From positions 30,662 through 94,661 of the forward strand of contig DUKZ01000002.1 in NCBI GenBank assembly GCA_013329045.1: a DNA stretch of 64,000 nucleotides, read 5' to 3'. The notes beneath the pieces were generated by a model. That model was not told the origin of the DNA, did not search any database, and saw only the letters and a list, made by a program, of their open reading frames with translations. The position numbers and the translations under genes were made by a program. This document shows positions 1 to 64,000 of this stretch, piece after piece. How positions within the stretch are numbered: the stretch's first letter is position 1; each line of letters opens with the position of its first letter. Source of the stretch: Candidatus Woesearchaeota archaeon. Lineage in GTDB: Archaea > Nanobdellota > Nanobdellia > Woesearchaeales > UBA9989.

Positions 1-31
1 AAGAACCCCCAATGGAGCCAGGAGGTGTGCC

Positions 32-1474
32 ATGATGGATGAACGAATAATCGACCGGATGAGTGAAAGGAAACGAAGGATAGAATACGCATTGGAGACA
101 ACGAAGGATGACAAGCTGTTTGTTGAGCGGACTAACGAAGGAAAAAGTGCACAGCTCATCAGAGAAGTCGGCCATAAATTCCTTCAAAAATCCCAGCTCC
201 ACGCATTCATTGAGCAGTTCATCACAGACAGTACGCATGAGTGGAACCTAAAGACTGCAGCCGCAAAATTCGCTGAACTCAAAGAAAGAAAGCTGGCTGA
301 TGAGTTAACAAGAATCGGACAGGAACTGCAGCATCATGGCGGGGAGCATAGTCATGAGGGGATGAAGCGGCTGCTGGAACTAACAGCGGTTATTAGAGAG
401 TTCAGGCCTGTTCAGGATGTCCAGGGAAGGACATTCTCCTGTCCTGCGCATATCACGAATGAGCAAGAGATGGCTCAGTTGATCGAGTGGGTACAGGCAG
501 TAGATAATCTCGTTGAGGGCGTCTTTGCGCACCAGGAATTGCAGCGGCTCCAGAGAGAAGGAACAAAGATCAGGGAAAGGCTCAGGCATCTTGTCGGGAT
601 GCCAAAAGAGTATGAAACGTTGAAGAACCAGCTCCATGGCCTTCGCCAAGCTTGTGAATATATCCTGAAAGTTCCTCCAGATGCAGGTAACCAACAGCTC
701 ACGCTCATGTGGAATTACGTGTTGAATGTCACGAGTAATCCAAAAAGGCTTGCTGAGTCAGTAAGAAAAGTCAATGGCACGTATGTTGATGAGATCAAAA
801 AAAGGGTTGCGGGGCACATTGAGCAGGCGGAAGTGATGCATAATGATATCCATGGATGGTATAAGCTGATCATGGGAATCATCGAACAAGAACTGAGTTA
901 TCCTCGGATGCAAGAATATCTTCAGAAGGAGATGATGGAGACTATCGCCCATGCTATAGAGATCGAGACAAAGAACACCGTGCGCTTAAGGGATGAGATT
1001 ACTCACTTATCGACGGGAAGGCTAGAAGAGATTGAAAAACAGCGAAAGAAAACACTTGAAGGGAATGAGAAGCGTTTGAGAGATCTCAATCAGGTAGCAG
1101 GAAAAGCAGTGGAAAAGGGAGAGGCAGCGTCCCATGGTTTCTTTGATCTAATAACATCACTAAATACTGTCGAGCAAGCGCAGGCAGCCCGTCAGCAGAT
1201 GTTAGAGAGTGAAAAGGCCATCGCTGGTGAAATATATCATCTATTTGAGAAATTTTTGGAAGTGACGCCAGAAGAACAAGAGAAAATGATAGAGAGGATT
1301 GATCAATTAATGGGTCAGGTATCTGAGATTCGTACAAAGGTCATAGAGATTGATGAGCGAGGCTTAGAGCTAGCTCAGGTAGTAAAAGAGAGGGGGATAA
1401 AAGTTGAACAAACTGCAAATGCAGCTGAACCAGCAATGGATGCTATCGAAGACTTGGAGAGAAAAGCAGCCTGA
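32..1474 (+). CDS. Hypothetical alpha-helical, charged (E/K/R/Q-rich) coiled-coil protein, 480 aa
   Basis: Long ORF with GGAGGTG Shine-Dalgarno 6 nt before ATG at 32; no recognisable catalytic motif; composition typical of coiled-coil. Confidence 0.5.
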   Translation: MMDERIIDRMSERKRRIEYALETTKDDKLFVERTNEGKSAQLIREVGHKFLQKSQLHAFIEQFITDSTHEWNLKTAAAKFAELKERKLADELTRIGQELQHHGGEHSHEGMKRLLELTAVIREFRPVQDVQGRTFSCPAHITNEQEMAQLIEWVQAVDNLVEGVFAHQELQRLQREGTKIRERLRHLVGMPKEYETLKNQLHGLRQACEYILKVPPDAGNQQLTLMWNYVLNVTSNPKRLAESVRKVNGTYVDEIKKRVAGHIEQAEVMHNDIHGWYKLIMGIIEQELSYPRMQEYLQKEMMETIAHAIEIETKNTVRLRDEITHLSTGRLEEIEKQRKKTLEGNEKRLRDLNQVAGKAVEKGEAASHGFFDLITSLNTVEQAQAARQQMLESEKAIAGEIYHLFEKFLEVTPEEQEKMIERIDQLMGQVSEIRTKVIEIDERGLELAQVVKERGIKVEQTANAAEPAMDAIEDLERKAA

Positions 1475-2932
1475 TCACGTAAGGCGTTGCTGGCCGAATT
1501 GTTCCATGATTGATTCTAGCCCCTTTGAAAATGCACGAAAATCATCGCTTCTCATGGTATTTGTAAGCCCAGGGATCTGGTCTTGTGGGACTCCTGCTTG
1601 TTGGAGCTGACCAGAAAGTTCTTCCTGCAATTCTCTGAATCTTTCATCAAAGAGCTGATCCCTATATACCTGTGCCTGGAGAGGATTGGAGCTCAATAAT
1701 GATTGGTACTGATCATTCCTGTCAATTTCATGTTCAATGCCTGAGACGACAACGCCTAGTTGTTGGTAGAGTGGTTGTTGGAGGAGTGCATCAAAATCTC
1801 TTCGATCCATAAACGGCTCGACATGGGATGAATATGCTTGATCAACTATGCCGACAGGAACTTGAATCTCGCGAGGGTCGGGGTGTGATGCATCCCTAAG
1901 AGGGGAAGGTCCACGTTGAGGCGCTAAAGAGTGGAGCGCCTGCTCATAGAAGGGCGTATCCCTTGACGTCGCGTGCTGCTGAAGTTTTTGTAATCGTAAT
2001 TGTCGTATTGAAGACGCCCTTTTTGGTCGTCTGACATTCAGAGCATGTTTTCTTGGGATGTCTCGAAGGGATGCAAAATCAGGCCGTTCAAAAAGGTCAA
2101 TATTGGTATATCGGGCTTCTCCCCTTCTTAATTCAACGATACCAGCGCGTCCTTCCTCTGCATATGAGGCATCATAATGGAGGGATCGTGAAAATGTTCC
2201 GGGAGGAACATGATTCTCATTTGCATCATGTGCATAGCCAGCCCATTCATGGATATGGCCGCAGACGGCAACAGAAATGTTTTTTAGAGCAAAAAGGGTA
2301 TACAGGTCAAGGCTCCCAGAGTTTCGATAGCCGGCAAGCGCTGATGCATCAATGGCATCGCTCGTCTCAAACATCATGGGTTCATGGCATATTGCGATAG
2401 TAGGCTTTGTATCACTGAGAGTATCAACAATGTCTTCGATGTTATGGTACGTGATGAGCCCCTGTGCCTGGTTGTTTCTCACTAATCTCTGATAATCCTG
2501 AACAGTTTCAACTCGTGTCGCTCCCCCCTGTGTCTTGGCATACCAGCCGCTTGGCGCGTCTGTTCCAAATCGAAAGTCTCCATCCATATGTGATCCAGGC
2601 AGCAAAAGAATGTCTTGTTCGTCTCCATGAAGAACTGTCGGTGAGAAGATGCCATGGACACGGTCATAACGTTCATCACAAAAATCGATTATTGGATAGA
2701 GCGCTTCAAAGGAATCATGGTTTCCGGGCATGACATATGTTTCAAGGCCGCTCAGGAGAACAGCTTCCATGACATAGGTAATGCTATCCCGTGCTTCTGC
2801 CTCGGACATTCCCATGTCCATCAGATCTCCATTAAGGACCAGCGTATCTACCCCGCTTTTTTTCATCTCTTCAAGAAGATAAGGCACCAAATATGGTCTT
2901 TTGTGTATATCTGAGATGACACCGATTTTCAT
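1475..2932 (-). CDS. Calcineurin-like metallophosphoesterase with about 190-aa C-terminal extension of unknown function
   Basis: N-terminal motifs ISDIHKRP, LNGDLMDMG, GNHD (MPP signature D-x-H, GD, GNHD/E); converges on and abuts the stop of the upstream ORF. Confidence 0.7.
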   Translation of the reverse strand: MKIGVISDIHKRPYLVPYLLEEMKKSGVDTLVLNGDLMDMGMSEAEARDSITYVMEAVLLSGLETYVMPGNHDSFEALYPIIDFCDERYDRVHGIFSPTVLHGDEQDILLLPGSHMDGDFRFGTDAPSGWYAKTQGGATRVETVQDYQRLVRNNQAQGLITYHNIEDIVDTLSDTKPTIAICHEPMMFETSDAIDASALAGYRNSGSLDLYTLFALKNISVAVCGHIHEWAGYAHDANENHVPPGTFSRSLHYDASYAEEGRAGIVELRRGEARYTNIDLFERPDFASLRDIPRKHALNVRRPKRASSIRQLRLQKLQQHATSRDTPFYEQALHSLAPQRGPSPLRDASHPDPREIQVPVGIVDQAYSSHVEPFMDRRDFDALLQQPLYQQLGVVVSGIEHEIDRNDQYQSLLSSNPLQAQVYRDQLFDERFRELQEELSGQLQQAGVPQDQIPGLTNTMRSDDFRAFSKGLESIMEQFGQQRLT

Positions 2933-3394
2933 ATCTACACCTTTTTATTACTGTCTAGTAGTGTTCATAATATATAAAGATATCGGTGCAAGGTAGGTTT
3001 TATTCATTATTTTTGAATATAACAGTATAGACTTATCAACAATGCATCATTTGAATATAGTAAAGACTTATCTATACTAAATATAATTTTATTCATTATA
3101 ATTGAATAATAAACTGAAAAAGATTTGGTTTATTATATTATTTTTTTATATAGTTATTTATTATTTCTTAATATTAAATCATCTAAATTATCATTTATTC
3201 ATATTATTTATATAATAAACAAGAAGAAAAAAACAAAAAATCATAGATTATATAAATTAAAAAAGTTATCATTCATTTTATAAAAATAGATATACTACAA
3301 AAACCTACACTAACCGGCAAATTTATATAGTAGTATTCAAATAAAACATATAAAGATACTAAAATACTAAAAGAGGATTTAATATACTGAATAC
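2933..3394. promoter_or_regulatory. About 460-bp strongly AT-rich divergent intergenic region with imperfect direct repeats
   Basis: Very low GC relative to flanks; repeated TTATTCATTAT, TTTGAATATA(N)AGTA(W)AGACTTATC copies about 38 bp apart (3013-3040 and 3051-3076); separates divergent gene starts at 2932 and 3395. Confidence 0.4.
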
Positions 3395-3931
3395 ATGTTC
3401 AGTAAAAACACACTAAAGGTTATAGAATTTTTCGCTCGTCACCGTACTGAGAAGTTTAACATCAACCAGCTCGCAAGGACGCTAAAGATATCTCCTGGTT
3501 CTTCCCACACAATTCTCAAGGAGCTCGAAGAAAACACGATCGTTCGCTATGAGAAATGGGGCAACCAATTATTCTACCAGCTCAATCTCGAAGACAAGAA
3601 AGCAAGGAAGCTTGTCGAATTGGTCCTCATCATTGACAAAGAGCAAAGGGAGAAGGGCGCATTCAGGGACCTGGAAAAGATTGATGCTGATTGCATCGTT
3701 GTCTTTGACAAGCTCCAGAAATCAACGCTCGCCTTAATCATCGCAGAAAAGATTCTGCATGAGAAGATCAAAGCAAAACTTCCGGCAAATGTTGATCCAA
3801 TCATCCTCACCCTGGATGATGCGAAAGAAAAGTTGCGCTCAAAAGAAAAGACTATTGTCCAGCTGCTCGAATCAGGCATTGTCCTTGAGGGTGAAAACAT
3901 CGTAGTGGAGGTGATGGCCGGTGTTCAATAA
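3395..3931 (+). CDS. Winged-helix DNA-binding protein fused to degenerate minimal nucleotidyltransferase-like domain
   Basis: N-terminal wHTH-like segment (INQLARTLKISPGSSHTILKELEENTIV); overall architecture parallels the wHTH-MNT protein at 25726 but GS...DxD motif not conserved. Confidence 0.45.
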   Translation: MFSKNTLKVIEFFARHRTEKFNINQLARTLKISPGSSHTILKELEENTIVRYEKWGNQLFYQLNLEDKKARKLVELVLIIDKEQREKGAFRDLEKIDADCIVVFDKLQKSTLALIIAEKILHEKIKAKLPANVDPIILTLDDAKEKLRSKEKTIVQLLESGIVLEGENIVVEVMAGVQ

Positions 3932-4385
3932 GCCAATCCTCTGGACAAGTATCTTGTTCCTGATTATCAATCCAGCACTAGGATTTAATCCAAACACTGT
4001 TATGGAAAGCTTGCAAGACCTCATCATTGGCGGCTTTGCAAGGAATCCTGATATCTGGTCGTTCATCGGATTTTTCTTCCTGCTCTTTTCCGCGTTCATC
4101 TTAGCGGGAGGAAAAGCATTCGCTCACTTCCAGAACAAGAACGCTGTCATTGGGATAGCATTCACGCTGGCAGCAATTGGCGCATTAGGGCTAGTCAAGA
4201 TGGGGATAGCAATAGACATCCTCTTCCCCTGGATCAGGAACTTTGTCTATGTATTGCTCTTCATAGTCATCTTTGTCTTCACATCAACGATCATGGGCAA
4301 TGATGCGCCGGTGATAAAGAAAGGAATCGTCGCATTGGTAATTACCTTGTTGCTGGCAATAATAGAGCAGGTGGTGATCGGATGA
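3921..4385 (+). CDS. Polytopic membrane protein, paralog A (154 aa)
   Basis: GTG start 5 nt after GGAGGTGA SD; hydrophobic; shares the motif FIL(A/S)AFILAGGK.FA..NKNA.IG.A......VKMGI.I.FPWI(R/K)NFVYV with the next gene. Confidence 0.55.
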   Translation: MFNKPILWTSILFLIINPALGFNPNTVMESLQDLIIGGFARNPDIWSFIGFFFLLFSAFILAGGKAFAHFQNKNAVIGIAFTLAAIGALGLVKMGIAIDILFPWIRNFVYVLLFIVIFVFTSTIMGNDAPVIKKGIVALVITLLLAIIEQVVIG

Positions 4386-5524
4386 AGAAGAAGACGCTCA
4401 TCATCATCGTGGCAATCTTGTTCATCTGCAGCATAGCAGCTCCAGTTATTGCAGCAAAGATCACCATTGGAAGTGTTGGCGGCGCTTTTGGGAATGTCTT
4501 TACCAAGATGTCCCAGTTCTTTGCCGGCGGCTATGTGAAATTTAAGAAATTGATAGACTTCACTCTCTTTTTCATCCTCTTCCTCTCAGCGTTCATTTTG
4601 GCATTTGGCAAGTTCTTTGCTGACTACCCAAACAAGAATGCCATTATTGGAGTGGCTGTTGGCCTGGCATTGATGGGTTCAATGGTCATGGTCATGAAAG
4701 GTATTGGCATCGAGATGATTTTCCCCTGGATCAAGAATTTTGTGTATGTTATATTGGTGGTTATCATCTTCCAGCTTTTGTCCAATGAGAAACTGCTTGG
4801 CGGCAAGTCATGGTTCTGGAGATTGCTCCTGGCTATCATCATCACCTGGCTGATGTTCGTGCTCGGTGGAAGTCTTGTGAGGGGTGGAGGGGATATTGGA
4901 TCAGCATTGAGCAACCCTTTCAGCATTTTTAGGCCGGGAGCCGGGCCAGCTCCCCAGCTCTCACAGTCGCCCGCAAATGCGCAGGCAGCATTTGTGGAGT
5001 ACAAAGCAAGAGAAGACAAGCTTGCAAAGCAGGCGCAAGAGCTTGCAGCTGCAGTCAGTGGCGGCAGTACAGGGAAGTGTGGTGAACTCAAAAGACTGAC
5101 AGTACAAAAGCAGCAGGTATGTGTTGAACGTGTCTTTGCCCAGGCAGAAGCATATGCAGTCAATGAGCAGCATGACAACGCTGTTTCAGAGTATAATAAT
5201 ATCGGGAAGAACATCCAGTCGATGTGTGCTGACACCTCATTGAACGGTGTCCTTGCATCGAAATGCAACACACAAGTCGGCCTGGAGCTGAGTGCGCAGG
5301 ACTGGAACAAGATAAGCAATCGCTTGACAAGAGAATTGATCGCATATTCATATATTTTGGAAAAGCAGGGGCAGACCCAGCAGGCAATTGCGTTGCTGCA
5401 GCCGTATAGCGGAGCATTCTATTCGCAAAGTTCTCCCCATACAAATTCAGCTACTTTAGGGACTAAGGGAACCGGTGGATCTGCAAATCTGCCTTCAGGC
5501 CCTGCAGAATACCGATCAAAATAG
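4382..5524 (+). CDS. Polytopic membrane protein, paralog B with about 200-aa Cys-containing C-terminal soluble domain
   Basis: ATGA overlap with previous gene; N-terminal half paralogous to 3921-4385 product; C-terminal region hydrophilic with several Cys. Confidence 0.55.
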   Translation: MKKKTLIIIVAILFICSIAAPVIAAKITIGSVGGAFGNVFTKMSQFFAGGYVKFKKLIDFTLFFILFLSAFILAFGKFFADYPNKNAIIGVAVGLALMGSMVMVMKGIGIEMIFPWIKNFVYVILVVIIFQLLSNEKLLGGKSWFWRLLLAIIITWLMFVLGGSLVRGGGDIGSALSNPFSIFRPGAGPAPQLSQSPANAQAAFVEYKAREDKLAKQAQELAAAVSGGSTGKCGELKRLTVQKQQVCVERVFAQAEAYAVNEQHDNAVSEYNNIGKNIQSMCADTSLNGVLASKCNTQVGLELSAQDWNKISNRLTRELIAYSYILEKQGQTQQAIALLQPYSGAFYSQSSPHTNSATLGTKGTGGSANLPSGPAEYRSK

Positions 5525-5525
5525 G

Positions 5526-7868
5526 ATGAGAAACAAAACATTATCCGGACTGTGTCTGTTGATGATAGTGGTACTGCTTTCATCCCCAGTATTTGGCCAG
5601 GCATTAACTGATCGTGCTCAGGGTGATGTCTATACTAATCCTACATTACGCACCCCCCCACCAGTTGATGCACCTGGTGGAGCAGGATATGTATCACCCT
5701 CAGCAATCACTCTCGAGCAGGGTGACAAGAATCAGATTGATCAGCGGCTCAGTGCTTTATACATGAAGGCAGGAGATGAGTTTGTAGCAGCTGGACAGGC
5801 AGGGTTGGCGAATGATATGTATAAGAAGGTAACGGAGGTAGATCCCAATTCTCCCATGGCTCAGCAGAAATATTATGATACGATGGGTGATGTGGCGCCG
5901 GAGGCATCAGAATGCGAGTATCATTGTCAGATCAGGCTTAGGGGCAAACATAAGTGGAAGTGCATCATTCCAGAAGGGAAAAATACGCCAATATGGTTGC
6001 AAATCGACAGCGCAGAGGTAAAAGACCATTTCTACACTGACCCTTACACTTGTACTGTGGGTTCATGGGTGAGAAATCAGGGAGCAGGTGCAGGGAATCA
6101 GACAAGACGGCATCCGTTGGGATTGATGTTAATCATATTATTCATTATAGTGGGGATGTTCCAGAGGGGGAGAATGAATCTTGGCGTTTATGGAAACTGG
6201 CTTCTGGACATTCCTGGAAGATTTAATGCATCAGTGAGAAGAGCCTTTAATTGCCAGACAGTTGGAGAGGCTAAGGTGTTTTTAACTATTAAACCTGTAA
6301 GTATTCCCGGTATGGAATCACGCGCAGGAGAGATTTCAGGAAGGCGTTTAAAGTTCCACGCTCAGACCCCCCAACAAAGTATGAAACCTCATAATGAACC
6401 AAGAATCAGCTCTGTTACATGTTCTGCTGAAGTTAAGGTTCCACTTCATGGTCAATACGAACCGCTCCATAGGTTTCTGCGCGCAGATGAAGAAAGGGTC
6501 CGGAGAGCAATTAGGGGAAGAAGAACAATAGGTGGGAATGGAGGAACAAGCCTTCGGCGTGTAATTGACCATAATAACAGGATTCTCAGAGCCGCATCAG
6601 GCGCATCACCGACTTTATCAACCGATGTGAATGCACTTGAGGCAGCAGTTGAACTTGGCCTGGGACCGGCAACTGATGCCAACCCTCATATATCGCCAAG
6701 AGAGATATCCAGAGTGGTCAACCACGCCGTTGATTTGTTGGATCTGCCTGGAAATCCTAGCTCTCAGATTACACCTGCTGCCTTGCAGGCCGCAGTCGAA
6801 GCCGAAGCACAGAATTTTGCCAGAGAGGGGCATGTTCCAAGGAGACGGGTTATCATGCCAGATACGGATATCCATTTTGGAATTCAGGGTGAAGAAGGTG
6901 CAGGTATCTATTATCGTTCAGACGTCCATTGGGAATTCCTCAACCCTGACGGATCAAACGAAGCGACACCAGGCTCACAGCAAAGACTGTCAGGAACAAG
7001 ATTGAGGAATGTCATTGAGAATACAAGGCATCTTGTTTATCCAGAGGCAGTCCCTCTAAGCGAAGAATCAACTGCCAGGGCAGTCTTTGTCCCCAACTTT
7101 GGAATGGAAGACAAGGAGATCACACTCTCAGCAAGATATGCAAAATATACCGGCACAGCAAACTTATTCATCAGGCAGCATGACACCATCAAAATCAATA
7201 GTTTGTCTGTCGGATCTACTGCTTTACTGGTAGCAAATCCTGCTGAACCGATCTTTGAGATTAGACCAAGCGGCTCTGAGCGTGTCCATGTCCATGTGGA
7301 AGTGACAAACAATAAGACAGAAAAATCGGTGCAAGCGCTCGTTTACTTCAAGGTTGAATCTGGAACGACAACCGATGGGCGGCCTTACATGTTCAACCCC
7401 GGATGGTTTGAGCACGATACCGCCACAACAGCAGTTGGAGGGGGTAAAGTTGGGCAAACAGAAGGTGTATATCTTCTTTCACCGGATAGCAACAGGCTGT
7501 CAAACGTAAGGATCCCGAGGGGATTGGTATTCCCAGCTGATAAAGACGCATGGAATGCTGCTTTCGCGGCCATCGAAGAAGAAAAACGAAAGGATATGGG
7601 GACCTACAGTTCACTAAGCTCTGCACAAAGAAGAGACCTGCTATCATACCTCAACAAAAACAATATTATGGTGAATTTATCAATTGATTATGATGAGTTC
7701 TGGGATAAAGACAAGAACCCATATCACGTCACCCTCATCGCTTATTCAGGTAATATCTCAGAGACTCATGCACATCTCAGGTTCACAAACAAGGGTACTG
7801 GCAGCCAACAGCCGCCAACAACAACGATACGGGTCGCCCCCTACCAGCCCCAAAATAACATACCATGA
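5526..7868 (+). CDS. Large secreted/membrane-anchored protein of unknown function (about 780 aa)
   Basis: Start MRNKTLSGLCLLMIVVLLSSPVFGQA looks like a signal peptide; internal TM segment (LGLMLIILFIIVGMF); alternative upstream in-frame start at 5475 overlaps previous gene. Confidence 0.55.
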   Translation: MRNKTLSGLCLLMIVVLLSSPVFGQALTDRAQGDVYTNPTLRTPPPVDAPGGAGYVSPSAITLEQGDKNQIDQRLSALYMKAGDEFVAAGQAGLANDMYKKVTEVDPNSPMAQQKYYDTMGDVAPEASECEYHCQIRLRGKHKWKCIIPEGKNTPIWLQIDSAEVKDHFYTDPYTCTVGSWVRNQGAGAGNQTRRHPLGLMLIILFIIVGMFQRGRMNLGVYGNWLLDIPGRFNASVRRAFNCQTVGEAKVFLTIKPVSIPGMESRAGEISGRRLKFHAQTPQQSMKPHNEPRISSVTCSAEVKVPLHGQYEPLHRFLRADEERVRRAIRGRRTIGGNGGTSLRRVIDHNNRILRAASGASPTLSTDVNALEAAVELGLGPATDANPHISPREISRVVNHAVDLLDLPGNPSSQITPAALQAAVEAEAQNFAREGHVPRRRVIMPDTDIHFGIQGEEGAGIYYRSDVHWEFLNPDGSNEATPGSQQRLSGTRLRNVIENTRHLVYPEAVPLSEESTARAVFVPNFGMEDKEITLSARYAKYTGTANLFIRQHDTIKINSLSVGSTALLVANPAEPIFEIRPSGSERVHVHVEVTNNKTEKSVQALVYFKVESGTTTDGRPYMFNPGWFEHDTATTAVGGGKVGQTEGVYLLSPDSNRLSNVRIPRGLVFPADKDAWNAAFAAIEEEKRKDMGTYSSLSSAQRRDLLSYLNKNNIMVNLSIDYDEFWDKDKNPYHVTLIAYSGNISETHAHLRFTNKGTGSQQPPTTTIRVAPYQPQNNIP

Positions 7869-9169
7869 GTACGCAAGAGAAAAACGGATCGAGAACCCAG
7901 ATAGCCGGCCCAGAGATATTTATCCTGTCCGAAGGGCAAAACCCAACTGAGGCAAAAGCAGCAATAATCAATCTAAGGGATTTATTGATGAGACGTATCG
8001 CAGGAACAAGAATGCAGGTGACGAATGTTCGCAGAAAAATGCAAGATGCTCCACGACGAGCAGATCACAAACAATTTCAAGAATTAGAAGAAGGCCTGAA
8101 AAAACTCGAAGAAACGTATGAAAAAGAGGCTCCAGAGATACTGCAACGAATGATTACAGCTGCTGAAAAAGGAGAATTTGAAACATGCGTAAGGCTCTAT
8201 GAGTATGATTTACGAGAGGTTATCAATAAGGCAAAGCACGCCGGCCCGGTAATAAATATGGCGTACGCAACAATCGAAAAGCATATGAGAGTATTAGAAA
8301 AGATAAAGAAAAAACAAGATTTAACGACAGAAGACATCAACTACTTAATTGATAATCTTGGTCCTGACCACCCTCATTTATGGGACCATTACCTCCATGC
8401 TGATAATCACCCAAAAACACTTGTCTTTTCAAAGGAGCATAGCTATATGATGGATGCATTTACCATTCATGACAATCGCCCATTGCTTCATCTAAGGGGG
8501 TATCCTGTGGATAGAGGATGGATTGATATAAGAGAAATAAGCCGCTTAGCTGAAAAATTTGCCTCTTTCCAGGATCATGTGGTATTAGCAAACAGGATAA
8601 TCACCATTCACATGCTCCTGGATTTCATCCATCACCATAGGCATGATCATCGTATGGAAAAAGCACTCATCGGAAAATATATTATAAGAAAGGATCATTT
8701 TATGACACCTCAAGAGCAGATGAGGATGCCAGCAAACCTCAATCTGCCGATGATTGATGGGATACAAGAGATGCAAGGCAGGGTAGCATTCCATTTCAGC
8801 GCGGTAAGAGATATGAAAGGCCAGCTACCAATCTGGATTCCTAGCGATGCAAGGATCCTGAACTATGCGATTGCCCTTATCCAGCATGAACAAAGGATTT
8901 TCGAAGAACTCAGCAATGACACAATGGTAGGAATCCAGGGCAAGCGTCTGCACGAAGTGCTTCTCCTCGATAAGCATACAAAGCCAGCATTTGAAGTAGC
9001 TATCAATAATTTAAGAATGTGGTCGGGATCAGGGATCACATTCACAATTGAAAAAGAGCGCATCATGAGATGGATGAAACAGTATTTCCTCATTGACCAT
9101 GCAGCAGTTGATGCGAGGGCAGCACAACATGGTGAACAAATGGTCGAAGAGCATCGGAGGGCAGCTTGA
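7865..9169 (+). CDS. Hypothetical His-rich protein (434 aa)
   Basis: ATGA overlap with upstream gene stop; His-dense segment (HPHLWDHYLHADNHP...HHHRHDH) suggests possible metal binding; no known motif recognised. Confidence 0.5.
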   Translation: MSTQEKNGSRTQIAGPEIFILSEGQNPTEAKAAIINLRDLLMRRIAGTRMQVTNVRRKMQDAPRRADHKQFQELEEGLKKLEETYEKEAPEILQRMITAAEKGEFETCVRLYEYDLREVINKAKHAGPVINMAYATIEKHMRVLEKIKKKQDLTTEDINYLIDNLGPDHPHLWDHYLHADNHPKTLVFSKEHSYMMDAFTIHDNRPLLHLRGYPVDRGWIDIREISRLAEKFASFQDHVVLANRIITIHMLLDFIHHHRHDHRMEKALIGKYIIRKDHFMTPQEQMRMPANLNLPMIDGIQEMQGRVAFHFSAVRDMKGQLPIWIPSDARILNYAIALIQHEQRIFEELSNDTMVGIQGKRLHEVLLLDKHTKPAFEVAINNLRMWSGSGITFTIEKERIMRWMKQYFLIDHAAVDARAAQHGEQMVEEHRRAA

Positions 9170-10212
9170 CTGAGTGGCAGCCATCGGGAAGAGAACCCCC
9201 CTTTCTCTTGATTGGTACGAACAGGATAGAACTGACGCAAACAAGGACTGGTGTCAACGGATTTAGTGAATTAGGAGCCAGTCTCCCTGGTGGAGGGGTT
9301 ACTCTACCGGTGACAATCGATACATCAACAATGATAGACGTCAGGGTGAGAGGGTTTGTTTTCCATTCTGAAATAGGTCCTTATGCATTGTCCCGTCTCG
9401 GTACATCTGGTGCATTCGCCCATCAGGCGACATTCCAAATTGTTCCAGGGACAGATCTTTTTTTGAATCTTATTCCATGCGGAAAAATAAAGGGGGTGGT
9501 CTTTAACGCATCAAACAGAAAAACACCAGTTCCTTTGGGAAACGTTAAACTCAGAACCACCGAACGCCAAGGAGGAAGGAGGGGGGCAGTGGTATTTGAT
9601 GAGGTCATCACTAATGCTAAGGGTGAATATGAGCTTTATGTTGATCCATGGAAAAGTTACGATGTTTTGATTGATAGGACGACACACCCAGGAGATCTTC
9701 ATCCATTGTCGTCAGGAGGTATGATTGATCATAATGCATCGTTCTCATCAGAAAGCCACGTTGAGGACAATCAGCAAGCGATTCTTAATCGAGGTCCAAG
9801 AACAGCAGGGAGTGGTTGGTCAATCAAATCAGGTAACGAAGAAACCTTTAATATTTATCTCTTCCCTGCAAGTGTGCCGGTCATCACCCACCTCAATGCA
9901 GGATCAGGCGATGTGAACAATGGTTCACTTGTGGTTGAAGTCGACTCTGCCCTGGGAACAGTTGTAACGATTCAAGTGAAAGGCCACTCCTTCAAAAATC
10001 ATACTGGTTTTCAGGTAGTGAGTGGAATCAAAGTGGATTCAAGATGGTTCCCCTATACCAATGATTCTGACACTAATGGAACATTAACTATTGACTCGAC
10101 TGCTACTGAGGGTGAGTATTGGCTCATTTTAAGGAATCATATCGGGGAGGGTAGTAATCTGACGATAGCAGGAGCACCATATCATTTCACCATTAAAAAA
10201 AAAACACCATGA
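9166..10212 (+). CDS. Hypothetical beta-rich protein, possible carboxypeptidase-regulatory-like (CarbopepD_reg) domain
   Basis: TTG start overlapping upstream stop (cTTGA); segment GKIKGVVFNASNRKTPVPLGNVKL...AKGEYELYV resembles CarbopepD_reg beta-sandwich pattern. Confidence 0.4.
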   Translation: MTEWQPSGREPPFLLIGTNRIELTQTRTGVNGFSELGASLPGGGVTLPVTIDTSTMIDVRVRGFVFHSEIGPYALSRLGTSGAFAHQATFQIVPGTDLFLNLIPCGKIKGVVFNASNRKTPVPLGNVKLRTTERQGGRRGAVVFDEVITNAKGEYELYVDPWKSYDVLIDRTTHPGDLHPLSSGGMIDHNASFSSESHVEDNQQAILNRGPRTAGSGWSIKSGNEETFNIYLFPASVPVITHLNAGSGDVNNGSLVVEVDSALGTVVTIQVKGHSFKNHTGFQVVSGIKVDSRWFPYTNDSDTNGTLTIDSTATEGEYWLILRNHIGEGSNLTIAGAPYHFTIKKKTP

Positions 10213-11609
10213 TCCATGAATGTCCGATCCCAAAAATTAAAGATTTAGAATTCGTATATGATTCTGGAGAGTTTATTGGCCGTGCAGTAAGTAGAATTAA
10301 ACGAGGATCGATAAAATTAGATACGATTATTGAGCGGAATCGGGAACTCGAGGCTCTTCGGCAGATCATTAGTCAATATTTGCAAATCAACAATACCATC
10401 TTACCACCAGCAATACCAAGTGGTCGTTGGCCCTGGGAGCAAGCAGTAAGCGCAGTTAACACAAGGGCCCCTCCGGGATCTTATCTTGAAGAATTATGGA
10501 AAATGAATATTGGTCAATTATTGGATTATTTAGACCAGGTATCTAGAGAGATCCAAGCAGCATGGGAACCCATGACCAAAGAAACTAAACGGGCAATTGG
10601 GTTTGTAAGGACAGACAAGGATTGGCCATCAGGATATGGAAGAATGAGAAATCTTGCTTTTATTTCTAAGAATCATGGGCAAAAGTTGATCCAGATTCTA
10701 GCAAAGATACGGGGAACTAGTACTGGAAGCGAGAATACTGATTTTATATATGCTGCTTCAATCTGGCATCAATTATGGACATTATTTGCATTTGGGATAT
10801 GGCGTATAAATAAGATTAGGGAGGTATTCTGTGAAGAACTCGTCCATGGTGGAGCGCCTCCCCCCAAAATTCTTCAACCCAGCACCGTGGAGCTATCACC
10901 CTCAATCCCAACAATTCCTCTTTCCCCCGTAGATTCAGGTGATGATGAATGGACAACTATACTAAAGAGCGGTGGGAGGATACCAATAAGGGATGGGTTA
11001 CATGGCAGCAAATCAGATAGAAAATTCTATTTTCCTCAGGGAGCATGGATGAACTTCCCGGGAGAGCAGCCTGGCCTTGACACAGGTTGGAAGTTTCACA
11101 TCCTCACTGAATCTAGCGATGAACTCCTAGCACTTGGCCGTGTTCTCATACCTTTCTTTTGTTCTGAGGGATGGAACTTCAAAACAGCCGTGTCAATAGA
11201 TAAATTCAATGAATTTTTTGGTGATGAGGCAAACAAGCAGTTCGGCAAAGGGTTTGTTGTCTATATCGATGCCCCTAACCCTGCAGATATTGCAGAGGTG
11301 AAAACCATTGCTCACTCGATGAGGGAGAAGATAATCAAAAAGATTCAAGAAAGCGGTGTCGGCAAGCCAAAACATGAGGTAAAAGGAGACGCTCCTGTCC
11401 CAGGCGATCTGACTGGAAGGCTCTATCACAGATATGAGTTCACTTCGCCGGGGAGAGAGAAAAAGTATGAAGGGAACTACAGAAAAAATGATGGTAAACA
11501 TTATAATATCGAAGAAAATGAGGATATCTTTGAGGGTATTAATCATGAAAGATATCCATTAATTAGGGTATGGTTTTCACCTCCCAAGAACTGGATGGCA
11601 AGACCATAA
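10209..11609 (+). CDS. Hypothetical protein (466 aa)
   Basis: ATGA overlap with upstream stop; long ORF, no recognisable motif. Confidence 0.5.
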   Translation: MIHECPIPKIKDLEFVYDSGEFIGRAVSRIKRGSIKLDTIIERNRELEALRQIISQYLQINNTILPPAIPSGRWPWEQAVSAVNTRAPPGSYLEELWKMNIGQLLDYLDQVSREIQAAWEPMTKETKRAIGFVRTDKDWPSGYGRMRNLAFISKNHGQKLIQILAKIRGTSTGSENTDFIYAASIWHQLWTLFAFGIWRINKIREVFCEELVHGGAPPPKILQPSTVELSPSIPTIPLSPVDSGDDEWTTILKSGGRIPIRDGLHGSKSDRKFYFPQGAWMNFPGEQPGLDTGWKFHILTESSDELLALGRVLIPFFCSEGWNFKTAVSIDKFNEFFGDEANKQFGKGFVVYIDAPNPADIAEVKTIAHSMREKIIKKIQESGVGKPKHEVKGDAPVPGDLTGRLYHRYEFTSPGREKKYEGNYRKNDGKHYNIEENEDIFEGINHERYPLIRVWFSPPKNWMARP

Positions 11610-11635
11610 AAAGTATTAAAAAGGTGAAAAAGTAG

Positions 11636-12235
11636 GTGAGTAGAATGAAAGGAAGAATTATCCTCTACATGGGCATAACAGCAATCCCTTCCGTCTTTGC
11701 CTTCACTCCCCTGGCGATTGCCGGTGCTGGTGCTGGAGGCATTGGCGTATTGGTGGGCATTGCCTACCTCATTGCAAGAAGGAGCACGAAATCAAGAAAG
11801 CTTTCTGCTGACACTTCCCGCATGGATGACCATGGGAGAAGGTCGAGGCACTTGTCTCATGCTGCTGCAAAGGCAGCACAGACCGCTGCCGTTGACCCGA
11901 GGCAGGCTTCTTCCCTTGCAACAACATTGCAGGCCCAGATCACTCAATTCAACCAGATGGCTGCTTTGTTTGATAGGATGTATCACGAGGCAAACAATGT
12001 GCTGACAAGGAATCCTCAGTTGAGAAGTAGGTATAGCAGGCAGCTGGCGTTCATCACAGAAGGAAGAAGAAAGATCACTGATGCTCAAAAAATCATTCGT
12101 GATGCCCACACAGCCCTCTCGAAAAGAGAATACAATAGGTGCCAATCATTAACCCGGCAGCTCCAGAATTCCTGGCTCGTCAGTAATTGGGGTAAGGTAG
12201 AAAGTGCGTGTCGCGACATTGCAAATGCAAGATAG
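11636..12235 (+). CDS. N-terminally membrane-anchored helical protein (199 aa)
   Basis: Hydrophobic N-terminus (ILYMGITAIPSVFAFTPLAIAGAGAGGIGVLVGIAYLIA) followed by basic then helical Q/R-rich region; GGTGAG SD-like upstream. Confidence 0.45.
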   Translation: MSRMKGRIILYMGITAIPSVFAFTPLAIAGAGAGGIGVLVGIAYLIARRSTKSRKLSADTSRMDDHGRRSRHLSHAAAKAAQTAAVDPRQASSLATTLQAQITQFNQMAALFDRMYHEANNVLTRNPQLRSRYSRQLAFITEGRRKITDAQKIIRDAHTALSKREYNRCQSLTRQLQNSWLVSNWGKVESACRDIANAR

Positions 12236-12294
12236 AGAACCATAATGCTTAAATATGTTCAAAGTGAGAGGAAAAGAAAGGAGAAGGTGAGACA

Positions 12295-13266
12295 ATGATC
12301 ACAGGCTATCGGAGAAACGCATTTAGTTCACATCACTTAATTCGGCAGCTGCGCCATATCTGTTTTCGGCTCAGTGCTGATTTCAAGAATGAAAAAGGGG
12401 ACGAGCACAGGGTTATCACCGAGCTGGGGGATATGAAGGAGCAAGCGGCCGTCCTTTACACAAATAAGGATGCAAAGAAGAAGCAGGAAGCCTTGGAGAG
12501 ATTGAAGAGGAAGGCAAAGGATGATGAGAATGATTTTGCAGCGTTTGGCAAGGAGGTAGATGAGATTGCCCTCTTGATCAACCAGGCAGAAAAGGGTCTG
12601 GCAGCGATCATCTATCGGGAAAACGTCGAGATTGTCACAAAGAACAGAAGATTAGATGAGTTGATCGCACAGCACGAGATTCCCCCTCACCTCGCTCAGC
12701 AGGTAAAAGAGGCGCTCAGGGGGGTCTATGAAGATCTAAAAGGGATGGAAAGTGGCCAAAGAAAACACGCACGAAAGGCTGCAAGGGGCAAAGGATTTAT
12801 CATGTTCTCTTTTGTTAGTGATGGAAGGACTGCAAGGATTGTCAGGAAGGAAGGCCGCATCCTTGAAAATCTCGATGTGGAATATGGCAAAGAAGAAACT
12901 ATCCTTGAGATGGATATCCAGAAGCATGACATCCAGGGCATCCTAGACGTATATAATGCGATAATCCATATTCTTCAGAAAGAAGTCGACGAGGAAGGTG
13001 ACATGTTTGATTATCTAGACAGGGAGTTCCAGGATGACAAGAAGGATCTCGACAAGGTTTCTCAGATGCTGATGCGTGCGATGGGTGATGGGAACATCAA
13101 GCATTTCAGCGACCAGAATTCCCCGCAGGAGTTGAAGGAATTATGGAAGACATTGGAAACGTCCCGGGTGAATCTCAATAATGTCAGAGCCCACGTGACA
13201 AAGATCGGAAATGAAGCATACCGTAGAGCTCGCGCGGAAAGAAAGGAAGAAAAATTAGCTGCATAA
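12295..13266 (+). CDS. Hypothetical coiled-coil protein (323 aa)
   Basis: GGAGAAGGTGAGACA-ATG SD context; E/K-rich helical composition. Confidence 0.5.
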   Translation: MITGYRRNAFSSHHLIRQLRHICFRLSADFKNEKGDEHRVITELGDMKEQAAVLYTNKDAKKKQEALERLKRKAKDDENDFAAFGKEVDEIALLINQAEKGLAAIIYRENVEIVTKNRRLDELIAQHEIPPHLAQQVKEALRGVYEDLKGMESGQRKHARKAARGKGFIMFSFVSDGRTARIVRKEGRILENLDVEYGKEETILEMDIQKHDIQGILDVYNAIIHILQKEVDEEGDMFDYLDREFQDDKKDLDKVSQMLMRAMGDGNIKHFSDQNSPQELKELWKTLETSRVNLNNVRAHVTKIGNEAYRRARAERKEEKLAA

Positions 13267-13282
13267 AAAAGAGGTTGATCGC

Positions 13283-13990
13283 ATGAAGGTAGAACTTGAG
13301 AAAAAGCCACAGAATGTTATCATCGTTGAGGGCTTTCCAGGCTTTGGGCTTGTGGGAACAGTTGCTTCTGAATATCTCATTGAGCACCTAAAGGCTGAAT
13401 ACATCGGCCATTTATGGTTTGATGAATTGCCGGCAACAATCGCTGTCCACGCAGGAAAGATTATTCGCCCAATCGAGATCCACTACGCAAAAAAATACAA
13501 TATGGTAATAGTCCATTCGATCGCTTCTGGCCAGGGGATGGAATGGAAGATCTCAACACTGCTAAATGAGCTGGCAAAGACATTGAAGGCAAAAGAGATT
13601 TTTTCCCTTGAAGGTGTTGGCAGCCAGGAGGCAACAGAAAAGCCAAAAGTATATTTCTATTCAACTGATGAGAAGCGTGGAAAGATGCTCACCACTGCTG
13701 GGGTAAAATCACTCGATGAGGGGATCGTGATGGGTGTCACATCAGCAGTTCTTCTCAAGTCTCCATTGCCAACAACAGCATTGTTTGCAGAGACCCATAC
13801 TGCCTTGCCGGATTCAAAGGCCGCAGCAGAGATCATCAAGGTGCTTGATAAATTATTCAACTTAGGTATAGACATCAAACCGCTCATCGCGATGGCTGCC
13901 CAGTTTGAGGAGAAAGTTAAAGGTTTGATCCAGCAAAGCGAGGCAGCAGTTGATGGTGCGCAAAGGAAAAAACTCAGTTATGTAGGATAA
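13283..13990 (+). CDS. PAC2-family (proteasome assembly chaperone 2-like) protein
   Basis: N-terminal IVEGFPGFGLVGTVA matches the G-x-PG-x-G-x-VG-x-x-A signature of PAC2/PbaA-like proteins; GAGGT SD upstream. Confidence 0.5.
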   Translation: MKVELEKKPQNVIIVEGFPGFGLVGTVASEYLIEHLKAEYIGHLWFDELPATIAVHAGKIIRPIEIHYAKKYNMVIVHSIASGQGMEWKISTLLNELAKTLKAKEIFSLEGVGSQEATEKPKVYFYSTDEKRGKMLTTAGVKSLDEGIVMGVTSAVLLKSPLPTTALFAETHTALPDSKAAAEIIKVLDKLFNLGIDIKPLIAMAAQFEEKVKGLIQQSEAAVDGAQRKKLSYVG

Positions 13991-14199
13991 ATCATGACAA
14001 GCTCGCAGACAGGATTCGTGAAGTAAGATTAAGGGGCATTCAAGATCAGCAAGGGCGCGAGTTTGAAAGGGGATATAAGCACGCATTTGATTATACAGAA
14101 CCCCATGATCTTAATCGTCTTCTTCAGGAATTAGAAAGGTGGTCCCCTGCAGAAGTTGCAGCAAACCCCTATGAGAAGGGAAGGGTTGTTGGCGCCGCG

Positions 14200-15243
14200 A
14201 TGCGCATGATAGAACATGTGATATCCCGTGAAGGCAAGATTATGGATCATGAGATTGATGCCATTTGGAAATTGATTGGCCTTGCAGGGATGCAGAGTGA
14301 CGAGAGGATCAGGGAGTTCTTTCGGTCAGCGATTGAACATCAAAAGATCATGGCCGTGAAGTTAGCAAAGCTCAGGTCTCAACTCCTGGAACTTGATGGA
14401 GAATTAGAGCCCCTCATCGAGAAGAGCATCCAGTACCAGGAAAGGGCAACATTCGACCATCATTTCAGGCAAGCATCAAAGGAGTATCGAGAATTATCCG
14501 GCCACCCCCTAAAAGAACGTCTCCAAGAATTAAATGCCTTTCTTGAAGAGAAGATAAGAGAAGAGGGCGACAGGGTAAGGACTGACCCAATAGTTATGGG
14601 AATGGTCATTGGTGCAGCGCATGGGTTATATTTTAGGGCAACAGAACACGCTGTCTCGATAAATCATGATGTATTCGAGCTTTTATGGAGAATGCTCAAG
14701 CATATGAAATTAGAAACCTTTCACCCAATTGTCCGAAGGCTGCAGACATTGATAGAAAAAGATCTCATCTCAGAGGATGCACTTGAAAAGAAGAGAAGCG
14801 AGCTCGAACGGCTCGGGGGTAATATCCCATATCTGATAAGGGAAAGATTCAGGAAGAGGGTCGCAAGTGATTTTGATCGGGGTTATGATCATGCTTATCA
14901 GAAATTATCAAAAGCCCGTTATCATGATGAAGTATTTATTGAGACATTCAATTTCATAAGGTCAAATGGAGGCCCTTTTGTTGAGGGATGCAAGATAGGC
15001 TTGATCGTCTGGGTATTTGAGCATTGTGCAACGTACCCAAATCAGCTGGTGATGTATGTTGATAAGGTTATTGTGTTATTATCAATGATTTATGTGGGGG
15101 AAGGTCAGAGCAGGGAGGGGGTATTGGATAAACGGATAAAAGATGCATTGGAGAGGATGCTCCACCGCGCAGCGACAGAGTATACCCACCCAGATTTTCT
15201 AGGTGCTCTCGGAAAGATTCAGCATTTTCTAGAATCAAGATGA
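14200..15243 (+). CDS. Hypothetical helical protein (347 aa)
   Basis: Long ORF, E/R/K-rich; upstream 209 nt in the same frame is open but lacks ATG/GTG/TTG. Confidence 0.5.
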   Translation: MRMIEHVISREGKIMDHEIDAIWKLIGLAGMQSDERIREFFRSAIEHQKIMAVKLAKLRSQLLELDGELEPLIEKSIQYQERATFDHHFRQASKEYRELSGHPLKERLQELNAFLEEKIREEGDRVRTDPIVMGMVIGAAHGLYFRATEHAVSINHDVFELLWRMLKHMKLETFHPIVRRLQTLIEKDLISEDALEKKRSELERLGGNIPYLIRERFRKRVASDFDRGYDHAYQKLSKARYHDEVFIETFNFIRSNGGPFVEGCKIGLIVWVFEHCATYPNQLVMYVDKVIVLLSMIYVGEGQSREGVLDKRIKDALERMLHRAATEYTHPDFLGALGKIQHFLESR

Positions 15244-15354
15244 AAGAGAGCTAACATATGATATGGGGATTTTACAAAATATAGTTTCTAAGACATATTA
15301 GTTTATAAATATAATTAACACTACTAATAAATAACAACATAAGAGGGTACCATC

Positions 15355-15549
15355 ATGAACATCATAAAAAGATCATTTCGGGCTGTAAAAGGAGACCTTT
15401 TTCAGTTCAAGAAGCGCTGCGACGACTGGTTTTTCTTCCTGCACAACAATCAGGAGAATATGAAAGCCAGGATCGCCGCATTAGAGCAGCAGGTCAATGA
15501 ACTGCAAAAGAAGAAGGATGACCCTGTCGTCGTCTATACCTATAAATAG
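15355..15549 (+). CDS. Small protein with coiled-coil segment (64 aa), upstream of groES
   Basis: AAGAGGGT SD 7 nt upstream of ATG; C-terminal heptad-like region (ARIAALEQQVNELQKKK). Confidence 0.3.
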   Translation: MNIIKRSFRAVKGDLFQFKKRCDDWFFFLHNNQENMKARIAALEQQVNELQKKKDDPVVVYTYK

Positions 15550-15640
15550 GAAGATACCTATAGTAGGAAGACAAGAGTAATTCTTAATGACCAGAAATGC
15601 TTTGTCAATTTAAGCTCCATCTGGTCAACCTTATATCAAC

Positions 15641-15657
15641 AAGGGAAAAATTTTTAT
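15641..15657 (+). promoter_or_regulatory. Archaeal BRE/TATA-like promoter for groES-groEL
   Basis: GGAAAAATTTTTATACC about 50 bp upstream of groES ATG, leaving a short leader carrying GGGGGT SD. Confidence 0.4.
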
Positions 15658-15707
15658 ACCAGGACATTCTTCCCCACACAACAAAAATCTCAAAGGGGGT
15701 TGAAACA

Positions 15708-15971
15708 ATGATAAAACCATTGCATGATAGAGTATTGTTAAAGATTAAAGAAGAGGAAGAAAAAACTTCTGGCGGCATCTATTTGCCAGCGTCAGCTAGG
15801 GATGATGATATTCAAGAGGCAGAAGTCATCAGTGTTGGTGAATTAAAAATTCTTAAGCTCAAATCCGGAGACAAGGTTCTCGTTGAAAAGCACGCAGGGA
15901 CCGAACTCAAGATCGACGGGAAAAAGCACCTTCTCGTCAAGGAAGATCGCATCATCGCACAGGTTAATTAG
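15708..15971 (+). CDS. groES: Co-chaperonin GroES (Hsp10)
   Basis: MIKPLHDRVLLKIKEEEEKTSGGIYLP...GDKVLV pattern typical of Cpn10; GGGGGT SD 8 nt upstream. Confidence 0.9.
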   Translation: MIKPLHDRVLLKIKEEEEKTSGGIYLPASARDDDIQEAEVISVGELKILKLKSGDKVLVEKHAGTELKIDGKKHLLVKEDRIIAQVN

Positions 15972-17615
<1,644 letters not shown>

Positions 17616-17617
17616 AG

Positions 17618-17660
17618 CCCAATTTTTTGTTTTTTATATATTTTTCGTTCATTAGTTTCC
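17618..17660 (+). terminator. Oligo-T rich archaeal-type terminator after groEL
   Basis: AATTTTTTGTTTTTTATATATTTTTCGTTC immediately after stop. Confidence 0.4.
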
Positions 17661-17744
17661 CTTTTCTATTTCTTAATGAAACAGAAGGTATAAGAATGTC
17701 CCGATCACTATCCCATGATCATTAAAAACGTGGAGGTAATTGCC

Positions 17745-18254
17745 ATGAAAGCAATCGTGATTATTGCACAAAAAGGATTCCAGGATACGGAATATGAAAA
17801 GACAACTGAAGTGTTGAAGAAAGGCGGTGTGCAGGTGACTGTCGCATCGCAGACAACAGATATTGCCACAGGCAAGGTCAAGGCAAAAGTCACTCCGGAT
17901 ATTGCCGTCTCGAAGGCATCGGTCAAAGACTATGACGCGGTGGTCATCATCGGCGGTCCCGGGACTGATTCGCTCGCAGCAGACGCTAGTGTCATTAGCC
18001 TTGTCAAGGACGCAAGGAAGATGGGAAAGACGGTAGCCGCAATCTGCATTGCTCCAATAATCCTGGCAAAGGCTGGCATCCTTCAGGGAAGGAAGGCAAC
18101 GGTCTTCTCTACAGGAAGAAAAGAGATTGAAGCGGGAGGGGCCATATATCAGCTCAGTGATGTTGTTATTGATAAGGGTGTCATCACCGGTTCTGGACCT
18201 GAGGCGTCAACCAAGTTCGGAGAAGCGATCGTCAAGGCGTTGAAAGGCGGATAA
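17745..18254 (+). CDS. DJ-1/PfpI (ThiJ) family protein
   Basis: MKAIVIIAQKGFQDTEYE...AVVIIGGPG...AICIAPIILAKAG (Cys nucleophile elbow); GGAGGT SD. Confidence 0.8.
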   Translation: MKAIVIIAQKGFQDTEYEKTTEVLKKGGVQVTVASQTTDIATGKVKAKVTPDIAVSKASVKDYDAVVIIGGPGTDSLAADASVISLVKDARKMGKTVAAICIAPIILAKAGILQGRKATVFSTGRKEIEAGGAIYQLSDVVIDKGVITGSGPEASTKFGEAIVKALKGG

Positions 18255-18285
18255 GGTTTAAATAGCCTTTCTTCTTTTTTCTTTA

Positions 18286-19758
18286 TTGACTATGCATCAA
18301 ATTCAATATGGTATCTCAGGGATCAGGGGGGATTCAACATATTTTACAGAACCAGTCATAAGGAGCATTGTTTCTCAATTTTGCCAGATGATCAAGGATC
18401 GTCCAACGCAAACAAATCGCCCGTATGTATTGGCAGGGCATGATTCTAGAGAGAGCGGACCAGGGATTCTTCATCACACCCGTCATGCATTGGCTGATGC
18501 AGGAATAGACTTTGATCCGGTAGGTGTTATCCCAACACCAACCTTGCAGTATGCAAGAAGACATGCAGATGGTGTTATTGTCATTTCAGCATCTCATAAC
18601 CCCCCAGAAGAGAATGGGTATAAACTGGTGCTCAGGGAGGGTGGATTTATCGATTGCACAAGATTTGGGTATGATGATCCCATAACCTCATCAAGAGGGA
18701 GTGGAGTGCAGAGGGATGAAATCCGCCGAGACAGACTAATACAGGAGCATGGACAGGCAATCCTTCATCATCATCTCATGATCGGTTATGAGGATGACCG
18801 CTTAGCATTTGAAAGCAAAAGAAATCCTTTGAGGGTGGTAGTGGATGCTTGCAACGGCGCTGGGTGTGTGATGGATGCGCGGTTCCTTGAATCGCTCGGA
18901 TTCGGGGAAAATCTTTGGATGATCAATAATGATTACAACGAAGGGCTCACGCATGGGCCTTCTAGCTCATCATTGGTTCCATCTCCAGAGAACCTGGAAG
19001 ATCTCGCCTGGAAAGTCAGGGAGGTTGGTGCGGATATCGGTTTTTCCCAGGATCCAGATGCTGACAGGTTGGGTTTTGTGACAAGGGATGGCCCCATATC
19101 TGAGGAATACCTTTTGCCTTTGCTTATGGCATCCATTCTTGATGAGGGAAGGATTGATGGGAATATTGTGACAAACATTGCGACGAGCAGGATGGTAGAG
19201 AGTGTGGTGTCATCTTTTGCTGATCTCTATGGATATTCAGATGAGCTGTGTGTGAGGAGGACTCCTGTTGGAGAGAAGAATATCATTGGAGGTATGGATG
19301 AGCAGACCATTATTGGAGGAGAAGGCTCTGGGGGCATCATCCTCCCCGGCCTGGGTTCTGGCAGGGATAGTTTTGCTGCGATGGCATTGATGATCAGGCT
19401 TCTCTGGCAGCATCCAGAAGAGGACATCCCTCAATTGATCGATAGGTATATCCCAAGCCCAATGATATTCGGAAAAAGACAAATAAGAGTGACAGCGCCA
19501 GTTTCGTATGATGCAGTAAGAGATATGGTCAGCAGATCATTTCCAGAGGCAGTCATTGAAGACTATACAGATGGCGTCTGGGCAATAGTCCCTGAGGAGG
19601 ATATACGGTTTGGTATAAGAAAATCAAATACCGAGCCCATGCTCAGGCTTGTGGTTGAGGCTGTCTCGCAGGGCCTTGTGCAAAAGTATCTTTCCCGTCT
19701 TGTCCATCATGTCGAAGGAAATCATTCACGCCGTCAAGGAGCCGTTGCTCATCATTGA
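18286..19758 (+). CDS. Phosphohexomutase (phosphoglucomutase/phosphomannomutase/GlmM-like)
   Basis: Active-site loop ISASHNPPEENGYKL; metal-binding DPDADRLG; sugar-binding GGEGSGG; C-terminal RKSNTEPMLRLVVEA. Confidence 0.8.
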   Translation: MTMHQIQYGISGIRGDSTYFTEPVIRSIVSQFCQMIKDRPTQTNRPYVLAGHDSRESGPGILHHTRHALADAGIDFDPVGVIPTPTLQYARRHADGVIVISASHNPPEENGYKLVLREGGFIDCTRFGYDDPITSSRGSGVQRDEIRRDRLIQEHGQAILHHHLMIGYEDDRLAFESKRNPLRVVVDACNGAGCVMDARFLESLGFGENLWMINNDYNEGLTHGPSSSSLVPSPENLEDLAWKVREVGADIGFSQDPDADRLGFVTRDGPISEEYLLPLLMASILDEGRIDGNIVTNIATSRMVESVVSSFADLYGYSDELCVRRTPVGEKNIIGGMDEQTIIGGEGSGGIILPGLGSGRDSFAAMALMIRLLWQHPEEDIPQLIDRYIPSPMIFGKRQIRVTAPVSYDAVRDMVSRSFPEAVIEDYTDGVWAIVPEEDIRFGIRKSNTEPMLRLVVEAVSQGLVQKYLSRLVHHVEGNHSRRQGAVAHH

Positions 19759-20656
19759 TCTTTCCAAGCGCTATTCGTACTCGTTTTCCTCCATCAACTC
19801 GTTTCGTGAATTGTATGAGATATTCTTTTAATGATCTATCTTTTTGCAAAAGGTGTTTTTTTGCAAGGTCAGTATATCTCATGTAATCTATGAGCCGTTC
19901 TTTGATCGTTTGAGAGGGAAGCAATTTCCCGCTCGAAAGGTAAGTGCTTACCTGTTGGAAGAAGAAGGGATTTCCAATCGCTCCCCGCGCAATCATCACG
20001 CAGTCACAGGATGTTTGCTTGAGCATAATCTTGACAGATTCTGGGGTGAGAAGGTCTCCATTCCCGATGACGGGGATATGAAGTGATTGTTTGATGTCCG
20101 TAATCAGGCTCAGATCTGCAGGGACATCATATGTTTGCCGTTGGGTGCGGGGATGAATGGCTAATGCTGCAATGCCTGTTTTTTCCAGTTTTTTTGCAAG
20201 GTCAATGGTCGATTTTTTTTCCCGTGCAGCAACCCTCCTCATCTTCACCGTCACCGGTTTCCTTGTTGCGCTTACCATCGCTCGAACGCATTTCAAGAGC
20301 AAATCAGGATCCTTTAGCAACTCCGCACCGCACCCCTGCTTGTTTACATGATCAGCAGGACATCCCGCATTCAGGTCAAAGAGGTCTGCTTTTGCCTCAA
20401 GCATGAATACTGCCTTCCTGAGCGATGCAGGGCAGTTTCCTTCAAGCTGGATGCCATAAGGATGTTCTGAAGGAATTGAGTGCGCCAGCCGAAGGCTTGC
20501 CTCATTTTCCCGGATGAGAGCTTCGGCCGATACCATCTGGGAAAATGTCATCGCAGCTCCATATTCCCTGCAGAGAAGCCGGAAAGGAAGGTTTGTCACA
20601 TCGCACATTGGTGCGAGAATCAATGGGTTCTTGAGAGGGATAGTGCCAATCTTCAT
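19643..20656 (-). CDS. tRNA-dihydrouridine synthase (Dus family)
   Basis: LAPMCDVTNLPFRLLCREYGA, DLNAGCP motifs of Dus TIM-barrel; 3' end overlaps phosphohexomutase 3' end by 116 nt (convergent). Confidence 0.75.
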   Translation of the reverse strand: MKIGTIPLKNPLILAPMCDVTNLPFRLLCREYGAAMTFSQMVSAEALIRENEASLRLAHSIPSEHPYGIQLEGNCPASLRKAVFMLEAKADLFDLNAGCPADHVNKQGCGAELLKDPDLLLKCVRAMVSATRKPVTVKMRRVAAREKKSTIDLAKKLEKTGIAALAIHPRTQRQTYDVPADLSLITDIKQSLHIPVIGNGDLLTPESVKIMLKQTSCDCVMIARGAIGNPFFFQQVSTYLSSGKLLPSQTIKERLIDYMRYTDLAKKHLLQKDRSLKEYLIQFTKRVDGGKRVRIALGKINDEQRLLDGVNDFLRHDGQDGKDTFAQGPARQPQPQA

Positions 20657-21051
20657 GGTAGCGCATGTGCATCTTTCAGGATGTTTTTCACAGTATCAAA
20701 CGTCAGCTGCGCTAGCGCTTCCTCAAACAGCATCCATACTGCGCCTGTATGCTCATCCGATAAGGTCACTTTTTTTTCTGTGGTCTCTCCAGCAAAGAAG
20801 AATACCTGTTTGTGATGGTGTTTCCCAGAACTCTCAAAAACGTATTCTATTCGTTCCTTGAATGGTTTTAGGGTAAGCTGGGTGATGCCTGTTTCCTCTC
20901 GCACTTCCCGTTTCATCGCCTCTTCAAGGCTCTCTCCTTCCTCCACATGGCCTTTGGGTAAGTCCCAATGCCCTTCTTCATAATGCAACAATAGATAATA
21001 CCGTTTTCCCTGTTCCACCCGATAGATCACTGCGCCAGCTGATGTCTCCAT
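20653..21051 (-). CDS. Nudix hydrolase
   Basis: Nudix box GHVEEGESLEEAMKREVREETGI; 4-nt overlap with dus start. Confidence 0.8.
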   Translation of the reverse strand: METSAGAVIYRVEQGKRYYLLLHYEEGHWDLPKGHVEEGESLEEAMKREVREETGITQLTLKPFKERIEYVFESSGKHHHKQVFFFAGETTEKKVTLSDEHTGAVWMLFEEALAQLTFDTVKNILKDAHALP

Positions 21052-21248
21052 TACTTTTTCACTTTTTTTTCTTTTGCAAATTTTTCGTGCACAGGGATGT
21101 CGGATTCATCGAGTTCAAAGACTTCTTCCCACTGTTCCTCTTCCCGCTGCTCTTCTTCCTTGTTCATGAGAAGGATTGAAGCGGGGTAGAATAAATAAGT
21201 ATCGATCGAAAATATAAAGATGAGAGAATAAGAGAAGACAACAAAGGG

Positions 21249-21949
21249 TTATTGAGATGTTAGTGTATCCATGGACAAAAGAGGATTGATAACAGTTTCC
21301 ATCCATGCACCTTCATTCGCCCGGGCTCTCTCTCTGTTGCTCATAAATGTTTCACCCATCGAGTGGACATATTCTGGCGTGAGCTCAATGATACTATCGA
21401 AAGAAACAGCCTGCCACACAGCATTTGTTGCAAAGCCTTCTCTGGATGCTTGGGACATGAAAAGGTGGCGCAGGAAAAACCCGAGAGAATATGTTTCCTG
21501 CCTTGCTATTTGTTGATAATGATCTGTCGTTTCCTTATCAGCCCCAACCCTGCTCACAACGAATACTTCCGGGACCTGCCAACCCAATCCATGACTTCTT
21601 GATAAACACCAGGTCCAGGCGGTGAGATGTAATGGTCCCGGACAAACTGCTCCAGAGTGAGTCCAACAAAGCATCCATGAGCATCATGCGCTTTAATGAG
21701 TGTTCCGGCAATCTGTTCTGTTTCACAATGGCCAGTCCGGGCAACATACCAATGCAGATCATCAAGCACACCTTCAGGGATGATATGTCCTGAAAGTCCC
21801 ATCCTCTCAAATAGTTGGTCACACCGAACTGTCAGGTTTGTTTGATATGCACCTGTTGAATCGTTCGAATCATTCCTGATAGGGTTAGCATCTTTGCGCT
21901 GGCCGGCTCCTGAATAAACCGGGCCTTTAGTTGGATCTATATCAATCAT
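21249..21949 (-). pseudogene. Probable single gene split by a frameshift (two overlapping ORFs 21554-21949 and 21249-21674)
   Basis: Two same-strand ORFs in different frames overlapping by 120 nt; combined length about 230 aa; product unknown. Confidence 0.35.
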
Positions 21950-22197
21950 CTGGAAAGGGTATCAGGCGGAGTATAAGAATTTTTCTTAATTTACTATCTA
22001 TAAGGAGTTAAAATTGACCTCATGCCAGCAACACGAGGGATATATCTTTATCCGGAATGATGGTAACAATACTTGTTGTCAAAGACAGCTTATCATGCTT
22101 TCCAAAACCAATCAAAACAAGAGAATGAGAAACAAAGCACTCAAAACAACAGCTACCACAACCTATATATACTAGAAATACCTAAAAGTTTCTGCCA

Positions 22198-22677
22198 ATG
22201 CAAAAAGCCTTTAAGGATACTCCCTTAGTTGAGATATCACTTCGCAAGTATGAGCGGCCTGAAGGGCTGGAAGGAAGGGAGTTAGTAAAAAAACTATGTC
22301 TCTCTGTTGGTCTGCTCCAGCCAGGCGATTCCAGAGATGTTGTCGTTGATGTGCTCCATTCTCTTCTCATTGCAAGGCGCCAGCACCTCTTATTGTCATC
22401 AGAAGAGATAAAAGATAGGGTGATCAAGCTTCGGGAACAAAGCAATCTTCCTATGGTAGGGATTGCATCGTCAAACATCAGAAGACAGCTTTTGCGCCTC
22501 AGGAATATCTTCCTTGTGGAGAAAGTAAAGAATAATTACAGGATCAACGAGCATGCAACGCTAGGAGAGATATTCAATGAGAAGATCGAGAAATTCCTCC
22601 TCCCTTCTATTCTTGCAAGGGTAAAAGAGTATCTCTCAACGGTTGATAAAGAGTTTTCTGACATGACAAAAGGGTAG
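22198..22677 (+). CDS. Hypothetical protein, possible winged-helix regulator (159 aa)
   Basis: Leaderless-like start 22 bp after CCTATATATACT TATA-like element; helical with basic wing-like C-terminal segment; converges on the GlnD-like gene with 1-nt gap. Confidence 0.35.
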   Translation: MQKAFKDTPLVEISLRKYERPEGLEGRELVKKLCLSVGLLQPGDSRDVVVDVLHSLLIARRQHLLLSSEEIKDRVIKLREQSNLPMVGIASSNIRRQLLRLRNIFLVEKVKNNYRINEHATLGEIFNEKIEKFLLPSILARVKEYLSTVDKEFSDMTKG

Positions 22678-22678
22678 T

Positions 22679-25402
22679 TTAGCGCTCCCGCTTCCCTTCA
22701 AGTATTCGTTCTAATCCATGAATCTGCGCAGAAGAAAGCTTCTCGCCCTTATAGCTGATGAGGAACGTATCAGAGACGCTATTGCCATGATATGTTGTAA
22801 AGCTTGCCTCTTCGATTGAATGGTTTTTTCCCCGTTGTGAGAGCAGGTGCACAAGCGACAAAGCAAGCCCGCGTTGGTCTTTTCCTTTGACGACAACGAC
22901 AGTGTAGGGCAGCTCATCGTAATTCTTGACTGAATAGTTGGTGATGGGAAAGCGCGGCATTTCCTCATCATTTTCTCTGAAATATGCATCGACTGATGAT
23001 GCTCCAGAGATCGCATGATAGCGTTGATTCGTTCGGGCAACCAGATCATCCGAAATCACCCCGTCAGGATGGGACACCAAAAACTGGTCGATCACAAGAG
23101 TTTTTCCATCGAATTTTCCGGTGAATGCATTCGCATTGTCGACGTCAAAGCCTTCAAGGTAGAGGGAAGCGAGCAGTTGTTCGAGGAGGCCATGGCGGTC
23201 TCCTTCCTCAATGAGTGTCATAAATTGACGGTCTGACGTTGATGTTGACTTGAAGATGATAGGAGAGGTGTACGCTTGGGCGTGTTTGAGGTGTGCAGCG
23301 ATAGTGGTGTTGGATAAAGAAAGGATGTATTCATCTCCCATCTGTTCACAGAAGGATTGCGCGGCTGCCTCATCAACCCCAGCCATCCTTCCGATAGTTG
23401 TGTGCCGTCGTGTAATGTCAGGTGCAGGCACGCCGGCGCCAAAGGCTTCCTGGATAAAATTATAATGCCGCGAAAATTTTCGTTGCATCTCGACATTGAG
23501 CCCTTCTATCCCATGAGCATTCTCCCAGCAAAAGTGCATGATGAGCCCATCAGTGATCCTTATCTCATCATTCCCAAACTCTGCCATGAGGCGTCTTGCA
23601 ATGTCCCAGGTAGGATCTGGGAATTCTGTGAGATATCGTTTGATGATGTTGTGGTCTGCATCAGTCTGTTCAACACGGGCAATGATATCATCAGGAAGTC
23701 CTAGTGCACCAAGGTCCTGTCTTGCAAGCGCTGCTCCTCTCTCTTCATGCCCTGCAAGGCCAAGATGGAGCGATGCATTCCGGTAGATGGTCGATAACGC
23801 TCCAACAAGCATCGTCTCTGGGGGGATGAATGATTCCGCGCCAAGCACTTTTTGAGCTGCAGTGTCAAGATATTCCAAGGAATCAAGGGCAAACTCTCCA
23901 ATCGTTCTTCCTCCATCGCCAAGGTAGGGTGAATCAAAGGATGCCTCAACGCCAGGGAAAAGATATGCAAGCATCGGTGTTCCATTATCTGATCTGCTGG
24001 AATGCAATGTCCGGACCATTCGAACAAATTGTGCTGGATCCTGAGCTGCTTCAAGCAGGTGATTCAGGCGGACTTTTCCTGGAACATGCAGGGAATCGAT
24101 GACCAAAACTGTATCTCCAAGCTGTGCTGATTCTCTTAGGGGATAAAGAAAGCTTCGTGTTCTGAGTGTCATCCCCCCATCTGGAGGGATCGGACAGATA
24201 AAAGAGCCGCCTTTGCTGTCAGGGAGAAATGTCCCTCGCGAGGTTATGCCATCAATAGTCGATGTAGTATATGCTTGGATGGTCCGCGCAAGTTCGATCA
24301 CATGATCAGCAAGGGACCGATGCGAAGGAAATCCAAGTTCCCGTGCTCTCTGAGATCCGATAGGCCCTTCATTCCCAAGCAGTGCAAGGTCAGTGTCCAG
24401 GCTCCTGAGCAGTACGGCTGCATGATAAGCTCTCTCTTTGAGGGGAGAAGGGAGAAGGGGAGGATTTCCAATCAGGTGATCAATGATTTCCAGGTCAGAA
24501 ACAAGAGTGTATGCTTTTGATCCCCACCTGCTTTTTTTATATTCACCGCAAAGCGGGTCGTAAAGCAGATCCTGGGGTGCTTCTGAGGAATTGCCTGAAA
24601 TGTTTCTGAGAAGATTGACAAGTTGGAAATGGTGTGCGATAAGTTTCATGAGCTCAAAGCGGTTTCGTGACGACTCTTCAGGTGAGGCAAGGGGAACACC
24701 ATGCGATGTTGCAAGCTCGCAGAGCATCTCAAATTTGCTCTGTTCGAGTGCTGCATATCCTCTGGCAAGACCTGCCATGCTTTCATTGCCCGCCATCCCG
24801 CCTCTTCTCTGATGCTGGGACCCATCATCATGGAGTGCTGAGATTGCATGATAACTAGGAGTCCATCCATGATAGGTGGTCACATCAGATGGAGAAATAA
24901 AAGAGAATGGGTGGTGGTTGACATCACTGTGCTGGACAACCCTTCGCACACGCTCGCCGCCCTCCTTGAAGAAATCTAGAAAGTATCGAAAGTCTTTGTA
25001 GGGTGATGCTGTCTCCAGGCACTCAAAGATTGGCCCGGGCATCACAACGACTATATCTGCATCAGAGACAAGTGTTCCAATGTTTCTAGACAAGCTCCCT
25101 CCAATGCCCATATACATCCCATTGAACTCATCAGGTGATGCCCTGCCTGCAAGCAGGAATTCCATGATTGATCCAAGGATGTCCCGGGTCATGCTATACA
25201 TGCCAGCAGAGAGCGTGATGAGCGGTTCGGGAGAAAATGGATTATTCGAGCGTGCGTTGGTGTATTGCTGGCTCAGATGGGAAAAACGTTCTTGACCCTT
25301 TTCCCAGAGCGACTGTGCAAAACCCGCGGCAAAGTCATCGACGCCAAGCATCTCTTGCCAGGTCTTCCTTCTGTTCCCCTCAACTGGTCCAGTTTCACTC
25401 AT
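22679..25402 (-). CDS. GlnD-like multidomain protein: nucleotidyltransferase - degenerate HD-like - ACT - ACT (907 aa)
   Basis: NTase motif GIGGSLSRNIGTLVSDADIVVV (G[GS]x9-13DxD); two C-terminal ACT-like beta-alpha-beta-beta-alpha-beta units (AFTGKFDGKTLVIDQFLVSH..., TVVVVKGKDQRGLALSLVHLLS...); central LHLGLAGHEERGAALARQDLGALGL resembles GlnD HD region but HD dyad is replaced. Confidence 0.45.
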   Translation of the reverse strand: MSETGPVEGNRRKTWQEMLGVDDFAAGFAQSLWEKGQERFSHLSQQYTNARSNNPFSPEPLITLSAGMYSMTRDILGSIMEFLLAGRASPDEFNGMYMGIGGSLSRNIGTLVSDADIVVVMPGPIFECLETASPYKDFRYFLDFFKEGGERVRRVVQHSDVNHHPFSFISPSDVTTYHGWTPSYHAISALHDDGSQHQRRGGMAGNESMAGLARGYAALEQSKFEMLCELATSHGVPLASPEESSRNRFELMKLIAHHFQLVNLLRNISGNSSEAPQDLLYDPLCGEYKKSRWGSKAYTLVSDLEIIDHLIGNPPLLPSPLKERAYHAAVLLRSLDTDLALLGNEGPIGSQRARELGFPSHRSLADHVIELARTIQAYTTSTIDGITSRGTFLPDSKGGSFICPIPPDGGMTLRTRSFLYPLRESAQLGDTVLVIDSLHVPGKVRLNHLLEAAQDPAQFVRMVRTLHSSRSDNGTPMLAYLFPGVEASFDSPYLGDGGRTIGEFALDSLEYLDTAAQKVLGAESFIPPETMLVGALSTIYRNASLHLGLAGHEERGAALARQDLGALGLPDDIIARVEQTDADHNIIKRYLTEFPDPTWDIARRLMAEFGNDEIRITDGLIMHFCWENAHGIEGLNVEMQRKFSRHYNFIQEAFGAGVPAPDITRRHTTIGRMAGVDEAAAQSFCEQMGDEYILSLSNTTIAAHLKHAQAYTSPIIFKSTSTSDRQFMTLIEEGDRHGLLEQLLASLYLEGFDVDNANAFTGKFDGKTLVIDQFLVSHPDGVISDDLVARTNQRYHAISGASSVDAYFRENDEEMPRFPITNYSVKNYDELPYTVVVVKGKDQRGLALSLVHLLSQRGKNHSIEEASFTTYHGNSVSDTFLISYKGEKLSSAQIHGLERILEGKRER

Positions 25403-25669
25403 AGGGGAGGGAGAGAAGAAGACAATTATAAAACTTTATCAAGAAATAATGAACAAACGTTCAATTTTCGTAATATTTTTAGATAAAATGTGTTTATGAA
25501 TTAAAAAAAACCCCTTTTAACTAAACAAAAAGATGGCACTCGCGGTGAAGATAAAGACGTGTTCTATTCAATAATTTCAGAGGCTAACGAGGGGGGCAAT
25601 TTTAACTAAACGAAATTAAACGAAAACGATGAGGAGAGGGAGCGACGAAAACAAAACATTTAAATATTA

Positions 25670-25720
25670 AAGTGAATAACATTATTCATTAAGTGAATAA
25701 AGAAAATAGTAAGTGAACAA
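25670..25720 (+). promoter_or_regulatory. Three phased direct repeats AAGTGAAYAA immediately upstream of the wHTH-MNT gene
   Basis: Copies at 25670-25679, 25691-25700, 25711-25720 (spacing 21 and 20 bp), last copy 6 nt before ATG 25726; also TTTTAACTAAAC repeated at about 25518 and 25601. Confidence 0.35.
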
Positions 25721-25725
25721 ATAAA

Positions 25726-26349
25726 ATGAGACAAAAAACACTACTAAAGATTATTGGGTTAATGAGGAAAGGATTGGGCAAAGGACTGACAATATTAGAA
25801 ATATCAAAACAGCTAAAAATTGGGTATAGACCGGCATATAACCATATAACTGAAATGGAAAAAGAGGGAATTATTGAAATAGAAAAAATAGGCAGTTCTA
25901 AACAATGTAAACTCAATCTTGCTAGTCCTCAAACTAGACATTTACTCGAATCTTTAGATCTTACAAGAAAAAAAGAAATATATCAGCAGAATCCAAAATT
26001 AAAAACAGTTATTGAAAGTTTAATCTCTAAGCTTACAGAAAAATTTATCTCAGAGGTACACTCCATAGTCTTATTTGGAAGCTATGCAAAAGGCACAGCA
26101 ACAAAACAATCTGATATTGATTTAATGTTTATAGTATGTGATTTAAAGAATAAGAACATAAGAGGATCTATAGAGCGAGAATGTGCAAGTTATGAATACT
26201 CATACAACATCAGAGTAAGCCCATTAATCTCAGATATTGGAGAATTGAAGAACATGTTAAAGGCAAAAGAATTAAATGTGGGAAAAGAAGCTAAGGAATA
26301 TGGCATTTCCCTATATGGTCATGAGATGTTTTGGAGGATTATCACATGA
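25726..26349 (+). CDS. wHTH-fused minimal nucleotidyltransferase (MNT-type antitoxin-like)
   Basis: N-terminal wHTH (LTILEISKQLKIGYRPAYNHITEMEKEGII); NTase motif LFGSYAKGTATKQSDIDLMFIV (GS...DxD). Confidence 0.7.
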   Translation: MRQKTLLKIIGLMRKGLGKGLTILEISKQLKIGYRPAYNHITEMEKEGIIEIEKIGSSKQCKLNLASPQTRHLLESLDLTRKKEIYQQNPKLKTVIESLISKLTEKFISEVHSIVLFGSYAKGTATKQSDIDLMFIVCDLKNKNIRGSIERECASYEYSYNIRVSPLISDIGELKNMLKAKELNVGKEAKEYGISLYGHEMFWRIIT

Positions 26350-26888
26350 AAGATAGAAATGAACTCCTAAAAAGAAAGATAAATGGATATCTGAAGAAAG
26401 AGCAGTTTTTCAAAAATGATGAGCATAAAAAGCAAGAAAAGCCATTTATAGCGAAATCTAGAAAGAATTTTACTGTTGCTAAACTCCTCTTTAAGATTTC
26501 AGAAGAAGAAGACATGAGACGAATTCTTAACCTCGCTTCTGGTTTCGAAATGGATGATTGGGCGATTATAGTTTCATATTATTCAATGTACACTTCCAGC
26601 TTATCTGCATTAGCAAATCTTGGCTTTAAGTCAAAAAGCCATGCGGCAACAATTGCAGTTTTAGAGTATAACTTTGCCAAAGACAAAAAGCTCGAAACAA
26701 AGGATATTCATAAGCTTGTAAAAGCATGTGCCTTAAGTGAACAGTTGATAACAAAACTTATCCAGACAAAAACAAAGAGAGAAACTGCTCAATATGATGC
26801 CACTTCCTCAATCACAAGAGAAATGGCTAAATCTTCATTAGATGATGCTGATGAGTTCATAACCAAAATTGAGGAGATGTTAAGTTAG
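26331..26888 (+). CDS. HEPN-domain protein (putative toxin partner of MNT)
   Basis: Overlaps MNT gene end by 19 nt; helical; typical HEPN/MNT gene pairing; candidate Rx4-6H-like region around KSKSHAATI. Confidence 0.5.
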   Translation: MEDYHMKDRNELLKRKINGYLKKEQFFKNDEHKKQEKPFIAKSRKNFTVAKLLFKISEEEDMRRILNLASGFEMDDWAIIVSYYSMYTSSLSALANLGFKSKSHAATIAVLEYNFAKDKKLETKDIHKLVKACALSEQLITKLIQTKTKRETAQYDATSSITREMAKSSLDDADEFITKIEEMLS

Positions 26889-26972
26889 AAAGGAAAATAA
26901 AGGAATATCTTTCTGAAACAGATGAAGGAGACCTTTTTGAAACAGAAAAGCAGTTTTTCCAGCAGCGCAAGA

Positions 26973-27449
26973 TCAAGAAACCCTGATCGTGTCGTTTTTT
27001 ATGGTGTTAAGGATAATTTTTGTGTTAGTCCGGTGGATAAAATCATACGTTTGCACTATCTTGAGGAAGTCATCCATCTTTCTTCTTGTCTTGAAACGTG
27101 CAAGGACTACAGCATCAAAATTGCCTGTAACATCGTACACCGCAAGAACATTGGGGTGTTTTGCAATCTTCTTCTCTACTTCTAGAAGTTTTCCCTTTTC
27201 AACCTGAATGTCAATCATGATCTCAAATTCATATCCCATTTTTTCAAAATTGACCCTGGTAGTATATTTTTGGATAATGCCTGCGTTTTCCATCTGCTTC
27301 ATATGAGCAACAACAGTAGCGGTCGAAATCTTTAATGTCTTGGCAATGACCCGTGCGCTCTGTCGAGAGTCATTGATGAGCTGGTTCAGAATATTTACGT
27401 TGAGATCCGTAATAGTCCCACGTGAATGATTGATAACTTTTTGCCCCAT
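26973..27449 (-). CDS. Lrp/AsnC family transcriptional regulator
   Basis: N-terminal HTH (LDVNILNQLINDSRQSARVIAKTLKISTATVVAHMKQMENAGIIQKY) plus C-terminal RAM domain pattern. Confidence 0.8.
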   Translation of the reverse strand: MGQKVINHSRGTITDLNVNILNQLINDSRQSARVIAKTLKISTATVVAHMKQMENAGIIQKYTTRVNFEKMGYEFEIMIDIQVEKGKLLEVEKKIAKHPNVLAVYDVTGNFDAVVLARFKTRRKMDDFLKIVQTYDFIHRTNTKIILNTIKNDTIRVS

Positions 27450-27554
27450 GAGCGATGCAGGATTATCTATTTGTATATTAATCTATCTAAAATTGATCAA
27501 ATAGCCAATTTTTTTCCTATTTATTATATTAACAAATATTCATTTCTGTATTGT

Positions 27555-27887
27555 ATGATGACCGAAGAAATAGCAGCAAGTCCTTTCAGTGGACAAGAGT
27601 GGGACGCAGCAGTGGCAAGATTTATGGGAAGCAGGGTCACCCGGGCAAACCTTGACAGGATTCTTGGGCCGGTAAAAGGTGAGCTTTCATGCTTGCAGAA
27701 TGGGCATGGAGAAGAGGCAAATCGCTACCTGAGAGGGCTTGTCTACCAGGATTATGTGACAGCAAAAGCAGCTGGAGTGATCCTTGCAGGTTATGGTGTT
27801 TCTCACGCCATTGATCTTGTCGATGCATTAAAAAGAACAGAAGAGGATATCATGCAGAGTATTTATTGCGGTGCAAGAGTCTCATAA
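27555..27887 (+). CDS. Hypothetical protein (about 110 aa)
   Basis: Start MMTEE after AT-rich divergent promoter; upstream part of the listed ORF is AT-rich non-coding-looking sequence. Confidence 0.35.
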   Translation: MMTEEIAASPFSGQEWDAAVARFMGSRVTRANLDRILGPVKGELSCLQNGHGEEANRYLRGLVYQDYVTAKAAGVILAGYGVSHAIDLVDALKRTEEDIMQSIYCGARVS

Positions 27888-27893
27888 AGAAGA

Positions 27894-28559
27894 TCACAGC
27901 GCAGTAACTTTAATCTCCCTCTTCGTTTTCGCCAAAAGCTTATGCACGATATGCAGCGGTTCTGGGAGTTTATGCACCGTTAGATACCGATCAAACAGCA
28001 TTTTTGCATCAAGAGGGGATATTTTATGGCCAGGGCTGACATACAGCGGATTTGCGTGTTCTTTTGTTGTTATTTTGTGTCCGAGAAGATTCCCGCCAAG
28101 AAGGATTCTGTCTTCATGGATGATACCGCAGAGCAGCTCTTTTGAGACGCCGATGGTGGCAATATCGGCCATCAGCCCGAAATGGGACGCAATCCCGAAG
28201 CGCCGTGGATGAAGGATCCCCTCGCCCCTGACAAAAAAGATATCAGGCCTCGATTCAAGCTGGTGGAATGCTTCGGCAACGCAGGGTAAAAAACGGTAGG
28301 AAGAATAGTCCCGAAGGTAAGGAATGGGAGTGTCCATCATCGCATGCTTTACTTCCTTTGTTTTCATCGTCTCAGCATCAAAGATGCCAATCACGGCAAA
28401 GACAGTGTTTTCTGATGCTGCATAATCGACGGCGCCAATGAGTGAGATCTCATGGAGAGGTATGCTAAGATCGATGAGCGTTGCGAGCTCTTCTTGCTCT
28501 TTTTTGCATTTTTCTGTGTTTAGCATTGCACCCTTTTCTAAAATAAATGTGTTAACCAA
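27894..28559 (-). CDS. nfi: Endonuclease V (deoxyinosine 3' endonuclease)
   Basis: IGAVDYAASEN (metal-binding D), FFVRGEGILHPRRFGIASHFGL matching EndoV LLVDGxGxxHPRRxGxAxHxG block; true start may be the second Met (28526). Confidence 0.8.
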   Translation of the reverse strand: MVNTFILEKGAMLNTEKCKKEQEELATLIDLSIPLHEISLIGAVDYAASENTVFAVIGIFDAETMKTKEVKHAMMDTPIPYLRDYSSYRFLPCVAEAFHQLESRPDIFFVRGEGILHPRRFGIASHFGLMADIATIGVSKELLCGIIHEDRILLGGNLLGHKITTKEHANPLYVSPGHKISPLDAKMLFDRYLTVHKLPEPLHIVHKLLAKTKREIKVTAL

Positions 28560-28716
28560 TATGTTATCATTCTAGAGTGATTAATATTTTATAAACTTTT
28601 CGTTGAATAAGGGGAATATTGAGCCCTTGCCCAGGCAAACAGGACGCTTCAAACACCCCATCTTTACTTCCACAATCTTTTTATACGGCTCCCCCACCCC
28701 AAAGGCTGGTGATACT

Positions 28717-29148
28717 ATGACTATCGTTGGATTTGGATTTACCACTATTCACGTGGAAAAGAAAGGCAACCCCAAAGGGAAGGTTGACATATCAAACAAT
28801 GTGAGGATTCTGAGCATCCAGAAAAAAGACATGTCCTGGTCTCGTGATGACCAAGAAGGCCTCGTGTTTGCATTCGAGTTCATTTCCGGTTATGAGCCAA
28901 ACATGGGCATCATCAAGCTGGAAGGTGAAGTGCTCTATCTGATCGACAAGGCAAAGGCAAAGAAGGTTATTGATGAGTGGGCAAAGGACAAGAAGATCTC
29001 TCCAGAGATCACTGAGAATGTGCTCAATACGGTCCTCACAAAGTGCAATATTGAAGCGTTGATTCTCTCTCAGCAAATCAACCTCCCACCCCCAATCCCG
29101 CTGCCAAAGGTGGCGCATAAGGTAGAGCCGGCAGTGAAAAAGAAGTGA
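28717..29148 (+). CDS. Hypothetical protein (143 aa) immediately upstream of VAT
   Basis: GGTGATACT-ATG SD context; K-rich beta-like N-terminus, C-terminal Pro-rich tail; followed by T-rich terminator. Confidence 0.4.
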   Translation: MTIVGFGFTTIHVEKKGNPKGKVDISNNVRILSIQKKDMSWSRDDQEGLVFAFEFISGYEPNMGIIKLEGEVLYLIDKAKAKKVIDEWAKDKKISPEITENVLNTVLTKCNIEALILSQQINLPPPIPLPKVAHKVEPAVKKK

Positions 29149-29217
29149 ACCGCAATGTTTTTAAACCCCCTTTCATTCTTTTTTTTATCCGGTTTCTAGA
29201 GGCGTGTAGAGGTATGT

Positions 29218-38364: not shown

Positions 38365-39161
38365 TTTCTGCCCTCCGGTTCAACGAGTGCCTCAAGCTGT
38401 TTCATCTTTTGTTGGGTGATCTTCCCGCTTTTTCGGTCAATGATGTAGAGAGTATGATTATCGAGAGATTCTCCTTCACCTTCTGAAGTGATATTCGTCG
38501 TTTCCCCTTTCATCAGATGAAGGGTGTAATAATCCTTCATTTTTTTTGAGCGAGCAGCTGATGCATGATAACAAGAGACAACAATGATCTTATCCTGTCT
38601 TTTTGCATAGATGATAAGGTTCATCCCGGAAACATGTGATGCTCGCCCTGCAATCTCGCAGCATACTTTTTCAAGAGAGCGAGCATCAATGGCATCCGCG
38701 CTAAGCGCCCGATTAAAGTACGCCATGATAGTGTGTGAATCACTTTTTCCATTCTGTTCGAGTCCCTTGACCGTTCCATTATGCATCCCAACAATATTGT
38801 CAAGATCAATGGGTTGGATATTCTCCTCATTGCTATCACCTGTCGTTGAGAGTCTTGCATGCATCATGACAACATATGCACCGCCAGCTGCTTGTTCTAT
38901 TGCACCATCACCAACGCTATAGACCCCTCGTGTAAACTTTTTCCTGCGCTCTCCCTCATTATTCCTTGCGTATATTCCAAATCCATCGCTATGGATGAGC
39001 CGCGATGATTGGTCGTATTCGCTCGAGGCAGAAAAATCTCCATAAGTATAAGGTGTATACTTGCCAAGAGACATGTTTTTTAGGTGAGTTGCCTGTTTTC
39101 GTATGTCCTCTTTACCAAGAGTCATAGTATTGTGGCAAAACTGGAGTATCATTCTGCACAT
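38301..39161 (-). CDS. Class-II glutamine amidotransferase-like Ntn hydrolase (YafJ/EgtC type)
   Basis: Met-Cys start (MCRM...) as required for N-terminal nucleophile; GFGIY and class-II GATase-like core; acidic low-complexity tail; start overlaps upstream ligase gene by 50 nt. Confidence 0.55.
   Translation of the reverse strand: MCRMILQFCHNTMTLGKEDIRKQATHLKNMSLGKYTPYTYGDFSASSEYDQSSRLIHSDGFGIYARNNEGERRKKFTRGVYSVGDGAIEQAAGGAYVVMMHARLSTTGDSNEENIQPIDLDNIVGMHNGTVKGLEQNGKSDSHTIMAYFNRALSADAIDARSLEKVCCEIAGRASHVSGMNLIIYAKRQDKIIVVSCYHASAARSKKMKDYYTLHLMKGETTNITSEGEGESLDNHTLYIIDRKSGKITQQKMKQLEALVEPEGRNQDKEESGEEDAGGEEDAGEE
38306..38345. repeat. Tandem direct repeat (18-19 nt x2) CCCCAGCATCTTCTTCTCC
   Basis: Seen directly; encodes the low-complexity C-terminal tails of both convergent overlapping genes (Cas4-like and amidotransferase). 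Confidence 0.5.
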
Positions 39162-40245
39162 ATCGCCTCACCTCAGCATGGAATACATCCCTGATTGAAT
39201 GGTAAATGTCTGGTATTGATGTTCCTCGCTTGAATTGTTCTACCATGGCAGTAGCTGGTGGTCGTGGATCATCGAACAATGGATCGAGAAATTCCTGTTC
39301 CCCTGGTGGTAAGTGAGTATAGGCAAGGCAAAGAAGATTTCTTGTTCCTTGTTGATCAAATACTCCTTCGCTTCGGCAGATGGAGAACGTTTCATGCAGT
39401 AAAGGATAGGATGAGAGGAGGGGTGCACCATCCAAAGCAGCCATCACGAGCCCTTTGGTGAGTGCAGCAAGAGCAAGAGTGCGAGAGAGTGTTGGTTGTT
39501 TGTCCAAACTTCTAATCTCCGCTGCAACACCCCTCTGCGGCATTGGTCTCATGTACTTATAATAACTATTTGGGTGTTGAAATACAGGAAGTGATTCAAT
39601 CTCCCTGGCATATTCTTCAAGAGAAGAAAGAGCTTTAGGATACCCAGTAAGTCCAGGAAATTCGCTCACGGCCATATCGTAACTGTCAAGACGGGTCATG
39701 AACCGATAAACCTGTTGACCACGAAAGGGGGATGCAGCAGACAATCCCGTAAGGTAAGGCAGCACATTCCGAAATTGTTCATATAAGAAGAAAGCTTGCT
39801 CTTCATTCTCCGCCCCAATATTGATTTGGTCTGAGGCTACCCTTGGAGCATGAAATGAGAATGATGCACCAAGAACACGTTCAAGGAGTTGGTAACGGGG
39901 ATTTTCTCTTATGGTAAACTGTGCATCTAACAGGGGTATTGGTAAGAGCGATGCACCCTGAGACTCTGCAAGATCAATTGCTTGCCTTGTAAGTTCGACG
40001 AGCTCATCCCGAAGGGTGGTAAGTGATTTATGAGGGCTTGTCGCAATTTCGATTTGCTCCCTGGCAAGTTCTCCTTTGATGGGAGAAGATGCGGGCAATG
40101 GAAGATGGACTGGAGTAAGCGTTCTTTTATCTACAGTAAAAAGTTCCATCTCAAGACCAAACTTTACTCCTTCATAGGCCCCAACAAGGGTATAGGTGTC
40201 ATGGAAAAGTCCATCGCCTTTGATGTGGTAACATTTTTCTACCAT
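39112..40245 (-). CDS. Carboxylate-amine ligase, glutamate-cysteine ligase family 2 (YbdK/EgtA-like)
   Basis: GLEMELFTVD, HxH-type region, AASPF (GCS2 SANSPFW-like) motifs. Confidence 0.6.
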   Translation of the reverse strand: MVEKCYHIKGDGLFHDTYTLVGAYEGVKFGLEMELFTVDKRTLTPVHLPLPASSPIKGELAREQIEIATSPHKSLTTLRDELVELTRQAIDLAESQGASLLPIPLLDAQFTIRENPRYQLLERVLGASFSFHAPRVASDQINIGAENEEQAFFLYEQFRNVLPYLTGLSAASPFRGQQVYRFMTRLDSYDMAVSEFPGLTGYPKALSSLEEYAREIESLPVFQHPNSYYKYMRPMPQRGVAAEIRSLDKQPTLSRTLALAALTKGLVMAALDGAPLLSSYPLLHETFSICRSEGVFDQQGTRNLLCLAYTHLPPGEQEFLDPLFDDPRPPATAMVEQFKRGTSIPDIYHSIRDVFHAEVRRYVQNDTPVLPQYYDSW

Positions 40246-40338
40246 AAGTAATCACAAGAAAAGGAAGAAGGCAGGAGAACAAAAATATTGTGTCATAAAT
40301 AGATAAATTAATATATTTCTAGCATATTTTAGTTTATT

Positions 40339-41025
40339 ATGTCACAATTAGAACAAGGTTTTCGTCAATACATGAGCAGGCATCCGGAGATTTTGCGTTG
40401 TTGCAGCCAAGGGCTCATAAACAGGAGGTCTCTTGCCAGATATCTTATCAGGGTGGGAATCGCAAAGGGCAGTGAGATGGAAGCAGTCGTCGCTATGCTC
40501 CGCCGGTTCGATTTTGGCAAAGCAAAAAAAAGCACTCCATCACTATTTGATGATATGCGTGTCACAATCAAGGATAAGGTTATCATTCTTGATTTTCCAA
40601 AGGAGAAGGAATTGCTCGTCATGCTCCATGACCTAATCCTTTCAACAGCATTCGATAAAGGAGATACCCTCAAGGTTGTTATGGGAACACTTTCTTTTAA
40701 AGTGATCATTGATGAACAAAAGAAGAAATCATTTTCTTCGTTGATCAGGAAATTCTCTGCCCATACATACGCCGGGATTTCAGAGATGAGCCTTCTTTTT
40801 CCGGGTGAAGCTATTCAGGAGGCGGGGATCGTATCAACAATTACAACAGAATTGGCTGTGCATGAAATCAATATTATTGAGGTGCTCACCGCCACCCCGG
40901 AACTTTTGATATACCTTGAGGATAAGGATGTAGTTGAAGCATTTGAGGTTATTAAGGCTCTTTCATCGCAAGAAACAGTGAAGCCCACAGCATCCCCTCA
41001 TCAGACAAGTAGAGCGGGGTCCTGA
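40339..41025 (+). CDS. Hypothetical protein (228 aa)
   Basis: ORF with mixed alpha/beta composition; no motif recognised; 3' end overlaps convergent neighbour by 74 nt. Confidence 0.4.
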   Translation: MSQLEQGFRQYMSRHPEILRCCSQGLINRRSLARYLIRVGIAKGSEMEAVVAMLRRFDFGKAKKSTPSLFDDMRVTIKDKVIILDFPKEKELLVMLHDLILSTAFDKGDTLKVVMGTLSFKVIIDEQKKKSFSSLIRKFSAHTYAGISEMSLLFPGEAIQEAGIVSTITTELAVHEINIIEVLTATPELLIYLEDKDVVEAFEVIKALSSQETVKPTASPHQTSRAGS

Positions 41026-42058
41026 ATGGCTTTCCATCCGGGCTAAACACCTCAAGGAATGTCCCATGTTTTTCGATAAGTGCTGATATCCTCTTTTTGT
41101 GCTCTGCGAAGAGTTCCTTGTCTGTATCCTTGAGGATGTCCATGTACAGCATGCCGATATGCATCCAGATGGTGTTTTGTTCATAGCCTTCGACAAGCCG
41201 CTCTATGGCAAGCATCCGGGTTTCATTGCCAACTTTTGTATATTTTATTGGAAAGGGATCATCGAGCCCTTCCTTGTGGAGCCGGACAAGTGCTTTTTTC
41301 CGGATGGTCTTGTCCGTGATGGTGCCAGTCCAAAGCGGCATGATATTTGCATCTGCTGAGACATAATTTTTTCCTGAAAGGTCATCCCTAAAAAATTCTC
41401 CGTTCCAGAACGCTCCCTTGATCATCGCCGGATAATCATATTTCCGGAAAGGATTGAGGAGGTTTGTCTTCTCGATTTCTTCTGAGAGCACTGCAAGCAT
41501 GACATTGTTATAACAGGAGCTTTGCCGCTTTGAGTAATCTTTTATGGAAGCAAATTGTTTGCGGTTGACAAGTCCTGTTTCTTTGTTGAGGACAAGAGAT
41601 GCGAACCGCTTGATCTCATCATTGAGAAAGTCCCGGTATTTTGCGGTGAGGTGTGATGCATCCGCATGATTGAGGCTTCTGAGGAGGAAAGCTAAGGAGT
41701 CAGGCGAATACGTTGGAAAGTCAAACGGCTTATGGCTCGGGGTGATTGCTGTAGTGACCCGGTCATACTTCGAGAAGATGGCAAGGGCATAGTCTAGTGT
41801 CTTGATCACTTCTTTTTCATACCCGAGCTGGAGGAGGGAATCCGTGCACCACCCAAAATCCCTTGTCCAGAACATGCAAAAATGTCCCGTGGATGTTTGG
41901 AAGAATTGCTCATTCCAGCACTCATCGATGACCTGCCTGCATATCTGTGCAGCATTTCCTTTGTAGCGTTTGAAGCCTTTCTTTTTTGCTCGCCGGACGC
42001 GCCTGAAGATGCGAATTCCCTCAGAGAGGTGCACAAGATAATCCATTGGGTTGCCCAT
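40952..42058 (-). CDS. Putative (alpha/alpha)6-barrel glycoside hydrolase-like protein
   Basis: Aromatic-W-x-RD segment (HFCMFWTRDFGW) reminiscent of GH15/GH63/GDE families; otherwise unassigned. Confidence 0.3.
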   Translation of the reverse strand: MGNPMDYLVHLSEGIRIFRRVRRAKKKGFKRYKGNAAQICRQVIDECWNEQFFQTSTGHFCMFWTRDFGWCTDSLLQLGYEKEVIKTLDYALAIFSKYDRVTTAITPSHKPFDFPTYSPDSLAFLLRSLNHADASHLTAKYRDFLNDEIKRFASLVLNKETGLVNRKQFASIKDYSKRQSSCYNNVMLAVLSEEIEKTNLLNPFRKYDYPAMIKGAFWNGEFFRDDLSGKNYVSADANIMPLWTGTITDKTIRKKALVRLHKEGLDDPFPIKYTKVGNETRMLAIERLVEGYEQNTIWMHIGMLYMDILKDTDKELFAEHKKRISALIEKHGTFLEVFSPDGKPFRTPLYLSDEGMLWASLFLAMKEP

Positions 42059-42110
42059 TGGTTGAAGGATATAAATAAGTTGCGATTATTCTGACGAGTA
42101 ATTTGGCAGC

Positions 42111-42773
42111 TTAGAAAAGGTCAGAAAAAGACGCTGCACCTGGTTTAGCAGGAAGAGATGATTGTTTTGGTGGATGATCAGGGCGAGATATCACAGTGGG
42201 TTGATGTCGGGTGATACCTATCCTTTTTATTGCAACAGGTTCAAGCTCAACGGCATCGAATTTTATTGTATAGCCATTTTTCCGATAAAAATGGACAGGA
42301 GCAATAGGATCATATGTTTCCCCGATTGCATCAATCATGATCCATGCATCATCACACAGTTCTCCTGATTCCACTCGAAGGGCATATTCTTGTCCGAGGA
42401 GCACTTCAGCTAGCCAGAGGAGGTAGGAGCCAAAGCCACGCCATTTGTTTCTCATGGCAGGTTCAATACAAATAGCATCCATATTGAAGGGTAATTGACA
42501 CCCGGAGGGTAAAAGCTCGAGGCCAGGTGCTGAATCATCTTGGAGAACCATTGTATAGGAGATTGGCACGTGTTCTTCGAGCAGTGGTGTGACCCTCATG
42601 ACAGCAATACCAGAAAACTGAAAGTACCCAATGCCTGTTCCATCAGTATCAAGGACGATTGTATGATAACAATGCCGATAAGTGTAGTGGAGTGTCACAT
42701 CTCCAAATGCGGGCAGAAGAATATCTAGTCGGGTAGTGCCTTGTTCAAGGTTTACCAGTCGGTCGAGGGTCAT
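42111..42773 (-). CDS. GNAT-family N-acetyltransferase-like protein
   Basis: Motif-A-like RNKWRGFGSYLL; ends 3 nt from tRNA. Confidence 0.5.
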   Translation of the reverse strand: MTLDRLVNLEQGTTRLDILLPAFGDVTLHYTYRHCYHTIVLDTDGTGIGYFQFSGIAVMRVTPLLEEHVPISYTMVLQDDSAPGLELLPSGCQLPFNMDAICIEPAMRNKWRGFGSYLLWLAEVLLGQEYALRVESGELCDDAWIMIDAIGETYDPIAPVHFYRKNGYTIKFDAVELEPVAIKRIGITRHQPTVISRPDHPPKQSSLPAKPGAASFSDLF

Positions 42774-42775
42774 AG

Positions 42776-42864
42776 CGCGCCTGAAGGGATTCGAACCCTC
42801 GGCCTACTGCTCTCACCATACCATATAGGAGGCAGTCGCTCTATCCAAGCTGAGCTACAGGCGC
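42776..42864 (-). tRNA. tRNA-Arg (anticodon CCU) with 14-nt canonical-position intron
   Basis: Cloverleaf: acceptor GCGCCTG/CAGGCGC, D-arm GCTC-AGCTTGGATA-GAGC, anticodon stem ACTGC/GCAGT, loop CU-CCU-A|intron TATGGTATGGTGAG (42812-42825)|A, T-arm GAGGG-TTCGAAT-CCCTT, discriminator G; no encoded CCA. Confidence 0.8.
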
Positions 42865-42888
42865 ATTGCATTCAAATAATAAGAAATG

Positions 42889-42899
42889 CTTTAAAAAGG
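42889..42899 (-). promoter_or_regulatory. TATA-like box (CTTTTTAAAG) about 30 bp upstream of tRNA-Arg
   Basis: Same CTTTTTAAA motif about 30 bp upstream of the second tRNA at 51619-51631. Confidence 0.3.
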
Positions 42900-43061
42900 T
42901 TATGAAGACAGGGGCTCTGTAGAAAATAAGTGCCTTTCTGCCGAGCTCACTCAAGAATGAAGCAAGTGCGTCGCGAGGGGTAGCTTCCATCCGGGAACGC
43001 AGCACCTTTCCGTAAATGGTCGAGAGTTGAGCTGGCACCTGTCGAACGAAGTGAGACTTGT

Positions 43062-44351
43062 CTACAGAGCCAAAGACGGGGTGGGTGAATATTTCACTTC
43101 ATGCTGGACAAGCTGCTCTCTAGTTCCTCGATATGTGATGACTACTAACTCCCCATCAGGTTTCAGGAGGACAGCTGGCGCTTCGCCATGGGAGTTATAG
43201 TCATGTGGTGCCATTGAATCGCAATATGCTCCTGTATCATGCTGGACTATGAGATCTCCACGTGTAGGTGTCCTCATCCTTTCCCTTCTCAGCCGGTTTG
43301 GATCATTTTTCCTCACTGTTAGTGCATCTCCGCTCTCACATGCCGGCCCAACAACAAAGGTGCTGGTCATCTCCCGCCCATCATCCTCGGGAACAAGCGT
43401 GAGATGATGCCGTGCCCCATACATGCAGACTCGGGCATTTTCTGTCATCCCTATATCAGTGATTGTATGATTGTAGTCAATCCCATTGTCGGGATCATGC
43501 TTATGGCGGAAATGGTGAACCCTGCCGATGAGAATGCCGCCCCTGGCAATAAGGTATGTTCCAGGTTCTATCTCGATGCGCAATCGTCTGCCGCTTCTCT
43601 CCTGATATGCTTCAAATACCTCATAGGCGTCCCTCGCACATTCTTCCATATCCATCGTTTTTTCGTCATGCCACCTGCTTCTTTTGAAACCGCCGCCAAG
43701 GTTGAGCGTGTGCACGTCAGGGAATGCGTCAGCATGTTCAAGCATGATCCGGACATTTCTCTTCCATACTTGTGGGTCGCTTCCCGATCCGATATGTGAA
43801 TGCAACCGTACAACACGAAGGCCAAGCGCTCGTGACCTTTCAAGGATTTCCGGTATCTCTGTATGCCACATGCCAAAGGAAGAACCATATCCCCCGGTTG
43901 TAGTTTTCGGCGTTCCTCCAGAGCCTTCGCCGAAATTGATCCTGACTGTGATGTCCTTTCCTCCTGCTGCCGCTATTTGTTCAAGATGGTCGAGATGACC
44001 AGCATTTGGATTCATCCCTCTGGTTATGTAGTCAGCAAGTTCCTCCTGAGGGGGAAGAATCTGGCAGGTGAGTAAGACATGGCTGAGTTCTATATCGGCA
44101 CGTTCAGCCCGCCATACTTCATTGCCATCGCTAGAGTCAATATGAAGTCCAAGATTGTTAAAAAGCCTGAGCAACGCTTCAAGTGAATTGGCTTTCATCG
44201 CATAGCGAAGGGTAAACCTCTCTTCGCCAAAAACCCGTTCAAATGCTCGGGCATCATAAACATCTTCTTCTATGACCTTTTGGTTGTAAAGGTATGCTGG
44301 TGTGCCGACAAGATCAGCAACTGCTCTGATAATCTTTGGTGTCGCAATCAT
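43062..44351 (-). CDS. PLP-dependent fold-III decarboxylase (Orn/DAP/Arg decarboxylase family; diaminopimelate decarboxylase-like)
   Basis: YAMKANS (PLP lysine), LNLGGGF, EPGTYL, CESGD motifs; start set at MIATPK after GGGGGT SD (ORF-track start further upstream is unlikely). Confidence 0.7.
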   Translation of the reverse strand: MIATPKIIRAVADLVGTPAYLYNQKVIEEDVYDARAFERVFGEERFTLRYAMKANSLEALLRLFNNLGLHIDSSDGNEVWRAERADIELSHVLLTCQILPPQEELADYITRGMNPNAGHLDHLEQIAAAGGKDITVRINFGEGSGGTPKTTTGGYGSSFGMWHTEIPEILERSRALGLRVVRLHSHIGSGSDPQVWKRNVRIMLEHADAFPDVHTLNLGGGFKRSRWHDEKTMDMEECARDAYEVFEAYQERSGRRLRIEIEPGTYLIARGGILIGRVHHFRHKHDPDNGIDYNHTITDIGMTENARVCMYGARHHLTLVPEDDGREMTSTFVVGPACESGDALTVRKNDPNRLRRERMRTPTRGDLIVQHDTGAYCDSMAPHDYNSHGEAPAVLLKPDGELVVITYRGTREQLVQHEVKYSPTPSLAL

Positions 44352-44439
44352 GGTAGTTACCCCCAATTCCAAGAGAACGGATAATTCATAAAGATTTTGG
44401 GTTTGTATCGATATCTTTTTATCATTAGAGTCTTTTCCC

Positions 44440-45429
44440 ATGATCATGTACATCATCAAGCACATTCCGGAGGATTTTGTCGTCAAGGAATATTTCATCC
44501 CGGTCTTCTCCCCGCAGGGCCCCTATGCCATTGCAACCCTCCTGAAAAGGGATATGACAACAATCGATGCCATTGAAAAGATCGCAAAGGCTGTCCATGT
44601 CCATCCAAACAATATCGGTTTTGCGGGAAACAAGGACAAGAGGGCTCTCACGACGCAGACAATCTCGCTGTTGAACGCTTCAAGGAGGTCAATAGAGGAA
44701 TTCACAAACAAAGATATCTCTTTGCAGTATCTTGGCCAGGCAGCAGAACAAATAACTCTTGGAGCGCATAAAGGAAATACGTTCACCATCATTGTCAGGT
44801 CCCTCACAGAAGAAACATTGGAAAGGATGGGGAAGAACAGGACAAAAAGGTTTGTCAACACATTTGGCCCGCAGCGTTTTTCCCTTGACAACGCAAAAGT
44901 GGGCAAGCACATCATCAAGAAGGAGTTCAAGGAAGCAGTAGAGCTCCTGAGTAAGCATCCGGGAAGATTAGAGGAGAGCATCAGGCAGCATATCAAGCAA
45001 CACCCAAATGACGCGATAGGAGCGCTGCAAACGCTTCCAAGAAGGATATTGATGTTATACATTGTTTCTTATCAAAGTTATTTATGGAATATTTTTGCAG
45101 CCCATTTCAAGAACCACTCCACGAATCTTTCAATCCCGCTTGTCGGCTTTGACACCCAATTGGTCAACGAGGAAGTAAAAGCATTTGTCCTGCAGGTGAT
45201 GGAGAGGGAAGGGGTCTCTTTCAGGGATTTTCTCATCCGCCAGCTCACGAATATGAGCATTGCCGGCACAACAAGGTCATTATTTATGGAAGTGAAGAAC
45301 TTTGACATCAGCGTTCCGGAGAAAGATGAGACCGCTGTTGGAAGAAAAAAGGTAAAACTGGAATTCTATTTGGGAAAAGGGTCATATGCAACAGAATTAG
45401 TCAGGCAGGTATTTGGACAGGATGGTTAA
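44440..45429 (+). CDS. truD: tRNA pseudouridine synthase TruD/Pus7 family
   Basis: PEDFVVKE N-terminus, catalytic GFAGNKDKRALTTQ motif. Confidence 0.7.
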   Translation: MIMYIIKHIPEDFVVKEYFIPVFSPQGPYAIATLLKRDMTTIDAIEKIAKAVHVHPNNIGFAGNKDKRALTTQTISLLNASRRSIEEFTNKDISLQYLGQAAEQITLGAHKGNTFTIIVRSLTEETLERMGKNRTKRFVNTFGPQRFSLDNAKVGKHIIKKEFKEAVELLSKHPGRLEESIRQHIKQHPNDAIGALQTLPRRILMLYIVSYQSYLWNIFAAHFKNHSTNLSIPLVGFDTQLVNEEVKAFVLQVMEREGVSFRDFLIRQLTNMSIAGTTRSLFMEVKNFDISVPEKDETAVGRKKVKLEFYLGKGSYATELVRQVFGQDG

Positions 45430-45488
45430 TTACTCATAGAGGGTAAATTATACAAATTTTTATAAAGAAGGGGTGCTCTGAACGGTTC

Positions 45489-46388
45489 ATGACATACCAG
45501 TCGCTTGAAAGCACCATTGAAATATTGGCTGCAGGAAGGCAAGAGTTCCTCACGCGCCGCGCAGAAGATGTCATCGGCCAGGGAAAAGGGAAAGAAGACA
45601 CCTTACGCTTTGATAATTTCTTTGAAGATTTATTGATTAGAGGGATCGGCCGGGGAGAGGCGGTCGTTCTGGTAAGTGAAGAGTGTGGCAAGTATGTCCC
45701 CTCAGGAAATACTGTCCCTCCCTTCGCAGACAATTCACTGACCCTCATTGTTGATCCTGTCGATATGAGCGACCCGTTGGATGAGATGCTCAAGCACAAA
45801 TCAGGGACTGTCCAGGCAGTATTTGATAAACAGCCAAGATCCCACCTGAATGCTCCTGTCGTCTCAGTCACTGCCATTCAAGACAGGGGCATCTTATATA
45901 CGCTCATGATGAATATTATTACCGGTGACTTTTACACTGCATCCCAAGAAGGATTGCAGTGGCAAAGAGCTGCAAATGGCCTAATCATCGATTCTGTCCC
46001 GATAGGCATTGCACAAAACGATGCGCAAACCGTAGTAGCATATACCGGTAAGCAAAAATACGTTGATGCAGTTACTGCTCTTGGATACACCGATGTGGTG
46101 CATGCTGAAGAAGGGCCGCACAGGGTATTATACTTGACAAGCTTGAATGATTCTGGAAGAACTATTGGTGGTGTTGTGTCTGGTGATGAGAAAGTTGCAG
46201 AATGGCTTCCCTGGATTGGTTTTGAACATTTTTCTGGGGGAAAGCTTGTTTCCTGGATTAGGGATCCCACGTTTTACAATCCTGCAACAGGAGAATGCAA
46301 TCTTCAGGCATTCTCAGAACTCAAGAACCCTTCTCTTTATCGGGGAGATGTTGTCGTTGCCCTGCCGGGATGCAGGCTGCCAGAATGA
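45489..46388 (+). CDS. Hypothetical protein, weak similarity to inositol-monophosphatase/FBPase-type sugar phosphatases
   Basis: VSEECG and LIVDPVDMSD resemble IMPase EE and DPIDGT motifs; low confidence. Confidence 0.3.
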   Translation: MTYQSLESTIEILAAGRQEFLTRRAEDVIGQGKGKEDTLRFDNFFEDLLIRGIGRGEAVVLVSEECGKYVPSGNTVPPFADNSLTLIVDPVDMSDPLDEMLKHKSGTVQAVFDKQPRSHLNAPVVSVTAIQDRGILYTLMMNIITGDFYTASQEGLQWQRAANGLIIDSVPIGIAQNDAQTVVAYTGKQKYVDAVTALGYTDVVHAEEGPHRVLYLTSLNDSGRTIGGVVSGDEKVAEWLPWIGFEHFSGGKLVSWIRDPTFYNPATGECNLQAFSELKNPSLYRGDVVVALPGCRLPE

Positions 46389-47000
46389 TCATGCAATCTT
46401 CTGCATGATTGCATTCACATTTTTTGCAACGTTCTCTATCGTTTGCTCCCCATTTACTTCTCTCAAGATGCCCTTTTTCTTGTAGAAATCAATAAGCGGC
46501 GCCGTGCTTTTTCGATAGACTGCTAATCTGTCTTTAACAACGTTTTCCCGATCATCTTCCCGCTGGACGACATGCATCCCTTTTGGCGGAGGGTTTGTGT
46601 AAATGTTGTATGTCTGCTGCGTGATAGGGTTTGTCCTTCTCCCGGATAATCTTTTGATGATGGCATCATCCGGACAGTTGATGTAGAGCGAGAGATTTGG
46701 TGAGAGGTTGATCTTCTCCAGGTCTTCTGCCTGTTTTATCGTGCGGGGAAATCCATCGAGGATGAAATTTTTCTTCCCTTTGACCGCGTCTTTGATGATG
46801 CCAATCATGATCTCATCATTGACTAATTGTCCTGAACCAATGATTGCCTTTGCCTGTTTTCCAAGCATCGTTCCCTTCCTGATGTTCTCGCGAAGGATAT
46901 TGCCTGTAGAAATATGAGCTAAGTGATAATCCTTGACTAATGTTTCTGCTTGTGTTCCTTTTCCAGATCCTGGAGGGCCAAGTAAGACAATTCTAACCAA
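46389..47000 (-). CDS. adk: Adenylate kinase, bacterial-type
   Basis: GPPGSGKGTQ P-loop, LDGFPRT, LSGRRTNP LID region; only TTG start candidates (47000 or 47009) precede the P-loop; ORF-track N-terminal 100 aa overlaps upstream gene and is rejected. Confidence 0.75.
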   Translation of the reverse strand: MVRIVLLGPPGSGKGTQAETLVKDYHLAHISTGNILRENIRKGTMLGKQAKAIIGSGQLVNDEIMIGIIKDAVKGKKNFILDGFPRTIKQAEDLEKINLSPNLSLYINCPDDAIIKRLSGRRTNPITQQTYNIYTNPPPKGMHVVQREDDRENVVKDRLAVYRKSTAPLIDFYKKKGILREVNGEQTIENVAKNVNAIMQKIA

Positions 47001-47451
47001 AGTATTCAACCTGGTATTTTTGCTGGATGTTGGAAGACCACCCTTGGGTGAGCCGTTGGGTGATGACACGAAGGGCTGTTTTGATGTCTGGCCATTGATG
47101 CCATACTTCCCGGATAAACGCGGCATCAACTTTTTCGGAAAATGCCAGCGCGTTGTTCTGCCCCATCCTGATGAGCGCCATGATATCTTTATAGGTGCGA
47201 AATGCCCTGCCCAGGTCATCCTTGCTGAGGAATTTTCCTTCATAAAAGGCAGACACTTTTTGGTCGGGTGAGAGCACTCCTTCAAGGAGGCAGGCATGCC
47301 CTCCTAGCTGGTCTATCATTCTGTTCCTCACCTCCCGGAGGGGGAAGAGGAATTTCTCGATAGCATCAATCTCGAACTCTTTGTTCATATCGTCAAATGG
47401 TGGCAGGTCGTATTGCTTTTGGAGGGCTAGGTATTCTTTCTTTATGGCCAT
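46993..47451 (-). CDS. Hypothetical protein (152 aa)
   Basis: Start MAIKKEY after GGGGGAG SD; ends overlapping adk start. Confidence 0.4.
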   Translation of the reverse strand: MAIKKEYLALQKQYDLPPFDDMNKEFEIDAIEKFLFPLREVRNRMIDQLGGHACLLEGVLSPDQKVSAFYEGKFLSKDDLGRAFRTYKDIMALIRMGQNNALAFSEKVDAAFIREVWHQWPDIKTALRVITQRLTQGWSSNIQQKYQVEYFG

Positions 47452-47547
47452 GCACTCCCCCTGCCTCATAAGGTTTAAAAAGGTGATTGTTATGGAGTAG
47501 ATATATTTTTCCACCAGCTTTTTAAACAATCCTTTTCTCCTCTCTGG

Positions 47548-48465
47548 ATGTTTGCAATTGAAGTAGAAGGACTCAGGAAATCTTACGGGAAAGATATCGC
47601 AGTACAAGATGTCTCCTTCAAGATCAGGAAAGGGGAAATATTCGGCTTGTTGGGACCAAACGGTGCCGGGAAGTCAACAACAATTAACATGATTACTGGC
47701 CTGCTCACAAGAGATGCAGGCACGATAAAGATCCTTGGGAGTGATCCAGAAAAGGATTGGGAAAGGATTAAGAATAAGATGGGTGTTGCCACTGCGTATT
47801 ATCCATTAAACGAGATTCTCACTATTAGGCAAAACCTCATCGTGTACAGCAAGATCTATAATATCCAAAACGCAAATGAGAGGATCAATTCGCTTTTGAA
47901 AGATTTTGGGTTAGAGCACTTGGCAAATAAGCGAATCGGCCACTTATCTTCTGGAGAGCGCACAAGAACCACTCTTTGTAAGGGCCTTCTTCCAAAACCG
48001 GAAATTTTATTCCTCGATGAGTGCACTATTGGCCTGGACCCGGATATTGCACAAAAAACAAGGCAGATGATCCTGGATTACCATAATGAGACGAAGTGTA
48101 CTATTCTTTTTACCTCGCATTATATGTTTGAAGTTGAGCAGCTATGTGATAGGATTGCGTTTCTGGATAAGGGAAGAATTCTCTATGTTGACACCTCAAA
48201 AGAACTCAAGGCAATGATAAAGAAAGAGGTTATTCAATTAACGCTGAAGTCAAACACAGAAAAGTTATCATCTTTCCTCAGGAAAAAATCAATCAGGATC
48301 ATAAGTGTGCAGGAAAGCATTATTACCTTTGAGCTCCAGGAAAACAAGGAAACATTTCAGCTCCTCAAAGAGATCTTCAATCAGGACTTTGATGTCATCG
48401 ATATGCACATCAGCAAACCGACGCTAGATGACATCTTCATCCATATTGCGAGGAATGGCAAATGA
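47548..48465 (+). CDS. ABC transporter ATP-binding protein (ABC-2 exporter type)
   Basis: Walker A GLLGPNGAGKST, signature LSSGERTRTTL, Walker B LFLDECTIGLD. Confidence 0.85.
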   Translation: MFAIEVEGLRKSYGKDIAVQDVSFKIRKGEIFGLLGPNGAGKSTTINMITGLLTRDAGTIKILGSDPEKDWERIKNKMGVATAYYPLNEILTIRQNLIVYSKIYNIQNANERINSLLKDFGLEHLANKRIGHLSSGERTRTTLCKGLLPKPEILFLDECTIGLDPDIAQKTRQMILDYHNETKCTILFTSHYMFEVEQLCDRIAFLDKGRILYVDTSKELKAMIKKEVIQLTLKSNTEKLSSFLRKKSIRIISVQESIITFELQENKETFQLLKEIFNQDFDVIDMHISKPTLDDIFIHIARNGK

Positions 48466-49247
48466 AGTGGTACAGGATAAAAGCGCTGCTCCTGAAGTAT
48501 TACTTTATCACGTTAAACAGCGCTGATAGGATCTTCGACATCTTTTATTGGCCAGTTATTGATGTGATCATCTGGGGATTTACAAGTTATTTTATCAAGC
48601 AGATCTCATCGCTCAACATCCTGTCGATGGCTCTTGGAGGCCTCATCTTGTGGCTGTTTGTCTGGAGATCCGCCCAAGATATTGCTGTTTACGTGTTGGA
48701 GGATTTTTGGAGCAAAACTTTATACCATCTTTTCTCTTCGCCGGTAATGATCAGTGAGCATATTACCTCAATTGTCCTGTTTGGATTCCTCCGGTCAATG
48801 TTTACCTTTTTTTTCTTGGCAGCATTGATGTTCATGCTCTATAGTTTCAACGTATTCACAATACCTTTGGCATTGCTCGCCTCCTCAATCGCTATCCTGA
48901 GTTTGTTTGGCTGGGCGATGGGCTTATTCATCACTGGTTTGATTCTTCGCTTTGGACAAAGAATTCAAGTGCTGGCTTGGAGCCTCACATGGATTATCCA
49001 GCCTTTTAGCTGTGTCTTTTATCCTTTAAGCGCCCTCCCCCAGTGGGCTGTTCCAATTGCCAAAGTGCTTCCAACAACGCAGGTGTTTGAGACACTCCGT
49101 TCTGTGATCTTTCCGACCATGGGATCACAGGGCAACTTATGGTATGCCCTTGTCTCAGTTTTACTATTTTTAGTGGGTGCGGGATGGTTCCTTGGAAGCT
49201 CATTTAAGAAAGCAAAAAAGAATGGCATGCTCGTTGGGGCAGAATAA
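48462..49247 (+). CDS. ABC-2 family transporter permease
   Basis: ATGA-coupled to ATPase gene; 6 predicted TM helices. Confidence 0.7.
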   Translation: MKWYRIKALLLKYYFITLNSADRIFDIFYWPVIDVIIWGFTSYFIKQISSLNILSMALGGLILWLFVWRSAQDIAVYVLEDFWSKTLYHLFSSPVMISEHITSIVLFGFLRSMFTFFFLAALMFMLYSFNVFTIPLALLASSIAILSLFGWAMGLFITGLILRFGQRIQVLAWSLTWIIQPFSCVFYPLSALPQWAVPIAKVLPTTQVFETLRSVIFPTMGSQGNLWYALVSVLLFLVGAGWFLGSSFKKAKKNGMLVGAE

Positions 49248-49304
49248 TCCTCAATAAAACAAGAATAAAAATAGAGCAGGAATTTAAAAAAAAAATCACC
49301 AGAG

Positions 49305-49523
49305 CTATCGTCTGATGATATCATCAATTTGTTCTGCTGTGAACCTAACAGGCTCAAGTTCCTTCCACTGCCTCATGGGAGTATTGATATCAGCTGATTC
49401 TTGATATACCCGTTGAACCGCTTGCTGTTGTTCATTGTTCTTTCCAGCTTCATATCCAGCTTTATACCCGCCAGTCAGCGTTGCAAGGCCAATAAGAGCT
49501 ATCGCTGCATAGTTTTTCATCAT
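49305..49523 (-). CDS. Small secreted/membrane-anchored protein (72 aa)
   Basis: Start MMKNYAAIALIGLATLTGG after GGAGGAAT SD; signal-like N-terminus. Confidence 0.35.
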   Translation of the reverse strand: MMKNYAAIALIGLATLTGGYKAGYEAGKNNEQQQAVQRVYQESADINTPMRQWKELEPVRFTAEQIDDIIRR

Positions 49524-49653
49524 GGTAAATTCCTCCAGGGCAAGGGTCTTCCTTGTTCCTGAAATAGATAATGCGGAAGAAGATATAAAATATGCCACTA
49601 ATTTTTTTTACAATTTAGATAATTTTATTAATGAATAAGTAATTATCAAGATT

Positions 49654-50622
49654 ATGAGTGATATTACTGACCTTGACCAATATGATCGCCGCTTGCTCTA
49701 TGAGCTGGATAAAGACAGTTCCACCTCGCTTCCTGTCCTGGCAAAAACGCTCAAGCGCTCAAAACAGTTCATTCTCTACAGGATGAAAAGGCTCGAGCAA
49801 TCAGGCGTGATCACAGGTTATCATGCTATTATTGACATGGCAAAGCTTGGATATTTCACTTTTAGAGTCTATGTAAAATTCCAGCAAATGACAAAGGCAC
49901 AAGGAGAACTATTTGTGGCTCATGTCAGGAAGCACCTAGATCAGGTATGGACCATCACGAGTATGCATGGCAAGTGGGATTATGCCCTTTTTCTTGGTGT
50001 GAGAAGGATCAGTGAATTCCACACCATCTGGGACCAGATCATGCTCAGCTATAAGGAACATATCAAAAAGTATAATGTCGCTGTTTATGCACCAATTATC
50101 AACTTCAACAGGATGTTCTTTTATGATCGCCCCTACCAGCCGGTCGAACGGGTTTATGGTGATGGTGATATGGTGCCATTAAAGGAGCATGATTGGGAGA
50201 TCATCGAACTCTTTGCCAATAACGTCAGGCTCTCGAGCCTCGCAATCGCGCAGCAGCTGAAGATGAGTGCTGACACCGTGCGAAGAAGGATCAAGGAATT
50301 GGAAAAGACAAAGATCATTGTCGGTTATAAGATTGGCCTTGGCCTCGAGCAGCTCGGGTATGCAGGTTATAGGGTAGACTTAGAGCTTCTCTCGACAAAG
50401 CGCAACAAGGAGATTTTTGAGTATTGCAAGCAGCACAAGAACATCTACCAGATAAACAGGAGCATTGGTGGGGCTGACTTTGAAATTGAGGTCATCGTCA
50501 AGAACCTCCCGCATCTGCTCTCTTTAATAGATGAGATGAAACAGCAGTTCCCGGAGGTCATCAGGGACGTGGATTACTTTGGATTTTCAACATTCCATAT
50601 CTTGAAGTATATCCCTGATTGA
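49654..50622 (+). CDS. Tandem-duplicated Lrp/AsnC-family regulator (two HTH-RAM modules in one polypeptide)
   Basis: Two HTH_AsnC-like segments: LDQYDRRLLYELDKDSSTSLPVLAKTLKRSKQFILYRMKRLEQSGVITGY and HDWEIIELFANNVRLSSLAIAQQLKMSADTVRRRIKELEKTKIIVGY. Confidence 0.65.
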   Translation: MSDITDLDQYDRRLLYELDKDSSTSLPVLAKTLKRSKQFILYRMKRLEQSGVITGYHAIIDMAKLGYFTFRVYVKFQQMTKAQGELFVAHVRKHLDQVWTITSMHGKWDYALFLGVRRISEFHTIWDQIMLSYKEHIKKYNVAVYAPIINFNRMFFYDRPYQPVERVYGDGDMVPLKEHDWEIIELFANNVRLSSLAIAQQLKMSADTVRRRIKELEKTKIIVGYKIGLGLEQLGYAGYRVDLELLSTKRNKEIFEYCKQHKNIYQINRSIGGADFEIEVIVKNLPHLLSLIDEMKQQFPEVIRDVDYFGFSTFHILKYIPD

Positions 50623-50649
50623 AAAGAGCTTAGTAGGGACCGATGGATA

Positions 50650-50982
50650 TTATGCCTTTATTTTTTCAATCTGCTTCTTTAATTTCGGCAAATCACCCTT
50701 GGCAATATCCCAGATGATATCCAGGTCAACGCTGAAGTACTGATGGATAATCTTATCCCTTGTTCCCGCAATCTCTTTCCAGGGAATGCCCGGATATCTC
50801 TCTGTGAGAGTTGATGGAAGCATCTTTACTGCCTCACCGATGATTTCCAGGCTTCTGATGACCGCATTCTGCTTTTCTTTATCTCCAAAGAATTCTGCCC
50901 GTGCCACTCCGTCCATGAATATTTCTATGTCTTGAATATTCTCAAGTATGTGCTGGATAAAGAAGAGTGAGTCTTTTTTCAT
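50650..50982 (-). CDS. hepT: HepT-like HEPN toxin (DUF86)
   Basis: C-terminal RDKIIHQY = Rx4HxY motif; 110 aa; 4-nt overlap with upstream MntA gene. Confidence 0.7.
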   Translation of the reverse strand: MKKDSLFFIQHILENIQDIEIFMDGVARAEFFGDKEKQNAVIRSLEIIGEAVKMLPSTLTERYPGIPWKEIAGTRDKIIHQYFSVDLDIIWDIAKGDLPKLKKQIEKIKA

Positions 50983-51428
50983 AGAATTCTCACCTCTTCC
51001 TTAAGAATTTTGTCACGAAGGCGGGGATGGATATATTTGTATGTCACAACGTCAACTTTCTCCTTGAGGGCATCTTCAAGTTCTCTTTGAAGACGGACAA
51101 AGCCATAACCCATGCCTTTTGGTGGTTCGATGAGGATATCAATATCACTTCCTTTTTTTCTTTCTCCACGAGCAGTGCTACCAAATATCCCTGCTTTTCT
51201 CACATTATTCTTGATCAACACCTTCCTGATTAAGGGGGTAATCCTTTCGAGTTCCTTGTTTCTTTTAAGTTTACTATCAGCCAACTTTTCTTTCAAAGAT
51301 AATTCCTGCGGTGTCAGATTTGAGCCCAGGTACATGCGTTTTTTCATCACAGACTGCCCTTCCCTTATAGAGATGACTCGATAATAATAACTCTGTTCAT
51401 TTCTTCGTTTAATCTCAGTATAGGCCAT
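50979..51428 (-). CDS. mntA: MntA-type nucleotidyltransferase antitoxin
   Basis: GIFGSTARGERKKGSDIDILIE (GS...DxD). Confidence 0.7.
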   Translation of the reverse strand: MAYTEIKRRNEQSYYYRVISIREGQSVMKKRMYLGSNLTPQELSLKEKLADSKLKRNKELERITPLIRKVLIKNNVRKAGIFGSTARGERKKGSDIDILIEPPKGMGYGFVRLQRELEDALKEKVDVVTYKYIHPRLRDKILKEEVRIL

Positions 51429-51485
51429 AGAGGAATGTACGTCTACATTTTATTTAAATCTTTCTATGTGGACGTATAGAAAAAA

Positions 51486-51588
51486 GCCCCCGGCGAGAGT
51501 TGAACTCGCGACCTGCTGATTGCCTGCTAATGGCTACAAGTTTCAGCTCATAGAGAACAGCCGCTATAGCCACTAAGCCACGGGGGCA
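51486..51588 (-). tRNA. Intron-containing tRNA (about 30-nt intron), isotype not confidently assigned
   Basis: Acceptor GCCCCCG/CGGGGGC, D-loop with GG, T-arm GCGAG-TTCAACT-CTCGC, anticodon stem GCTG(T)/(T)CAGC separated by about 30 nt; U discriminator; followed by T6 tract; anticodon UCU possible only with atypical C33. Confidence 0.6.
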
Positions 51589-51756
51589 CTAATTGATGGT
51601 TATCAATATTTATTTAAAAAGCTTCCTCTTAATAAATTATACCGCTTTAGTTGCTTTGGATTATTGATCCCAGTCTCTTCAACCCCGACAGGTATGCCTG
51701 TTTCTTTAGCAAAACATTGGAGCGCTTGAATGAAAAAAACAGCTCCAGGGACAAGA

Positions 51757-52308
51757 TCAGAATTTCGGGAACTGTGTTGGTGTTGGAGGACCACTTACCG
51801 CTTCTGATTCATACCTGTACAGGTTTAAGAACCCTTTGATGTTCCCATATAATTGGTTCACATCCTCAAGCAATCGGGCCTTAAATCTTTCTGTGTAAGG
51901 CACAAAGATGAAGCGGTCAAACATTGTCCTGATGAAGAAGAATTCCGGTTTTGATTCCCACCTGTTCTCATAATCTGTTTCAAACCACGCATCAAAGATC
52001 ATGCTCACCTTTCCCTGGTTTACCGTCACTTTGAGCCCTTCCCGCTCTATATCCACTTTCTTGACATCTTCCATGACCATCCTGATCTTCACGACAAACT
52101 TTGCATAATCCGTGATCTTTTTCCAGGGCTCAAGGACAAGTTCAACATATTTTCCAGTAGGCGTTACCGTCTCATAATTCTTGTCTTCGCGCTTGTCATA
52201 TCCTTTTTCCCGAAACCATTCCTGAATCATTGCATAGAGCTCTTCGACATCAAAGAGCCCTTCATACATAAGGCGCATGTGGTCGACGACAAGTGTCCTT
52301 TCAGCCAT
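51757..52308 (-). CDS. Uncharacterised protein, paralog 3 of a tandem triplet (183 aa)
   Basis: Shares Y.M(I/M)(Q/H)EWF.E.G(Y/W) ... W.W ... Y......V ... DVK/E scaffold with the two upstream genes. Confidence 0.5.
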   Translation of the reverse strand: MAERTLVVDHMRLMYEGLFDVEELYAMIQEWFREKGYDKREDKNYETVTPTGKYVELVLEPWKKITDYAKFVVKIRMVMEDVKKVDIEREGLKVTVNQGKVSMIFDAWFETDYENRWESKPEFFFIRTMFDRFIFVPYTERFKARLLEDVNQLYGNIKGFLNLYRYESEAVSGPPTPTQFPKF

Positions 52309-52324
52309 GATCCCTCTTTTTTAC

Positions 52325-52846
52325 CTACCAGACCGCCCGGTAGGGGTCTGCTGTCGTTTCCATACCTAAAAACTTTTTGATTTCTGTGTGGAGCTTGAAG
52401 ACGATGTACCAGAGATGGTCTGTCCAGAAGATATCCATATCCCGGCGAAGGAGTGTTTTATAGAGGACATCATCCAGCACTTTTTGGAGGGGGGTTGTCA
52501 CACGGTTCTGGTATTCCATCTCCACCTGGGAGGATATCTCAAGGTTCATCTTTAATTTCAGCCGCTTTTCCTTCTTTCCATCACGTACAACTTCAATCTC
52601 TTTTACGTCCATGAGGTAGAAATAGACATGAATCCGGTAGAGCGCATATTCCGTCACCTTTTTCCACGCGTCCCATTCAATCTCCATGTGCTTTCCAAGC
52701 GGTGTTGGGATTTTATACTTCCAGCTTTGTTCTTCAAGATAATATGAGCGGTCAAGGAACCATTGGTGCATCATCCTGTAGAGGCCGTCAAAGTCCACTA
52801 TGCCGGCATACCTGATCCGTGACACGGGCAGCTTTTCTAATCTCAT
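52325..52846 (-). CDS. Uncharacterised protein, paralog 2 of a tandem triplet (173 aa)
   Basis: YRMMHQWFLDRSY motif; ATGA overlap with upstream paralog. Confidence 0.5.
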   Translation of the reverse strand: MRLEKLPVSRIRYAGIVDFDGLYRMMHQWFLDRSYYLEEQSWKYKIPTPLGKHMEIEWDAWKKVTEYALYRIHVYFYLMDVKEIEVVRDGKKEKRLKLKMNLEISSQVEMEYQNRVTTPLQKVLDDVLYKTLLRRDMDIFWTDHLWYIVFKLHTEIKKFLGMETTADPYRAVW

Positions 52847-53457
52847 GTTTTCACATCATAATCAGTGAAGTCTTTTCGTGGATACCACTTTGCCATCTCG
52901 GGTTCTGGCAGGTATAATTGGAGTTTCATGTATGTTTTAATGGCTTCCTGCAGCCGATATGCTTCTCGATAGAGCTGGATTCGCTGCGATTGAAGCTCTG
53001 CTTTCCACACCCTCTTCGTAAAGACATCATACATATCTTTGAGGATGATCTTCTTCTGCCAGGTGCCTTTAGGATCAACAAGGATATATGCTCTGACTTT
53101 TATTTCCGGCTCTCCATAATTTGCCTTAAATTTTTCCCCTTCATGGACAACTTCCACTTCAGTAAGAAGGACAACATGGCAGTCAAGGTCAAGATGCCAT
53201 TCATAAAAAGGATTTGGACCACTTTGTCCTGGCGCCCCTTTGGTAAGCCTCCACCAGAACCATATCTCATCACCCCGTTTTGCGTGCTCCCGGTGGAGAT
53301 AAAATTTTTCCCCGAAATCATAGTCTACTCTCGTCGCCCACCCTTCCTCGATAAACCATTCATGCATCATGAAATAGAGGTTTCTCATGTGAAAATAATC
53401 AAGGTGTTTGACACGATACCTTGCAGCTTCAATCGTGTGGGGAATATAGGGAACCAT
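52843..53457 (-). CDS. Uncharacterised protein, paralog 1 of a tandem triplet (204 aa)
   Basis: YFMMHEWFIEEGW motif; first of three same-strand paralogs downstream of a TrmB-like regulator. Confidence 0.5.
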   Translation of the reverse strand: MVPYIPHTIEAARYRVKHLDYFHMRNLYFMMHEWFIEEGWATRVDYDFGEKFYLHREHAKRGDEIWFWWRLTKGAPGQSGPNPFYEWHLDLDCHVVLLTEVEVVHEGEKFKANYGEPEIKVRAYILVDPKGTWQKKIILKDMYDVFTKRVWKAELQSQRIQLYREAYRLQEAIKTYMKLQLYLPEPEMAKWYPRKDFTDYDVKT

Positions 53458-53532
53458 ACATTCTCTATGAGGAAGAGGCTATTTAAAGGTTTCTGTCAAT
53501 CGGGAGGATAAAATAAAAGAGAAAAAGCGTTT

Positions 53533-54264
53533 CTAAGGGGTATAGTAATCGTCCATATTTCCCCATATCTGGTTAAAGAAAGCCCGTTGCTTTTGCACAA
53601 TTAATGAAGAGGTAATAAGTATTCCTGACGGTTCTGGTTCCCATGAAATAATGCCCATTTTGTCATTACAGATACCGGTATTTTCGGGAATGGGAAACTT
53701 CACATATTTCATCCGCAAATACCGCCGTTGTGCAAACAGCGGTCTGAGCTTGACTGGTGCAATGCCTTTGACAATCAGTTTCTTTTCTTTCCTTTTCGCA
53801 TCATAGCGGGTATAAAACTTCTGGATAAGCTCATTATGGAGGTCAACATCAGCAGAGAAGAAGAGGAACTCATTTTTTGGTTTGGTTTCTTCTATAAGTT
53901 GGTAAAGCAGGGTGGAGACTCCTTTTATACCGCTGAATATTTCTGCATGTTGTTTTTCTGCGCCCAAGGTTTGCAGTTGATGAAGGTGGGGCAAAAGACG
54001 TGAAATCTCATTCTTCTTTTCATCCACATAATCAAGGATGGTCTCAGGGGGTGCTGCCTGATAGACCCGAGCTTTTCCCTTTATGATGAACGCGACAAAT
54101 CCTTTTTGGATGAGTGAATGAAGATTTGCATGAAGAACTGAGTTATGAACATGTGCCTTGTCAATAATCGCCCCCGCTGAGCCCGACCCCAATCGCAGGA
54201 GGGCTAAATAGACCTTTATCTCATTCTTCGTCAGCCCAATCTGTTCTAATGCCGAAGCATCCAT
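53533..54264 (-). CDS. TrmB-family transcriptional regulator
   Basis: N-terminal HTH LGLTKNEIKVYLALLRLGSGSAGAIIDKAHV typical of TrmB; C-terminal effector-domain-sized extension. Confidence 0.65.
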   Translation of the reverse strand: MDASALEQIGLTKNEIKVYLALLRLGSGSAGAIIDKAHVHNSVLHANLHSLIQKGFVAFIIKGKARVYQAAPPETILDYVDEKKNEISRLLPHLHQLQTLGAEKQHAEIFSGIKGVSTLLYQLIEETKPKNEFLFFSADVDLHNELIQKFYTRYDAKRKEKKLIVKGIAPVKLRPLFAQRRYLRMKYVKFPIPENTGICNDKMGIISWEPEPSGILITSSLIVQKQRAFFNQIWGNMDDYYTP

Positions 54265-54376
54265 AAGAAGGATAAGAGAGGGAAGAATAAAAATCTTTCC
54301 ATTTGTCCTTCTAAAAAGGAGGATAAAGTATTTTTAATTCAAGCTCATTCCCAAAGAACAACTTAAAGGTGAGAAC

Positions 54377-54979
54377 ATGAGAACGAAAACGATAGACCAG
54401 ATTGCAAGGTTATTTCCATTAGCAAAATTTGCAGGTGATAACTCGTCAGAGAATGTAACACCAATAATGCTGAGGGAGAGGCTGTGGACCCGTGAAGAGG
54501 GCATGAGGAGTGTAGGAGAAGTTGGCATTCCGGTTGTGACAAACATACATTCGTTTACCAGCTATCACCCACGGTATGTGTCTTCGAGGACAGTTGCGTT
54601 GACCGTGTTTGATGAAAAGTTCTTTCGGGGGCAAGATCCTGGAAAATTATATTGGGGAAATTCAGAGAGTTCAGAATCATTGATCGATGAAGACTATTCG
54701 ATGATCAACAGAGATTGGGCAGATTTTTTAAGGTCATTTAATGATTATGGGGTCAGGGTGATAGATTCAGACGATAGTGACATGGGAAAAGGTCTGGAAG
54801 GATTAAACATTGATGAAACCGTGTTATACCAAACAATTCACTATGCATTCTCTGTTGAACGCTGCCTCCAACAGCACCTCACAGGGTTTTTCAGGCTCTA
54901 TGATGCTGTGCTGGACCGAGAGGATAGATCACATCCTTCAGTCCAGTTGATAAGAAGCTGTTATCAGGATTTGAGCTAA
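54377..54979 (+). CDS. Hypothetical acidic protein (200 aa)
   Basis: GGTGAGA SD; no motif recognised. Confidence 0.4.
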   Translation: MRTKTIDQIARLFPLAKFAGDNSSENVTPIMLRERLWTREEGMRSVGEVGIPVVTNIHSFTSYHPRYVSSRTVALTVFDEKFFRGQDPGKLYWGNSESSESLIDEDYSMINRDWADFLRSFNDYGVRVIDSDDSDMGKGLEGLNIDETVLYQTIHYAFSVERCLQQHLTGFFRLYDAVLDREDRSHPSVQLIRSCYQDLS

Positions 54980-54984
54980 AATAC

Positions 54985-55746
54985 TCATCGCGACCCATTC
55001 CACGAATCATTTTCATAAATGATTTTTTTCACTTTGAGGGCAAATGCCATCTCCTCAGCAGTGACCTTTCCTTCTTGGTACTCTTTTCCCTGAGTGAGGC
55101 CAGCAACAAGGGCGGTGTAGACTTCCTCTCGAGAGAATTTTCCAAAATCAGCTATCTTCGTTATCCTTTCCTTGACATTCTTGATGAGCTTGTCACGAAT
55201 CTTGATATCCTTCACCCTGAGCAAGGAAAACATCAAGTCAACATCAGCATCAAGGAGGACTGTCCCATGCTGCAACAACACCCCTCCTCTACGTGTTTGT
55301 GCATTGCCAGATATCTTTTTCCCATCAACCAGAATGTCATTGATGGGATGAAATTCCCCTTTTATACCAAGTTCCGCTAAGCCATTGACAACCCATCCGC
55401 AAATAATTTTATAGGATTCTGTAATCCCCATACCATCAAATTCAGAAAGCGGAGCTATGACGCTGTAAGTAATTTCACCGGCAGAATCATGGAAAACAGC
55501 CCCGCCCCCAGTCCTTCGCCGGACAATATCCACCCCTGCCTTCTTGCATGCAGCAATATCAACTTCATCATGTAAACTCTGAAAACACCCAATGGAAACA
55601 GCAGAAGGGTTCCAGGTATAGAACCGAACAGTGGGGAGCTGTTCTCCTTTTCCAACGCTCTCGCTGATCGCATGGTCTATTGCCATGTTCATTGATGCAG
55701 TATGGGAAGAGAGAGGGATCAGGCGCCAGTGCATGGATGAAGACAA
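54985..55746 (-). CDS. lplA: Lipoate-protein ligase A catalytic (N-terminal) subunit
   Basis: RRTGGGAVFHD and KISGNAQ motifs of BPL/LPL catalytic domain; about 250 aa as in split archaeal LplA. Confidence 0.75.
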   Translation of the reverse strand: MSSSMHWRLIPLSSHTASMNMAIDHAISESVGKGEQLPTVRFYTWNPSAVSIGCFQSLHDEVDIAACKKAGVDIVRRRTGGGAVFHDSAGEITYSVIAPLSEFDGMGITESYKIICGWVVNGLAELGIKGEFHPINDILVDGKKISGNAQTRRGGVLLQHGTVLLDADVDLMFSLLRVKDIKIRDKLIKNVKERITKIADFGKFSREEVYTALVAGLTQGKEYQEGKVTAEEMAFALKVKKIIYENDSWNGSR

Positions 55747-55821
55747 AAAACTGCTGTTTAAAGATGTTTCGCTGTGAACTGCACAAGAATCCTGCCTGGA
55801 AAATATCTTTCAAAATGAGTA

Positions 55822-56535
55822 CTAATACCTTCCCCCAAGATACACGCTTTTTATTTTTTTGTGGGTGATCATTTCCCTGCCTCCTTCCAGCACCACCTTC
55901 CCTTCCTCAAGGAGGTATGTCCGGTCTGCGATTTCAATCGCTTTCTTTGCATTCTGTTCGACAATAATGATAGCTATTCCATCTGCCCGCAGGGAGTTGA
56001 TCATCGTAAAAGCTTCTTTCTGAAGTTTTGGCGATAGGCCAAGCGATGGTTCATCAAGGAGGAGGAGCGCTGGCTCTCTCATGAGAGCCCGTCCAAGGGC
56101 GAGCATTTGTTGCTGGCCGCCAGAGAGGGTATACGCCGGTTTTTCTCTTTTTTCCCGGAGTGCAGGGAATTTGTGGAAGACAAATGAGAGGTTTTTTGTG
56201 AGCAAAGCCTTGTCTTGCCCGGCAGGTGCCCCGATCTCCAGGTTTTCAAGAACGCTGAGGCTTGGAAAGTTTATTTTTCCTTGCGGGACATATGAAATAC
56301 CAAGGCCAACAAGGTCGCTTGTCTTCATCTTGGTGATCTTTTTTTCTTTGAATGTGATCATCCCCCGTGCAATATGTGTTAGGCCAAAGACTGATTTGAT
56401 GACGGTGCTTTTTCCAGCGCCATTAGGGCCGATGAGAGCCACGATCTCTGCTGGCCCGATATGGAGTGATACCTCTTGCAATACTTCCAATTCTCCATAT
56501 CCGGCAGTAAGGTTTTGTATCTCAAGCATTGTCAA
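55822..56535 (-). CDS. livF: Branched-chain amino acid ABC transporter ATP-binding protein (LivF-like)
   Basis: Walker A GPNGAGKST, signature LSGGQQQM, Walker B LLLDEPS. Confidence 0.85.
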   Translation of the reverse strand: MTMLEIQNLTAGYGELEVLQEVSLHIGPAEIVALIGPNGAGKSTVIKSVFGLTHIARGMITFKEKKITKMKTSDLVGLGISYVPQGKINFPSLSVLENLEIGAPAGQDKALLTKNLSFVFHKFPALREKREKPAYTLSGGQQQMLALGRALMREPALLLLDEPSLGLSPKLQKEAFTMINSLRADGIAIIIVEQNAKKAIEIADRTYLLEEGKVVLEGGREMITHKKIKSVYLGGRY

Positions 56536-57260
56536 TCACCAAGGTATGCCTCGAGCACTTTTTCATTGTCTTGGATCTGCCGTGGCAGCCCTTCTGCAAT
56601 GATTGTCCCTGCATCAAGGACATATACCTTATCCGCAAGGTCCATCACAAAATTCATATCATGCTCTATAAGGAGGATCGTATCGCCCTTGGCAGCAAGA
56701 GCGCGGATGATTCCCTTGATCTGCTGGCGAAGCTTTGGATTTACCCCGGCTACTGGTTCATCGAGCATGAGCAGGGAATGGGGCTTTGCAATGGCAACAG
56801 CCAGATCCAGGAGCTTTCGCTGTCCATAGGAGAGATCAGATGCATATGTCTGAGGGGGCTTGTCTAGCCCGACAAGTTCTAGCACTTGTTTTATTCTCTT
56901 GGGCTGGTCTTTTCTTGTGCGAAAGAAATTTCTGAGTAAGGTTTCGTCATTTGTGGATAAAGCGATTGCCACATGGTCATGGATGGAGAGGTTTTTGAAG
57001 AGCCTCACCTGCTGGAATGTCCTGGATATTCCCTGTCTGGCGATGAGGTAGTCAGGTTTTCGTGTCACGTCTTTTCCCTGGAATGAGATAGTGCCCTTAT
57101 CGATGGGCACAATGCCTGAGATGACATTAAAGAGTGTTGTCTTTCCAGAGCCATTAGGGCCAATGAGTGCAGTAATCTTCCCACTGTCTACCATAAGTGA
57201 ACATCCGGCAAGGGCTGCAACACCGCCAAAATTTTTATGGACTTTTGTGATTCGCATCAT
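56532..57260 (-). CDS. livG: Branched-chain amino acid ABC transporter ATP-binding protein (LivG-like)
   Basis: Walker A GPNGSGKTT, LSYGQRKLL, LMLDEPVAG. Confidence 0.85.
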   Translation of the reverse strand: MMRITKVHKNFGGVAALAGCSLMVDSGKITALIGPNGSGKTTLFNVISGIVPIDKGTISFQGKDVTRKPDYLIARQGISRTFQQVRLFKNLSIHDHVAIALSTNDETLLRNFFRTRKDQPKRIKQVLELVGLDKPPQTYASDLSYGQRKLLDLAVAIAKPHSLLMLDEPVAGVNPKLRQQIKGIIRALAAKGDTILLIEHDMNFVMDLADKVYVLDAGTIIAEGLPRQIQDNEKVLEAYLGD

Positions 57261-58153
57261 GCAAGATCAATCCTCCCAAAGAGCCCTCGCGGACGAAAGA
57301 GGACGATGCTAATGAGGATGAGCGCATAGAGCATTTGTCTCACCGGTCCTAGCACTGATGAGGGGAGATGGAAAAATCTGAGCAGTTCTGGGATGAGGAT
57401 GATGAGGAACGTTGCAACGACGCTGCCTTTGAGCGAGGCAATTCCCCCCACAATGACAATGGTGAGCATCAGGATAATTTCTCCCAGCATGAACGATCCA
57501 GGATCTATATAAGTAATGTAGTGTGCATATACTGACCCGGCAATCCCTGCAAAAAATGCTGAGATCATCATCGCCTTGCATTTTAATGCGAACGTGTTTT
57601 TGCCAAGCACCCGAAGGCCAAGCTCGTCATCTCTGGTAGCTTCCAGGAGCCTGCCAAAGGGGCTTTGGATGATAAAGAAGATGAATAAGACAACAAGAAG
57701 GGCGATGAAGCCGGCAAAGAGGAGGTAAGCTTCGCCTGATGTGATCACATAGCCAAAGAGTTCTGGCTTGGGAATGCCTGGCAGTCCAAGCGGACCTCTG
57801 GTGAGTGAGCCCCAGTTGATCAGGACGGAATACACAACATAGCTAAAGCCAAGGGTGGTAAGGGCAAGATAGTCCCCTTTGAGTTTTTTTGTGGCAAGAA
57901 CCAGCAGATAGCCAAAGATCCCGGCAACGATGCCAGAGGAGAAGAAAGCAGTGATGAATGGTACTCCTGCCTTGACAAGCAATGCCGACGTATACGCTCC
58001 AATGCCAAAAAAGGCGACATGCCCTAAATTCAAAAGCCCGGTATACCCAAGCGCAAGGTTCAAACTGACAACAAGGATGATATAGATACCCACAAAGATG
58101 AGCAGGTGGATAAGGTAAGGATTAATCATGGGACGCCCCCTTCTCCCTGCCAA
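57257..58153 (-). CDS. livM: Branched-chain amino acid ABC transporter permease (LivM-like)
   Basis: Polytopic; ATGA-type overlaps with neighbours; typical Liv operon order. Confidence 0.8.
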   Translation of the reverse strand: MAGRRGRPMINPYLIHLLIFVGIYIILVVSLNLALGYTGLLNLGHVAFFGIGAYTSALLVKAGVPFITAFFSSGIVAGIFGYLLVLATKKLKGDYLALTTLGFSYVVYSVLINWGSLTRGPLGLPGIPKPELFGYVITSGEAYLLFAGFIALLVVLFIFFIIQSPFGRLLEATRDDELGLRVLGKNTFALKCKAMMISAFFAGIAGSVYAHYITYIDPGSFMLGEIILMLTIVIVGGIASLKGSVVATFLIILIPELLRFFHLPSSVLGPVRQMLYALILISIVLFRPRGLFGRIDLA

Positions 58154-59003
58154 ACATCCCAGAGGGCCTAAAGAGCAAGAACAAGAACAGCAGGATAAAT
58201 GCTATCGCATCCTTATACCCTGAGGGCAAATACCAGATGCCAAAATTCTCTGCAAAACCAAGAAGGTAACTTCCAAGTGCTGCTGCAGGAACTGATCCAA
58301 CGCCCCCAATAACTGCTCCCGTAAATCCTTTTATCATCAGTGAGGTTCCCATGGTGGGTTCAAGGTTTTGTTCAAGCCCGATAAGAATGCCGGCAATGCC
58401 GGCAAGGTAGGATCCTATGAGAAAAGAATATTTAGAAACTTTAACGTGATCAATGCCAATAATACTAGAGAGTTCAGGATTATCTGCAACAGCCCGCATA
58501 TTTCTCCCAAGGATTGTTTTATACATGAGAAAGGAAAGAACCCCAAGAAGGATTATGCTGGAGAGAATTATAGTTAGTTGGAGAGGTGTAATAACAGCCC
58601 CGAGAAGATCCATTCCTCTTGCTATTTTGATGTATCCAATTGATTTAACACTGGCCCCAAAAATGAGCTGGATAAGGTTTTCAATAAAAATGAGTACTCC
58701 AATGCTTGCAATTAAAAGAACAATGTTTGACGCCTTCCGTTTTTGCAGGGGAAGATACAAATAATAGTATGTCGAGAGGCCCAGCATCCCAGCAAGGCAG
58801 ATAGAAACAAAGCTAGCAGCAAAAAAGGGAATTCCTAGCACTTGAAACAATTGGTACAAAAGATACCCTGCAGCAACAATGGTAGTCCCATGTGCAAAAT
58901 GCATGAACCGATTCGTTGTATAGATCAATGAAAACCCGCATGCAACGAGTGCATAGATTGACCCCGCAATGAGGGAATTCATGACTAATTGTGACATTAC
59001 CAT
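58122..59003 (-). CDS. livH: Branched-chain amino acid ABC transporter permease (LivH-like)
   Basis: Polytopic membrane protein preceding LivM. Confidence 0.8.
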   Translation of the reverse strand: MVMSQLVMNSLIAGSIYALVACGFSLIYTTNRFMHFAHGTTIVAAGYLLYQLFQVLGIPFFAASFVSICLAGMLGLSTYYYLYLPLQKRKASNIVLLIASIGVLIFIENLIQLIFGASVKSIGYIKIARGMDLLGAVITPLQLTIILSSIILLGVLSFLMYKTILGRNMRAVADNPELSSIIGIDHVKVSKYSFLIGSYLAGIAGILIGLEQNLEPTMGTSLMIKGFTGAVIGGVGSVPAAALGSYLLGFAENFGIWYLPSGYKDAIAFILLFLFLLFRPSGMFGREKGASHD

Positions 59004-59039
59004 CGTTTCCTCAATAAAAAAAGATAAAAGAATAAAAAA

Positions 59040-60164
59040 TTATGGTTTTATGGTAACGAACTTGCCATCTTTGACCATCCTGACAACTGCATGGGAAAGC
59101 ACGATACCGCTTTCAGGAACAGTCAAGGGCCCAAGCGCTCCCGGAAAGTCCTTGATTTTATGCAGTTCTGCAACAACTTCTGCAGTGGACGGCTTCTTTA
59201 AAGGATTTTTTCCCGCTCTTTCAAAGCCAGCCACGATCATGTTTACTTCATCATAGGCATTGGCAGTTCCAGGCGCTGGTTGTTTGCCATACGTTGAGAC
59301 ATAATCCGCGAGGAATGTATCAGTCGGGTCTGCAGCTTGGATATACCACACTCCTTCAAAGAGTTCTGGCTGTTCGGAAAATTCCACTGCTTCAATGCTC
59401 GTCACTGGCGTGTCTATATCCAACTCCTTAATCTGTTTCATGATGATCTCAATTTCAGGTGAAAACGCAAGGACAACAATAACATCAGGTCGTTCCTCCT
59501 CAATTTGGAGCAGGTATGTCTTAAAATCCTTTTCTCCATTGTTGAATATTTTGGTTGAGACAACGGAGATCTCTGTTCCTTCTACCCTATGTGAAAAGTC
59601 ATTCATGATAGCCTTTTCTCCTTGTTGGTTAAAACTGATGAATGCAACATTGTGCAAATTCCTTCTTTCAAGCTCACTAATCAATGCTCTTGTCTCTTCT
59701 TCTGGCGGCGTCCAGTGGATAAAGTTGTATTCTCCTTCTGCAACGGTTGGATCAGAGGCAACCCCAAAATGAATCACCTTGTTTGGCTGGGTAAATTGTG
59801 ACACCACATTTCCTGTGCCGGAAGAAAGGCTCAAGATGGCATCAACATGGTCGATCGTAATGAGTTTTTGTGATGCATCAGCAGCCATTTTTGGATTCAT
59901 CGCATCATCTTCAAAGACCAGTTCATATTTGTATTTAGTGGGTCCAAGGTTATGGATGGCAAGTTCCATTGCATTTCTCATCCCTTCGCCCATGAAGGCT
60001 GATCCCCCCGTAAGGGATAGAGATGCCCCAATCTTCACGACGGGTTTTTCTTTTTCCACAACAACATTTCCTGTAGGTTGATTTCCTGTTGGTTTTCCGC
60101 AGCCTGCAAGGAAAAGCAAGCTGAGCATAAATAACACTATGTATGGTCTATGTTTTTGGTTCAT
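59040..60164 (-). CDS. ABC transporter substrate-binding lipoprotein (LivJ/LivK-like, type I periplasmic-binding fold)
   Basis: Start MNQKHRPYIVLFMLSLLFLAGC with lipobox; GGGAGGGTGA SD. Confidence 0.8.
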   Translation of the reverse strand: MNQKHRPYIVLFMLSLLFLAGCGKPTGNQPTGNVVVEKEKPVVKIGASLSLTGGSAFMGEGMRNAMELAIHNLGPTKYKYELVFEDDAMNPKMAADASQKLITIDHVDAILSLSSGTGNVVSQFTQPNKVIHFGVASDPTVAEGEYNFIHWTPPEEETRALISELERRNLHNVAFISFNQQGEKAIMNDFSHRVEGTEISVVSTKIFNNGEKDFKTYLLQIEEERPDVIVVLAFSPEIEIIMKQIKELDIDTPVTSIEAVEFSEQPELFEGVWYIQAADPTDTFLADYVSTYGKQPAPGTANAYDEVNMIVAGFERAGKNPLKKPSTAEVVAELHKIKDFPGALGPLTVPESGIVLSHAVVRMVKDGKFVTIKP

Positions 60165-60300
60165 GTTCACCCTCCCAAGTTCAAACAAAAAACGCAAACA
60201 GCAATTTTTTGTATCTAGTTAGTGATTAATTTCTGACAAGTAAGAACTCCTGGTAATATATAGTTTTAGCTAATATTATATATATCATATAAATAATTCA

Positions 60301-60316
60301 AAAGATTTATATATTA
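60301..60316 (+). promoter_or_regulatory. BRE/TATA-like promoter AAAGATTTATATATTA about 20 bp upstream of ATG 60336 (leaderless-type)
   Basis: Same GAAAGATTTATATA motif recurs at 63095-63108 upstream of the ATPase gene. Confidence 0.35.
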
Positions 60317-60335
60317 TAACACATTCCCTTCGCTC

Positions 60336-61241
60336 ATGAAACGAAAGGTAGTGAAGCTGGGACCAACAACGTTGGTCGTGAGCCTCCCAAGCAAATGGGT
60401 CTCTGGCCTCAAGATTAGCCCTGGAGACGAAATTACGGTTGAAGAGAGCGGGTCTGCACTCCTGCTGAGCAAAGAAGGATCAATCACCCCAAAAGAAACA
60501 ACCATCTCACTGACAAGGCTCACGGAATCTGCCATCAGGACAGCGATCACCAATGCCTACAGGAAAGGGTTTGACAAAGTATTTGTTAAATACCAGAATG
60601 AAAAACAATTCTCCATACTCGCCAAGGTCATAAAGACAAGGTTGATTGGGTATGACATCACAAAAAAAGAGCAGGGATCATGCATTATAGAAAACCTAAC
60701 CGAACCTTCACTGGACCAGTTTGACAAGATTGTACAAAAATATCTCCACACCATTAGCGTTCTCCTGGAGGAAAGTACAGAAGCTCTAAAGTATGGAAAG
60801 ACAGTTGGTTATGAAGATGCAATCGAGGCTATCCAGCAGTATGATAACTTCTGCAAGCGGGTGATTGCAAAGCGAAAAGTAACGATGCCCGAATCAGAGT
60901 TTTATTGGACCTTTCTCACCCTCACGACCCACGGTGCCAGGGAGATCTACCATCTGCATAAGGGAATGCAAAAACAGAAAGGGAAAGTGGCCAAAGAAAC
61001 GATCAAGGTGATGGAGTCTTGCAGCGCCTTATTTGCATTGCTCAAGAAGTGTTATCTGAAAAGGGAGATAGCGCTGCTCGATGACGTGCACGAGATGGAA
61101 AAGACAGTCATCTATAAACAGGGCTATGCCGCGCTCCAAAAAAAGGATGCGGTAGTGGTGCATCATGTTCTTGCAGCAGCAAGAAACTTTTACCTGGCAG
61201 CAAGCCCGCTGCTAGGAATCCTCCTAGGAGAGCAGGATTAG
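60336..61241 (+). CDS. AbrB-like swapped-hairpin N-domain fused to PhoU-like helical domain (putative phosphate-uptake regulator family)
   Basis: N-terminal VKLGPTTLVVSLPSKWVSGLKISPGDEITVEE AbrB/SpoVT pattern; remainder helical. Confidence 0.4.
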   Translation: MKRKVVKLGPTTLVVSLPSKWVSGLKISPGDEITVEESGSALLLSKEGSITPKETTISLTRLTESAIRTAITNAYRKGFDKVFVKYQNEKQFSILAKVIKTRLIGYDITKKEQGSCIIENLTEPSLDQFDKIVQKYLHTISVLLEESTEALKYGKTVGYEDAIEAIQQYDNFCKRVIAKRKVTMPESEFYWTFLTLTTHGAREIYHLHKGMQKQKGKVAKETIKVMESCSALFALLKKCYLKREIALLDDVHEMEKTVIYKQGYAALQKKDAVVVHHVLAAARNFYLAASPLLGILLGEQD

Positions 61242-62833
61242 TGAGGGTCTCTGAGGAATATTGAAAAAGTGCCCCCATCATATCCCACGCCAGGTCCAAC
61301 GAGCACATTGTAAACAATATTTTTTCTGAGAGTATCAACATCCCGGAATGCCTCGGGCAATTCTTGTCGTGAATAGAGCCAGTTGGTCTCGGGAAGGTCA
61401 TAGTAGAGTTCGACGCCACTGGCAACTGAACCGCTCTGGCGTACAAGGTTCGCTAGCCTCCTGGCTCCCCAGTCAAGGTTTATTCTGGGTTCACAAAGAG
61501 TTTTATTCCCTTTAGTGTTTATTGCGATTGGATCCAAATAACAAATGTTTTGTCCATTTGCTATTTCTGACGCTAAGAATACTGAATGGCCAAAATATTT
61601 ATTGACCAGGATCATGTTGCGAAGAACATCGGAGGGGATATGATAGGTTCTCCCTATCTCGGCGATGCAGTCATCATAGTAAGGAAATTGTTCAACACCT
61701 GGATTATCCACGAGGTATGCAAGGCCTATGCGGTAGCCTCCCTTGATCGCAGACAATAATTGTTCTTCATTTGCTCTGTTCATTTCCTCGAGTTCAGCAT
61801 GCCCTTCAAGGTACTTGGCAAAACCATAAGTCCCAAGTAGGCCAGCTGCGCCCAGCCCGGCAACTGTTGTAACAAAACTCCTTCGGGAGACAAAATTTTT
61901 TGGTTTTTTGTGATTATATTCACCCTGGAATGAGCTTACAGAATCATAGGTTGACTCAAACGTGAGCAGTTTTTCAAGGAATCGCCATCGTTTTGGCAGC
62001 GCCCGCATGCTTCTTCGTAGATCCCTCTCATGATCTCTTGGTGTGATATGTTGCACTTTTCCTCTTTGCGTCTGGATGAGGAGCGGCTGGCTGCCTGAGG
62101 GAAGATCAACAAGAACTCCGTTTCCATCAGCGATTGCTCGATAAGAAAACGGCAGCTTGCCTGTCAAGGCATAGTACATCGTCGCCCCAAGTGAAAAAAG
62201 CTCTGTTCCAACGGTCGTTTTGGTCGGCTCATGGCCAAGGAGTCCATTGAGCAGGAGAGGGGATGCTATCCCGCCCCTGGTGGGGAGAAGCTTTGACGTT
62301 ATTTCATCGAGTGGCCTGGTATTCTGAAGGTCGGTGAGCTTCACTTCTCCTGTCTTTTTGTTGTAGAGAATATTTGATGGCTTGATGTCCCTATGCAAAA
62401 CTTGTTTTTCCTCAGCCAGGTAGCTGATGGCAGCAATGACTTGTTCAAAGACAGTCAGGAATGTTTGATCATCGAGCAAACCCTCTTCTGCGATGATGTC
62501 TTCGAGCGATCGTGCTTCAAAATATTCCTCTACGTTAAGGTGGGCTCCCTGGAGAGTAACTGGAGGATGGAGCCGGACAAGGTTTGGATGGCGAAATTCG
62601 CATCCTTGCTCGACCTCATTTGCATCGACGCCTCTTCCATAGGTGTTGATTTCTGTCTGGACTGATACTGGATCATGCGGTTTTGGGAACTTGATCACCC
62701 GGACATCCCGATACGGCCCTTCTTCAAACATCGCTGTATAGGCAACCCTCGTCTGCCCTTCTCCAAGGTAATCTAAGACGCGATACCCCTGGGCTGCCAG
62801 TTCCTCTGTCACAGCATCATCAATTGGCTCCAT
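61238..62833 (-). CDS. Transmembrane Hanks-type Ser/Thr protein kinase with C-terminal extracytoplasmic domain
   Basis: Catalytic loop HRDIKPSNIL, DLQ (DFG-like), one TM segment (FVTTVAGLGAAGLLGTYGF) then about 200-aa domain. Confidence 0.8.
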   Translation of the reverse strand: MEPIDDAVTEELAAQGYRVLDYLGEGQTRVAYTAMFEEGPYRDVRVIKFPKPHDPVSVQTEINTYGRGVDANEVEQGCEFRHPNLVRLHPPVTLQGAHLNVEEYFEARSLEDIIAEEGLLDDQTFLTVFEQVIAAISYLAEEKQVLHRDIKPSNILYNKKTGEVKLTDLQNTRPLDEITSKLLPTRGGIASPLLLNGLLGHEPTKTTVGTELFSLGATMYYALTGKLPFSYRAIADGNGVLVDLPSGSQPLLIQTQRGKVQHITPRDHERDLRRSMRALPKRWRFLEKLLTFESTYDSVSSFQGEYNHKKPKNFVSRRSFVTTVAGLGAAGLLGTYGFAKYLEGHAELEEMNRANEEQLLSAIKGGYRIGLAYLVDNPGVEQFPYYDDCIAEIGRTYHIPSDVLRNMILVNKYFGHSVFLASEIANGQNICYLDPIAINTKGNKTLCEPRINLDWGARRLANLVRQSGSVASGVELYYDLPETNWLYSRQELPEAFRDVDTLRKNIVYNVLVGPGVGYDGGTFSIFLRDPH

Positions 62834-62996
62834 CTTCTGCCTCCTTGACGATTCTCATGCTGAGCTGGACAACAGTTCCAGGAGAGAGCTCTTTCTCAAG
62901 AAGCTTCGGAATGACAATGACTGCTTGTCTTCCATGTTTTGCCACCCGTTTTGTGATGATGATTGGTTCCATTTTGGCCTTATAATGTGGTTCCAT
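62820..62996 (-). CDS. Small AbrB/SpoVT-like DNA-binding protein (58 aa), not in ORF track, translationally coupled to the kinase
   Basis: Translation MEPHYKAKMEPIIITKRVAKHGRQAVIVIPKLLEKELSPGTVVQLSMRIVKEAEDGAN; stop TGA overlaps kinase ATG (ATGGAGCCAATTGA). Confidence 0.45.
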   Translation of the reverse strand: MEPHYKAKMEPIIITKRVAKHGRQAVIVIPKLLEKELSPGTVVQLSMRIVKEAEDGAN

Positions 62997-63094
62997 ACTG
63001 CTCTTGCATGATGTATGCCTGATACATATGGGGCCTGGTTTAAATACTTTTCGTTACTAAACAGTAGCAATTATATTGGGTATGGCAAAATTCG

Positions 63095-63108
63095 AAAGAT
63101 TTATATAC
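63095..63108 (+). promoter_or_regulatory. BRE/TATA-like promoter GAAAGATTTATATA upstream of ATPase gene
   Basis: 45 bp upstream of ATG 63153. Confidence 0.3.
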
Positions 63109-63152
63109 AACATTAGTTTGTTAATGTTATAACATTATCATATTAATATAAG

Positions 63153-64000
63153 ATGGAAAACAGAACCTTTTACGACAGAAAACAAGAGCTCAATTTGCTA
63201 AAAGAAGAATTTGCTAATTTGCAATCTGGCAAAATGTTCGTTGTATATGGCAGACGAAGAGTAGGTAAAACAGAGCTAATAAGACAGTTCATCGGGTCAA
63301 TTCCTAAGAACAAGATGTATTTCTATGTGGATTTAGTTGAAAAACAAGGGATACTAGACTCTCTTTCAAAAACAGTGCAGGAACAATTGGGCGAGACAAG
63401 AAAGTTTGCAGATTTCAATGATTTTCTGGATTTCATCGCGTTAAAGTCGGATAATGGATTTGTTTTTGTGATTGATGAGTTTCAAAGATTCCTGGAGATC
63501 TCACCCCAGTTCATAACACAATTGCAGAATTGTTGGGATCAGAGATTAAAGGATAAGAAGATAATGCTGATATTGGTTGGTTCATCAATCGGGATGATAC
63601 AAAAGATAACGGGTAGCAAAGCAGGAGCATTATATGGGAGAGCAACAAGAATAAAGATATCTCCTTTCAAATATGGGGAGTTTAGATTAATGTTTAAAGA
63701 ATTAAGTGAAGAAGAAAGAATAGTCACCTACTCAGTATTTGGCGGAACACCCTACTATCTCGAAAAAGTGAAAAAAATTGATGGGGACATACACAAAAGA
63801 ATATTTGAGCTATTACTAAAAAAAAGTGCAGAACTATTTGAAGAGCCAAAAAATTTGTTAGAATATGAGAACGTAAGAGTGCACGCTAAATACAATTCCA
63901 TCCTGCAGGCAGCGTCTGCAGGCAAAGAAAATGTCAAGGAGATGCAAGATTTTACAGGGATTGACGCAAATACCCTGCCTGCATATATCAAAAGACTCGA
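63153..64000 (+). CDS. Archaeal ATPase (Arch_ATPase/DUF234 family), 3'-truncated by window end
   Basis: FYDRKQELNLLKEEF...MFVVYGRRRVGKTELIRQF (P-loop), VIDEFQ (Walker B-like DExx); ORF runs off window. Confidence 0.6.
   Translation, partial: MENRTFYDRKQELNLLKEEFANLQSGKMFVVYGRRRVGKTELIRQFIGSIPKNKMYFYVDLVEKQGILDSLSKTVQEQLGETRKFADFNDFLDFIALKSDNGFVFVIDEFQRFLEISPQFITQLQNCWDQRLKDKKIMLILVGSSIGMIQKITGSKAGALYGRATRIKISPFKYGEFRLMFKELSEEERIVTYSVFGGTPYYLEKVKKIDGDIHKRIFELLLKKSAELFEEPKNLLEYENVRVHAKYNSILQAASAGKENVKEMQDFTGIDANTLPAYIKRL

Follow-up and report, generated by a model that had tools for sequence, protein, structure and literature searches.

A species-restricted, operon-like gene cluster of the woesearchaeote GW2011_AR4 that may encode a membrane-anchored complex

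The locus is a run of ten long plus-strand ORFs, g01 to g10, which according to the ORF list fill 98.95% of positions 3395-13990 of the window, the whole 64-kb stretch of DNA that was analysed. Transmembrane (TM) and signal segments were assigned with a Kyte-Doolittle hydropathy window scan and not with a trained predictor, and the topology described here rests on that scan. The features are as follows.

2933..3394: putative divergent promoter region, AT-rich, 462 bp, GC 0.21, between a minus-strand Metallophos gene and g01
2971-2978, minus strand: second TATA-like TTTATATA
3001-3019 and 3090-3108: two exact copies of the palindrome TATTCA-N7-TGAATA, candidate operator
3322-3329, plus strand: TATA-like TTTATATA, 66 nt before the g01 ATG
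3395..3931, plus strand: g01, 178 aa, probable DNA-binding protein of the winged-helix type, candidate operon regulator
3921..4385, plus strand: g02, 154 aa, small membrane protein; the hydropathy scan gives 4 TM segments
4382..5524, plus strand: g03, 380 aa, signal peptide and 4 TM segments preceding a C-terminal domain of 200 aa rich in Gln and Ala
5526..7868, plus strand: g04, 780 aa, signal peptide, 170-aa exposed domain, one TM segment; alternative GTG start at 5475
7865..9169, plus strand: g05, 434 aa, His-rich cytoplasmic protein with an N-terminal three-helix bundle, an HHHRHDH cluster and the end ...EEHRRAA
9166..10212, plus strand: g06, 348 aa, Gly/Thr/Val/Ser-rich, probably all-beta, without signal peptide
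10209..11609, plus strand: g07, 466 aa, cytoplasmic, helical N-terminal half, Pro-rich linker, alpha/beta C-terminal half
11645..12235, plus strand: g08, 196 aa, N-terminal hydrophobic hairpin or anchor, then a basic helical domain; alternative GTG start at 11636
12295..13266, plus strand: g09, 323 aa, charged helical protein directly 5' of the PbaA gene, end ...EEKLAA
13283..13990, plus strand: g10, 235 aa, PbaA-type PAC2-family protein, last gene of the tight run
14200..15243, plus strand: g11, 347 aa, helical protein without Pfam match, in which ~130 aa are duplicated in tandem

The initial annotation had described a same-strand run with ATGA/TTGA overlaps or gaps below 60 nt, and this was borne out. 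The g01 and g02 genes overlap by 11 nt, ATGA stop-start overlaps join g02/g03, g04/g05 and g06/g07, and a TTGA overlap joins g05/g06, making four 4-nt overlaps in total. The gaps span 1-59 nt: a single nucleotide separates g03 from g04, and the others (35, 59 and 16 nt) each hold a GGTGA-type, Shine-Dalgarno-like ribosome-binding site. At a stop-codon frequency of 0.059 per codon, the probability of 434 open codons is ~3e-12, so the ORF run did not arise by chance, and g01-g10 is a real gene cluster. It comprises ten genes and not the eleven first reported, ten also being the number in that report's own gene list and in the GenBank annotation. This operon-like packing makes a function common to the products plausible.

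The AT-rich, repeat-bearing region described 5' of the cluster was likewise recovered (2933-3394, 21% GC, with repeats). It holds five of the window's nine copies of TTTATATA, and within the 64 kb the palindrome TATTCA-N7-TGAATA is confined to it. Only one internal TTTATATA occurs in 3400-17600, and no oligo-T tract or T-run terminator was found in any intergenic spacer from g01 to g11 or before 17623, the first strong T-rich tract lying after groEL. From these signals, a single transcript probably runs from the TATA-like box 66 nt 5' of g01 through g10 and perhaps g11, which may be on the same transcript as g01-g10. No stop interrupts the g11 frame from 13954 onward, although it lacks an ATG, GTG or TTG until 14200, and its upstream open part aligns to residues 110-237 of the protein (27% identity, E 7e-6). 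Further downstream, groES starts at 15597, 1.6 kb past g10, in agreement with the groES-groEL position noted originally.

The first gene had been called "wHTH/NTase-like", of which the winged helix stood, weakly, and the nucleotidyltransferase did not. HTH_IclR, HTH_24 and MarR_2 matched g01 at E 0.003-0.01, under their Pfam cut-offs (best 17.8 bits against 22), an NCBIfam ArsR-type HTH matched at E 3e-4 (20.5 bits against a cut-off of 55), and residues 1-68 matched PADLOC PDC-M05A at E 1.6e-9. The protein is also 28% identical (E 1e-6) to the wHTH of a wHTH-NTase protein at 25726-26349, the similarity being limited to the wHTH. An assignment as an MNT-type nucleotidyltransferase was rejected on the grounds that Pfam gave no NTP_transf_2 or Polbeta match in g01 at E up to 1. 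Thus g01 resembles the archaeal wHTH-nucleotidyltransferase (MNT-type)/HEPN pairs, such as that at 25726-26888 in the window, in its N-terminal winged helix, but it lacks both an NTP_transf_2 or Polbeta match and a HEPN partner, and it is better described, from its sequence, as a stand-alone wHTH protein.

As proposed, g02 has a paralogue in the N-terminal part of g03, with 45% identity across 98 aa (E 1e-21); a profile search of a large protein database with g02 returned only itself. The C-terminal domain of g03 contains four Cys and, from the TM count, is predicted to lie outside the cell. The one outside similarity of g03, to a membrane protein of 399 aa encoded upstream of PbaA at another locus, L007, amounts to 27% over 109 aa (pairwise E 5e-6, hhalign probability 24%). 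The ~780-aa signal-peptide/TM protein of the initial annotation is g04, for which the hydropathy scan gives a signal peptide and one TM segment. Its predicted exposed domain contains Cys and one TPR-like motif, and the ~550-aa C-terminal part is predicted cytoplasmic. Scanned in full with HMMER, 1.84 billion representatives yielded only g04 itself and a TPR snippet, and the PDB gave only a TPR match at E 3. Two overlapping hydrophobic segments were detected by the scan at the N-terminus of g08, whose helical domain is strongly basic (31 K+R against 12 D+E) and which has no significant family match in Pfam, NCBIfam or PHROGs. Across the cluster, Cys clusters are confined to parts predicted exposed. 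The description "secreted" fits only the exposed parts of g03 and g04, and not g05, g06, g07 or g09, which have no signal peptide; of the earlier observation as a whole, the run, its packing and the membrane features were retained, and the gene count, the NTase part and the scope of "secreted" were not.

Among the soluble products, g05 is His-rich as stated (26 of 434 residues) and found only itself in 5.8 billion clusters. Modelling g05 and g07, in line with the structural check suggested at the outset, was not successful. The g05 AlphaFold model has a mean pLDDT of 45, with residues 21-164 at 55-85, and Foldseek against the PDB returned nothing below E 0.3; the g07 model, at pLDDT 35, is unusable. 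Both models are of low confidence, so these proteins could still have remote structural homology to a known system. In g06, residues 105-165 have the look, judged by eye, of a carboxypeptidase-regulatory-type beta-sandwich; there was no Pfam or PDB match, and the sole match, a weak one, joined residues 108-157 to a lipoprotein family of NCBIfam (E 0.05). For g07 no homologue was found in a large protein database and no match in the PDB. Its assignment to RamC_N (PF25816, the lyase domain of class III lanthipeptide synthetases) was discarded, at 14.2 bits against a cut-off of 27 (E 0.032) with no PDB relative. We similarly rejected the N-terminus of g09 as an XerS-like tyrosine recombinase (NCBIfam 20.3 bits against a cut-off of 267, no Pfam Phage_integrase match).

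That the products are uncharacterised was confirmed, with no significant family match for g02-g09 in Pfam, NCBIfam, PHROGs or PADLOC. PADLOC matched only the HTH of g01 and, weakly, ZorA in g09 (E 0.012), with nothing for g02-g08; a known anti-phage defence system was dismissed on this basis. Searches of the PDB with g04-g07 and g09 gave nothing or chance-level matches to designed or unrelated helical proteins, and g09 and g11 had no match there. For g03, g04, g05 and g07, no relative outside their own species was found in 1.8-5.8 billion proteins, and the listed 90%-identity cluster members of six cluster genes and g11 are all unnamed or "hypothetical protein". Conservation of the cluster as a unit, a test that the initial annotation had set for its own proposal, was not found: no g02-g09 homologue lies beside PbaA in 86 related loci. 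From their sequences, g02-g09 appear to be orphan genes restricted, so far, to one species, the large-database searches having covered g02, g03, g04, g05 and g07. Their GC content and codon-position GC agree with those of the flanking housekeeping genes, and by this measure the composition of the cluster is native. In six contigs from other assemblies the operon is identical or a handful of SNPs apart.

The operon might alternatively be only a packing unit, in which g02-g09 are unrelated, young or fast-evolving orphans sharing one promoter in a small, dense genome, some of them perhaps dispensable. We consider this unlikely, while giving it real weight. The lack of relatives beyond one species in the large protein searches favours it, as does the genomic background: 9 of the 20 other ORFs of at least 150 aa in the window (~45%) are Pfam-less, which makes "dark" genes a common feature of the genome. 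Strain SNPs in the dark genes are nonsynonymous in nine cases and synonymous in one, which points the same way, but such small numbers do not bear interpretation and assembly noise may account for them. Against a packing unit, the 4-nt stop-start overlaps in g04-g07 are the usual mark of stoichiometric partners, none of the six contigs from other assemblies has a broken copy of the ORFs of 348-780 aa, and the g02/g03 duplication indicates a family that is maintained.

The gene closing the run is of a different kind, being, with g01, one of only two in the cluster to which a name can be given. The PAC2-like identity of g10 was upheld by PF09754 (E 1.5e-34, 120.2 bits against a cut-off of 25.8, profile positions 2-214 of 215) and by PDB matches to P. 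furiosus PbaA (3WZ2, E 1.3e-22), Ta1441 (E 4.7e-15) and 3VR0 (E 5e-7). It ends in ...LSYVG, with Tyr at -3 rather than at the -2 of a canonical HbYX tripeptide; LSY[VFT]G is invariant at the C-terminus in a 7-sequence alignment of g10 homologues. Cdc48 in the same window ends in ...PSYLG. Homologues of g10 at 42-57% identity occur in the 86 loci, where their usual neighbours are housekeeping genes (LonB, ArgRS, XerA) and g02-g09 homologues are not detectable, so g10 is probably an ordinary conserved housekeeping gene co-transcribed with the cluster. A dedicated chaperone of the cluster, as first envisaged, it probably is not. PbaA (PF0015) of Pyrococcus furiosus is co-transcribed with PF0014 and forms a 10:10 complex with it (PMC6992696). 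Like PbaA of Euryarchaeota (PMC6992696), g10 probably sits in a tight transcription unit with unannotated proteins; its upstream partners, in contrast to the PbaA-PF0014 pair, are nine orphan genes, four of them for membrane proteins.

The same layout, in which polytopic membrane proteins with signal peptides are followed by helical proteins and then PbaA, occurs at other Woesearchaeota PbaA loci (L005, L007, L022, L027/L028 and L032). The polytopic proteins form a paralogous pair in L005 and L027/L028, as in the cluster; across these modules some membrane proteins carry a long helical C-terminal domain, and some of the Pfam-less helical proteins before PbaA have an -AA end. The 399-aa protein of L007 is weakly similar to g03, as is L032_341 to g09. 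An AQHEIP motif is common to g09 and L032_341, and g09 and L032_324 share the motif NAF[SP] near the N-terminus and the ending KLAA, at z-scores of only 1.6-3.6. Homology to these modules is statistically not established (hhalign 1-24%, leave-one-out HMM E 0.37, z <=3.6), and they have no counterparts of g04-g07. As a lead in its own right, gene runs that terminate at PbaA are enriched in helical proteins with an -AA end: of the 74 ORFs in same-strand runs up to PbaA, 6 have such a tail, as against 6 of 632 others (Fisher p 6e-4, obtained from the very data that had prompted the idea).

The locus might instead be a PbaA-centred proteostasis module, with the -AA helical proteins g05, g09 and u1 (upstream) as partners, adaptors or proteolytically controlled clients that the cluster tethers to the membrane. 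It would parallel the PbaA-PF0014 cage of Pyrococcus, whose genes form one transcription unit and whose products form the 10:10 complex (PMC6992696). The 16-nt gap with ribosome-binding site between g09 and g10 would suit such a module, as would the -AA enrichment, which comes from four independent loci, and the presence of GroES/EL, LonB and Cdc48 among neighbours in the window and related loci. We regard it as improbable: the enrichment was drawn from the idea's own data, most PbaA loci are without such neighbours, and the similarity of the -AA proteins is marginal (z <=3.6).

Least probable is an integrated virus or mobile-element remnant with the membrane and signal-peptide proteins as virion or envelope components and g01 as the element's regulator, for although the all-orphan content, the AT-rich upstream boundary, the winged-helix gene in first place and a layout loosely like that of membrane-containing archaeal viruses would fit, there is no integrase (the XerS-like match of g09 having been rejected, and tblastn of a Woesearchaeal XerA against the window giving nothing at E up to 10), no cluster-bracketing direct repeat of at least 16 nt or adjacent tRNA, no PHROG match below E 8e-4 and none coherent, no IMG/VR relative of g03, g04, g05, g06, g07 or g09, no relative of g04 or g06 in 50,697 phage records and no packaging ATPase or Walker A motif, and the composition is native with a housekeeping gene closing the run 16 nt off.

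We return, tentatively, to an operon confined to one species whose products would build a complex anchored in the membrane, large in its cytoplasmic part and exposing small domains that bear disulfides. Like the cluster, the archaeal type IV pili, archaella and the Ced DNA-import system join small polytopic membrane proteins to larger partners within a single operon. Unlike it, they depend on a dedicated ATPase and are recognisable by their Pfam families; the cluster has neither a Walker A motif nor a family match. With no Walker A motif in g01-g11 and no ATPase family match in Pfam or NCBIfam, we rejected an ATP-driven secretion, pilus or DNA-transfer system, for which no P-loop ATPase is encoded. 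The secretion assembly suggested earlier is unlikely as stated, most of the protein mass also being predicted cytoplasmic; its alternative, a cell-envelope role, may apply.

These data allow us to propose how such a complex might be built in archaeon GW2011_AR4 (Woesearchaeota, DPANN). The g02-g09 products would assemble into one membrane-anchored complex, in which the small polytopic core in the membrane would consist of g02 and g03, and g03 and g04 would present Cys-containing domains of ~200 and ~170 aa at the cell surface. On the cytoplasmic face, the 550-aa C-terminal part of g04 would lie with the translationally coupled g05, g06 and g07, joined by the membrane-tethered basic helical g08 and by the helical g09. 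Expression would be regulated by g01, and g10 would be an ordinary PbaA-type proteostasis gene on the shared transcript, closer in function to the downstream groES-groEL than to the cluster. The complex would have no energy source of its own, as the cluster encodes no NTPase. Its role may be a fast-evolving envelope or host-contact function of the sort typical of DPANN episymbionts.

The gene cluster at 3395-13990 is real, and its description needs small corrections. It holds ten + strand open reading frames (g01-g10), not the eleven counted in the initial annotation, and our ORF calls are the same as the public gene calls.

Genes of the cluster (positions in the window)
g01: 3395-3931, + strand, 178 aa, weak winged helix
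g02: 3921-4385, + strand, 154 aa, membrane protein
g03: 4382-5524, + strand, 380 aa, membrane protein
g04: 5526-7868, + strand, 780 aa, signal-peptide/TM protein
g05: 7865-9169, + strand, 434 aa, His-rich protein
g06: 9166-10212, + strand, 348 aa, orphan
g07: 10209-11609, + strand, 466 aa, orphan
g08: 11645-12235, + strand, 196 aa, hydrophobic hairpin
g09: 12295-13266, + strand, 323 aa, helical protein
g10: 13283-13990, + strand, 235 aa, PbaA-type PAC2-family protein

The ten ORFs occupy 98.95% of the cluster, and the tight one-strand packing originally described was confirmed. ATGA stop-start overlaps join g02/g03, g04/g05 and g06/g07, a TTGA overlap joins g05/g06, g01 and g02 overlap by 11 nt, and g03 and g04 are separated by 1 nt; the three real spacers (35, 59 and 16 nt) each contain a GGTGA-type ribosome-binding site. 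At a stop-codon frequency of 0.059 per codon, the probability of an open run of 434 codons is ~3e-12, and the ORFs are therefore genes. As first noted, an AT-rich, repeat-bearing region precedes g01: of the nine TTTATATA boxes in the window, five fall within its 462 bp (GC content 21%), including one that precedes the g01 start by 66 nt. The region also contains two exact TATTCA-N7-TGAATA palindromes (3001-3019 and 3090-3108), which lie 89 bp apart, are unique to this spot within the 64 kb and are candidate operator sites. Both palindromes also lie just upstream of the promoter of a minus-strand Metallophos gene (TATA-like box 2971-2978). No oligo-T tract was found in any spacer as far as g11, the next gene downstream (14200-15243), the first strong one lying 3' of groEL. 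Given this, the tight packing and the promoter-like upstream region, g01 to g10, perhaps extending to g11, are likely carried on one transcript.

Among the ten products, g10 is the only one that could be identified by sequence comparison. It matches PF09754 (PAC2; E 1.5e-34) and PbaA of P. furiosus (3WZ2; E 1.3e-22), bearing out the PAC2-like chaperone placed at the end of the cluster. The N-terminus of g01 is a weak winged helix, with Pfam scores under cut-offs, a match to an ArsR-type HTH at E 3e-4 and to PADLOC PDC-M05A at E 1.6e-9, and 28% identity to the wHTH of a wHTH-nucleotidyltransferase protein (25726-26349). As Pfam, NCBIfam and PADLOC scans gave no nucleotidyltransferase match in g01, the winged-helix half of its earlier 'wHTH/NTase-like' label stands, weakly, and the NTase half is unsupported. 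The gene at 25726-26349 itself overlaps a HEPN-domain gene (26331-26888), forming a minimal MNT/HEPN-type toxin-antitoxin-like pair.

g02 is paralogous to the first 175 residues of g03 (E 1e-21) and a hydropathy scan predicts four TM segments in each protein, with a signal peptide in g03, in agreement with the paralogous polytopic pair of the initial annotation. By predicted topology, a 200-aa g03 domain with four Cys would be extracellular. The 780-aa signal-peptide/TM protein was likewise recovered as g04, in which the scan places a signal peptide, a 170-aa Cys-bearing domain predicted to be exposed and then one TM segment; about 550 residues would thus lie on the cytoplasmic side. The same scan shows an N-terminal hydrophobic hairpin in g08 and no signal peptide in g05, g06, g07 or g09. 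The 434-aa g05 is indeed His-rich, with 26 His, and no cluster protein contains a Walker A motif.

Scans of all cluster proteins against Pfam, PHROGs, NCBIfam and PADLOC placed only g10 above cut-offs; g02-g09, and also g11, had no significant match in these collections, and calling these cluster products uncharacterised was justified. Searches of PDB sequences with g04, g05, g06, g07, g09 and g11 gave chance-level matches at most. In larger databases g05 matched itself alone among 5.8 billion clusters, g07 had no match, and a full exhaustive HMMER scan of 1.84 billion representatives with g04 returned itself, its own fragments and one TPR snippet. AlphaFold2 models made without an alignment reached a pLDDT of 35 for g07 and 45 for g05; a predicted N-terminal three-helix bundle is the only part of g05 at pLDDT 55-85, and Foldseek found no PDB match to this low-confidence model below E 0.3. 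A RamC_N lyase domain in g07 was rejected on its sub-threshold Pfam score. Of the 20 ORFs of at least 150 aa in the 23 kb that follow in the window, 9 are Pfam-less, some of the nine overlapping neighbouring ORFs and so possibly spurious; at that rate an unbroken run of eight would have a probability of roughly 0.45^8, or ~0.002 per start. The run of eight dark genes is unusual, yet dark genes are common in the genome of the source species, archaeon GW2011_AR4 (AR4). Another large uncharacterised protein without a Pfam match, a 907-aa ORF, lies on the minus strand at 22679-25402. A codon-usage test of coding frame and foreign origin was uninformative, the genome's codon bias being too weak to discriminate.

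The window's DNA is common to many assemblies of one population, including contig JAGVYQ010000002.1 (GCA_018303165.1), and two intron-containing tRNAs confirm an archaeal source. Protein records of the cluster are named 'hypothetical protein' from Candidatus Woesearchaeota archaeon or archaeon GW2011_AR4, and the 90%-identity clusters of g01, g03, g06, g07, g08, g09 and g11 hold near-identical strain variants only, all unnamed. Two strain contigs (L091 and L092) differ from the window at ten SNPs: one, synonymous, in g01, four in g03, one in g09 and four in g11. Nine of the ten are nonsynonymous and the flanking housekeeping genes are identical, a pattern that may be low-coverage assembly noise and whose counts are too small to interpret; strain dN/dS is uninformative because the populations are almost clonal, with ten SNPs in all. 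A further strain variant (L009) lacks 30 nt of g11 at ~14312-14341, an in-frame deletion between two blastn segments. Upstream of its ATG the g11 frame (13954-15243) continues for another 82 codons without a stop, none of them ATG, GTG or TTG. The alignment of this stretch to g11 residues 110-237 points to a tandem duplication of a module of ~130 aa; translation may begin at a non-canonical codon, or the first copy may be undergoing decay. Beyond g11, this archaeal genome has a bacterial-type group I chaperonin pair, GroES and GroEL (15597-17615), with a 64-aa ORF and an AT-rich, promoter-like region of its own (~15290-15330) in front of it.

The evidence is against a virus or mobile element, a reading we rejected because integrase, attachment repeats, tRNA target, viral relatives and compositional shift were all missing: no direct repeats bracket the cluster and no tRNA lies nearby, its composition is native, its proteins have no coherent PHROG matches, six of them (g03, g04, g05, g06, g07 and g09) have no relatives in IMG/VR, and phage records hold no relatives of g04 or g06. 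A tyrosine-recombinase remnant in g09 was also rejected (XerS match of 20 bits, far under cut-off), and a Woesearchaeal XerA query found no match in the window.

The initial annotation had made its reading depend on conservation of the cluster as a unit in related genomes. Using g10 as the anchor, we compared 86 loci, six of them in species-representative genomes and 80 in metagenomes, in which PbaA is 42-57% identical except in one same-strain contig. No homologue of g02-g09 was found in these loci by blastp, tblastn or phmmer; the cluster is not conserved as a unit among the available related PbaA loci, whose species are distant relatives. The recurrent PbaA neighbours are housekeeping genes, among them those for arginyl-tRNA synthetase, a histidine phosphatase and ribosomal protein L11. 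A membrane LonB protease lies directly upstream of PbaA in at least six loci (L012, L013, L015, L021, L023 and L033), suggesting a proteostasis context in other Woesearchaeota, and an XerA-type tyrosine recombinase lies 0.2-0.6 kb downstream in many. In AR4, PbaA is just upstream of g11 and groES-groEL. Because these housekeeping neighbours recur but vary, PbaA is a conserved gene with varied neighbours, and the simplest reading is that AR4 PbaA shares the transcript and is not a dedicated component of the cluster.

A few PbaA loci repeat the AR4 layout with non-homologous or barely similar proteins.

Modules upstream of PbaA in other loci (protein lengths in aa)
L005: membrane 333, helical 252, membrane 371, helical 310
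L027/L028: membrane 628, membrane 378, helical 354
L007: membrane 399 with helical tail, its soluble paralogue 195, TM protein 148
L022: membrane 519 with helical tail, 404 (different transporter-like family), 296, 178
L032: helical 341, TM protein 130, helical 324

g03 and the L007 399-aa protein share 27% identity over 109 residues (pairwise E 5e-6; hhalign probability 24%). Across the PbaA-adjacent membrane families, hhalign gave g02 and g03 probabilities of 1-24%, an iterative HMM search from these sequences stayed at two members, and a leave-one-out HMM gave g02 E 0.37, with strong bias, and second rank among non-training proteins after a transporter-like L022 protein; homology is thus not established. 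A large-database search with a TM-domain profile of g02, g03 and the L007 protein recovered g02 alone. The likeness of the AR4 cluster to these modules is an architectural analogy only. Homology among the ~320-aa proteins directly upstream of PbaA was rejected, these being heterogeneous (hhalign probability 0.1%). A pair of like layout is made up of a 462-aa polytopic membrane protein with a signal peptide and a helical tail, encoded just upstream of the window, and u1 (a 480-aa helical protein at 32-1474), which follows it; with a 347-aa degenerate P-loop (GQEGIGKA) protein, they constitute a second small module of similar flavour (L089 7576-10004 and window 32-1474).

Three of the window's 67 ORFs end in -AA: u1 (...LERKAA), g05 (...HRRAA) and g09 (...EKLAA). 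Over all loci, same-strand runs that end at PbaA comprise 74 distinct ORFs, 6 of which have such ends, versus 6 of the 632 other ORFs (odds ratio 9; Fisher p 6e-4, one-sided), a p value that is optimistic because this post hoc test was devised after the data were seen. Four independent loci contribute these cases.

Pfam-less helical proteins ending in [KR]-x-Ala-Ala
Window 32-1474: u1
Window 7865-9169, + strand: g05
Window 12295-13266, + strand: g09
L005 7112-7870
L032 323-1348
L032 1813-2787
L053 3-710

The AQHEIP motif is common to g09 and the 341-aa L032 protein alone, and g09 resembles the 324-aa L032 protein in length, in an N-terminal NAF[SP] motif and in its KLAA end; alignment z-scores among the -AA proteins are marginal (1.6-3.6). 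The archaeal PAN-proteasome accepts C-terminal -LAA tags in vitro. In Pyrococcus, PbaA and PF0014 assemble into a 10:10 cage and their genes lie in one transcription unit (PMC6992696), so that a co-transcribed PbaA partner has precedent. Taken together, the -AA enrichment, shared motifs, PbaA-PF0014 precedent and -LAA tags allow us to offer, as a long shot, a model in which Woesearchaeota carry a rapidly diverging, membrane-tethered module around a PbaA-like ring protein. Such a module would combine polytopic membrane proteins bearing exposed helical domains with cytoplasmic helical proteins that have a conserved C-terminal [KR]-x-Ala-Ala tail; these proteins would bind to PbaA or come under its control, or that of the proteasome, LonB or Cdc48, and in the AR4 operon the module would be expanded by the insertion of g04-g08. 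Separately, g10 (...LSYVG, 13976-13990) and a Cdc48/VCP-like AAA ATPase (29218-31887; ...PSYLG, 31873-31887) have an S-Y-x-G C-terminus in common, which may be this lineage's HbYX proteasome-docking motif shifted by one residue.

From its sequence, the best description of the cluster is an operon of orphan genes, restricted to one species, with a housekeeping PbaA gene behind them. The product of the orphan genes is probably a complex anchored in the membrane, with a large cytoplasmic part and small domains exposed. Nothing links the cluster to any known system, and operon structure is so far the one sign that it may be a 'system'; its newness means that no known match was found and is not positive evidence for a new mechanism. 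Comparative genomics is inapplicable because the cluster is seen in one uncultured species only, and this, with no reliable structure prediction, limits its value for now. Confirmation of the PbaA/-AA link, or of a multi-protein complex, would make it more important. The co-occurrence of -AA helical proteins and PbaA in several Woesearchaeota is the more general lead, giving a concrete binding or degradation hypothesis testable with recombinant proteins; if the proposed membrane-tethered module exists, PbaA would gain a membrane-linked function and a new C-terminal recognition motif in archaea would be defined. If g02-g09 form one complex, it would be a membrane machine for which several billion proteins offer no detectable relative, and it would belong to DPANN, a lineage whose cell-surface and host-contact biology is little known.

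Follow-up and report, generated by a model that had tools for sequence, protein, structure and literature searches.

A Woesearchaeota-specific family of four-helix membrane proteins with variable C-terminal domains, seen through a tandem pair of short and long members

Two adjacent genes of a woesearchaeotal contig, here called A and B, encode paralogs that belong to one membrane-protein family, previously undescribed and specific to Woesearchaeota. The family combines a constant N-terminal module of four transmembrane helices with a C-terminal part that changes from one member to the next. We give about even chances to the view that this family is a membrane anchor for surface domains, peculiar to the lineage, and that A acts in it as a base-only partner of B. 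The window analysed is a stretch of 64,000 nucleotides of contig DUKZ01000002.1 of a Candidatus Woesearchaeota archaeon; L-numbers denote other loci that hold members of the family or homologs of the gene upstream of A.

A tandem pair of paralogs

The two genes, and the parts of B that matter in what follows, are these:
3907-3915, 5 nt upstream of gene A: GGAGGTGAT, Shine-Dalgarno-like, read from the sequence
3921-4385, + strand: gene A, 154 aa, GTG start; base-only family member without ectodomain, its product having a weak signal-peptide-like leader, an amphipathic helix and four transmembrane helices
4382-5524, + strand: gene B, 380 aa, ATG start
4382..4915, + strand: N-terminal module of gene B (aa 1-178), from AF2 and the family HMM
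4892..5524, + strand: C-terminal ectodomain of gene B (aa 171-380), all-helical, orphan

The ATG of gene B overlaps the TGA stop of gene A in an ATGA at 4382-4385, and each product opens with a hydrophobic leader, after which come four transmembrane segments. The earlier note, which had described tandem, ATGA-coupled genes for polytopic membrane proteins with a common core, was thus exact on the reading frames. As for the core, a composition-adjusted BLASTP comparison aligns residues 26-123 of A with residues 38-135 of B, ungapped, with 44 identities over 98 positions (45%, E 2e-23). All the motifs quoted for it are present: SAFILAGGK in A and SAFILAFGK in B, then NKNAVIG and NKNAIIG, and finally FPWIRNFVYV and FPWIKNFVYV. 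The Smith-Waterman score of the pair, 239, is to be set against 43.5 +/- 7.6 for full shuffles (z 25.7), and against 46 +/- 8.3 (z 23.4) for shuffles within blocks of 20 residues, a procedure that preserves local hydrophobicity. At third codon positions A and B are identical at only 35%, which argues for an old duplication.

Both proteins being very hydrophobic, one might suspect, as the earlier note did when it named hydrophobic composition as the possible weakness of its own proposal, that the similarity is a compositional artefact. Alternatively, A might be a decaying pseudogene, gene A at L001 being seemingly split into two ORFs. BLASTP and both kinds of shuffles refute the first idea. As to the second, the split at L001 is a scaffold gap of Ns between misassembled bases, while the reading frame of A itself is intact, encodes the family motifs and is preceded by a Shine-Dalgarno-like sequence. 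The chances of either reading are next to nil.

A family brought out by exhaustive search

Neither A nor B matched a family in Pfam, NCBIfam, PHROGs, PADLOC or the PDB (in PHROGs, A gives one match of 19 residues, E 0.005, and B none). Word-indexed protein searches with full-length B, with the family profile or with the B ectodomain returned almost nothing, and the A+B alignment (A1) had zero matches in the genome collection. Only an exhaustive HMMER search brought out the family, as 65 cluster representatives at E<1e-3 which share an N-terminal module of about 170 aa and of which the named ones are all Woesearchaeota or an unclassified 'archaeon'. Membership is defined by a match over the whole of this module to a profile built from alignment A3, to which gene A corresponds with E 3e-33 (HMM positions 4-158) and gene B with E 3e-49 (positions 1-171). 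What had been termed an unknown family, to be sought in other archaea, is therefore a real one. A literature search on OmpA surface proteins of Woesearchaeota brought up nothing relevant.

The constant module

In the AF2 model of the B module (43-sequence alignment, pLDDT 83, pTM 0.63), a signal-peptide helix (residues 3-24) with an AxA-type site near 22-25 and an amphipathic helix (33-53) precede four predicted transmembrane helices, at 55-78, 85-105, 110-133 and 144-166. The four-helix module has no specific fold match, the best one in BFVD having E 0.75. Conserved residues, in B numbering, are Y51, D59, F60, F63, F64, F67, K77, P115, K118, A151 and T155, whence a signature that reads aromatic at 51, D59-F60, F63-F64, F67, P115-aromatic-x-K118, A151 and T155. 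It is complete in B, and A has equivalent residues save for G instead of D59 (IGFFFLLF) and R instead of K118. Across members, D59 is found in 86%, K118 in 61% and T155 in 65%; a four-helix bundle with these three residues conserved is more elaborate than a plain anchor requires.

The mean net charge over 71 members is -1.4 before the first transmembrane helix, +1.2 in loop 1, +1.55 in loop 3 and -0.6 after the fourth helix. Since this bias fits a topology with both ends outside the cell, and since the C-terminal domains are of extracytoplasmic types, the two ends of the module would lie outside, leaving cytoplasmic loops of about 10-14 residues (about 12 for loop 3). Read from the sequence, the segment that precedes the first helix of B is net positive, opposite to the family average. 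Members of the A/B family would have their signal peptide cleaved.

The variable C-terminal part

Beyond the module, everything changes. The C-terminal part spans 0-1130 aa across the family and is hypervariable, with 35 BLAST clusters among 59 domains. Those that can be recognised, namely OmpA (5 members), SLT, Big_2, TIG, SdrD_B, SpaA, bMG3, Peptidase_C1 and PKD, are typically of extracytoplasmic type. Against an outer location speaks the relative at L032, whose GT4 glycosyltransferase domains are of a kind usually found in the cytoplasm.

The ectodomain of B corresponds to the additional cysteine-bearing domain already noticed: it comprises 210 residues, with low-complexity ends rich in Gly, Pro and Ser, and its four cysteines (233, 247, 282, 295) probably make two disulfides. 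Sequence searches with it found no homolog. AF2 in single-sequence mode builds helices only, with a pLDDT of 64 that rises to about 85-90 for domain residues 30-130; Foldseek against the PDB gives E 0.63 at best, and the best PDB sequence match is a coiled coil (E 0.005). An archaeosortase substrate was also considered and rejected, B ending in ...ANLPSGPAEYRSK, without PGF motif or hydrophobic tail.

Short and long forms

The tandem of a base-only gene and a long one recurs at no fewer than four other loci, L005 (with a 4-nt overlap), L009, L025 and L034. The short-then-long order comes with overlapping stop and start in the window, at L005 and at L034. Between L025 and L034 the short forms are 91% identical and the N-domains of the long forms 72%, and the short forms of three genomes cluster together in a tree of 20 sequences. 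With this recurrent tandem and this well-conserved short form, hetero-oligomerisation of A and B is plausible.

A and B might also be independent, non-interacting paralogs in a fast-evolving surface locus, A having lost, or never gained, an ectodomain. In a tree of 12 sequences, copies from the same genome pair together (bootstrap 94% for the window, 100% for L009, 86% for L004, 69% for L008), which points to repeated local duplication; the tree of 20 sequences groups the window pair at 64% and does not group that of L009 (6.5%). Two family members lie apart, with other genes between, at L004 and L008, and L002 and L003 have a single detectable member each, so that a partner is not obligatory. 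However, the same order is found again and again, short forms are kept and are more conserved across species than the N-domains of long forms, and A retains conserved positions of the family. We hold independence of the two proteins to be distinctly unlikely.

The regulator upstream and the genes downstream

The surroundings of the pair are as follows:
3322..3329, + strand: TATA-like box TTTATATA, in AT-rich DNA between genes, about 65 nt ahead of the winged-helix gene
3395-3931, + strand: MarR/ArsR-like winged-helix protein, 178 aa, with sub-threshold wHTH matches
5526..7868, + strand: next operon gene, 780 aa from the ATG at 5526, 1 nt past the stop of B
7865-9169, 9166-10212, 10209-11609, 11636-12235 and 12295-13266, + strand: five co-directional ORFan genes, tightly packed or overlapping
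13283-13990: PAC2, after the five ORFan genes

The strongest contextual feature, missed in the earlier note, is the coupled winged-helix gene upstream, whose end runs 11 nt into gene A. Its product consists of an N-terminal wHTH (about residues 1-70) and a C-terminal domain of about 100 aa. Pfam scores stay below threshold (MarR_2, 16.3 bits for a cut-off of 27; HTH_IclR, 17.8 for 22), matches to Penicillinase_R are weak (E 0.076, and E 0.34 to 1p6r), and a profile of the regulator meets ZitR, AdcR and Lrp structures, MarR-type included, at E 1.5e-4 to 5e-2 over the wHTH part only. The homolog at L012 has unmarked precomputed matches to MarR_2 and HTH_24. Full-length homologs (28-36% identity) stand directly upstream of family members at L003, L010, L011, L012 and L013, where, as in the window, the distance is 0-11 nt or the genes overlap. 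Among GTDB species-representative genomes, all 29 close regulator homologs are followed, on their own strand, by a family member, which is the immediate neighbour in 24 cases, a coupling which suggests that the module may do more than tether. The family loci L002, L004, L005 and L008 have no adjacent regulator. In this region (2001-4000) the GC content is 0.39, and the sequence of TTTATATA makes it a candidate operon promoter.

Downstream of B, the N-terminus of the 5526-7868 product, MRNKTLSGLCLLMIVVLLSSPVFGQ, looks like a signal peptide, and around residue 200 comes another hydrophobic stretch; searches gave no family match for this product. The genes from 7865 to 13266 are probably in one operon with A and B. 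When equivalent clusters of other genomes are compared by BLASTP, phmmer and jackhmmer, homology is confined to the family, the regulator, PAC2, L35Ae, an ATPase-wHTH gene and two small proteins; the five ORFan genes have no detectable homologs there. Neighbours of the family are usually large proteins with signal peptides, and at L012 the gene that follows the family member encodes 2309 aa, among them glycosyltransferase, amidase and LytR domains. The island in which the locus lies is hypervariable; its place on the chromosome is conserved and syntenic across genomes. A holin, tried as a candidate, was discarded: there is no holin-family match and no lysis-cassette context, and the locus is chromosomal and syntenic.

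An anchor and its rivals

Of the two functions that had been put forward, channel or anchor, the former finds no support and the latter agrees with a constant N-terminal four-helix module bearing hypervariable, typically extracytoplasmic domains. In the anchor reading, A and B would be Sec-exported paralogs, in which a signal peptide, to be cleaved, and an amphipathic helix lying at the membrane interface lead up to a four-helix bundle whose two ends are outside the cell. The bundle would be the membrane-embedded base, and the variable part, joined to its last helix, would stand out from the membrane on its external side: in B a helical domain of 210 residues, in relatives an OmpA-like, lytic transglycosylase, papain-like protease, PKD or Ig-like domain. 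ATGA coupling may fix the proportion of A to B, and within the membrane A would most likely join B in one assembly, either as its spacer or as a partner that sets stoichiometry. The pair, presumably co-transcribed and translationally coupled with a dedicated MarR-like regulator, would head a fast-evolving cell-envelope operon. Paralogy, the existence of the family, its architecture, its fold class and the synteny are established by the analysis; topology is inferred from charge bias and domain types, and so are anchoring, cleavage of the signal peptide and assembly of A with B.

The regulator invites another reading, trans-membrane signalling, in which the four-helix protein is a sensor paired with the MarR-like protein. 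The variable ectodomain would sense when the cell touches a host envelope or polymer, with A as co-receptor or decoy, and the short conserved cytoplasmic loops would bind or release the regulator, thereby switching the downstream operon. The constant upstream position of the regulator gene, the association of all 29 close homologs in GTDB with the family, its conserved C-terminal domain, and the design itself, in which the membrane module stays constant and the outer domains vary as in a transmitter with its sensors, all go in this direction. Yet the cytoplasmic loops are very short and there is no cytoplasmic output domain; Pfam scans found neither protease nor anti-sigma domain; the ectodomain types are those of enzymes or adhesins, not classical sensor folds; four family loci lack an adjacent regulator; and operon-leading regulators are common without any physical coupling to the products. 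Signalling is in our view unlikely. We are still more doubtful of its strongest form, an unrecognised archaeal trans-envelope device in which an exchangeable ectodomain, be it peptidoglycan-binding, lytic, protease, Ig-like or the orphan helical one of B, reports host contact, the base holds or releases the regulator and A tunes the receptor. If true, this device would switch on the adjacent hypervariable host-interaction operon, as a counterpart, in function, of bacterial sigma/anti-sigma or BlaR1/BlaI systems. Conserved polar residues at membrane boundaries (D59, K118, T155), together with the peptidoglycan-binding OmpA-like domains of five members and the SLT domain of one, which recall MotB or holin-endolysin pairings, might make of the module an ion channel, a stator-like or transporter subunit or a holin-like pore, be it a MotA/MotB-like unit with its OmpA-like domain or a pore working with lytic domains; this we find very improbable.

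With the anchor reading, A and B pass from 'hypothetical protein' to paralogous members, base-only and helical-ectodomain, of a defined anchor family, a modest gain. Woesearchaeota are abundant and uncultivated, have small genomes, and are thought to live on or prey upon other microbes; they have lineage-specific membrane or extracellular families, and extracellular transglycosylase proteins whose presumed targets are bacterial hosts (PMC8204110, PMC9723730). At such an interface one would expect domains of the kinds that the constant base carries, for peptidoglycan binding, lytic transglycosylase and papain-like protease activity, besides adhesin-like repeats. Module 98 of Castelle et al. 2021 likewise gathers lineage-specific, unannotated families of Woesearchaeota and Pacearchaeota, predicted to be membrane or extracellular, from genomes that also encode extracellular lytic-transglycosylase proteins; they are listed there by number only, without architecture, pairing or regulator linkage (PMC8204110). 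The family profile and the two-gene signature provide a searchable marker for the surface repertoires of Woesearchaeota, and the family is a target for proteomics and cryo-ET labelling as well as a source of hypotheses on pairing and regulator coupling.

Likeness to known systems

BlaR1/MecR1 with BlaI/MecI, beta-lactam sensor-transducers and their winged-helix repressors, also associate, in one operon, a winged-helix gene and a four-helix protein with a C-terminal extracellular domain. BlaR1 combines a sensor domain that binds penicillin with an M56 zinc-metalloprotease (HEXXH) set in a large cytoplasmic loop; in the A/B family, by contrast, loop 3 is short and without protease motif, and gene order is reversed. 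A BlaR1/MecR1 identity was rejected, Pfam finding no Peptidase_M56 in A, B or 63 relatives. RsgI-SigI and ECF sigma/anti-sigma pairs show the same succession of a factor gene and a coupled membrane protein with a variable extracellular part, which in RsgI-type proteins varies between paralogs and may be a carbohydrate-binding or enzyme-like module. Anti-sigma factors, however, cross the membrane once and bear their anti-sigma domain in the cytoplasm, at the N-terminus, while the A/B family has four helices and no cytoplasmic domain, and its factor is an archaeal MarR-like wHTH in place of a sigma factor; the likeness would be one of function alone, by analogy.

MotB/Pal-type proteins working with MotA/TolQ resemble the five members that fuse the membrane module to an OmpA-like domain, but the family has no similarity to MotA_ExbB or to the MotB plug, and the OmpA-like domain is one of about 35 ectodomain types, absent from A and B. 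A MotA/TolQ/ExbB stator was rejected as a candidate: Pfam and NCBIfam gave no MotA_ExbB match, and D59 lies at a helix boundary, not in the membrane core, and is absent from A. Finally, PGF-CTERM/archaeosortase substrates and the SlaB stalk of Sulfolobus also tether fast-evolving surface proteins to the cytoplasmic membrane, near genes for large secreted proteins. There the attachment is by one C-terminal helix or by a lipid, whereas the A/B family has an N-terminal four-helix bundle and leaves its C-terminus free, that of B being ...PSGPAEYRSK.

A pair of old paralogs behind a regulator gene

Two adjacent, ATGA-coupled genes encode polytopic membrane proteins with a shared core, the second bearing an extra Cys-containing domain of about 200 residues. 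This observation of the earlier note is confirmed in all its details, the coordinates and the overlap agreeing with the ORF list and with the sequence.

3395-3931, + strand: MarR/ArsR-like winged-helix gene (the regulator), 178 aa, a winged helix and an uncharacterised C-terminal half
3921-4385, + strand: gene A, GTG start, 154 aa
4382-5524, + strand: gene B, ATG start, 380 aa
5526-13266, + strand: tightly packed or overlapping, co-directional run of ORFan genes, with equivalent clusters at database loci L002-L005, L008, L010 and L011

The regulator stop overlaps the start of A, whose TGA in turn overlaps the ATG of B (4382-4385). Upstream of A, GGAGGTGAT at 3907-3915 supports its GTG start. 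Residues 26-123 of A match residues 38-135 of B over 98 positions without gaps (45% identity, BLASTP E 2e-23), and in a MAFFT alignment the similarity spans all of A. A purely compositional likeness is ruled out: the Smith-Waterman score is 239, against 43.5 +/- 7.6 for full shuffles of B (z = 25.7) and 46 +/- 8.3 for shuffles within 20-residue blocks (z = 23.4). The 98 aligned codons retain 56% nucleotide identity, and 35% at third positions, so that the duplication is old and no recent copy. Hydropathy gives both proteins an N-terminal hydrophobic leader followed by four transmembrane segments, beyond which B continues for 210 more residues, four of them Cys.

Gene A looks split, at about 985-1030, in L001, a near-identical contig of the same aquifer sample; a true split was rejected, a run of Ns with about 30 non-matching flanking bases being a scaffold gap. 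The L001 copy of B differs by K3Q. Exact-sequence look-ups identify the window as archaeon GW2011_AR4 / Candidatus Woesearchaeota, in which the operon genes (QS99_C0001G0037-46) are each annotated 'hypothetical protein'. The window also holds thermosome, CDC48, GatD and PAC2 genes, which are archaeal markers.

An undescribed family with a constant module

Neither protein has a match in Pfam, NCBIfam, PHROGs or PADLOC, and word-indexed protein searches returned self only; the family, rightly called unknown in the earlier note, is undescribed in the libraries searched. Relatives in other archaea do exist: an exhaustive HMMER search with an A+B profile retrieved 65 cluster representatives at E<1e-3, all with the same N-terminal module of ~170 residues, those with a source name being Woesearchaeota or 'archaeon'. 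For the B module, AF2 run on a 43-sequence alignment (pLDDT 83) predicts a leader (3-24), an amphipathic helix (33-53) and four long helices (55-78, 85-105, 110-133 and 144-166). Conserved positions are, in B numbering, Y51, D59-F60, F63-F64, F67, K77, P115, K118, A151 and T155.

The linked regulator

In L003, L010, L011, L012 and L013 a full-length homolog of the regulator, 28-36% identical to the window protein, either overlaps a family gene or is 0-8 nt away. Species-representative genomes, searched with an alignment of the regulator, gave 46 loci; their labels read Woesearchaeota, Nanoarchaeota, Nanoarchaeia or 'uncultured Methanosarcinales'. A family member follows on the same strand in 29/29 close homologs (at least 35% identity), directly adjoining in 24 and after one intervening gene in five, and in 0/17 distant homologs. 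This linkage is the strongest regularity that we found. The intervening gene is small and conserved (about 145-200 aa) in L019, L020, L025 and L035, and encodes a 447-aa Schlafen/AlbA_2-wHTH protein in L018.

The small protein, of about 145-198 aa with an M.(I/V)EVDQSGKIEQ N-terminus, stands between regulator and family gene in one subclade (L019 3418-4014, L020 4515-4952, L025 4515-4958, L035 1851-2432, L009 2-577); it has no Pfam match and is absent from the window. Fifteen records with Woesearchaeota-type regulator homologs are named 'uncultured Methanosarcinales archaeon' (L014, L019, L022, L023, L026, L028, L029, L033, L036, L039, L040, L042, L047, L049 and L057), with a family gene after the regulator in 11/15; L040 and L011 are one contig. 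These TPA assemblies probably bear a placeholder or mistaken organism label.

Short and long forms

In several loci besides the window a base-only short form, like A, stands immediately upstream of a long form with an ectodomain, like B, stop and start overlapping.

L005/L006: short 180 aa, long 746 aa, 4-nt overlap
L009: short 178 aa, long 427 aa
L025: short 169 aa, long 665 aa
L034: short 173 aa, long 710 aa, regulator first, exactly the window arrangement

Two members are separated by one or two genes in L004 and L008, and L002 and L003 have a single member. In neighbour-joining trees A and B group together (64-94% bootstrap), which makes the window pair a separate duplication. In the clade of L009, L025 and L034, short forms cluster across genomes (65% bootstrap); the two-form state originated more than once. 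Between L025 and L034 the short forms are 91% identical, the long-form modules 72%: better conserved than its partner, the base-only form is a maintained gene and not debris.

Topology and variable ectodomains

Averaged over 71 members, net charge is -1.4 before TM1, +1.2 in loop 1, +1.55 in loop 3 and -0.6 after TM4, the pattern that would be expected with both termini extracellular. AxA-type sites can be read after the leader in most members. Beyond the fourth helix anything from 0 to 1130 residues may follow, and these regions, in 59 sequences, fall into 35 unrelated BLAST clusters. Recognisable C-terminal domains comprise OmpA (5 members), SLT, Big_2, TIG, SdrD_B, SpaA, CarboxypepD_reg and bMG3, to which more loci add papain-like Peptidase_C1 and PKD; these types are typically extracytoplasmic, consistent with the proposed topology, with the exception of L032 and its GT4 glycosyltransferase domains. 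Neither a homolog search nor a fold search found a match for the B ectodomain, which AF2 in single-sequence mode predicts to be all-helical with moderate confidence (pLDDT 64; ~85-90 over domain residues 30-130).

The long forms of L022, L025 and L034 show a second partial module match (HMM positions 106-168, the last two helices) ~160 aa after the first, which suggests an internal duplication adding two transmembrane helices. Large polytopic proteins near the cluster start (L010 1087-4629, L003 5693-7798, L005 4072-6501, L008 3827-5215) have a leader and helices spaced as in the module. Their profile-profile match to it is weak (HHalign probability 88%, 67 columns), that of L003 alone being matched by hmmsearch (E 5e-6); they may be very distant paralogs.

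A proposed membrane base for interchangeable domains

Of the two roles proposed in the earlier note, the anchor is the best-supported: the four-helix module would be a lineage-specific membrane base presenting interchangeable extracellular domains, A being a base-only paralog co-produced with B, and the two, with their dedicated regulator, would head a fast-evolving envelope or host-interaction operon. Co-assembly of A and B we infer from coupling and recurrence only. The main rival reading, favoured by the 29/29 linkage, makes the module a transducer that signals to the regulator; against it stand the tiny size of the cytoplasmic loops and the lack of an output domain. The channel did not survive scrutiny, nor did holin, stator, BlaR1 or archaeosortase-substrate readings, each failing its own defining features. 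The membrane-base reading agrees with published inferences for Woesearchaeota, namely of surface proteins that degrade peptidoglycan and of membrane or extracellular families specific to the lineage (PMC8204110, PMC9723730). The finding is real and its theme, a membrane-tethered surface protein, is familiar; unusual are the four-helix N-terminal anchor, the recurrent base-only partner and the tightly linked regulator. It is of value for DPANN biology, the function of the family being what we infer.

Genomic neighbourhood

Family genes sit within long co-directional runs of unannotated genes, many encoding signal peptides or transmembrane segments; between 3395 and 13266 of the window, genes overlap or are separated by at most ~60 nt. 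The clusters occupy a conserved chromosomal position relative to rpl35Ae and/or PAC2: directly downstream of rpl35Ae in L003, L005 and L008, adjoining it on the opposite strand in L004, and with PAC2 downstream of them in the window, L002, L004 and L011. Apart from a leading ATPase-wHTH gene common to L003, L004 and L005, comparison of the remaining cluster genes between genomes detected no similarity.

The ORFan run, placed between rpl35Ae and PAC2, has loosely alike protein sizes across genomes (about 800, 430 and 350-750 aa) and gives the impression of a hypervariable island of cell-envelope genes whose chromosomal position is fixed. After the family gene of L012 comes, at 5383-12312, a 2309-aa protein with GT2/GT1 glycosyltransferase, Amidase_2 and LytR_cpsA_psr domains, a cell-wall-related multi-enzyme giant encoded by a DPANN genome. 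The 466-aa protein at 10209-11609 of the window has as its 90% cluster representative an unrelated-looking 46-aa peptide, MSWGGLDEYP..., present on hundreds of Logan contigs, a grouping that looks like a database clustering artefact rather than window biology. Finally, the window has two tRNA genes (89-103 nt), which presumably both contain introns.

42775-42864, - strand: tRNA-Arg (CCT) gene, ARAGORN and Rfam
51485-51587, - strand: tRNA gene, Rfam only, missed by ARAGORN

Follow-up and report, generated by a model that had tools for sequence, protein, structure and literature searches.

A highly divergent GlnD-like protein with a degenerate HD-like region in a woesearchaeal genome

GlnD transfers UMP to Tyr51 of PII and removes it again, under regulation by glutamine. 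In this enzyme the nucleotidyltransferase (NTase) domain carries the uridylyltransferase activity and the HD domain the uridylyl-removing activity, with regulation by glutamine; PII is its sole known substrate, and apart from a few scattered bacteria its range is essentially limited to Proteobacteria and Actinobacteria (Merrick, 2015, PMC4285133). A 64,000-nucleotide stretch of woesearchaeal DNA, which was analysed as a whole and is called here the window, contains a 907-codon open reading frame whose product had been likened to GlnD in a reading made from the sequence only, with a Pol-beta-type NTase motif, a central region resembling the GlnD HD region but with the HD dyad replaced, and two C-terminal ACT domains. 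Is this archaeal protein a GlnD, and what could it still do with such an HD region?

The gene, its host and its lack of relatives

The open reading frame runs on the minus strand, as first read (Table 1), and is a real gene, because its 907 codons are free of stops, a TATA-like box precedes it, its base composition is close to that of the neighbouring genes, and its sequence is identical on 14 contigs from several samples or sources, the sole variant being an in-frame deletion of five amino acids (an indel polymorphism at residues 193-197). One contig differs at 8 of 7,232 bases. The TTTATAA element at about -27 is a candidate TATA-like box. If functional, it would give an archaeal transcript with no leader or a very short one, and its distance from the annotated ATG supports this start.

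An exact match in the protein collection (KHO47910.1 and HIH38574.1, the same protein, annotated only as 'hypothetical protein') identifies the host as Woesearchaeota GW2011_AR4, a member of DPANN. Together with a thermosome, CDC48 and intron-bearing tRNAs encoded in the DNA, this match confirms the archaeal origin that had been assumed. A literature search on GW2011_AR4 found no paper. The whole known range of the protein is a single uncultured population, and all seven members of its cluster are one sequence or its fragments, which makes a dN/dS-type selection analysis impossible.

For residues 1-680, an exhaustive phmmer search of 1.84 billion representatives, which stand for clusters of about 15 billion proteins, detected no homologue; one tandem-repeat protein among its results was spurious on inspection and was rejected. 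The protein would be an example of divergence so extreme that it yields a near-orphan. With the whole protein as query, a word-index search found nothing but a truncated copy of the query, and the same kind of search with the C-terminal 268 aa gave no match but also missed the identical copy, so that this negative is uninformative. No relative was found by a contig scan with the 907-aa query, no match by phmmer against PDB sequences at E<=10, and no family (0) for this protein among the PADLOC anti-phage defence models. Pfam, searched with the whole protein and with five segments, gave nothing above threshold. Modelled by AF2 without homologues, the full-length protein reached a pLDDT of 38.7 and residues 1-200 one of 53.3, which is too low for a judgement on the fold.

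Table 1. Coordinates in the window of the 907-aa protein gene and of its parts
Feature	Position	Strand	Basis or remark
TATA-box-like TTTATAA	25426..25432	-	24-30 nt upstream of ATG; by-eye sequence reading
907-aa protein gene, complete	22679..25402	-	ATG-to-stop without interruption (ORF list); stop codon 22679-22681
N-terminal helical region (residues 1-90)	25133..25402	-	AF2 single-sequence helices 23-53 and 59-84, pLDDT 72-85
Putative Pol-beta-type NTase core (residues 95-177)	24872..25120	-	signature, shuffles, hhalign, PF01909
NTase signature IGGSLSRNIGTLVSDADI (residues 100-117)	25052-25105	-	regex hG[GS]x9-13Dh[DE]h, single match
Middle region (residues 178-470)	23993..24871	-	in place of GlnD_UR_UTase and middle domains of GlnD
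Degenerate HD-like domain (residues ~471-660)	23423..23992	-	hhalign, segment shuffles, residue mapping, MAFFT
HD-dyad position H546-L547	23762-23767	-	hhalign and MAFFT agree; equivalent to GlnD H514-D515
Second half of HD-like domain (residues 551-660)	23423-23752	-	sole HD part demonstrably homologous to GlnD
GlnD-type linker + ACT1 (residues 669-790)	23033..23398	-	BLASTP, hhalign; segment score 55, z=18
ACT2 (residues 832-900)	22703..22909	-	hhalign; segment score 36, z=10 versus shuffles

Similarity to GlnD along the protein

The evidence for GlnD ancestry weakens from the C-terminus toward the N-terminus. By profile comparison, the last 360 residues are homologous specifically to GlnD. 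Residues 551-893 aligned with GlnD 522-871 at an hhalign probability of 97.1% (E=6e-11), a span that takes in the HD second half, the linker and the two ACT domains, with an identity of only about 19% over the aligned part. The profile was built from 14 diverse GlnDs of five bacterial classes, taken from PLSDB entries that are chromosomes wrongly labelled as plasmids; with a shallow alignment of enterobacterial sequences (>=88% identity to E. coli GlnD), the probability was only 28%. The NCBIfam model TIGR01693 matched residues 676-899 (E=3.5e-11) and these alone, with 42.1 bits against an equivalog cut-off of 519.4, and three further GlnD equivalog models also matched the C-terminal part, the score being far under every equivalog cut-off. 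In BLASTP, the linker and ACT1 region aligned with E. coli GlnD 651-759 (E=1e-6). ACT1, at about residues 725-790, has a DRHGLL loop; ACT2 has a DQRGLA loop and keeps the invariant A, T, D and F of GlnD ACT2. The two domains cross-match one another, and a beta-alpha-beta-beta-alpha pattern appears in the ACT2 region of the low-confidence AF2 model. The proposal of two C-terminal ACT domains was thus upheld, the assignment being made because the GlnD-specific profiles (TIGR01693, hhalign) match; Pfam was silent here, its generic ACT profile PF01842 giving no match even at E<=10. Two C-terminal ACT domains preceded by a GlnD linker are expected of a GlnD, and both were found.

The likeness of the central region to the GlnD HD region stood for its second half and not for its first. 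Segment 540-668 reached a score against the GlnD HD profile that was equalled by none of 150 shuffles (z=4.1), whereas similarity over the first half of the domain was not significant (32/200 shuffles score as well). The dyad itself is replaced, as had been proposed, with D515 of GlnD corresponding to L547 within LHLGLAGHEERG (residues 545-556). Among the other GlnD HD invariants, H464, D469, H471, D523 and D597 are substituted (by G, G, F, G and W626, respectively), K518, H556 and D567 are deleted, and only H514, H524 and G528 are kept; upstream of residue 551 the alignment posteriors are low and single HD residue assignments uncertain. A 15-residue HD segment of GlnD (HLLMS..RRD) is deleted as well. 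No intact H...HD...D metal-binding set, the uridylyl-removing site expected of a GlnD, was found on re-alignment; the sole HD dipeptide of the protein, H191-D192, lies far from the HD-homologous region, and the PF01966 (HD) profile gave no Pfam match. On these alignments, the protein has lost the catalytic dyad of the HD domain and most of its other invariant residues there. The HD-like region is rich in H, D and E (e.g. DADH at residues 581-584), which could form an alternative site.

Residues 178-470 showed no significant similarity to GlnD (175/200 and 90/200 shuffles score as well) and no Pfam match, and nothing similar, GlnD_UR_UTase included, was detectable over residues 178-545. The EPNIK..GGLRD motif of PF08335 (GlnD_UR_UTase) is present in 14/14 GlnDs compared. 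In the 907-aa protein, PF08335 gave no Pfam match and a score equalled by 175 of 200 shuffles; E216, P217 and K220 are aligned to a gap, and R227 and D228 correspond to A and R. An insertion relative to GlnD is located at about residues 389-447. Loss of the GlnD_UR_UTase domain may mean that the transferase, too, is inactive or works differently.

The NTase motif is present once, at the position equivalent to that in GlnD, which agrees with the sequence-only reading. GIGGS...SDAD occupies residues 99-116, and the candidate carboxylate triad is D114, D116 and D173, the last within SDVTT. Among composition-preserving shuffles, 3.1% contained the signature at any position and 0.19% had it within residues 70-130. 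The regular expression can be regarded as specific because its two other matches in the window, among stop-free stretches of >=100 codons, are both Pfam-confirmed NTases. Out of 24,736 Pfam families, PF01909 alone matched residues 1-200, at residues 100-127 (E=0.19; 12.6 bits versus a cut-off of 21). In a restricted hhalign test, residues 102-155 fell on GlnD 92-144 with a score of 18.6, reached by 5/200 shuffles (p ~0.025), and with posteriors of 0.6-0.9 across SDADIVVV; an unrestricted profile search with residues 1-550 did no better than shuffles (7/60). Eight of the 13 invariant or near-invariant GlnD residues in the NTase core are kept (G93, R97, S104, D105, D107, D133, D155 and T157), and the NTase region no longer has G96, W132, R166 and G170. 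BLASTP against individual GlnDs gave weak matches, all of them collinear and including the NTase and HD regions, and that to Neisseria GlnD coincides with the NTase motif; MAFFT alignment with enteric GlnDs misplaces this motif. The GG..R..SDxD pattern and third Asp of a GlnD are thus found at motif level, and the Pol-beta NTase signature at the GlnD-equivalent position has marginal profile support. A helix spans residues 90-111 in the low-confidence AF2 model (pLDDT ~62-68), and for residues 1-90 there was no family match and no detectable homologue.

Gene neighbourhood and known systems

Genes for glnB/glnK and amtB, which would be sought beside a glnD, were not found within about 84 kb: E. 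coli GlnK and AmtB as tblastn queries detected nothing in the window or the 10 kb on each side of it (the positive control worked), and neither the flanks nor the ~50 ORFs of the window carry a P-II, Amt or GS Pfam label. Host genomes of the DPANN type are reduced and may be without a PII system. The window also encodes GatDE and an ABC importer for branched-chain amino acids.

The GlnD architecture that had been claimed for the protein therefore holds in part. The length (907 versus 890 aa) is similar, the anchors follow in collinear order with offsets from E. coli GlnD of +9 (NTase), +32 (HD) and +21 (ACT), the NTase signature contains the invariant G, R, S, D and D, and the HD second half, linker and two ACT domains are homologous. 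On the other hand, bacterial GlnD has PF08335 and the HD catalytic residues, and in the 907-aa protein, encoded by a DPANN archaeon, PF08335 is undetectable and these residues are lost; residues 178-470 show no significant similarity, the NTase profile is marginal, and the equivalog score is 42 versus 519 bits. GlnD models matched the C-terminal part, but the GlnD_UR_UTase, HD and ACT profiles of Pfam did not match, and no profile assigned the N-terminal or central regions to an unrelated family. Actinobacterial glnD lies in an amtB-glnK-glnD operon (PMC4285133), whereas PII/AmtB genes were not found near the 907-aa gene.

Point and domain mutants of the GlnD HD domain are without uridylyl-removing activity (PMC4285133). 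As in these mutants, an NTase domain combined with ACT domains and a non-functional HD domain is the arrangement expected to be transferase-only; however, the mutants are laboratory forms of an otherwise normal GlnD and act on PII, whereas the 907-aa protein is in its state naturally, and its accessory transferase domain cannot be recognised either. Minimal nucleotidyltransferases (MNT; PF01909/PF18765) have the signature in common with the 907-aa protein but are proteins of 100-200 aa, HEPN-paired and above Pfam thresholds, unlike this multidomain protein with its 12.6-bit N-terminus. Two such minimal nucleotidyltransferases are encoded in the window (25726-26349 and 50979-51428), and the neighbouring MNT/HEPN pair matches PADLOC. 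GlnE and RelA/SpoT are NTase/HD/ACT proteins of amino-acid or nitrogen signalling and relatives of GlnD domains, and the GlnD profile searched against the PDB matches GlnE (3k7d) and the RelA ACT domain. Identity with either was rejected, since the query matches neither family and the domain orders differ: GlnE contains a pair of NTase modules but lacks HD and ACT domains, and in RelA/SpoT the HD domain comes first.

Possible function of the 907-aa protein

The order of parts is that of GlnD: N-terminal helices, NTase core, unrecognisable middle, HD-type helical domain, linker, ACT1 and ACT2. The gene may be interpreted, with a probability of about one half, as a hyper-divergent, lineage-restricted descendant of glnD that encodes a one-way, amino-acid-gated transferase with a dead HD domain. 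In such a protein, binding of an amino acid (in GlnD, glutamine) to the two ACT domains would control the N-terminal transferase, and this transferase would attach an NMP to a protein target that may not be PII. The HD domain would no longer remove the mark and would serve only as a structural or regulatory spacer, and the switch would therefore be one-way, which corresponds to the transferase-only signalling enzyme already suggested as a possibility in the sequence-only reading.

A doubtful but possible alternative is a pseudo-enzyme in which both catalytic centres are dead and which acts as an ACT amino-acid sensor or scaffold, signalling through partner binding. The lost HD catalytic residues, the undetectable GlnD_UR_UTase with its invariant K220, R227 and D228, the loss of G96, W132, R166 and G170, and the absence of any domain recognised by Pfam would all fit such a protein. 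However, the G, R, S-D-x-D, D and S-D-x-T of the NTase core are still GlnD invariants although the N-terminal 550 residues are otherwise near-erased, a pattern to be expected of an active site under selection, and the signature is improbable by chance at its location. The same improbability (0.19% of shuffles at the collinear position) makes it unlikely that the protein is a chimera, with a GlnD-derived half HD and ACT-ACT part fused to an unrelated novel fold of ~540 residues and a fortuitous NTase-like motif. Such a fusion would account for the unrestricted search with residues 1-550 (7/60 shuffles), for the lack of homologues of residues 1-680 among 1.84 billion representatives and for the AF2 helix over residues 90-111, but this helix comes from a low-confidence model, the total length and the NTase, HD and ACT offsets are collinear with E. 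coli GlnD, and both PF01909, the sole Pfam match, and the weak Neisseria GlnD match fall on the motif.

It is improbable that the gene is what is left of a bacterial glnD that was acquired horizontally, has no function and is decaying: neutral sequence so diverged would carry stops, yet 907 codons are open, a promoter-like element is present, the sole indel is in-frame, and the conserved residues are concentrated at functional motifs, even if the extreme divergence, the restriction to one population, the reduced type of host genome and the PII system not found in 84 kb are what a remnant would lead one to expect. The canonical role of GlnD, reversible uridylylation of PII, finds agreement in the overall domain order and in best family matches that are all GlnD, but is highly improbable given the lost HD dyad and partner residues, the absence of PF08335, the 42 bits against a 519-bit cut-off and, unlike in the actinobacterial operon, no PII/AmtB nearby.

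The descent from GlnD with one-way action might be extended further, though only tentatively, to a GlnD chassis repurposed in a DPANN archaeon as an amino-acid-gated, irreversible nucleotidylyltransferase with a non-PII target, in a genome without PII, Amt and GS, residues 178-470 being a new substrate-binding region that replaces GlnD_UR_UTase. The features behind such a rewiring would be the destroyed eraser site, the unrecognisable accessory transferase domain and possibly the lack of PII. If this is true, the repurposed enzyme could couple the levels of imported amino acids to a host-dependent process, the ABC importer and GatDE being encoded in the same window. The occurrence of a natural derivative of GlnD in an archaeon with a reduced genome would show this architecture to be open to rewiring, both toward one-way signalling and toward a new target.

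Homology of the C-terminal region to GlnD and the HD site

The GlnD-like protein is encoded by a single open frame (Table), and the motifs that the sequence-only reading had pointed out in it, GIGGS (residues 99–103), SDAD (113–116) and LHLGLAGHEERG (545–556), were all found in place. Four NCBIfam models matched the protein, all of them GlnD equivalogs and all at the C-terminus. The best of these, TIGR01693, aligned residues 676–899 with positions 615–843 of its 850 (E = 3.5e-11); the score, 42 bits, falls short of the cut-off of 519, and Pfam gave no match to the whole protein at E ≤ 10. By BLASTP, residues 672–781 matched E. coli GlnD 651–759 with 27% identity (E = 1e-6). An alignment of 14 diverse GlnDs (A2; Gamma-, Beta- and Alphaproteobacteria, Campylobacterota and Actinomycetota; 24–64% identity to E. 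coli) was built from chromosomes that PLSDB lists as plasmids. Such whole bacterial chromosomes, e.g., NZ_OL790811.1 (4.08 Mb) and NZ_AP026896.1 (4.94 Mb), are a useful source of diverse glnD but also a data-quality caveat for plasmid searches. Against A2, hhalign aligned residues 551–893 with E. coli GlnD 522–871 (97.1% probability, E = 6e-11, 321 columns), a region running from midway in the HD domain through the GlnD linker to both ACT domains. When each segment was compared with composition-preserving shuffles, the score of the HD second half (540–668) was reached by none of 150 (z = 4.1), and z was 18 for the linker and ACT1 (669–800) and 10 for ACT2 (800–907); ACT1 and ACT2 also match each other. 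Residues 551–893 are homologous to GlnD.

Residues invariant or nearly so in A2 were projected onto the protein (GlnD numbering). Low-stringency hhalign and MAFFT agree in placing S-L-H546-L547 on L-F-H514-D515 of GlnD. H514, H524 and G528 are kept as H546, H552 and G556, whereas H464 and D469 are both replaced by G, H471 by F, D515 by L547, D523 by G551 and D597 by W626; K518 faces a gap, and H556…D567 is deleted in a 15-residue gap. Posterior confidence is high from residue 551 onward only, so that single-residue assignments upstream are provisional. No alignment restored an HD dyad, the sole HD dipeptide (H191-D192) lies in a different region, and the HD first half alone shows no significant similarity (32 of 200 shuffles were as good). 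The degenerate HD domain proposed earlier is thus supported: the dyad position reads H546-L547, most invariant HD residues are replaced or deleted, and the catalytic residues are lost as judged from these alignments. Since the HD domain of GlnD is the site of the uridylyl-removing activity (PMC4285133), such an activity would be unlikely here by analogy.

The NTase core and the unrecognised middle region

The superfamily signature hG[GS]x9-13Dh[DE]h has one match in the protein, IGGSLSRNIGTLVSDADI (residues 100–117). Shuffling produced it at any position in 3.1% of cases and within residues 70–130 in 0.19%, and a stricter form with flanking hydrophobic strands in 0.24%. In the stop-free stretches of the window (30,176 residues) the signature had only two other matches, both minimal NTases confirmed by Pfam. 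Collinear hhalign placed SDADIVVV on SDIDLLIL of GlnD with posteriors of 0.6–0.9. The GlnD invariants G93, R97, S104, D105, D107, D133, D155 and T157 are identical, A91, G96, W132, R166 and G170 differ, and a weak BLASTP match to Neisseria GlnD coincides with the motif. Profile significance is marginal: the score of 18.6 for residues 102–155 against GlnD 92–144 was reached by 5 of 200 shuffles with the search restricted to the NTase region and by 7 of 60 when residues 1–550 were compared with GlnD 1–520. Among 24,736 Pfam families, residues 1–200 matched only PF01909 (NTP_transf_2) at 100–127 (E = 0.19, 12.6 bits, cut-off 21). When the firm C-terminal homology and the collinear anchors (offsets +9, +32 and +21 relative to GlnD) are added to this evidence, an NTase core is likely, but not proven.

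GlnD_UR_UTase (PF08335), the domain defining GlnD and GlnE, occupies residues 193–331 of E. coli GlnD. It was undetected in residues 180–340 of the archaeal protein, where 175 of 200 shuffles scored as well or better, and its A2-invariant residues (E216, P217, K220, G224, R227 and D228) lie in gaps or are replaced. Residues 330–470 compared with GlnD no better than chance (90 of 200 shuffles), and compared with GlnD there is an insertion at about 389–447. Because these tests were negative and the invariants are absent, about 370 residues (178–545) have no assignable family. AlphaFold2 without homologues gave a mean pLDDT of 38.7 at full length and 53.3 for residues 1–200, with 72–85 in two N-terminal helices only (23–53 and 59–84), so these models are unfit for fold comparison. 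In the PDB, the GlnD profile matched only an A-adding enzyme, RelA ACT domains and GlnE, and no solved GlnD structure.

Occurrence and genomic setting

An exact look-up identified the protein as KHO47910.1, HIH38574.1, HIJ02778.1 and MBS3129271.1, labelled 'hypothetical protein' and assigned to 'archaeon GW2011_AR4' or Candidatus Woesearchaeota, a DPANN archaeon. Fourteen contigs in NCBI, JGI, ENA and Logan carry it, the longest measuring 138.6 kb. The thermosome, CDC48 and two intron-bearing tRNAs of the window are in keeping with an archaeal host, and the base and amino-acid composition resembles that of several neighbour genes. Its 90% cluster has seven members, which are copies or fragments of one sequence; two of them show differences. 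An ENA copy (P0128), otherwise identical, has an in-frame deletion of DGSQH (residues 193–197, window 24812–24826) plus Q198K, which marks this stretch as a dispensable loop; a partial copy (P0127) has an 18-position mismatch at its C-terminal end (581–598), read as a frameshift at a contig end. A second contig differs at 8 of 7,232 bases. The protein is known from one uncultured population only.

PDB sequences gave no match, and no relative turned up when 185,579 species genomes were scanned. From 5.8 billion clusters, a word-index search recovered only a truncated copy of the protein itself; exhaustive phmmer with residues 1–680 against 1.84 billion representatives returned the same copy and a tandem-repeat protein, which was rejected as an artefact. 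With residues 640–907 the word-index search gave nothing at E ≤ 10 and missed even an identical copy, so its negatives for short or divergent queries are unreliable.

Features of the window around the GlnD-like gene
Feature	Position	Strand	Remarks
159-aa orphan protein	22198-22677	+	convergent; ends 1 nt from the GlnD-like stop codon
GlnD-like protein	22679-25402	-	907 codons; ATG start; no internal stop
TATA-like TTTATAA	25426-25432		24-30 nt upstream of the ATG; read from sequence
MNT (wHTH + NTase)/HEPN pair	25726-26888	+	directly upstream, divergent
GatD, GatE (archaeal Glu-tRNA(Gln) amidotransferase)	32477-33811, 34190-35602	+	
Second MNT-type NTase (Pfam Polbeta/NTP_transf_2)	50979-51428	-	adjoins tRNA
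Intron-containing tRNA, 103 nt	51485-51587	-	detected by Rfam, missed by ARAGORN
Branched-chain amino-acid ABC importer, five genes	55822-60197	-	Peripla_BP_6, two permeases, two ATPases
Ser/Thr protein kinase, 531 aa	61238-62833	-	adjoins ABC importer

The gene stands alone. The position of its TATA-like element would be compatible with the start as annotated and with an archaeal mRNA that is leaderless, and a 323-bp promoter region parts the gene from the MNT-HEPN pair. This pair has a GC of 0.31–0.34 against about 0.45 for the window, matches the PADLOC candidate systems PDC-S09 and PDC-M05A/B, and probably represents a mobile module for defence or of the toxin-antitoxin kind. The 159-aa orphan, found on 38 contigs, has no Pfam or PADLOC match. 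Nearby genes also include NUDIX, Dus, PGM, Lrp/AsnC and endonuclease V. PGM (+, ending at 19758) and Dus (-, ending at 19643) are convergent with 3′ ends overlapping by 116 nt (19643–19758), called likewise on an independent contig. Nine consecutive plus-strand ORFs of 154–797 aa at 3395–13266 have no Pfam match; with the unannotated genes that continue this run in the upstream flank (contig L098, 4292–10004), they resemble one large operon-like block coding for lineage-specific proteins.

Of glnB/glnK and amtB, which the sequence-only reading had proposed to seek in the genome, tblastn with E. coli GlnK and AmtB found nothing in the window or the 10-kb extensions on each side, with a working positive control, and Pfam found no PII, Amt or glutamine synthetase among about 50 window ORFs. 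GatD/GatE represent a glutamine/asparagine-consuming step in a region otherwise without nitrogen-assimilation genes.

A proposed GlnD-derived sensor

The favoured reading, given a probability of about one half, is a GlnD-derived sensor that keeps the NTase core and ACT-ACT ligand sensing, with neither the HD hydrolase site nor a recognisable accessory transferase domain left. On this reading it would be an amino-acid-gated, transferase-only nucleotidylyltransferase acting on a possibly non-PII target. The alignments show the homology of residues 551–893 and the loss of HD residues; fold and activity of the NTase, like its ligand and target, are inferred. The earlier observation is confirmed and its interpretation largely right, with the demonstrable share of its architecture overstated: of NTase-HD-ACT-ACT, the HD second half, linker, ACT1 and ACT2 are homologous and the NTase core is likely, while GlnD_UR_UTase and any match to residues 178–545 are missing.

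An ACT protein that is wholly inert, serving as sensor or scaffold, is a good deal less probable, the NTase aspartates D105 and D107 of GlnD being retained. That the N-terminal 540 residues are unrelated to GlnD, making the protein a chimera, is unlikely; the collinear anchors argue against it. Still less is to be said for a decaying remnant, in view of the uninterrupted frame. Least credible of all is a canonical bifunctional GlnD. The protein falls short of GlnD proper in the score cut-off, PF08335 and the HD residues, and should be described as GlnD-like.

The review literature places glnD throughout Proteobacteria and Actinobacteria and only sporadically in other groups, and names PII as the sole known substrate (PMC4285133); PII uridylylation has been described in a haloarchaeon in one report, as cited in PMC3831643. 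The protein is a near-orphan and a genuinely unusual offshoot of a signalling enzyme that is itself well known, in a host where it was not expected.

Follow-up and report, generated by a model that had tools for sequence, protein, structure and literature searches.

The three genes studied here, termed A, B and C, lie in tandem on the minus strand of a 64,000-nucleotide stretch of a Candidatus Woesearchaeota genome (the whole stretch analysed is called the window), with a gene for a TrmB-family regulator directly upstream. Their lengths, their coordinates, the 4-nt overlap (ATGA) of A and B and the 16-nt gap between B and C, all given in a preliminary description of this DNA, were borne out by a check of the open reading frames, and the motifs quoted there for the trio were found in the translations. 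The features are as follows, in the direction of the minus strand:

53533 to 54264, minus strand: TrmB-family wHTH regulator of 243 aa (PF01978, 1.5e-11)
53480 to 53487, minus strand: TATA-like box TTTAAATA, which starts 30 nt before the gene A ATG
52843 to 53457 (53457 to 52843 as read), minus strand: gene A, open reading frame of 204 aa
52325 to 52846 (52846 to 52325 as read), minus strand: gene B, open reading frame of 173 aa, its start overlapping the A stop by 4 nt (ATGA)
52312 to 52316, minus strand: GAGGG, resembling a Shine-Dalgarno site, within the 16 nt that separate B and C and shortly before the C ATG
51757 to 52308 (52308 to 51757 as read), minus strand: gene C, open reading frame of 183 aa
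51733 to 51739, minus strand: run of seven T, about 18 nt past the C stop codon
51485 to 51587, minus strand: probable tRNA-Thr(UGU) gene (Rfam RF00005, 48.1 bits)

The genes A, B and C are closely packed and have promoter-like and terminator-like signals of their own, which, like the other short elements listed, were read from the sequence. We infer that TTTAAATA upstream of gene A works as a promoter, in which case the transcript would have no leader or a very short one and transcription would start independently of the TrmB-like gene; the same motif also precedes the tRNA gene and a toxin-antitoxin pair at about the same distance. The GAGGG in the B-C spacer may act as a Shine-Dalgarno-like site for C, and the seven-T run is likely the archaeal oligo-T terminator of the A-B-C transcript.

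The upstream regulator and the genomic neighbourhood

The assignment of the upstream gene to the TrmB family holds, since residues 6-74 match the wHTH domain PF01978 (E 1.5e-11, 44.4 bits vs a cut-off of 25.6). The regulator had also been called sugar-responsive, and for this no basis was found: the protein of 243 aa has no match to a sugar-binding C-terminal domain in Pfam or NCBIfam, and beyond residue 74 Pfam gave nothing at E<=1 except noise. The NCBIfam models TrmBL1 and TrmB, 338-341 positions long as compared with 243 aa in the regulator, match its N-terminal part only and far under their equivalog cut-offs. The link drawn between the regulator and the trio also fell away. The regulator gene has its own A/T-rich TATA-like box, TTTTTATT, about 30 nt upstream and a T-rich stretch past its stop codon, and only one other of 84 related loci has a TrmB homologue, which is not adjacent there, the adjacency being seen in this genome only. 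The TrmB-like gene thus appears as a separate transcription unit and as no conserved partner of the trio.

The flanks of the trio show conserved housekeeping synteny, with YchF upstream and tRNA-Thr, adenylate kinase and TruD downstream. Recurring neighbours among the 84 loci include YchF (27), TruD (17), adenylate kinase (17) and HisRS (11), and fibrillarin/Nop5 is a neighbour at one locus (L091). Neighbours differ between clades and no functional partner is constant across loci, so that guilt by association is weak here. The trio had been placed in an accessory hotspot; this placement is not supported, in view of the recurring housekeeping synteny of trio or pair and of a relative of C encoded in 189 species-representative GTDB genomes.

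Variable DNA begins only beyond the tRNA gene downstream of C. The toxin-antitoxin module and the tRNA mentioned in the preliminary description are both present: the tRNA (Rfam) lies between C and the toxin-antitoxin pair, and the latter, an MNT/HepT pair (Pfam), lies past it in the variable DNA. The tRNA at 51485-51587 was missed by default ARAGORN, and the "Pyl(CUA)" reading given by the intron mode of that program was dropped. It is probably a tRNA-Thr(UGU) with two introns, as taking out inserts of 16 and 14 nt gives a canonical tRNA-Thr(UGU); orthologous tRNAs directly follow C at four other loci (L006, L024, L025 and L051). The tRNA-Thr gene separates the core trio from variable inserted DNA. 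The trio is a set of core genes rather than an accessory island controlled by the regulator next to it.

A family of tandem paralogs

The three genes are related to one another well beyond chance, as had been proposed from their shared motifs. BLASTP within the window gave E-values of 4e-19 (B-C), 3e-5 (A-C) and 1e-3 (A-B), the A, B and C orthologues of four other genomes gave cross-family E-values down to 1e-17, and hhalign aligned the C family with the A family over 169 columns (probability 99.6%, E 1e-24). The aromatic-rich scaffold is real as well: F, W and Y make up 15-17% of the trio compared with 8.9% in neighbouring ORFs. The absence of a known domain signature was upheld, A, B and C being without match in Pfam, NCBIfam, PHROGs and PADLOC (nothing better than E 0.02 with PADLOC/PHROG models). 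A domain scan of this type, with members taken singly, gave none in 56 C-family and 23 A-family proteins; Pfam matches to BapA_N (8/56) and B277 (5/56) in C-family members were under the curated thresholds and were taken as noise. PDB sequences gave no match for A, B or C, a tblastn search of 50,697 phage records gave no match, a family profile search of IMG/VR viral contigs gave no relative, and a description of the trio family was not found in the literature. By these searches, A, B and C form an undescribed protein family without a known domain signature.

In public data the superfamily comprises 2122 clusters (50% identity) at E<=1e-3, or 1633 when the limit is set to E<=1e-10. Every member with a name is annotated "hypothetical protein", and nearly all of these come from Woese- or Pacearchaeota (GTDB Nanoarchaeota); gene C has 272 close homologues. 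Gene architectures among the 84 related loci were ABC (35), BC (40), BCC (4), CCB (3), AB (1) and C only (2), where the AB locus and one of the C-only loci end at a contig edge. Two or more family genes occur in 82/84 loci. The B-C pair is almost universal, with B directly upstream of C in nearly all loci and a median gap of 1.5 nt (<=20 nt in 59/78), and the tandem pair is also present at a Pacearchaeota-like locus. An A-family orthologue was found in 35/84 loci; the A sequences group together as a single block of the neighbour-joining leaf order, and gene A is limited to those lineages that have a trio (one large subclade). The B-C tandem pair is ancestral, and A is a clade-specific third subunit. 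The best 150 family matches are all stand-alone proteins, of 160-225 aa in all but four cases, and no natural fusion protein is among them.

A large share of the small Woese- and Pacearchaeota genomes is unannotated (PMC11606122, PMC9258230). Lineage-specific archaeal families, likewise lineage-confined and without functional prediction, were described by Meheust et al. (2022; PMC9258230); the trio family could be matched to none of these, and its tandem organisation, predicted fold and distribution do not come from that work. Three "hypothetical proteins" have become a defined superfamily with a tandem pair, a third subunit, a confident fold model and invariant residues.

Subunit conservation and predicted fold

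The paralogs evolve at different rates. C is the most conserved (divergence 0.53), under a constraint close to that on YchF, a universal GTPase (0.44), and A and B (both ~1.05) evolve about twice as fast; A, the fastest-evolving paralog, has an N-terminal extension and a loop insertion. A separate set of positions is conserved at >=90% in each of the three paralogs. In C numbering, E41, D112 and K158 are invariant across the superfamily, and E46, K63/K64, Y68 and T111-D112-Y113-E114-x-x-W117-E118-x-K120 are conserved specifically in C. The invariant polar residues are for the most part found in this subunit, among them the TDYExRWExKP motif, and its helix ends in IKxFLNLYR[YF]. The C-terminal LNLYR[YF] was considered as an HbYX proteasome-docking motif and rejected, the Tyr not being penultimate. 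B has a conserved C-terminal tail ending in Trp (final W in 40/82 B proteins, aromatic in 57/82). Divergence is correlated among A, B and C (r = 0.85-0.86), which can stem from shared lineage effects; controlling for YchF, the partial r was 0.63-0.73, as against 0.36-0.46 for adenylate kinase controls.

The three proteins are predicted to share one fold. In the AlphaFold models of A and C (pLDDT 85.4 and 85.3) the secondary-structure elements follow one order: a strand at the N-terminus and a short helix come first, then a long, twisted antiparallel sheet of five strands of up to 20 residues, and last an aromatic-rich C-terminal helix of ~40 residues. In the monomer models, disorder is seen in the conserved aromatic tails at the C-terminus. 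A Foldseek check of the predicted structures, which had been suggested along with the claim of a new family, gave no significant match (E >= 4e-3, TM <= 0.33).

Structural likenesses of two kinds were compared. KA1 and KA1-like domains (MARK, BRSK, Chk1, the AMPK alpha C-terminal domain, METTL16 VCR and TUT1), among which U6-binding domains of METTL16 and TUT1 were matched, are ~100-residue beta-alpha-beta4-alpha appendages of eukaryotic kinases or RNA enzymes. In contrast, the trio proteins are free-standing and 165-220 aa long, have strands of twice the length and end in a helix of 40 residues, and they differ further in identity (7-13%), in the lack of a profile match and in taxonomic range; the stand-alone nature of the best 150 members speaks against a KA1-type appendage on a kinase or RNA-modifying enzyme. 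The nearest helix-grip comparison is the SRPBCC/START/Bet v1 group, including Ups1/PRELI and the Lam/Aster StART-like lipid-transfer domains, and among the structural alignments the longer ones point to helix-grip binders of small molecules or lipids more than to RNA binders.

Proposed complex and competing explanations

A heteromeric complex, as suggested in the preliminary description, would account most economically for the three fixed-order orthologous groups, the tight or overlapping spacing, the subunit-specific residues and the correlated divergence. That A, B and C are subunits of an obligate hetero-oligomer of a new family in Woese- and Pacearchaeota is a proposal for which we see about equal grounds for belief and doubt. 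The three products would be made from a single transcript and would form a soluble, constitutively expressed hetero-oligomer. Its contacts would be made by the edges of the sheets, by the C-terminal helix, which is largely hydrophobic, and by the aromatic tails conserved at the C-terminus. C would carry the functional site, with E41, D112 and K158 plus the C-specific residues, and A and B might be scaffold or adaptor subunits. An obligate heteromer with its C subunit under housekeeping-level constraint is a testable prediction.

The simplest competing explanation is that the genes are independent, redundant tandem duplicates with no obligate interaction, their adjacency being left over from duplication. 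Tandem duplication is the obvious origin, and copy number does vary by lineage (BC, ABC, BCC, CCB), but A, B and C are old, distinct orthologous groups that keep the same order in most lineages having them, with very different rates, separate sets of conserved positions and overlapping or near-zero spacing, and of the two loci with fewer than two family genes one is cut at a contig end; we regard this explanation as improbable. Somewhat less so, though still unlikely, is that these are helix-grip proteins (SRPBCC/START/Bet v1-like) which bind a hydrophobic small molecule or act on one as enzymes, for instance a host-derived isoprenoid lipid or a cofactor. The ligand would have the curved sheet on one side and the C-terminal helix, rich in aromatic residues, on the other, and the paralogs would form a heteromer or take one ligand each. 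The element order (beta-alpha-beta5/6-long alpha) and the aromatic content fit, the best Foldseek matches were START and PYL proteins, though not significant, Woesearchaeota are generally without lipid synthesis (PMC11606122), and the conserved polar residues D9 and Y15 of C, set in strand 1 at alternating positions that are hydrophobic otherwise, would be in keeping with a polar pocket like that of Bet v1-fold enzymes. However, no SRPBCC-clan Pfam family was matched at E<=1 by A, B, C or the 56 C and 23 A homologues, and the Foldseek values are those given above. SRPBCC proteins are usually monomers or homodimers, and a fixed tandem hetero-paralog organisation is atypical for them. The many invariant charged residues of C would be unusual for a lipid carrier, and the trio has no signal peptide or membrane anchor, while a cytosolic lipid shuttle would have no obvious task in a single-membrane cell.

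Far less probable than either, and largely refuted, is an accessory operon under TrmB control that responds to sugar and lies in a mobile or defence hotspot, with a possible relation to toxin-antitoxin proteins by way of a weak likeness to VapW/VapD. It takes its appeal from the same-strand TrmB wHTH gene directly upstream, from the MNT/HepT pair and tRNA downstream, from a match of the C-family profile to VapW (9kan_B; E 0.0046 over 39 residues), and from an NCBIfam match to VapD (E 0.064). Against it stand the separate promoters, the adjacency confined to this genome among the 84 loci, the regulator without a sugar-binding domain, the housekeeping synteny, the breadth of 189 species and the lack of PADLOC, phage or viral-contig matches. 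The VapW match weakens to E 0.16 when the superfamily profile is used and vanishes with that of the A family. Kinship with VapW/VapD was rejected, as the likeness is a short N-terminal strand-helix motif that fades with broader profiles and the topology differs (PMC11980593); neither robust similarity nor the ferredoxin-like beta-alpha-beta-beta-alpha-beta fold of a VapD/VapW/Cas2-like protein was found.

If the hetero-oligomer is accepted, our guess at its role, made with low confidence, is that it binds RNA or a ribonucleoprotein of the translation or RNA-modification apparatus. This guess draws on the recurrent housekeeping neighbours, on the mildly basic B and C families, on conserved lysines at alternating polar strand positions (taken as an exposed sheet face), and on the U6 snRNA binding known from KA1-like domains. 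Against it stand the longer structural alignments and the C protein of the window, which is itself acidic, with a pI of 5.3. More broadly, and tentatively, the B-C pair (with A in one clade) may be an unrecognised near-universal heteromeric machine peculiar to Woese- and Pacearchaeota, with an essential lineage-specific task, e.g., RNA/RNP processing or the handling of host-derived hydrophobic molecules. Such a task, if true, would help explain the biology of these ultra-small, host-dependent archaea. Few archaea are as diverse, or as poorly understood, as Woesearchaeota and Pacearchaeota. A confirmed complex would lend itself well to structural and biochemical study of a function that defines the lineage; even if it is not confirmed, the family is useful as a clade marker.

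The paralogous trio and its family

Genes A, B and C lie in tandem between a TrmB-like gene and a toxin-antitoxin pair (ORF list and Pfam):

54264..53533, minus strand: TrmB-type wHTH ORF, 243 aa (PF01978, 1.5e-11, residues 6-74 only)
53457..52843, minus strand: gene A, 204 aa
52846..52325, minus strand: gene B, 173 aa, 4-nt overlap with A
52308..51757, minus strand: gene C, 183 aa, 16-nt gap after B
51428..50979, minus strand: MNT nucleotidyltransferase ORF, overlapping the HepT ORF
50982..50650, minus strand: HepT RNase ORF, with MNT a toxin-antitoxin pair

The window sequence is identical to contig JAGVYQ010000002.1 of the Candidatus Woesearchaeota genome GCA_018303165.1. The preliminary description proposed that the three products are aromatic-rich paralogs of a new family, and their mutual similarity was confirmed at several levels. 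BLASTP inside the window gave E-values of 4e-19 (B-C), 3e-5 (A-C) and 1e-3 (A-B). With orthologues from four other genomes, all cross-family matches were significant (best 1e-17; within-family 1e-28 to 1e-117), and profile-profile comparison aligned the C family (56 sequences) with the A family (23) over 169 columns (99.6% probability, E 1e-24). The aromatic richness also holds, F+W+Y making up 15-17% of A, B and C vs 8.9% in 551 neighbouring ORFs. Ordered by the leaves of a neighbour-joining tree, they fall into three contiguous blocks, of which the A block contains trio loci only and the B and C blocks contain all loci. As had been supposed, no known domain signature is present: A, B and C had zero matches in Pfam, NCBIfam, PHROGs and PADLOC.

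C has at least 272 close homologues, none annotated, and every named one is from Woesearchaeota. A and B have far fewer exact words in common with database proteins, because they evolve faster. When a profile of the mixed superfamily alignment was scored against 1.84 billion representatives, 2122 clusters were matched at E<=1e-3 and 1633 at E<=1e-10; the 150 listed matches are all single-domain and all but four are 160-225 aa long. Named superfamily members are 'hypothetical protein' entries of Woesearchaeota, plus one from Pacearchaeota and one labelled Patescibacteria. One genome of each GTDB species was scanned, and 189 of these genomes gave a C relative. Most of the 80 listed loci are titled Woesearchaeota, Nanoarchaeota or Nanoarchaeia; many others are titled 'uncultured Methanosarcinales archaeon', which we consider a generic or mistaken bin name, and one is titled Aminicenantes. 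The family had no match among phage records or in IMG/VR, and no description of it was found in the literature searched; in public databases it is known only as 'hypothetical protein'.

Predicted fold, conservation and possible function

AlphaFold2 with family alignments modelled A (pLDDT 85.4, pTM 0.78) and C (pLDDT 85.3, pTM 0.75) with confidence. The two models share one order of elements: a strand and a 15-residue helix, then five antiparallel strands, of which two run to about 20 residues, and last a helix of about 40; confidence is low for the conserved C-terminal tails. A Foldseek search of the PDB gave no match under E 1e-3, with TM at most 0.33. The longest structural alignments are to helix-grip proteins (Lam2/Aster StART-like domains, Ups1, Bet v1, polyketide cyclases, CoxG and AHSA1), and further matches are to the phosphoglucomutase C-domain, TT1751 and 'TBP-like' proteins, all of which we take to belong to the SCOP 'TBP-like' fold class. 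The sole profile match to a PDB sequence, the VapW antitoxin (39 residues, E 0.0046), was rejected, as it weakened to E 0.16 with the superfamily profile and was absent with the A profile. Since the structure and profile matches are weak, A, B and C constitute a new sequence family, with a variant of a common alpha+beta sandwich and outside every characterised family; it is organised as conserved tandem hetero-paralogs within a known fold class.

Conservation was scored on 209 family proteins aligned together. The positions E41, D112, K158, K93, G17, G52, Y25 and W31 (C numbering) are conserved in all paralogs. The many invariant polar residues private to C are E3, D9, Y15, E46, K53, K63/K64, D67, Y68, D106, T111, Y113, E114, W117, E118, K120, R127, D131 and N162, and A and B each have their own, different private positions. 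The tails, too, show conservation: B ends in ...D[VIM]W (W being the last residue in 40/82), C commonly in LNLYR[YF], and A carries LPEPE...[FW][WY]P. C shows a mean divergence of 0.53, compared with 0.44 in YchF and about 1.05 in A and B. Pairwise correlation of the A, B and C distance matrices gives r = 0.85-0.86; given YchF, the partial r is 0.63-0.73, and adenylate kinase controls reach 0.36-0.46. In C, the first half of the C-terminal helix (PEFFFIRTMFDRFIFVPY) has hydrophobic residues on nearly every side, which suggests either that the sheet wraps around it or that it is buried at a contact with another subunit.

An obligate hetero-oligomer, whose assembly we infer, produced from a single operon transcript fits these data best. 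In this model C, under strong constraint, would be the functional subunit, and B, together with A where present, would supply faster-evolving partners. As to function, we slightly favour a role involving RNA or RNP from the translation or RNA-modification apparatus, because the neighbours are housekeeping genes, the B and C families are mildly basic (median pI 8.9 and 8.5), conserved lysines occupy the polar positions that alternate along the strands, and KA1-like domains offer precedents for RNA binding. The chief alternative is a helix-grip protein that binds a hydrophobic ligand or acts on it as an enzyme, attractive since Woesearchaeota generally are without lipid synthesis (PMC11606122); against it, the proteins are cytosolic, carry no signal and gave zero profile matches. 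The family is a solid lead for DPANN biology and, on present evidence, no surprising new system.

Gene order, neighbourhood and operon signals

HMMs for A, B and C were used to classify all ORFs in 84 non-redundant loci. The arrangement is A-B-C in 35 loci, B-C in 40, B-C-C in 4, C-C-B in 3, A-B in 1 (cut by a contig end) and C only in 2, one of them cut. The B-C gap has a median of 1.5 nt (<=20 nt in 59/78) and the A-B gap a median of 14 nt. A Pacearchaeota-like contig carries a tandem pair (166 + 169 aa) adjoining fibrillarin and Nop5. From the gene orders, tree blocks, spacing and this pair it follows that the ancestral unit is a B-like plus C-like pair, and that the window lies in a subclade that gained A. 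Some A-less lineages have an extra C-like copy, as B-C-C or C-C-B (loci L061, L065, L072, L080; L075, L085, L087), so a third subunit may have had more than one origin, in different paralogs. In L061 this extra copy sits about 3.5 kb off (L061:10040-10549).

The genes that recur nearby are those for a YchF-type GTPase, transcribed divergently (27 loci), a 623-aa protein with a nucleotidyltransferase domain (20), adenylate kinase and TruD (17 each), a CBS protein (12), HisRS (11), and OapB/OapC together with their GTPase; no partner is shared by every clade. The conserved protein of about 620 aa (L082:822-2693 plus 19 more loci) often lies upstream of the two-gene form, often with the CBS-domain protein, and a Pol-beta-type nucleotidyltransferase domain is its sole recognisable domain.

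The TTTAAATA box of the trio starts 30 nt upstream of the ATG of A, a spacing that would fit a leaderless A-B-C transcript. A Shine-Dalgarno-like GAGGG precedes C, and a seven-T run follows it. A TATA-like box of its own precedes the TrmB-like gene, a T-rich stretch lies past the stop codon of that gene, and its homologue occurs at one other locus only, about 3 kb from the trio there. Control of the trio by this regulator is thus not supported, and neither is the idea of an accessory or defence module under TrmB control. Nor did the label 'sugar-responsive' stand: the short protein (53533-54264, minus strand) is recognisable only in its N-terminal wHTH and had no sugar-binding domain match in Pfam or NCBIfam. 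It is nearer in size to TrmBL2 (264-position model) than to the sugar-sensing TrmB and TrmBL1, and the TrmBL2 model matches it at E 0.1 only, far under its cut-off. Divergent from this gene is a 200-aa ORF (54377-54979, plus strand), with no match in family libraries and no homologue in the other 84 loci.

The tRNA-Thr gene and the variable DNA beyond it

The tRNA and toxin-antitoxin pair reported near the trio are indeed present downstream of C. The tRNA lies between the two at 51485-51587, minus strand (Rfam, 48 bits), and orthologous tRNAs directly follow C in 4/11 other loci examined. Default ARAGORN missed it, and the intron-mode call of tRNA-Pyl(CUA) was wrong: orthologue alignment shows tRNA-Thr(UGU). 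The orthologue in L025 is without an intron and those in L006, L024 and L051 have one. The window gene seems to have two: one of about 16 nt lies within the anticodon stem, in its 5' half, and one of about 14 nt lies at position 37/38; minus both inserts it forms a perfect cloverleaf, called Thr(UGU) by ARAGORN. The tRNA of L008 seems to show a matching two-intron layout. A tRNA-Arg(CCU) at 42776-42864 (minus strand) is 89-90 nt long and therefore probably also intron-containing.

Between the tRNA and the conserved adenylate kinase and TruD genes, the window carries MNT/HepT, an Lrp/AsnC regulator and an ABC-2 transporter, whereas L008 (L008:8719-14608) has an rve integrase, a phage-integrase fragment, Mrr and PIN there. 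This DNA looks like a tRNA-linked insertion hotspot. Since content varies only past the tRNA, the proposed accessory hotspot is real and begins there, with the trio on the conserved side. In the inserted segment, a 322-aa protein (49654-50622, plus strand) matches two Lrp/AsnC-type HTH modules and the AsnC ligand-binding domain, and is a predicted tandem-duplicated Lrp-like regulator.
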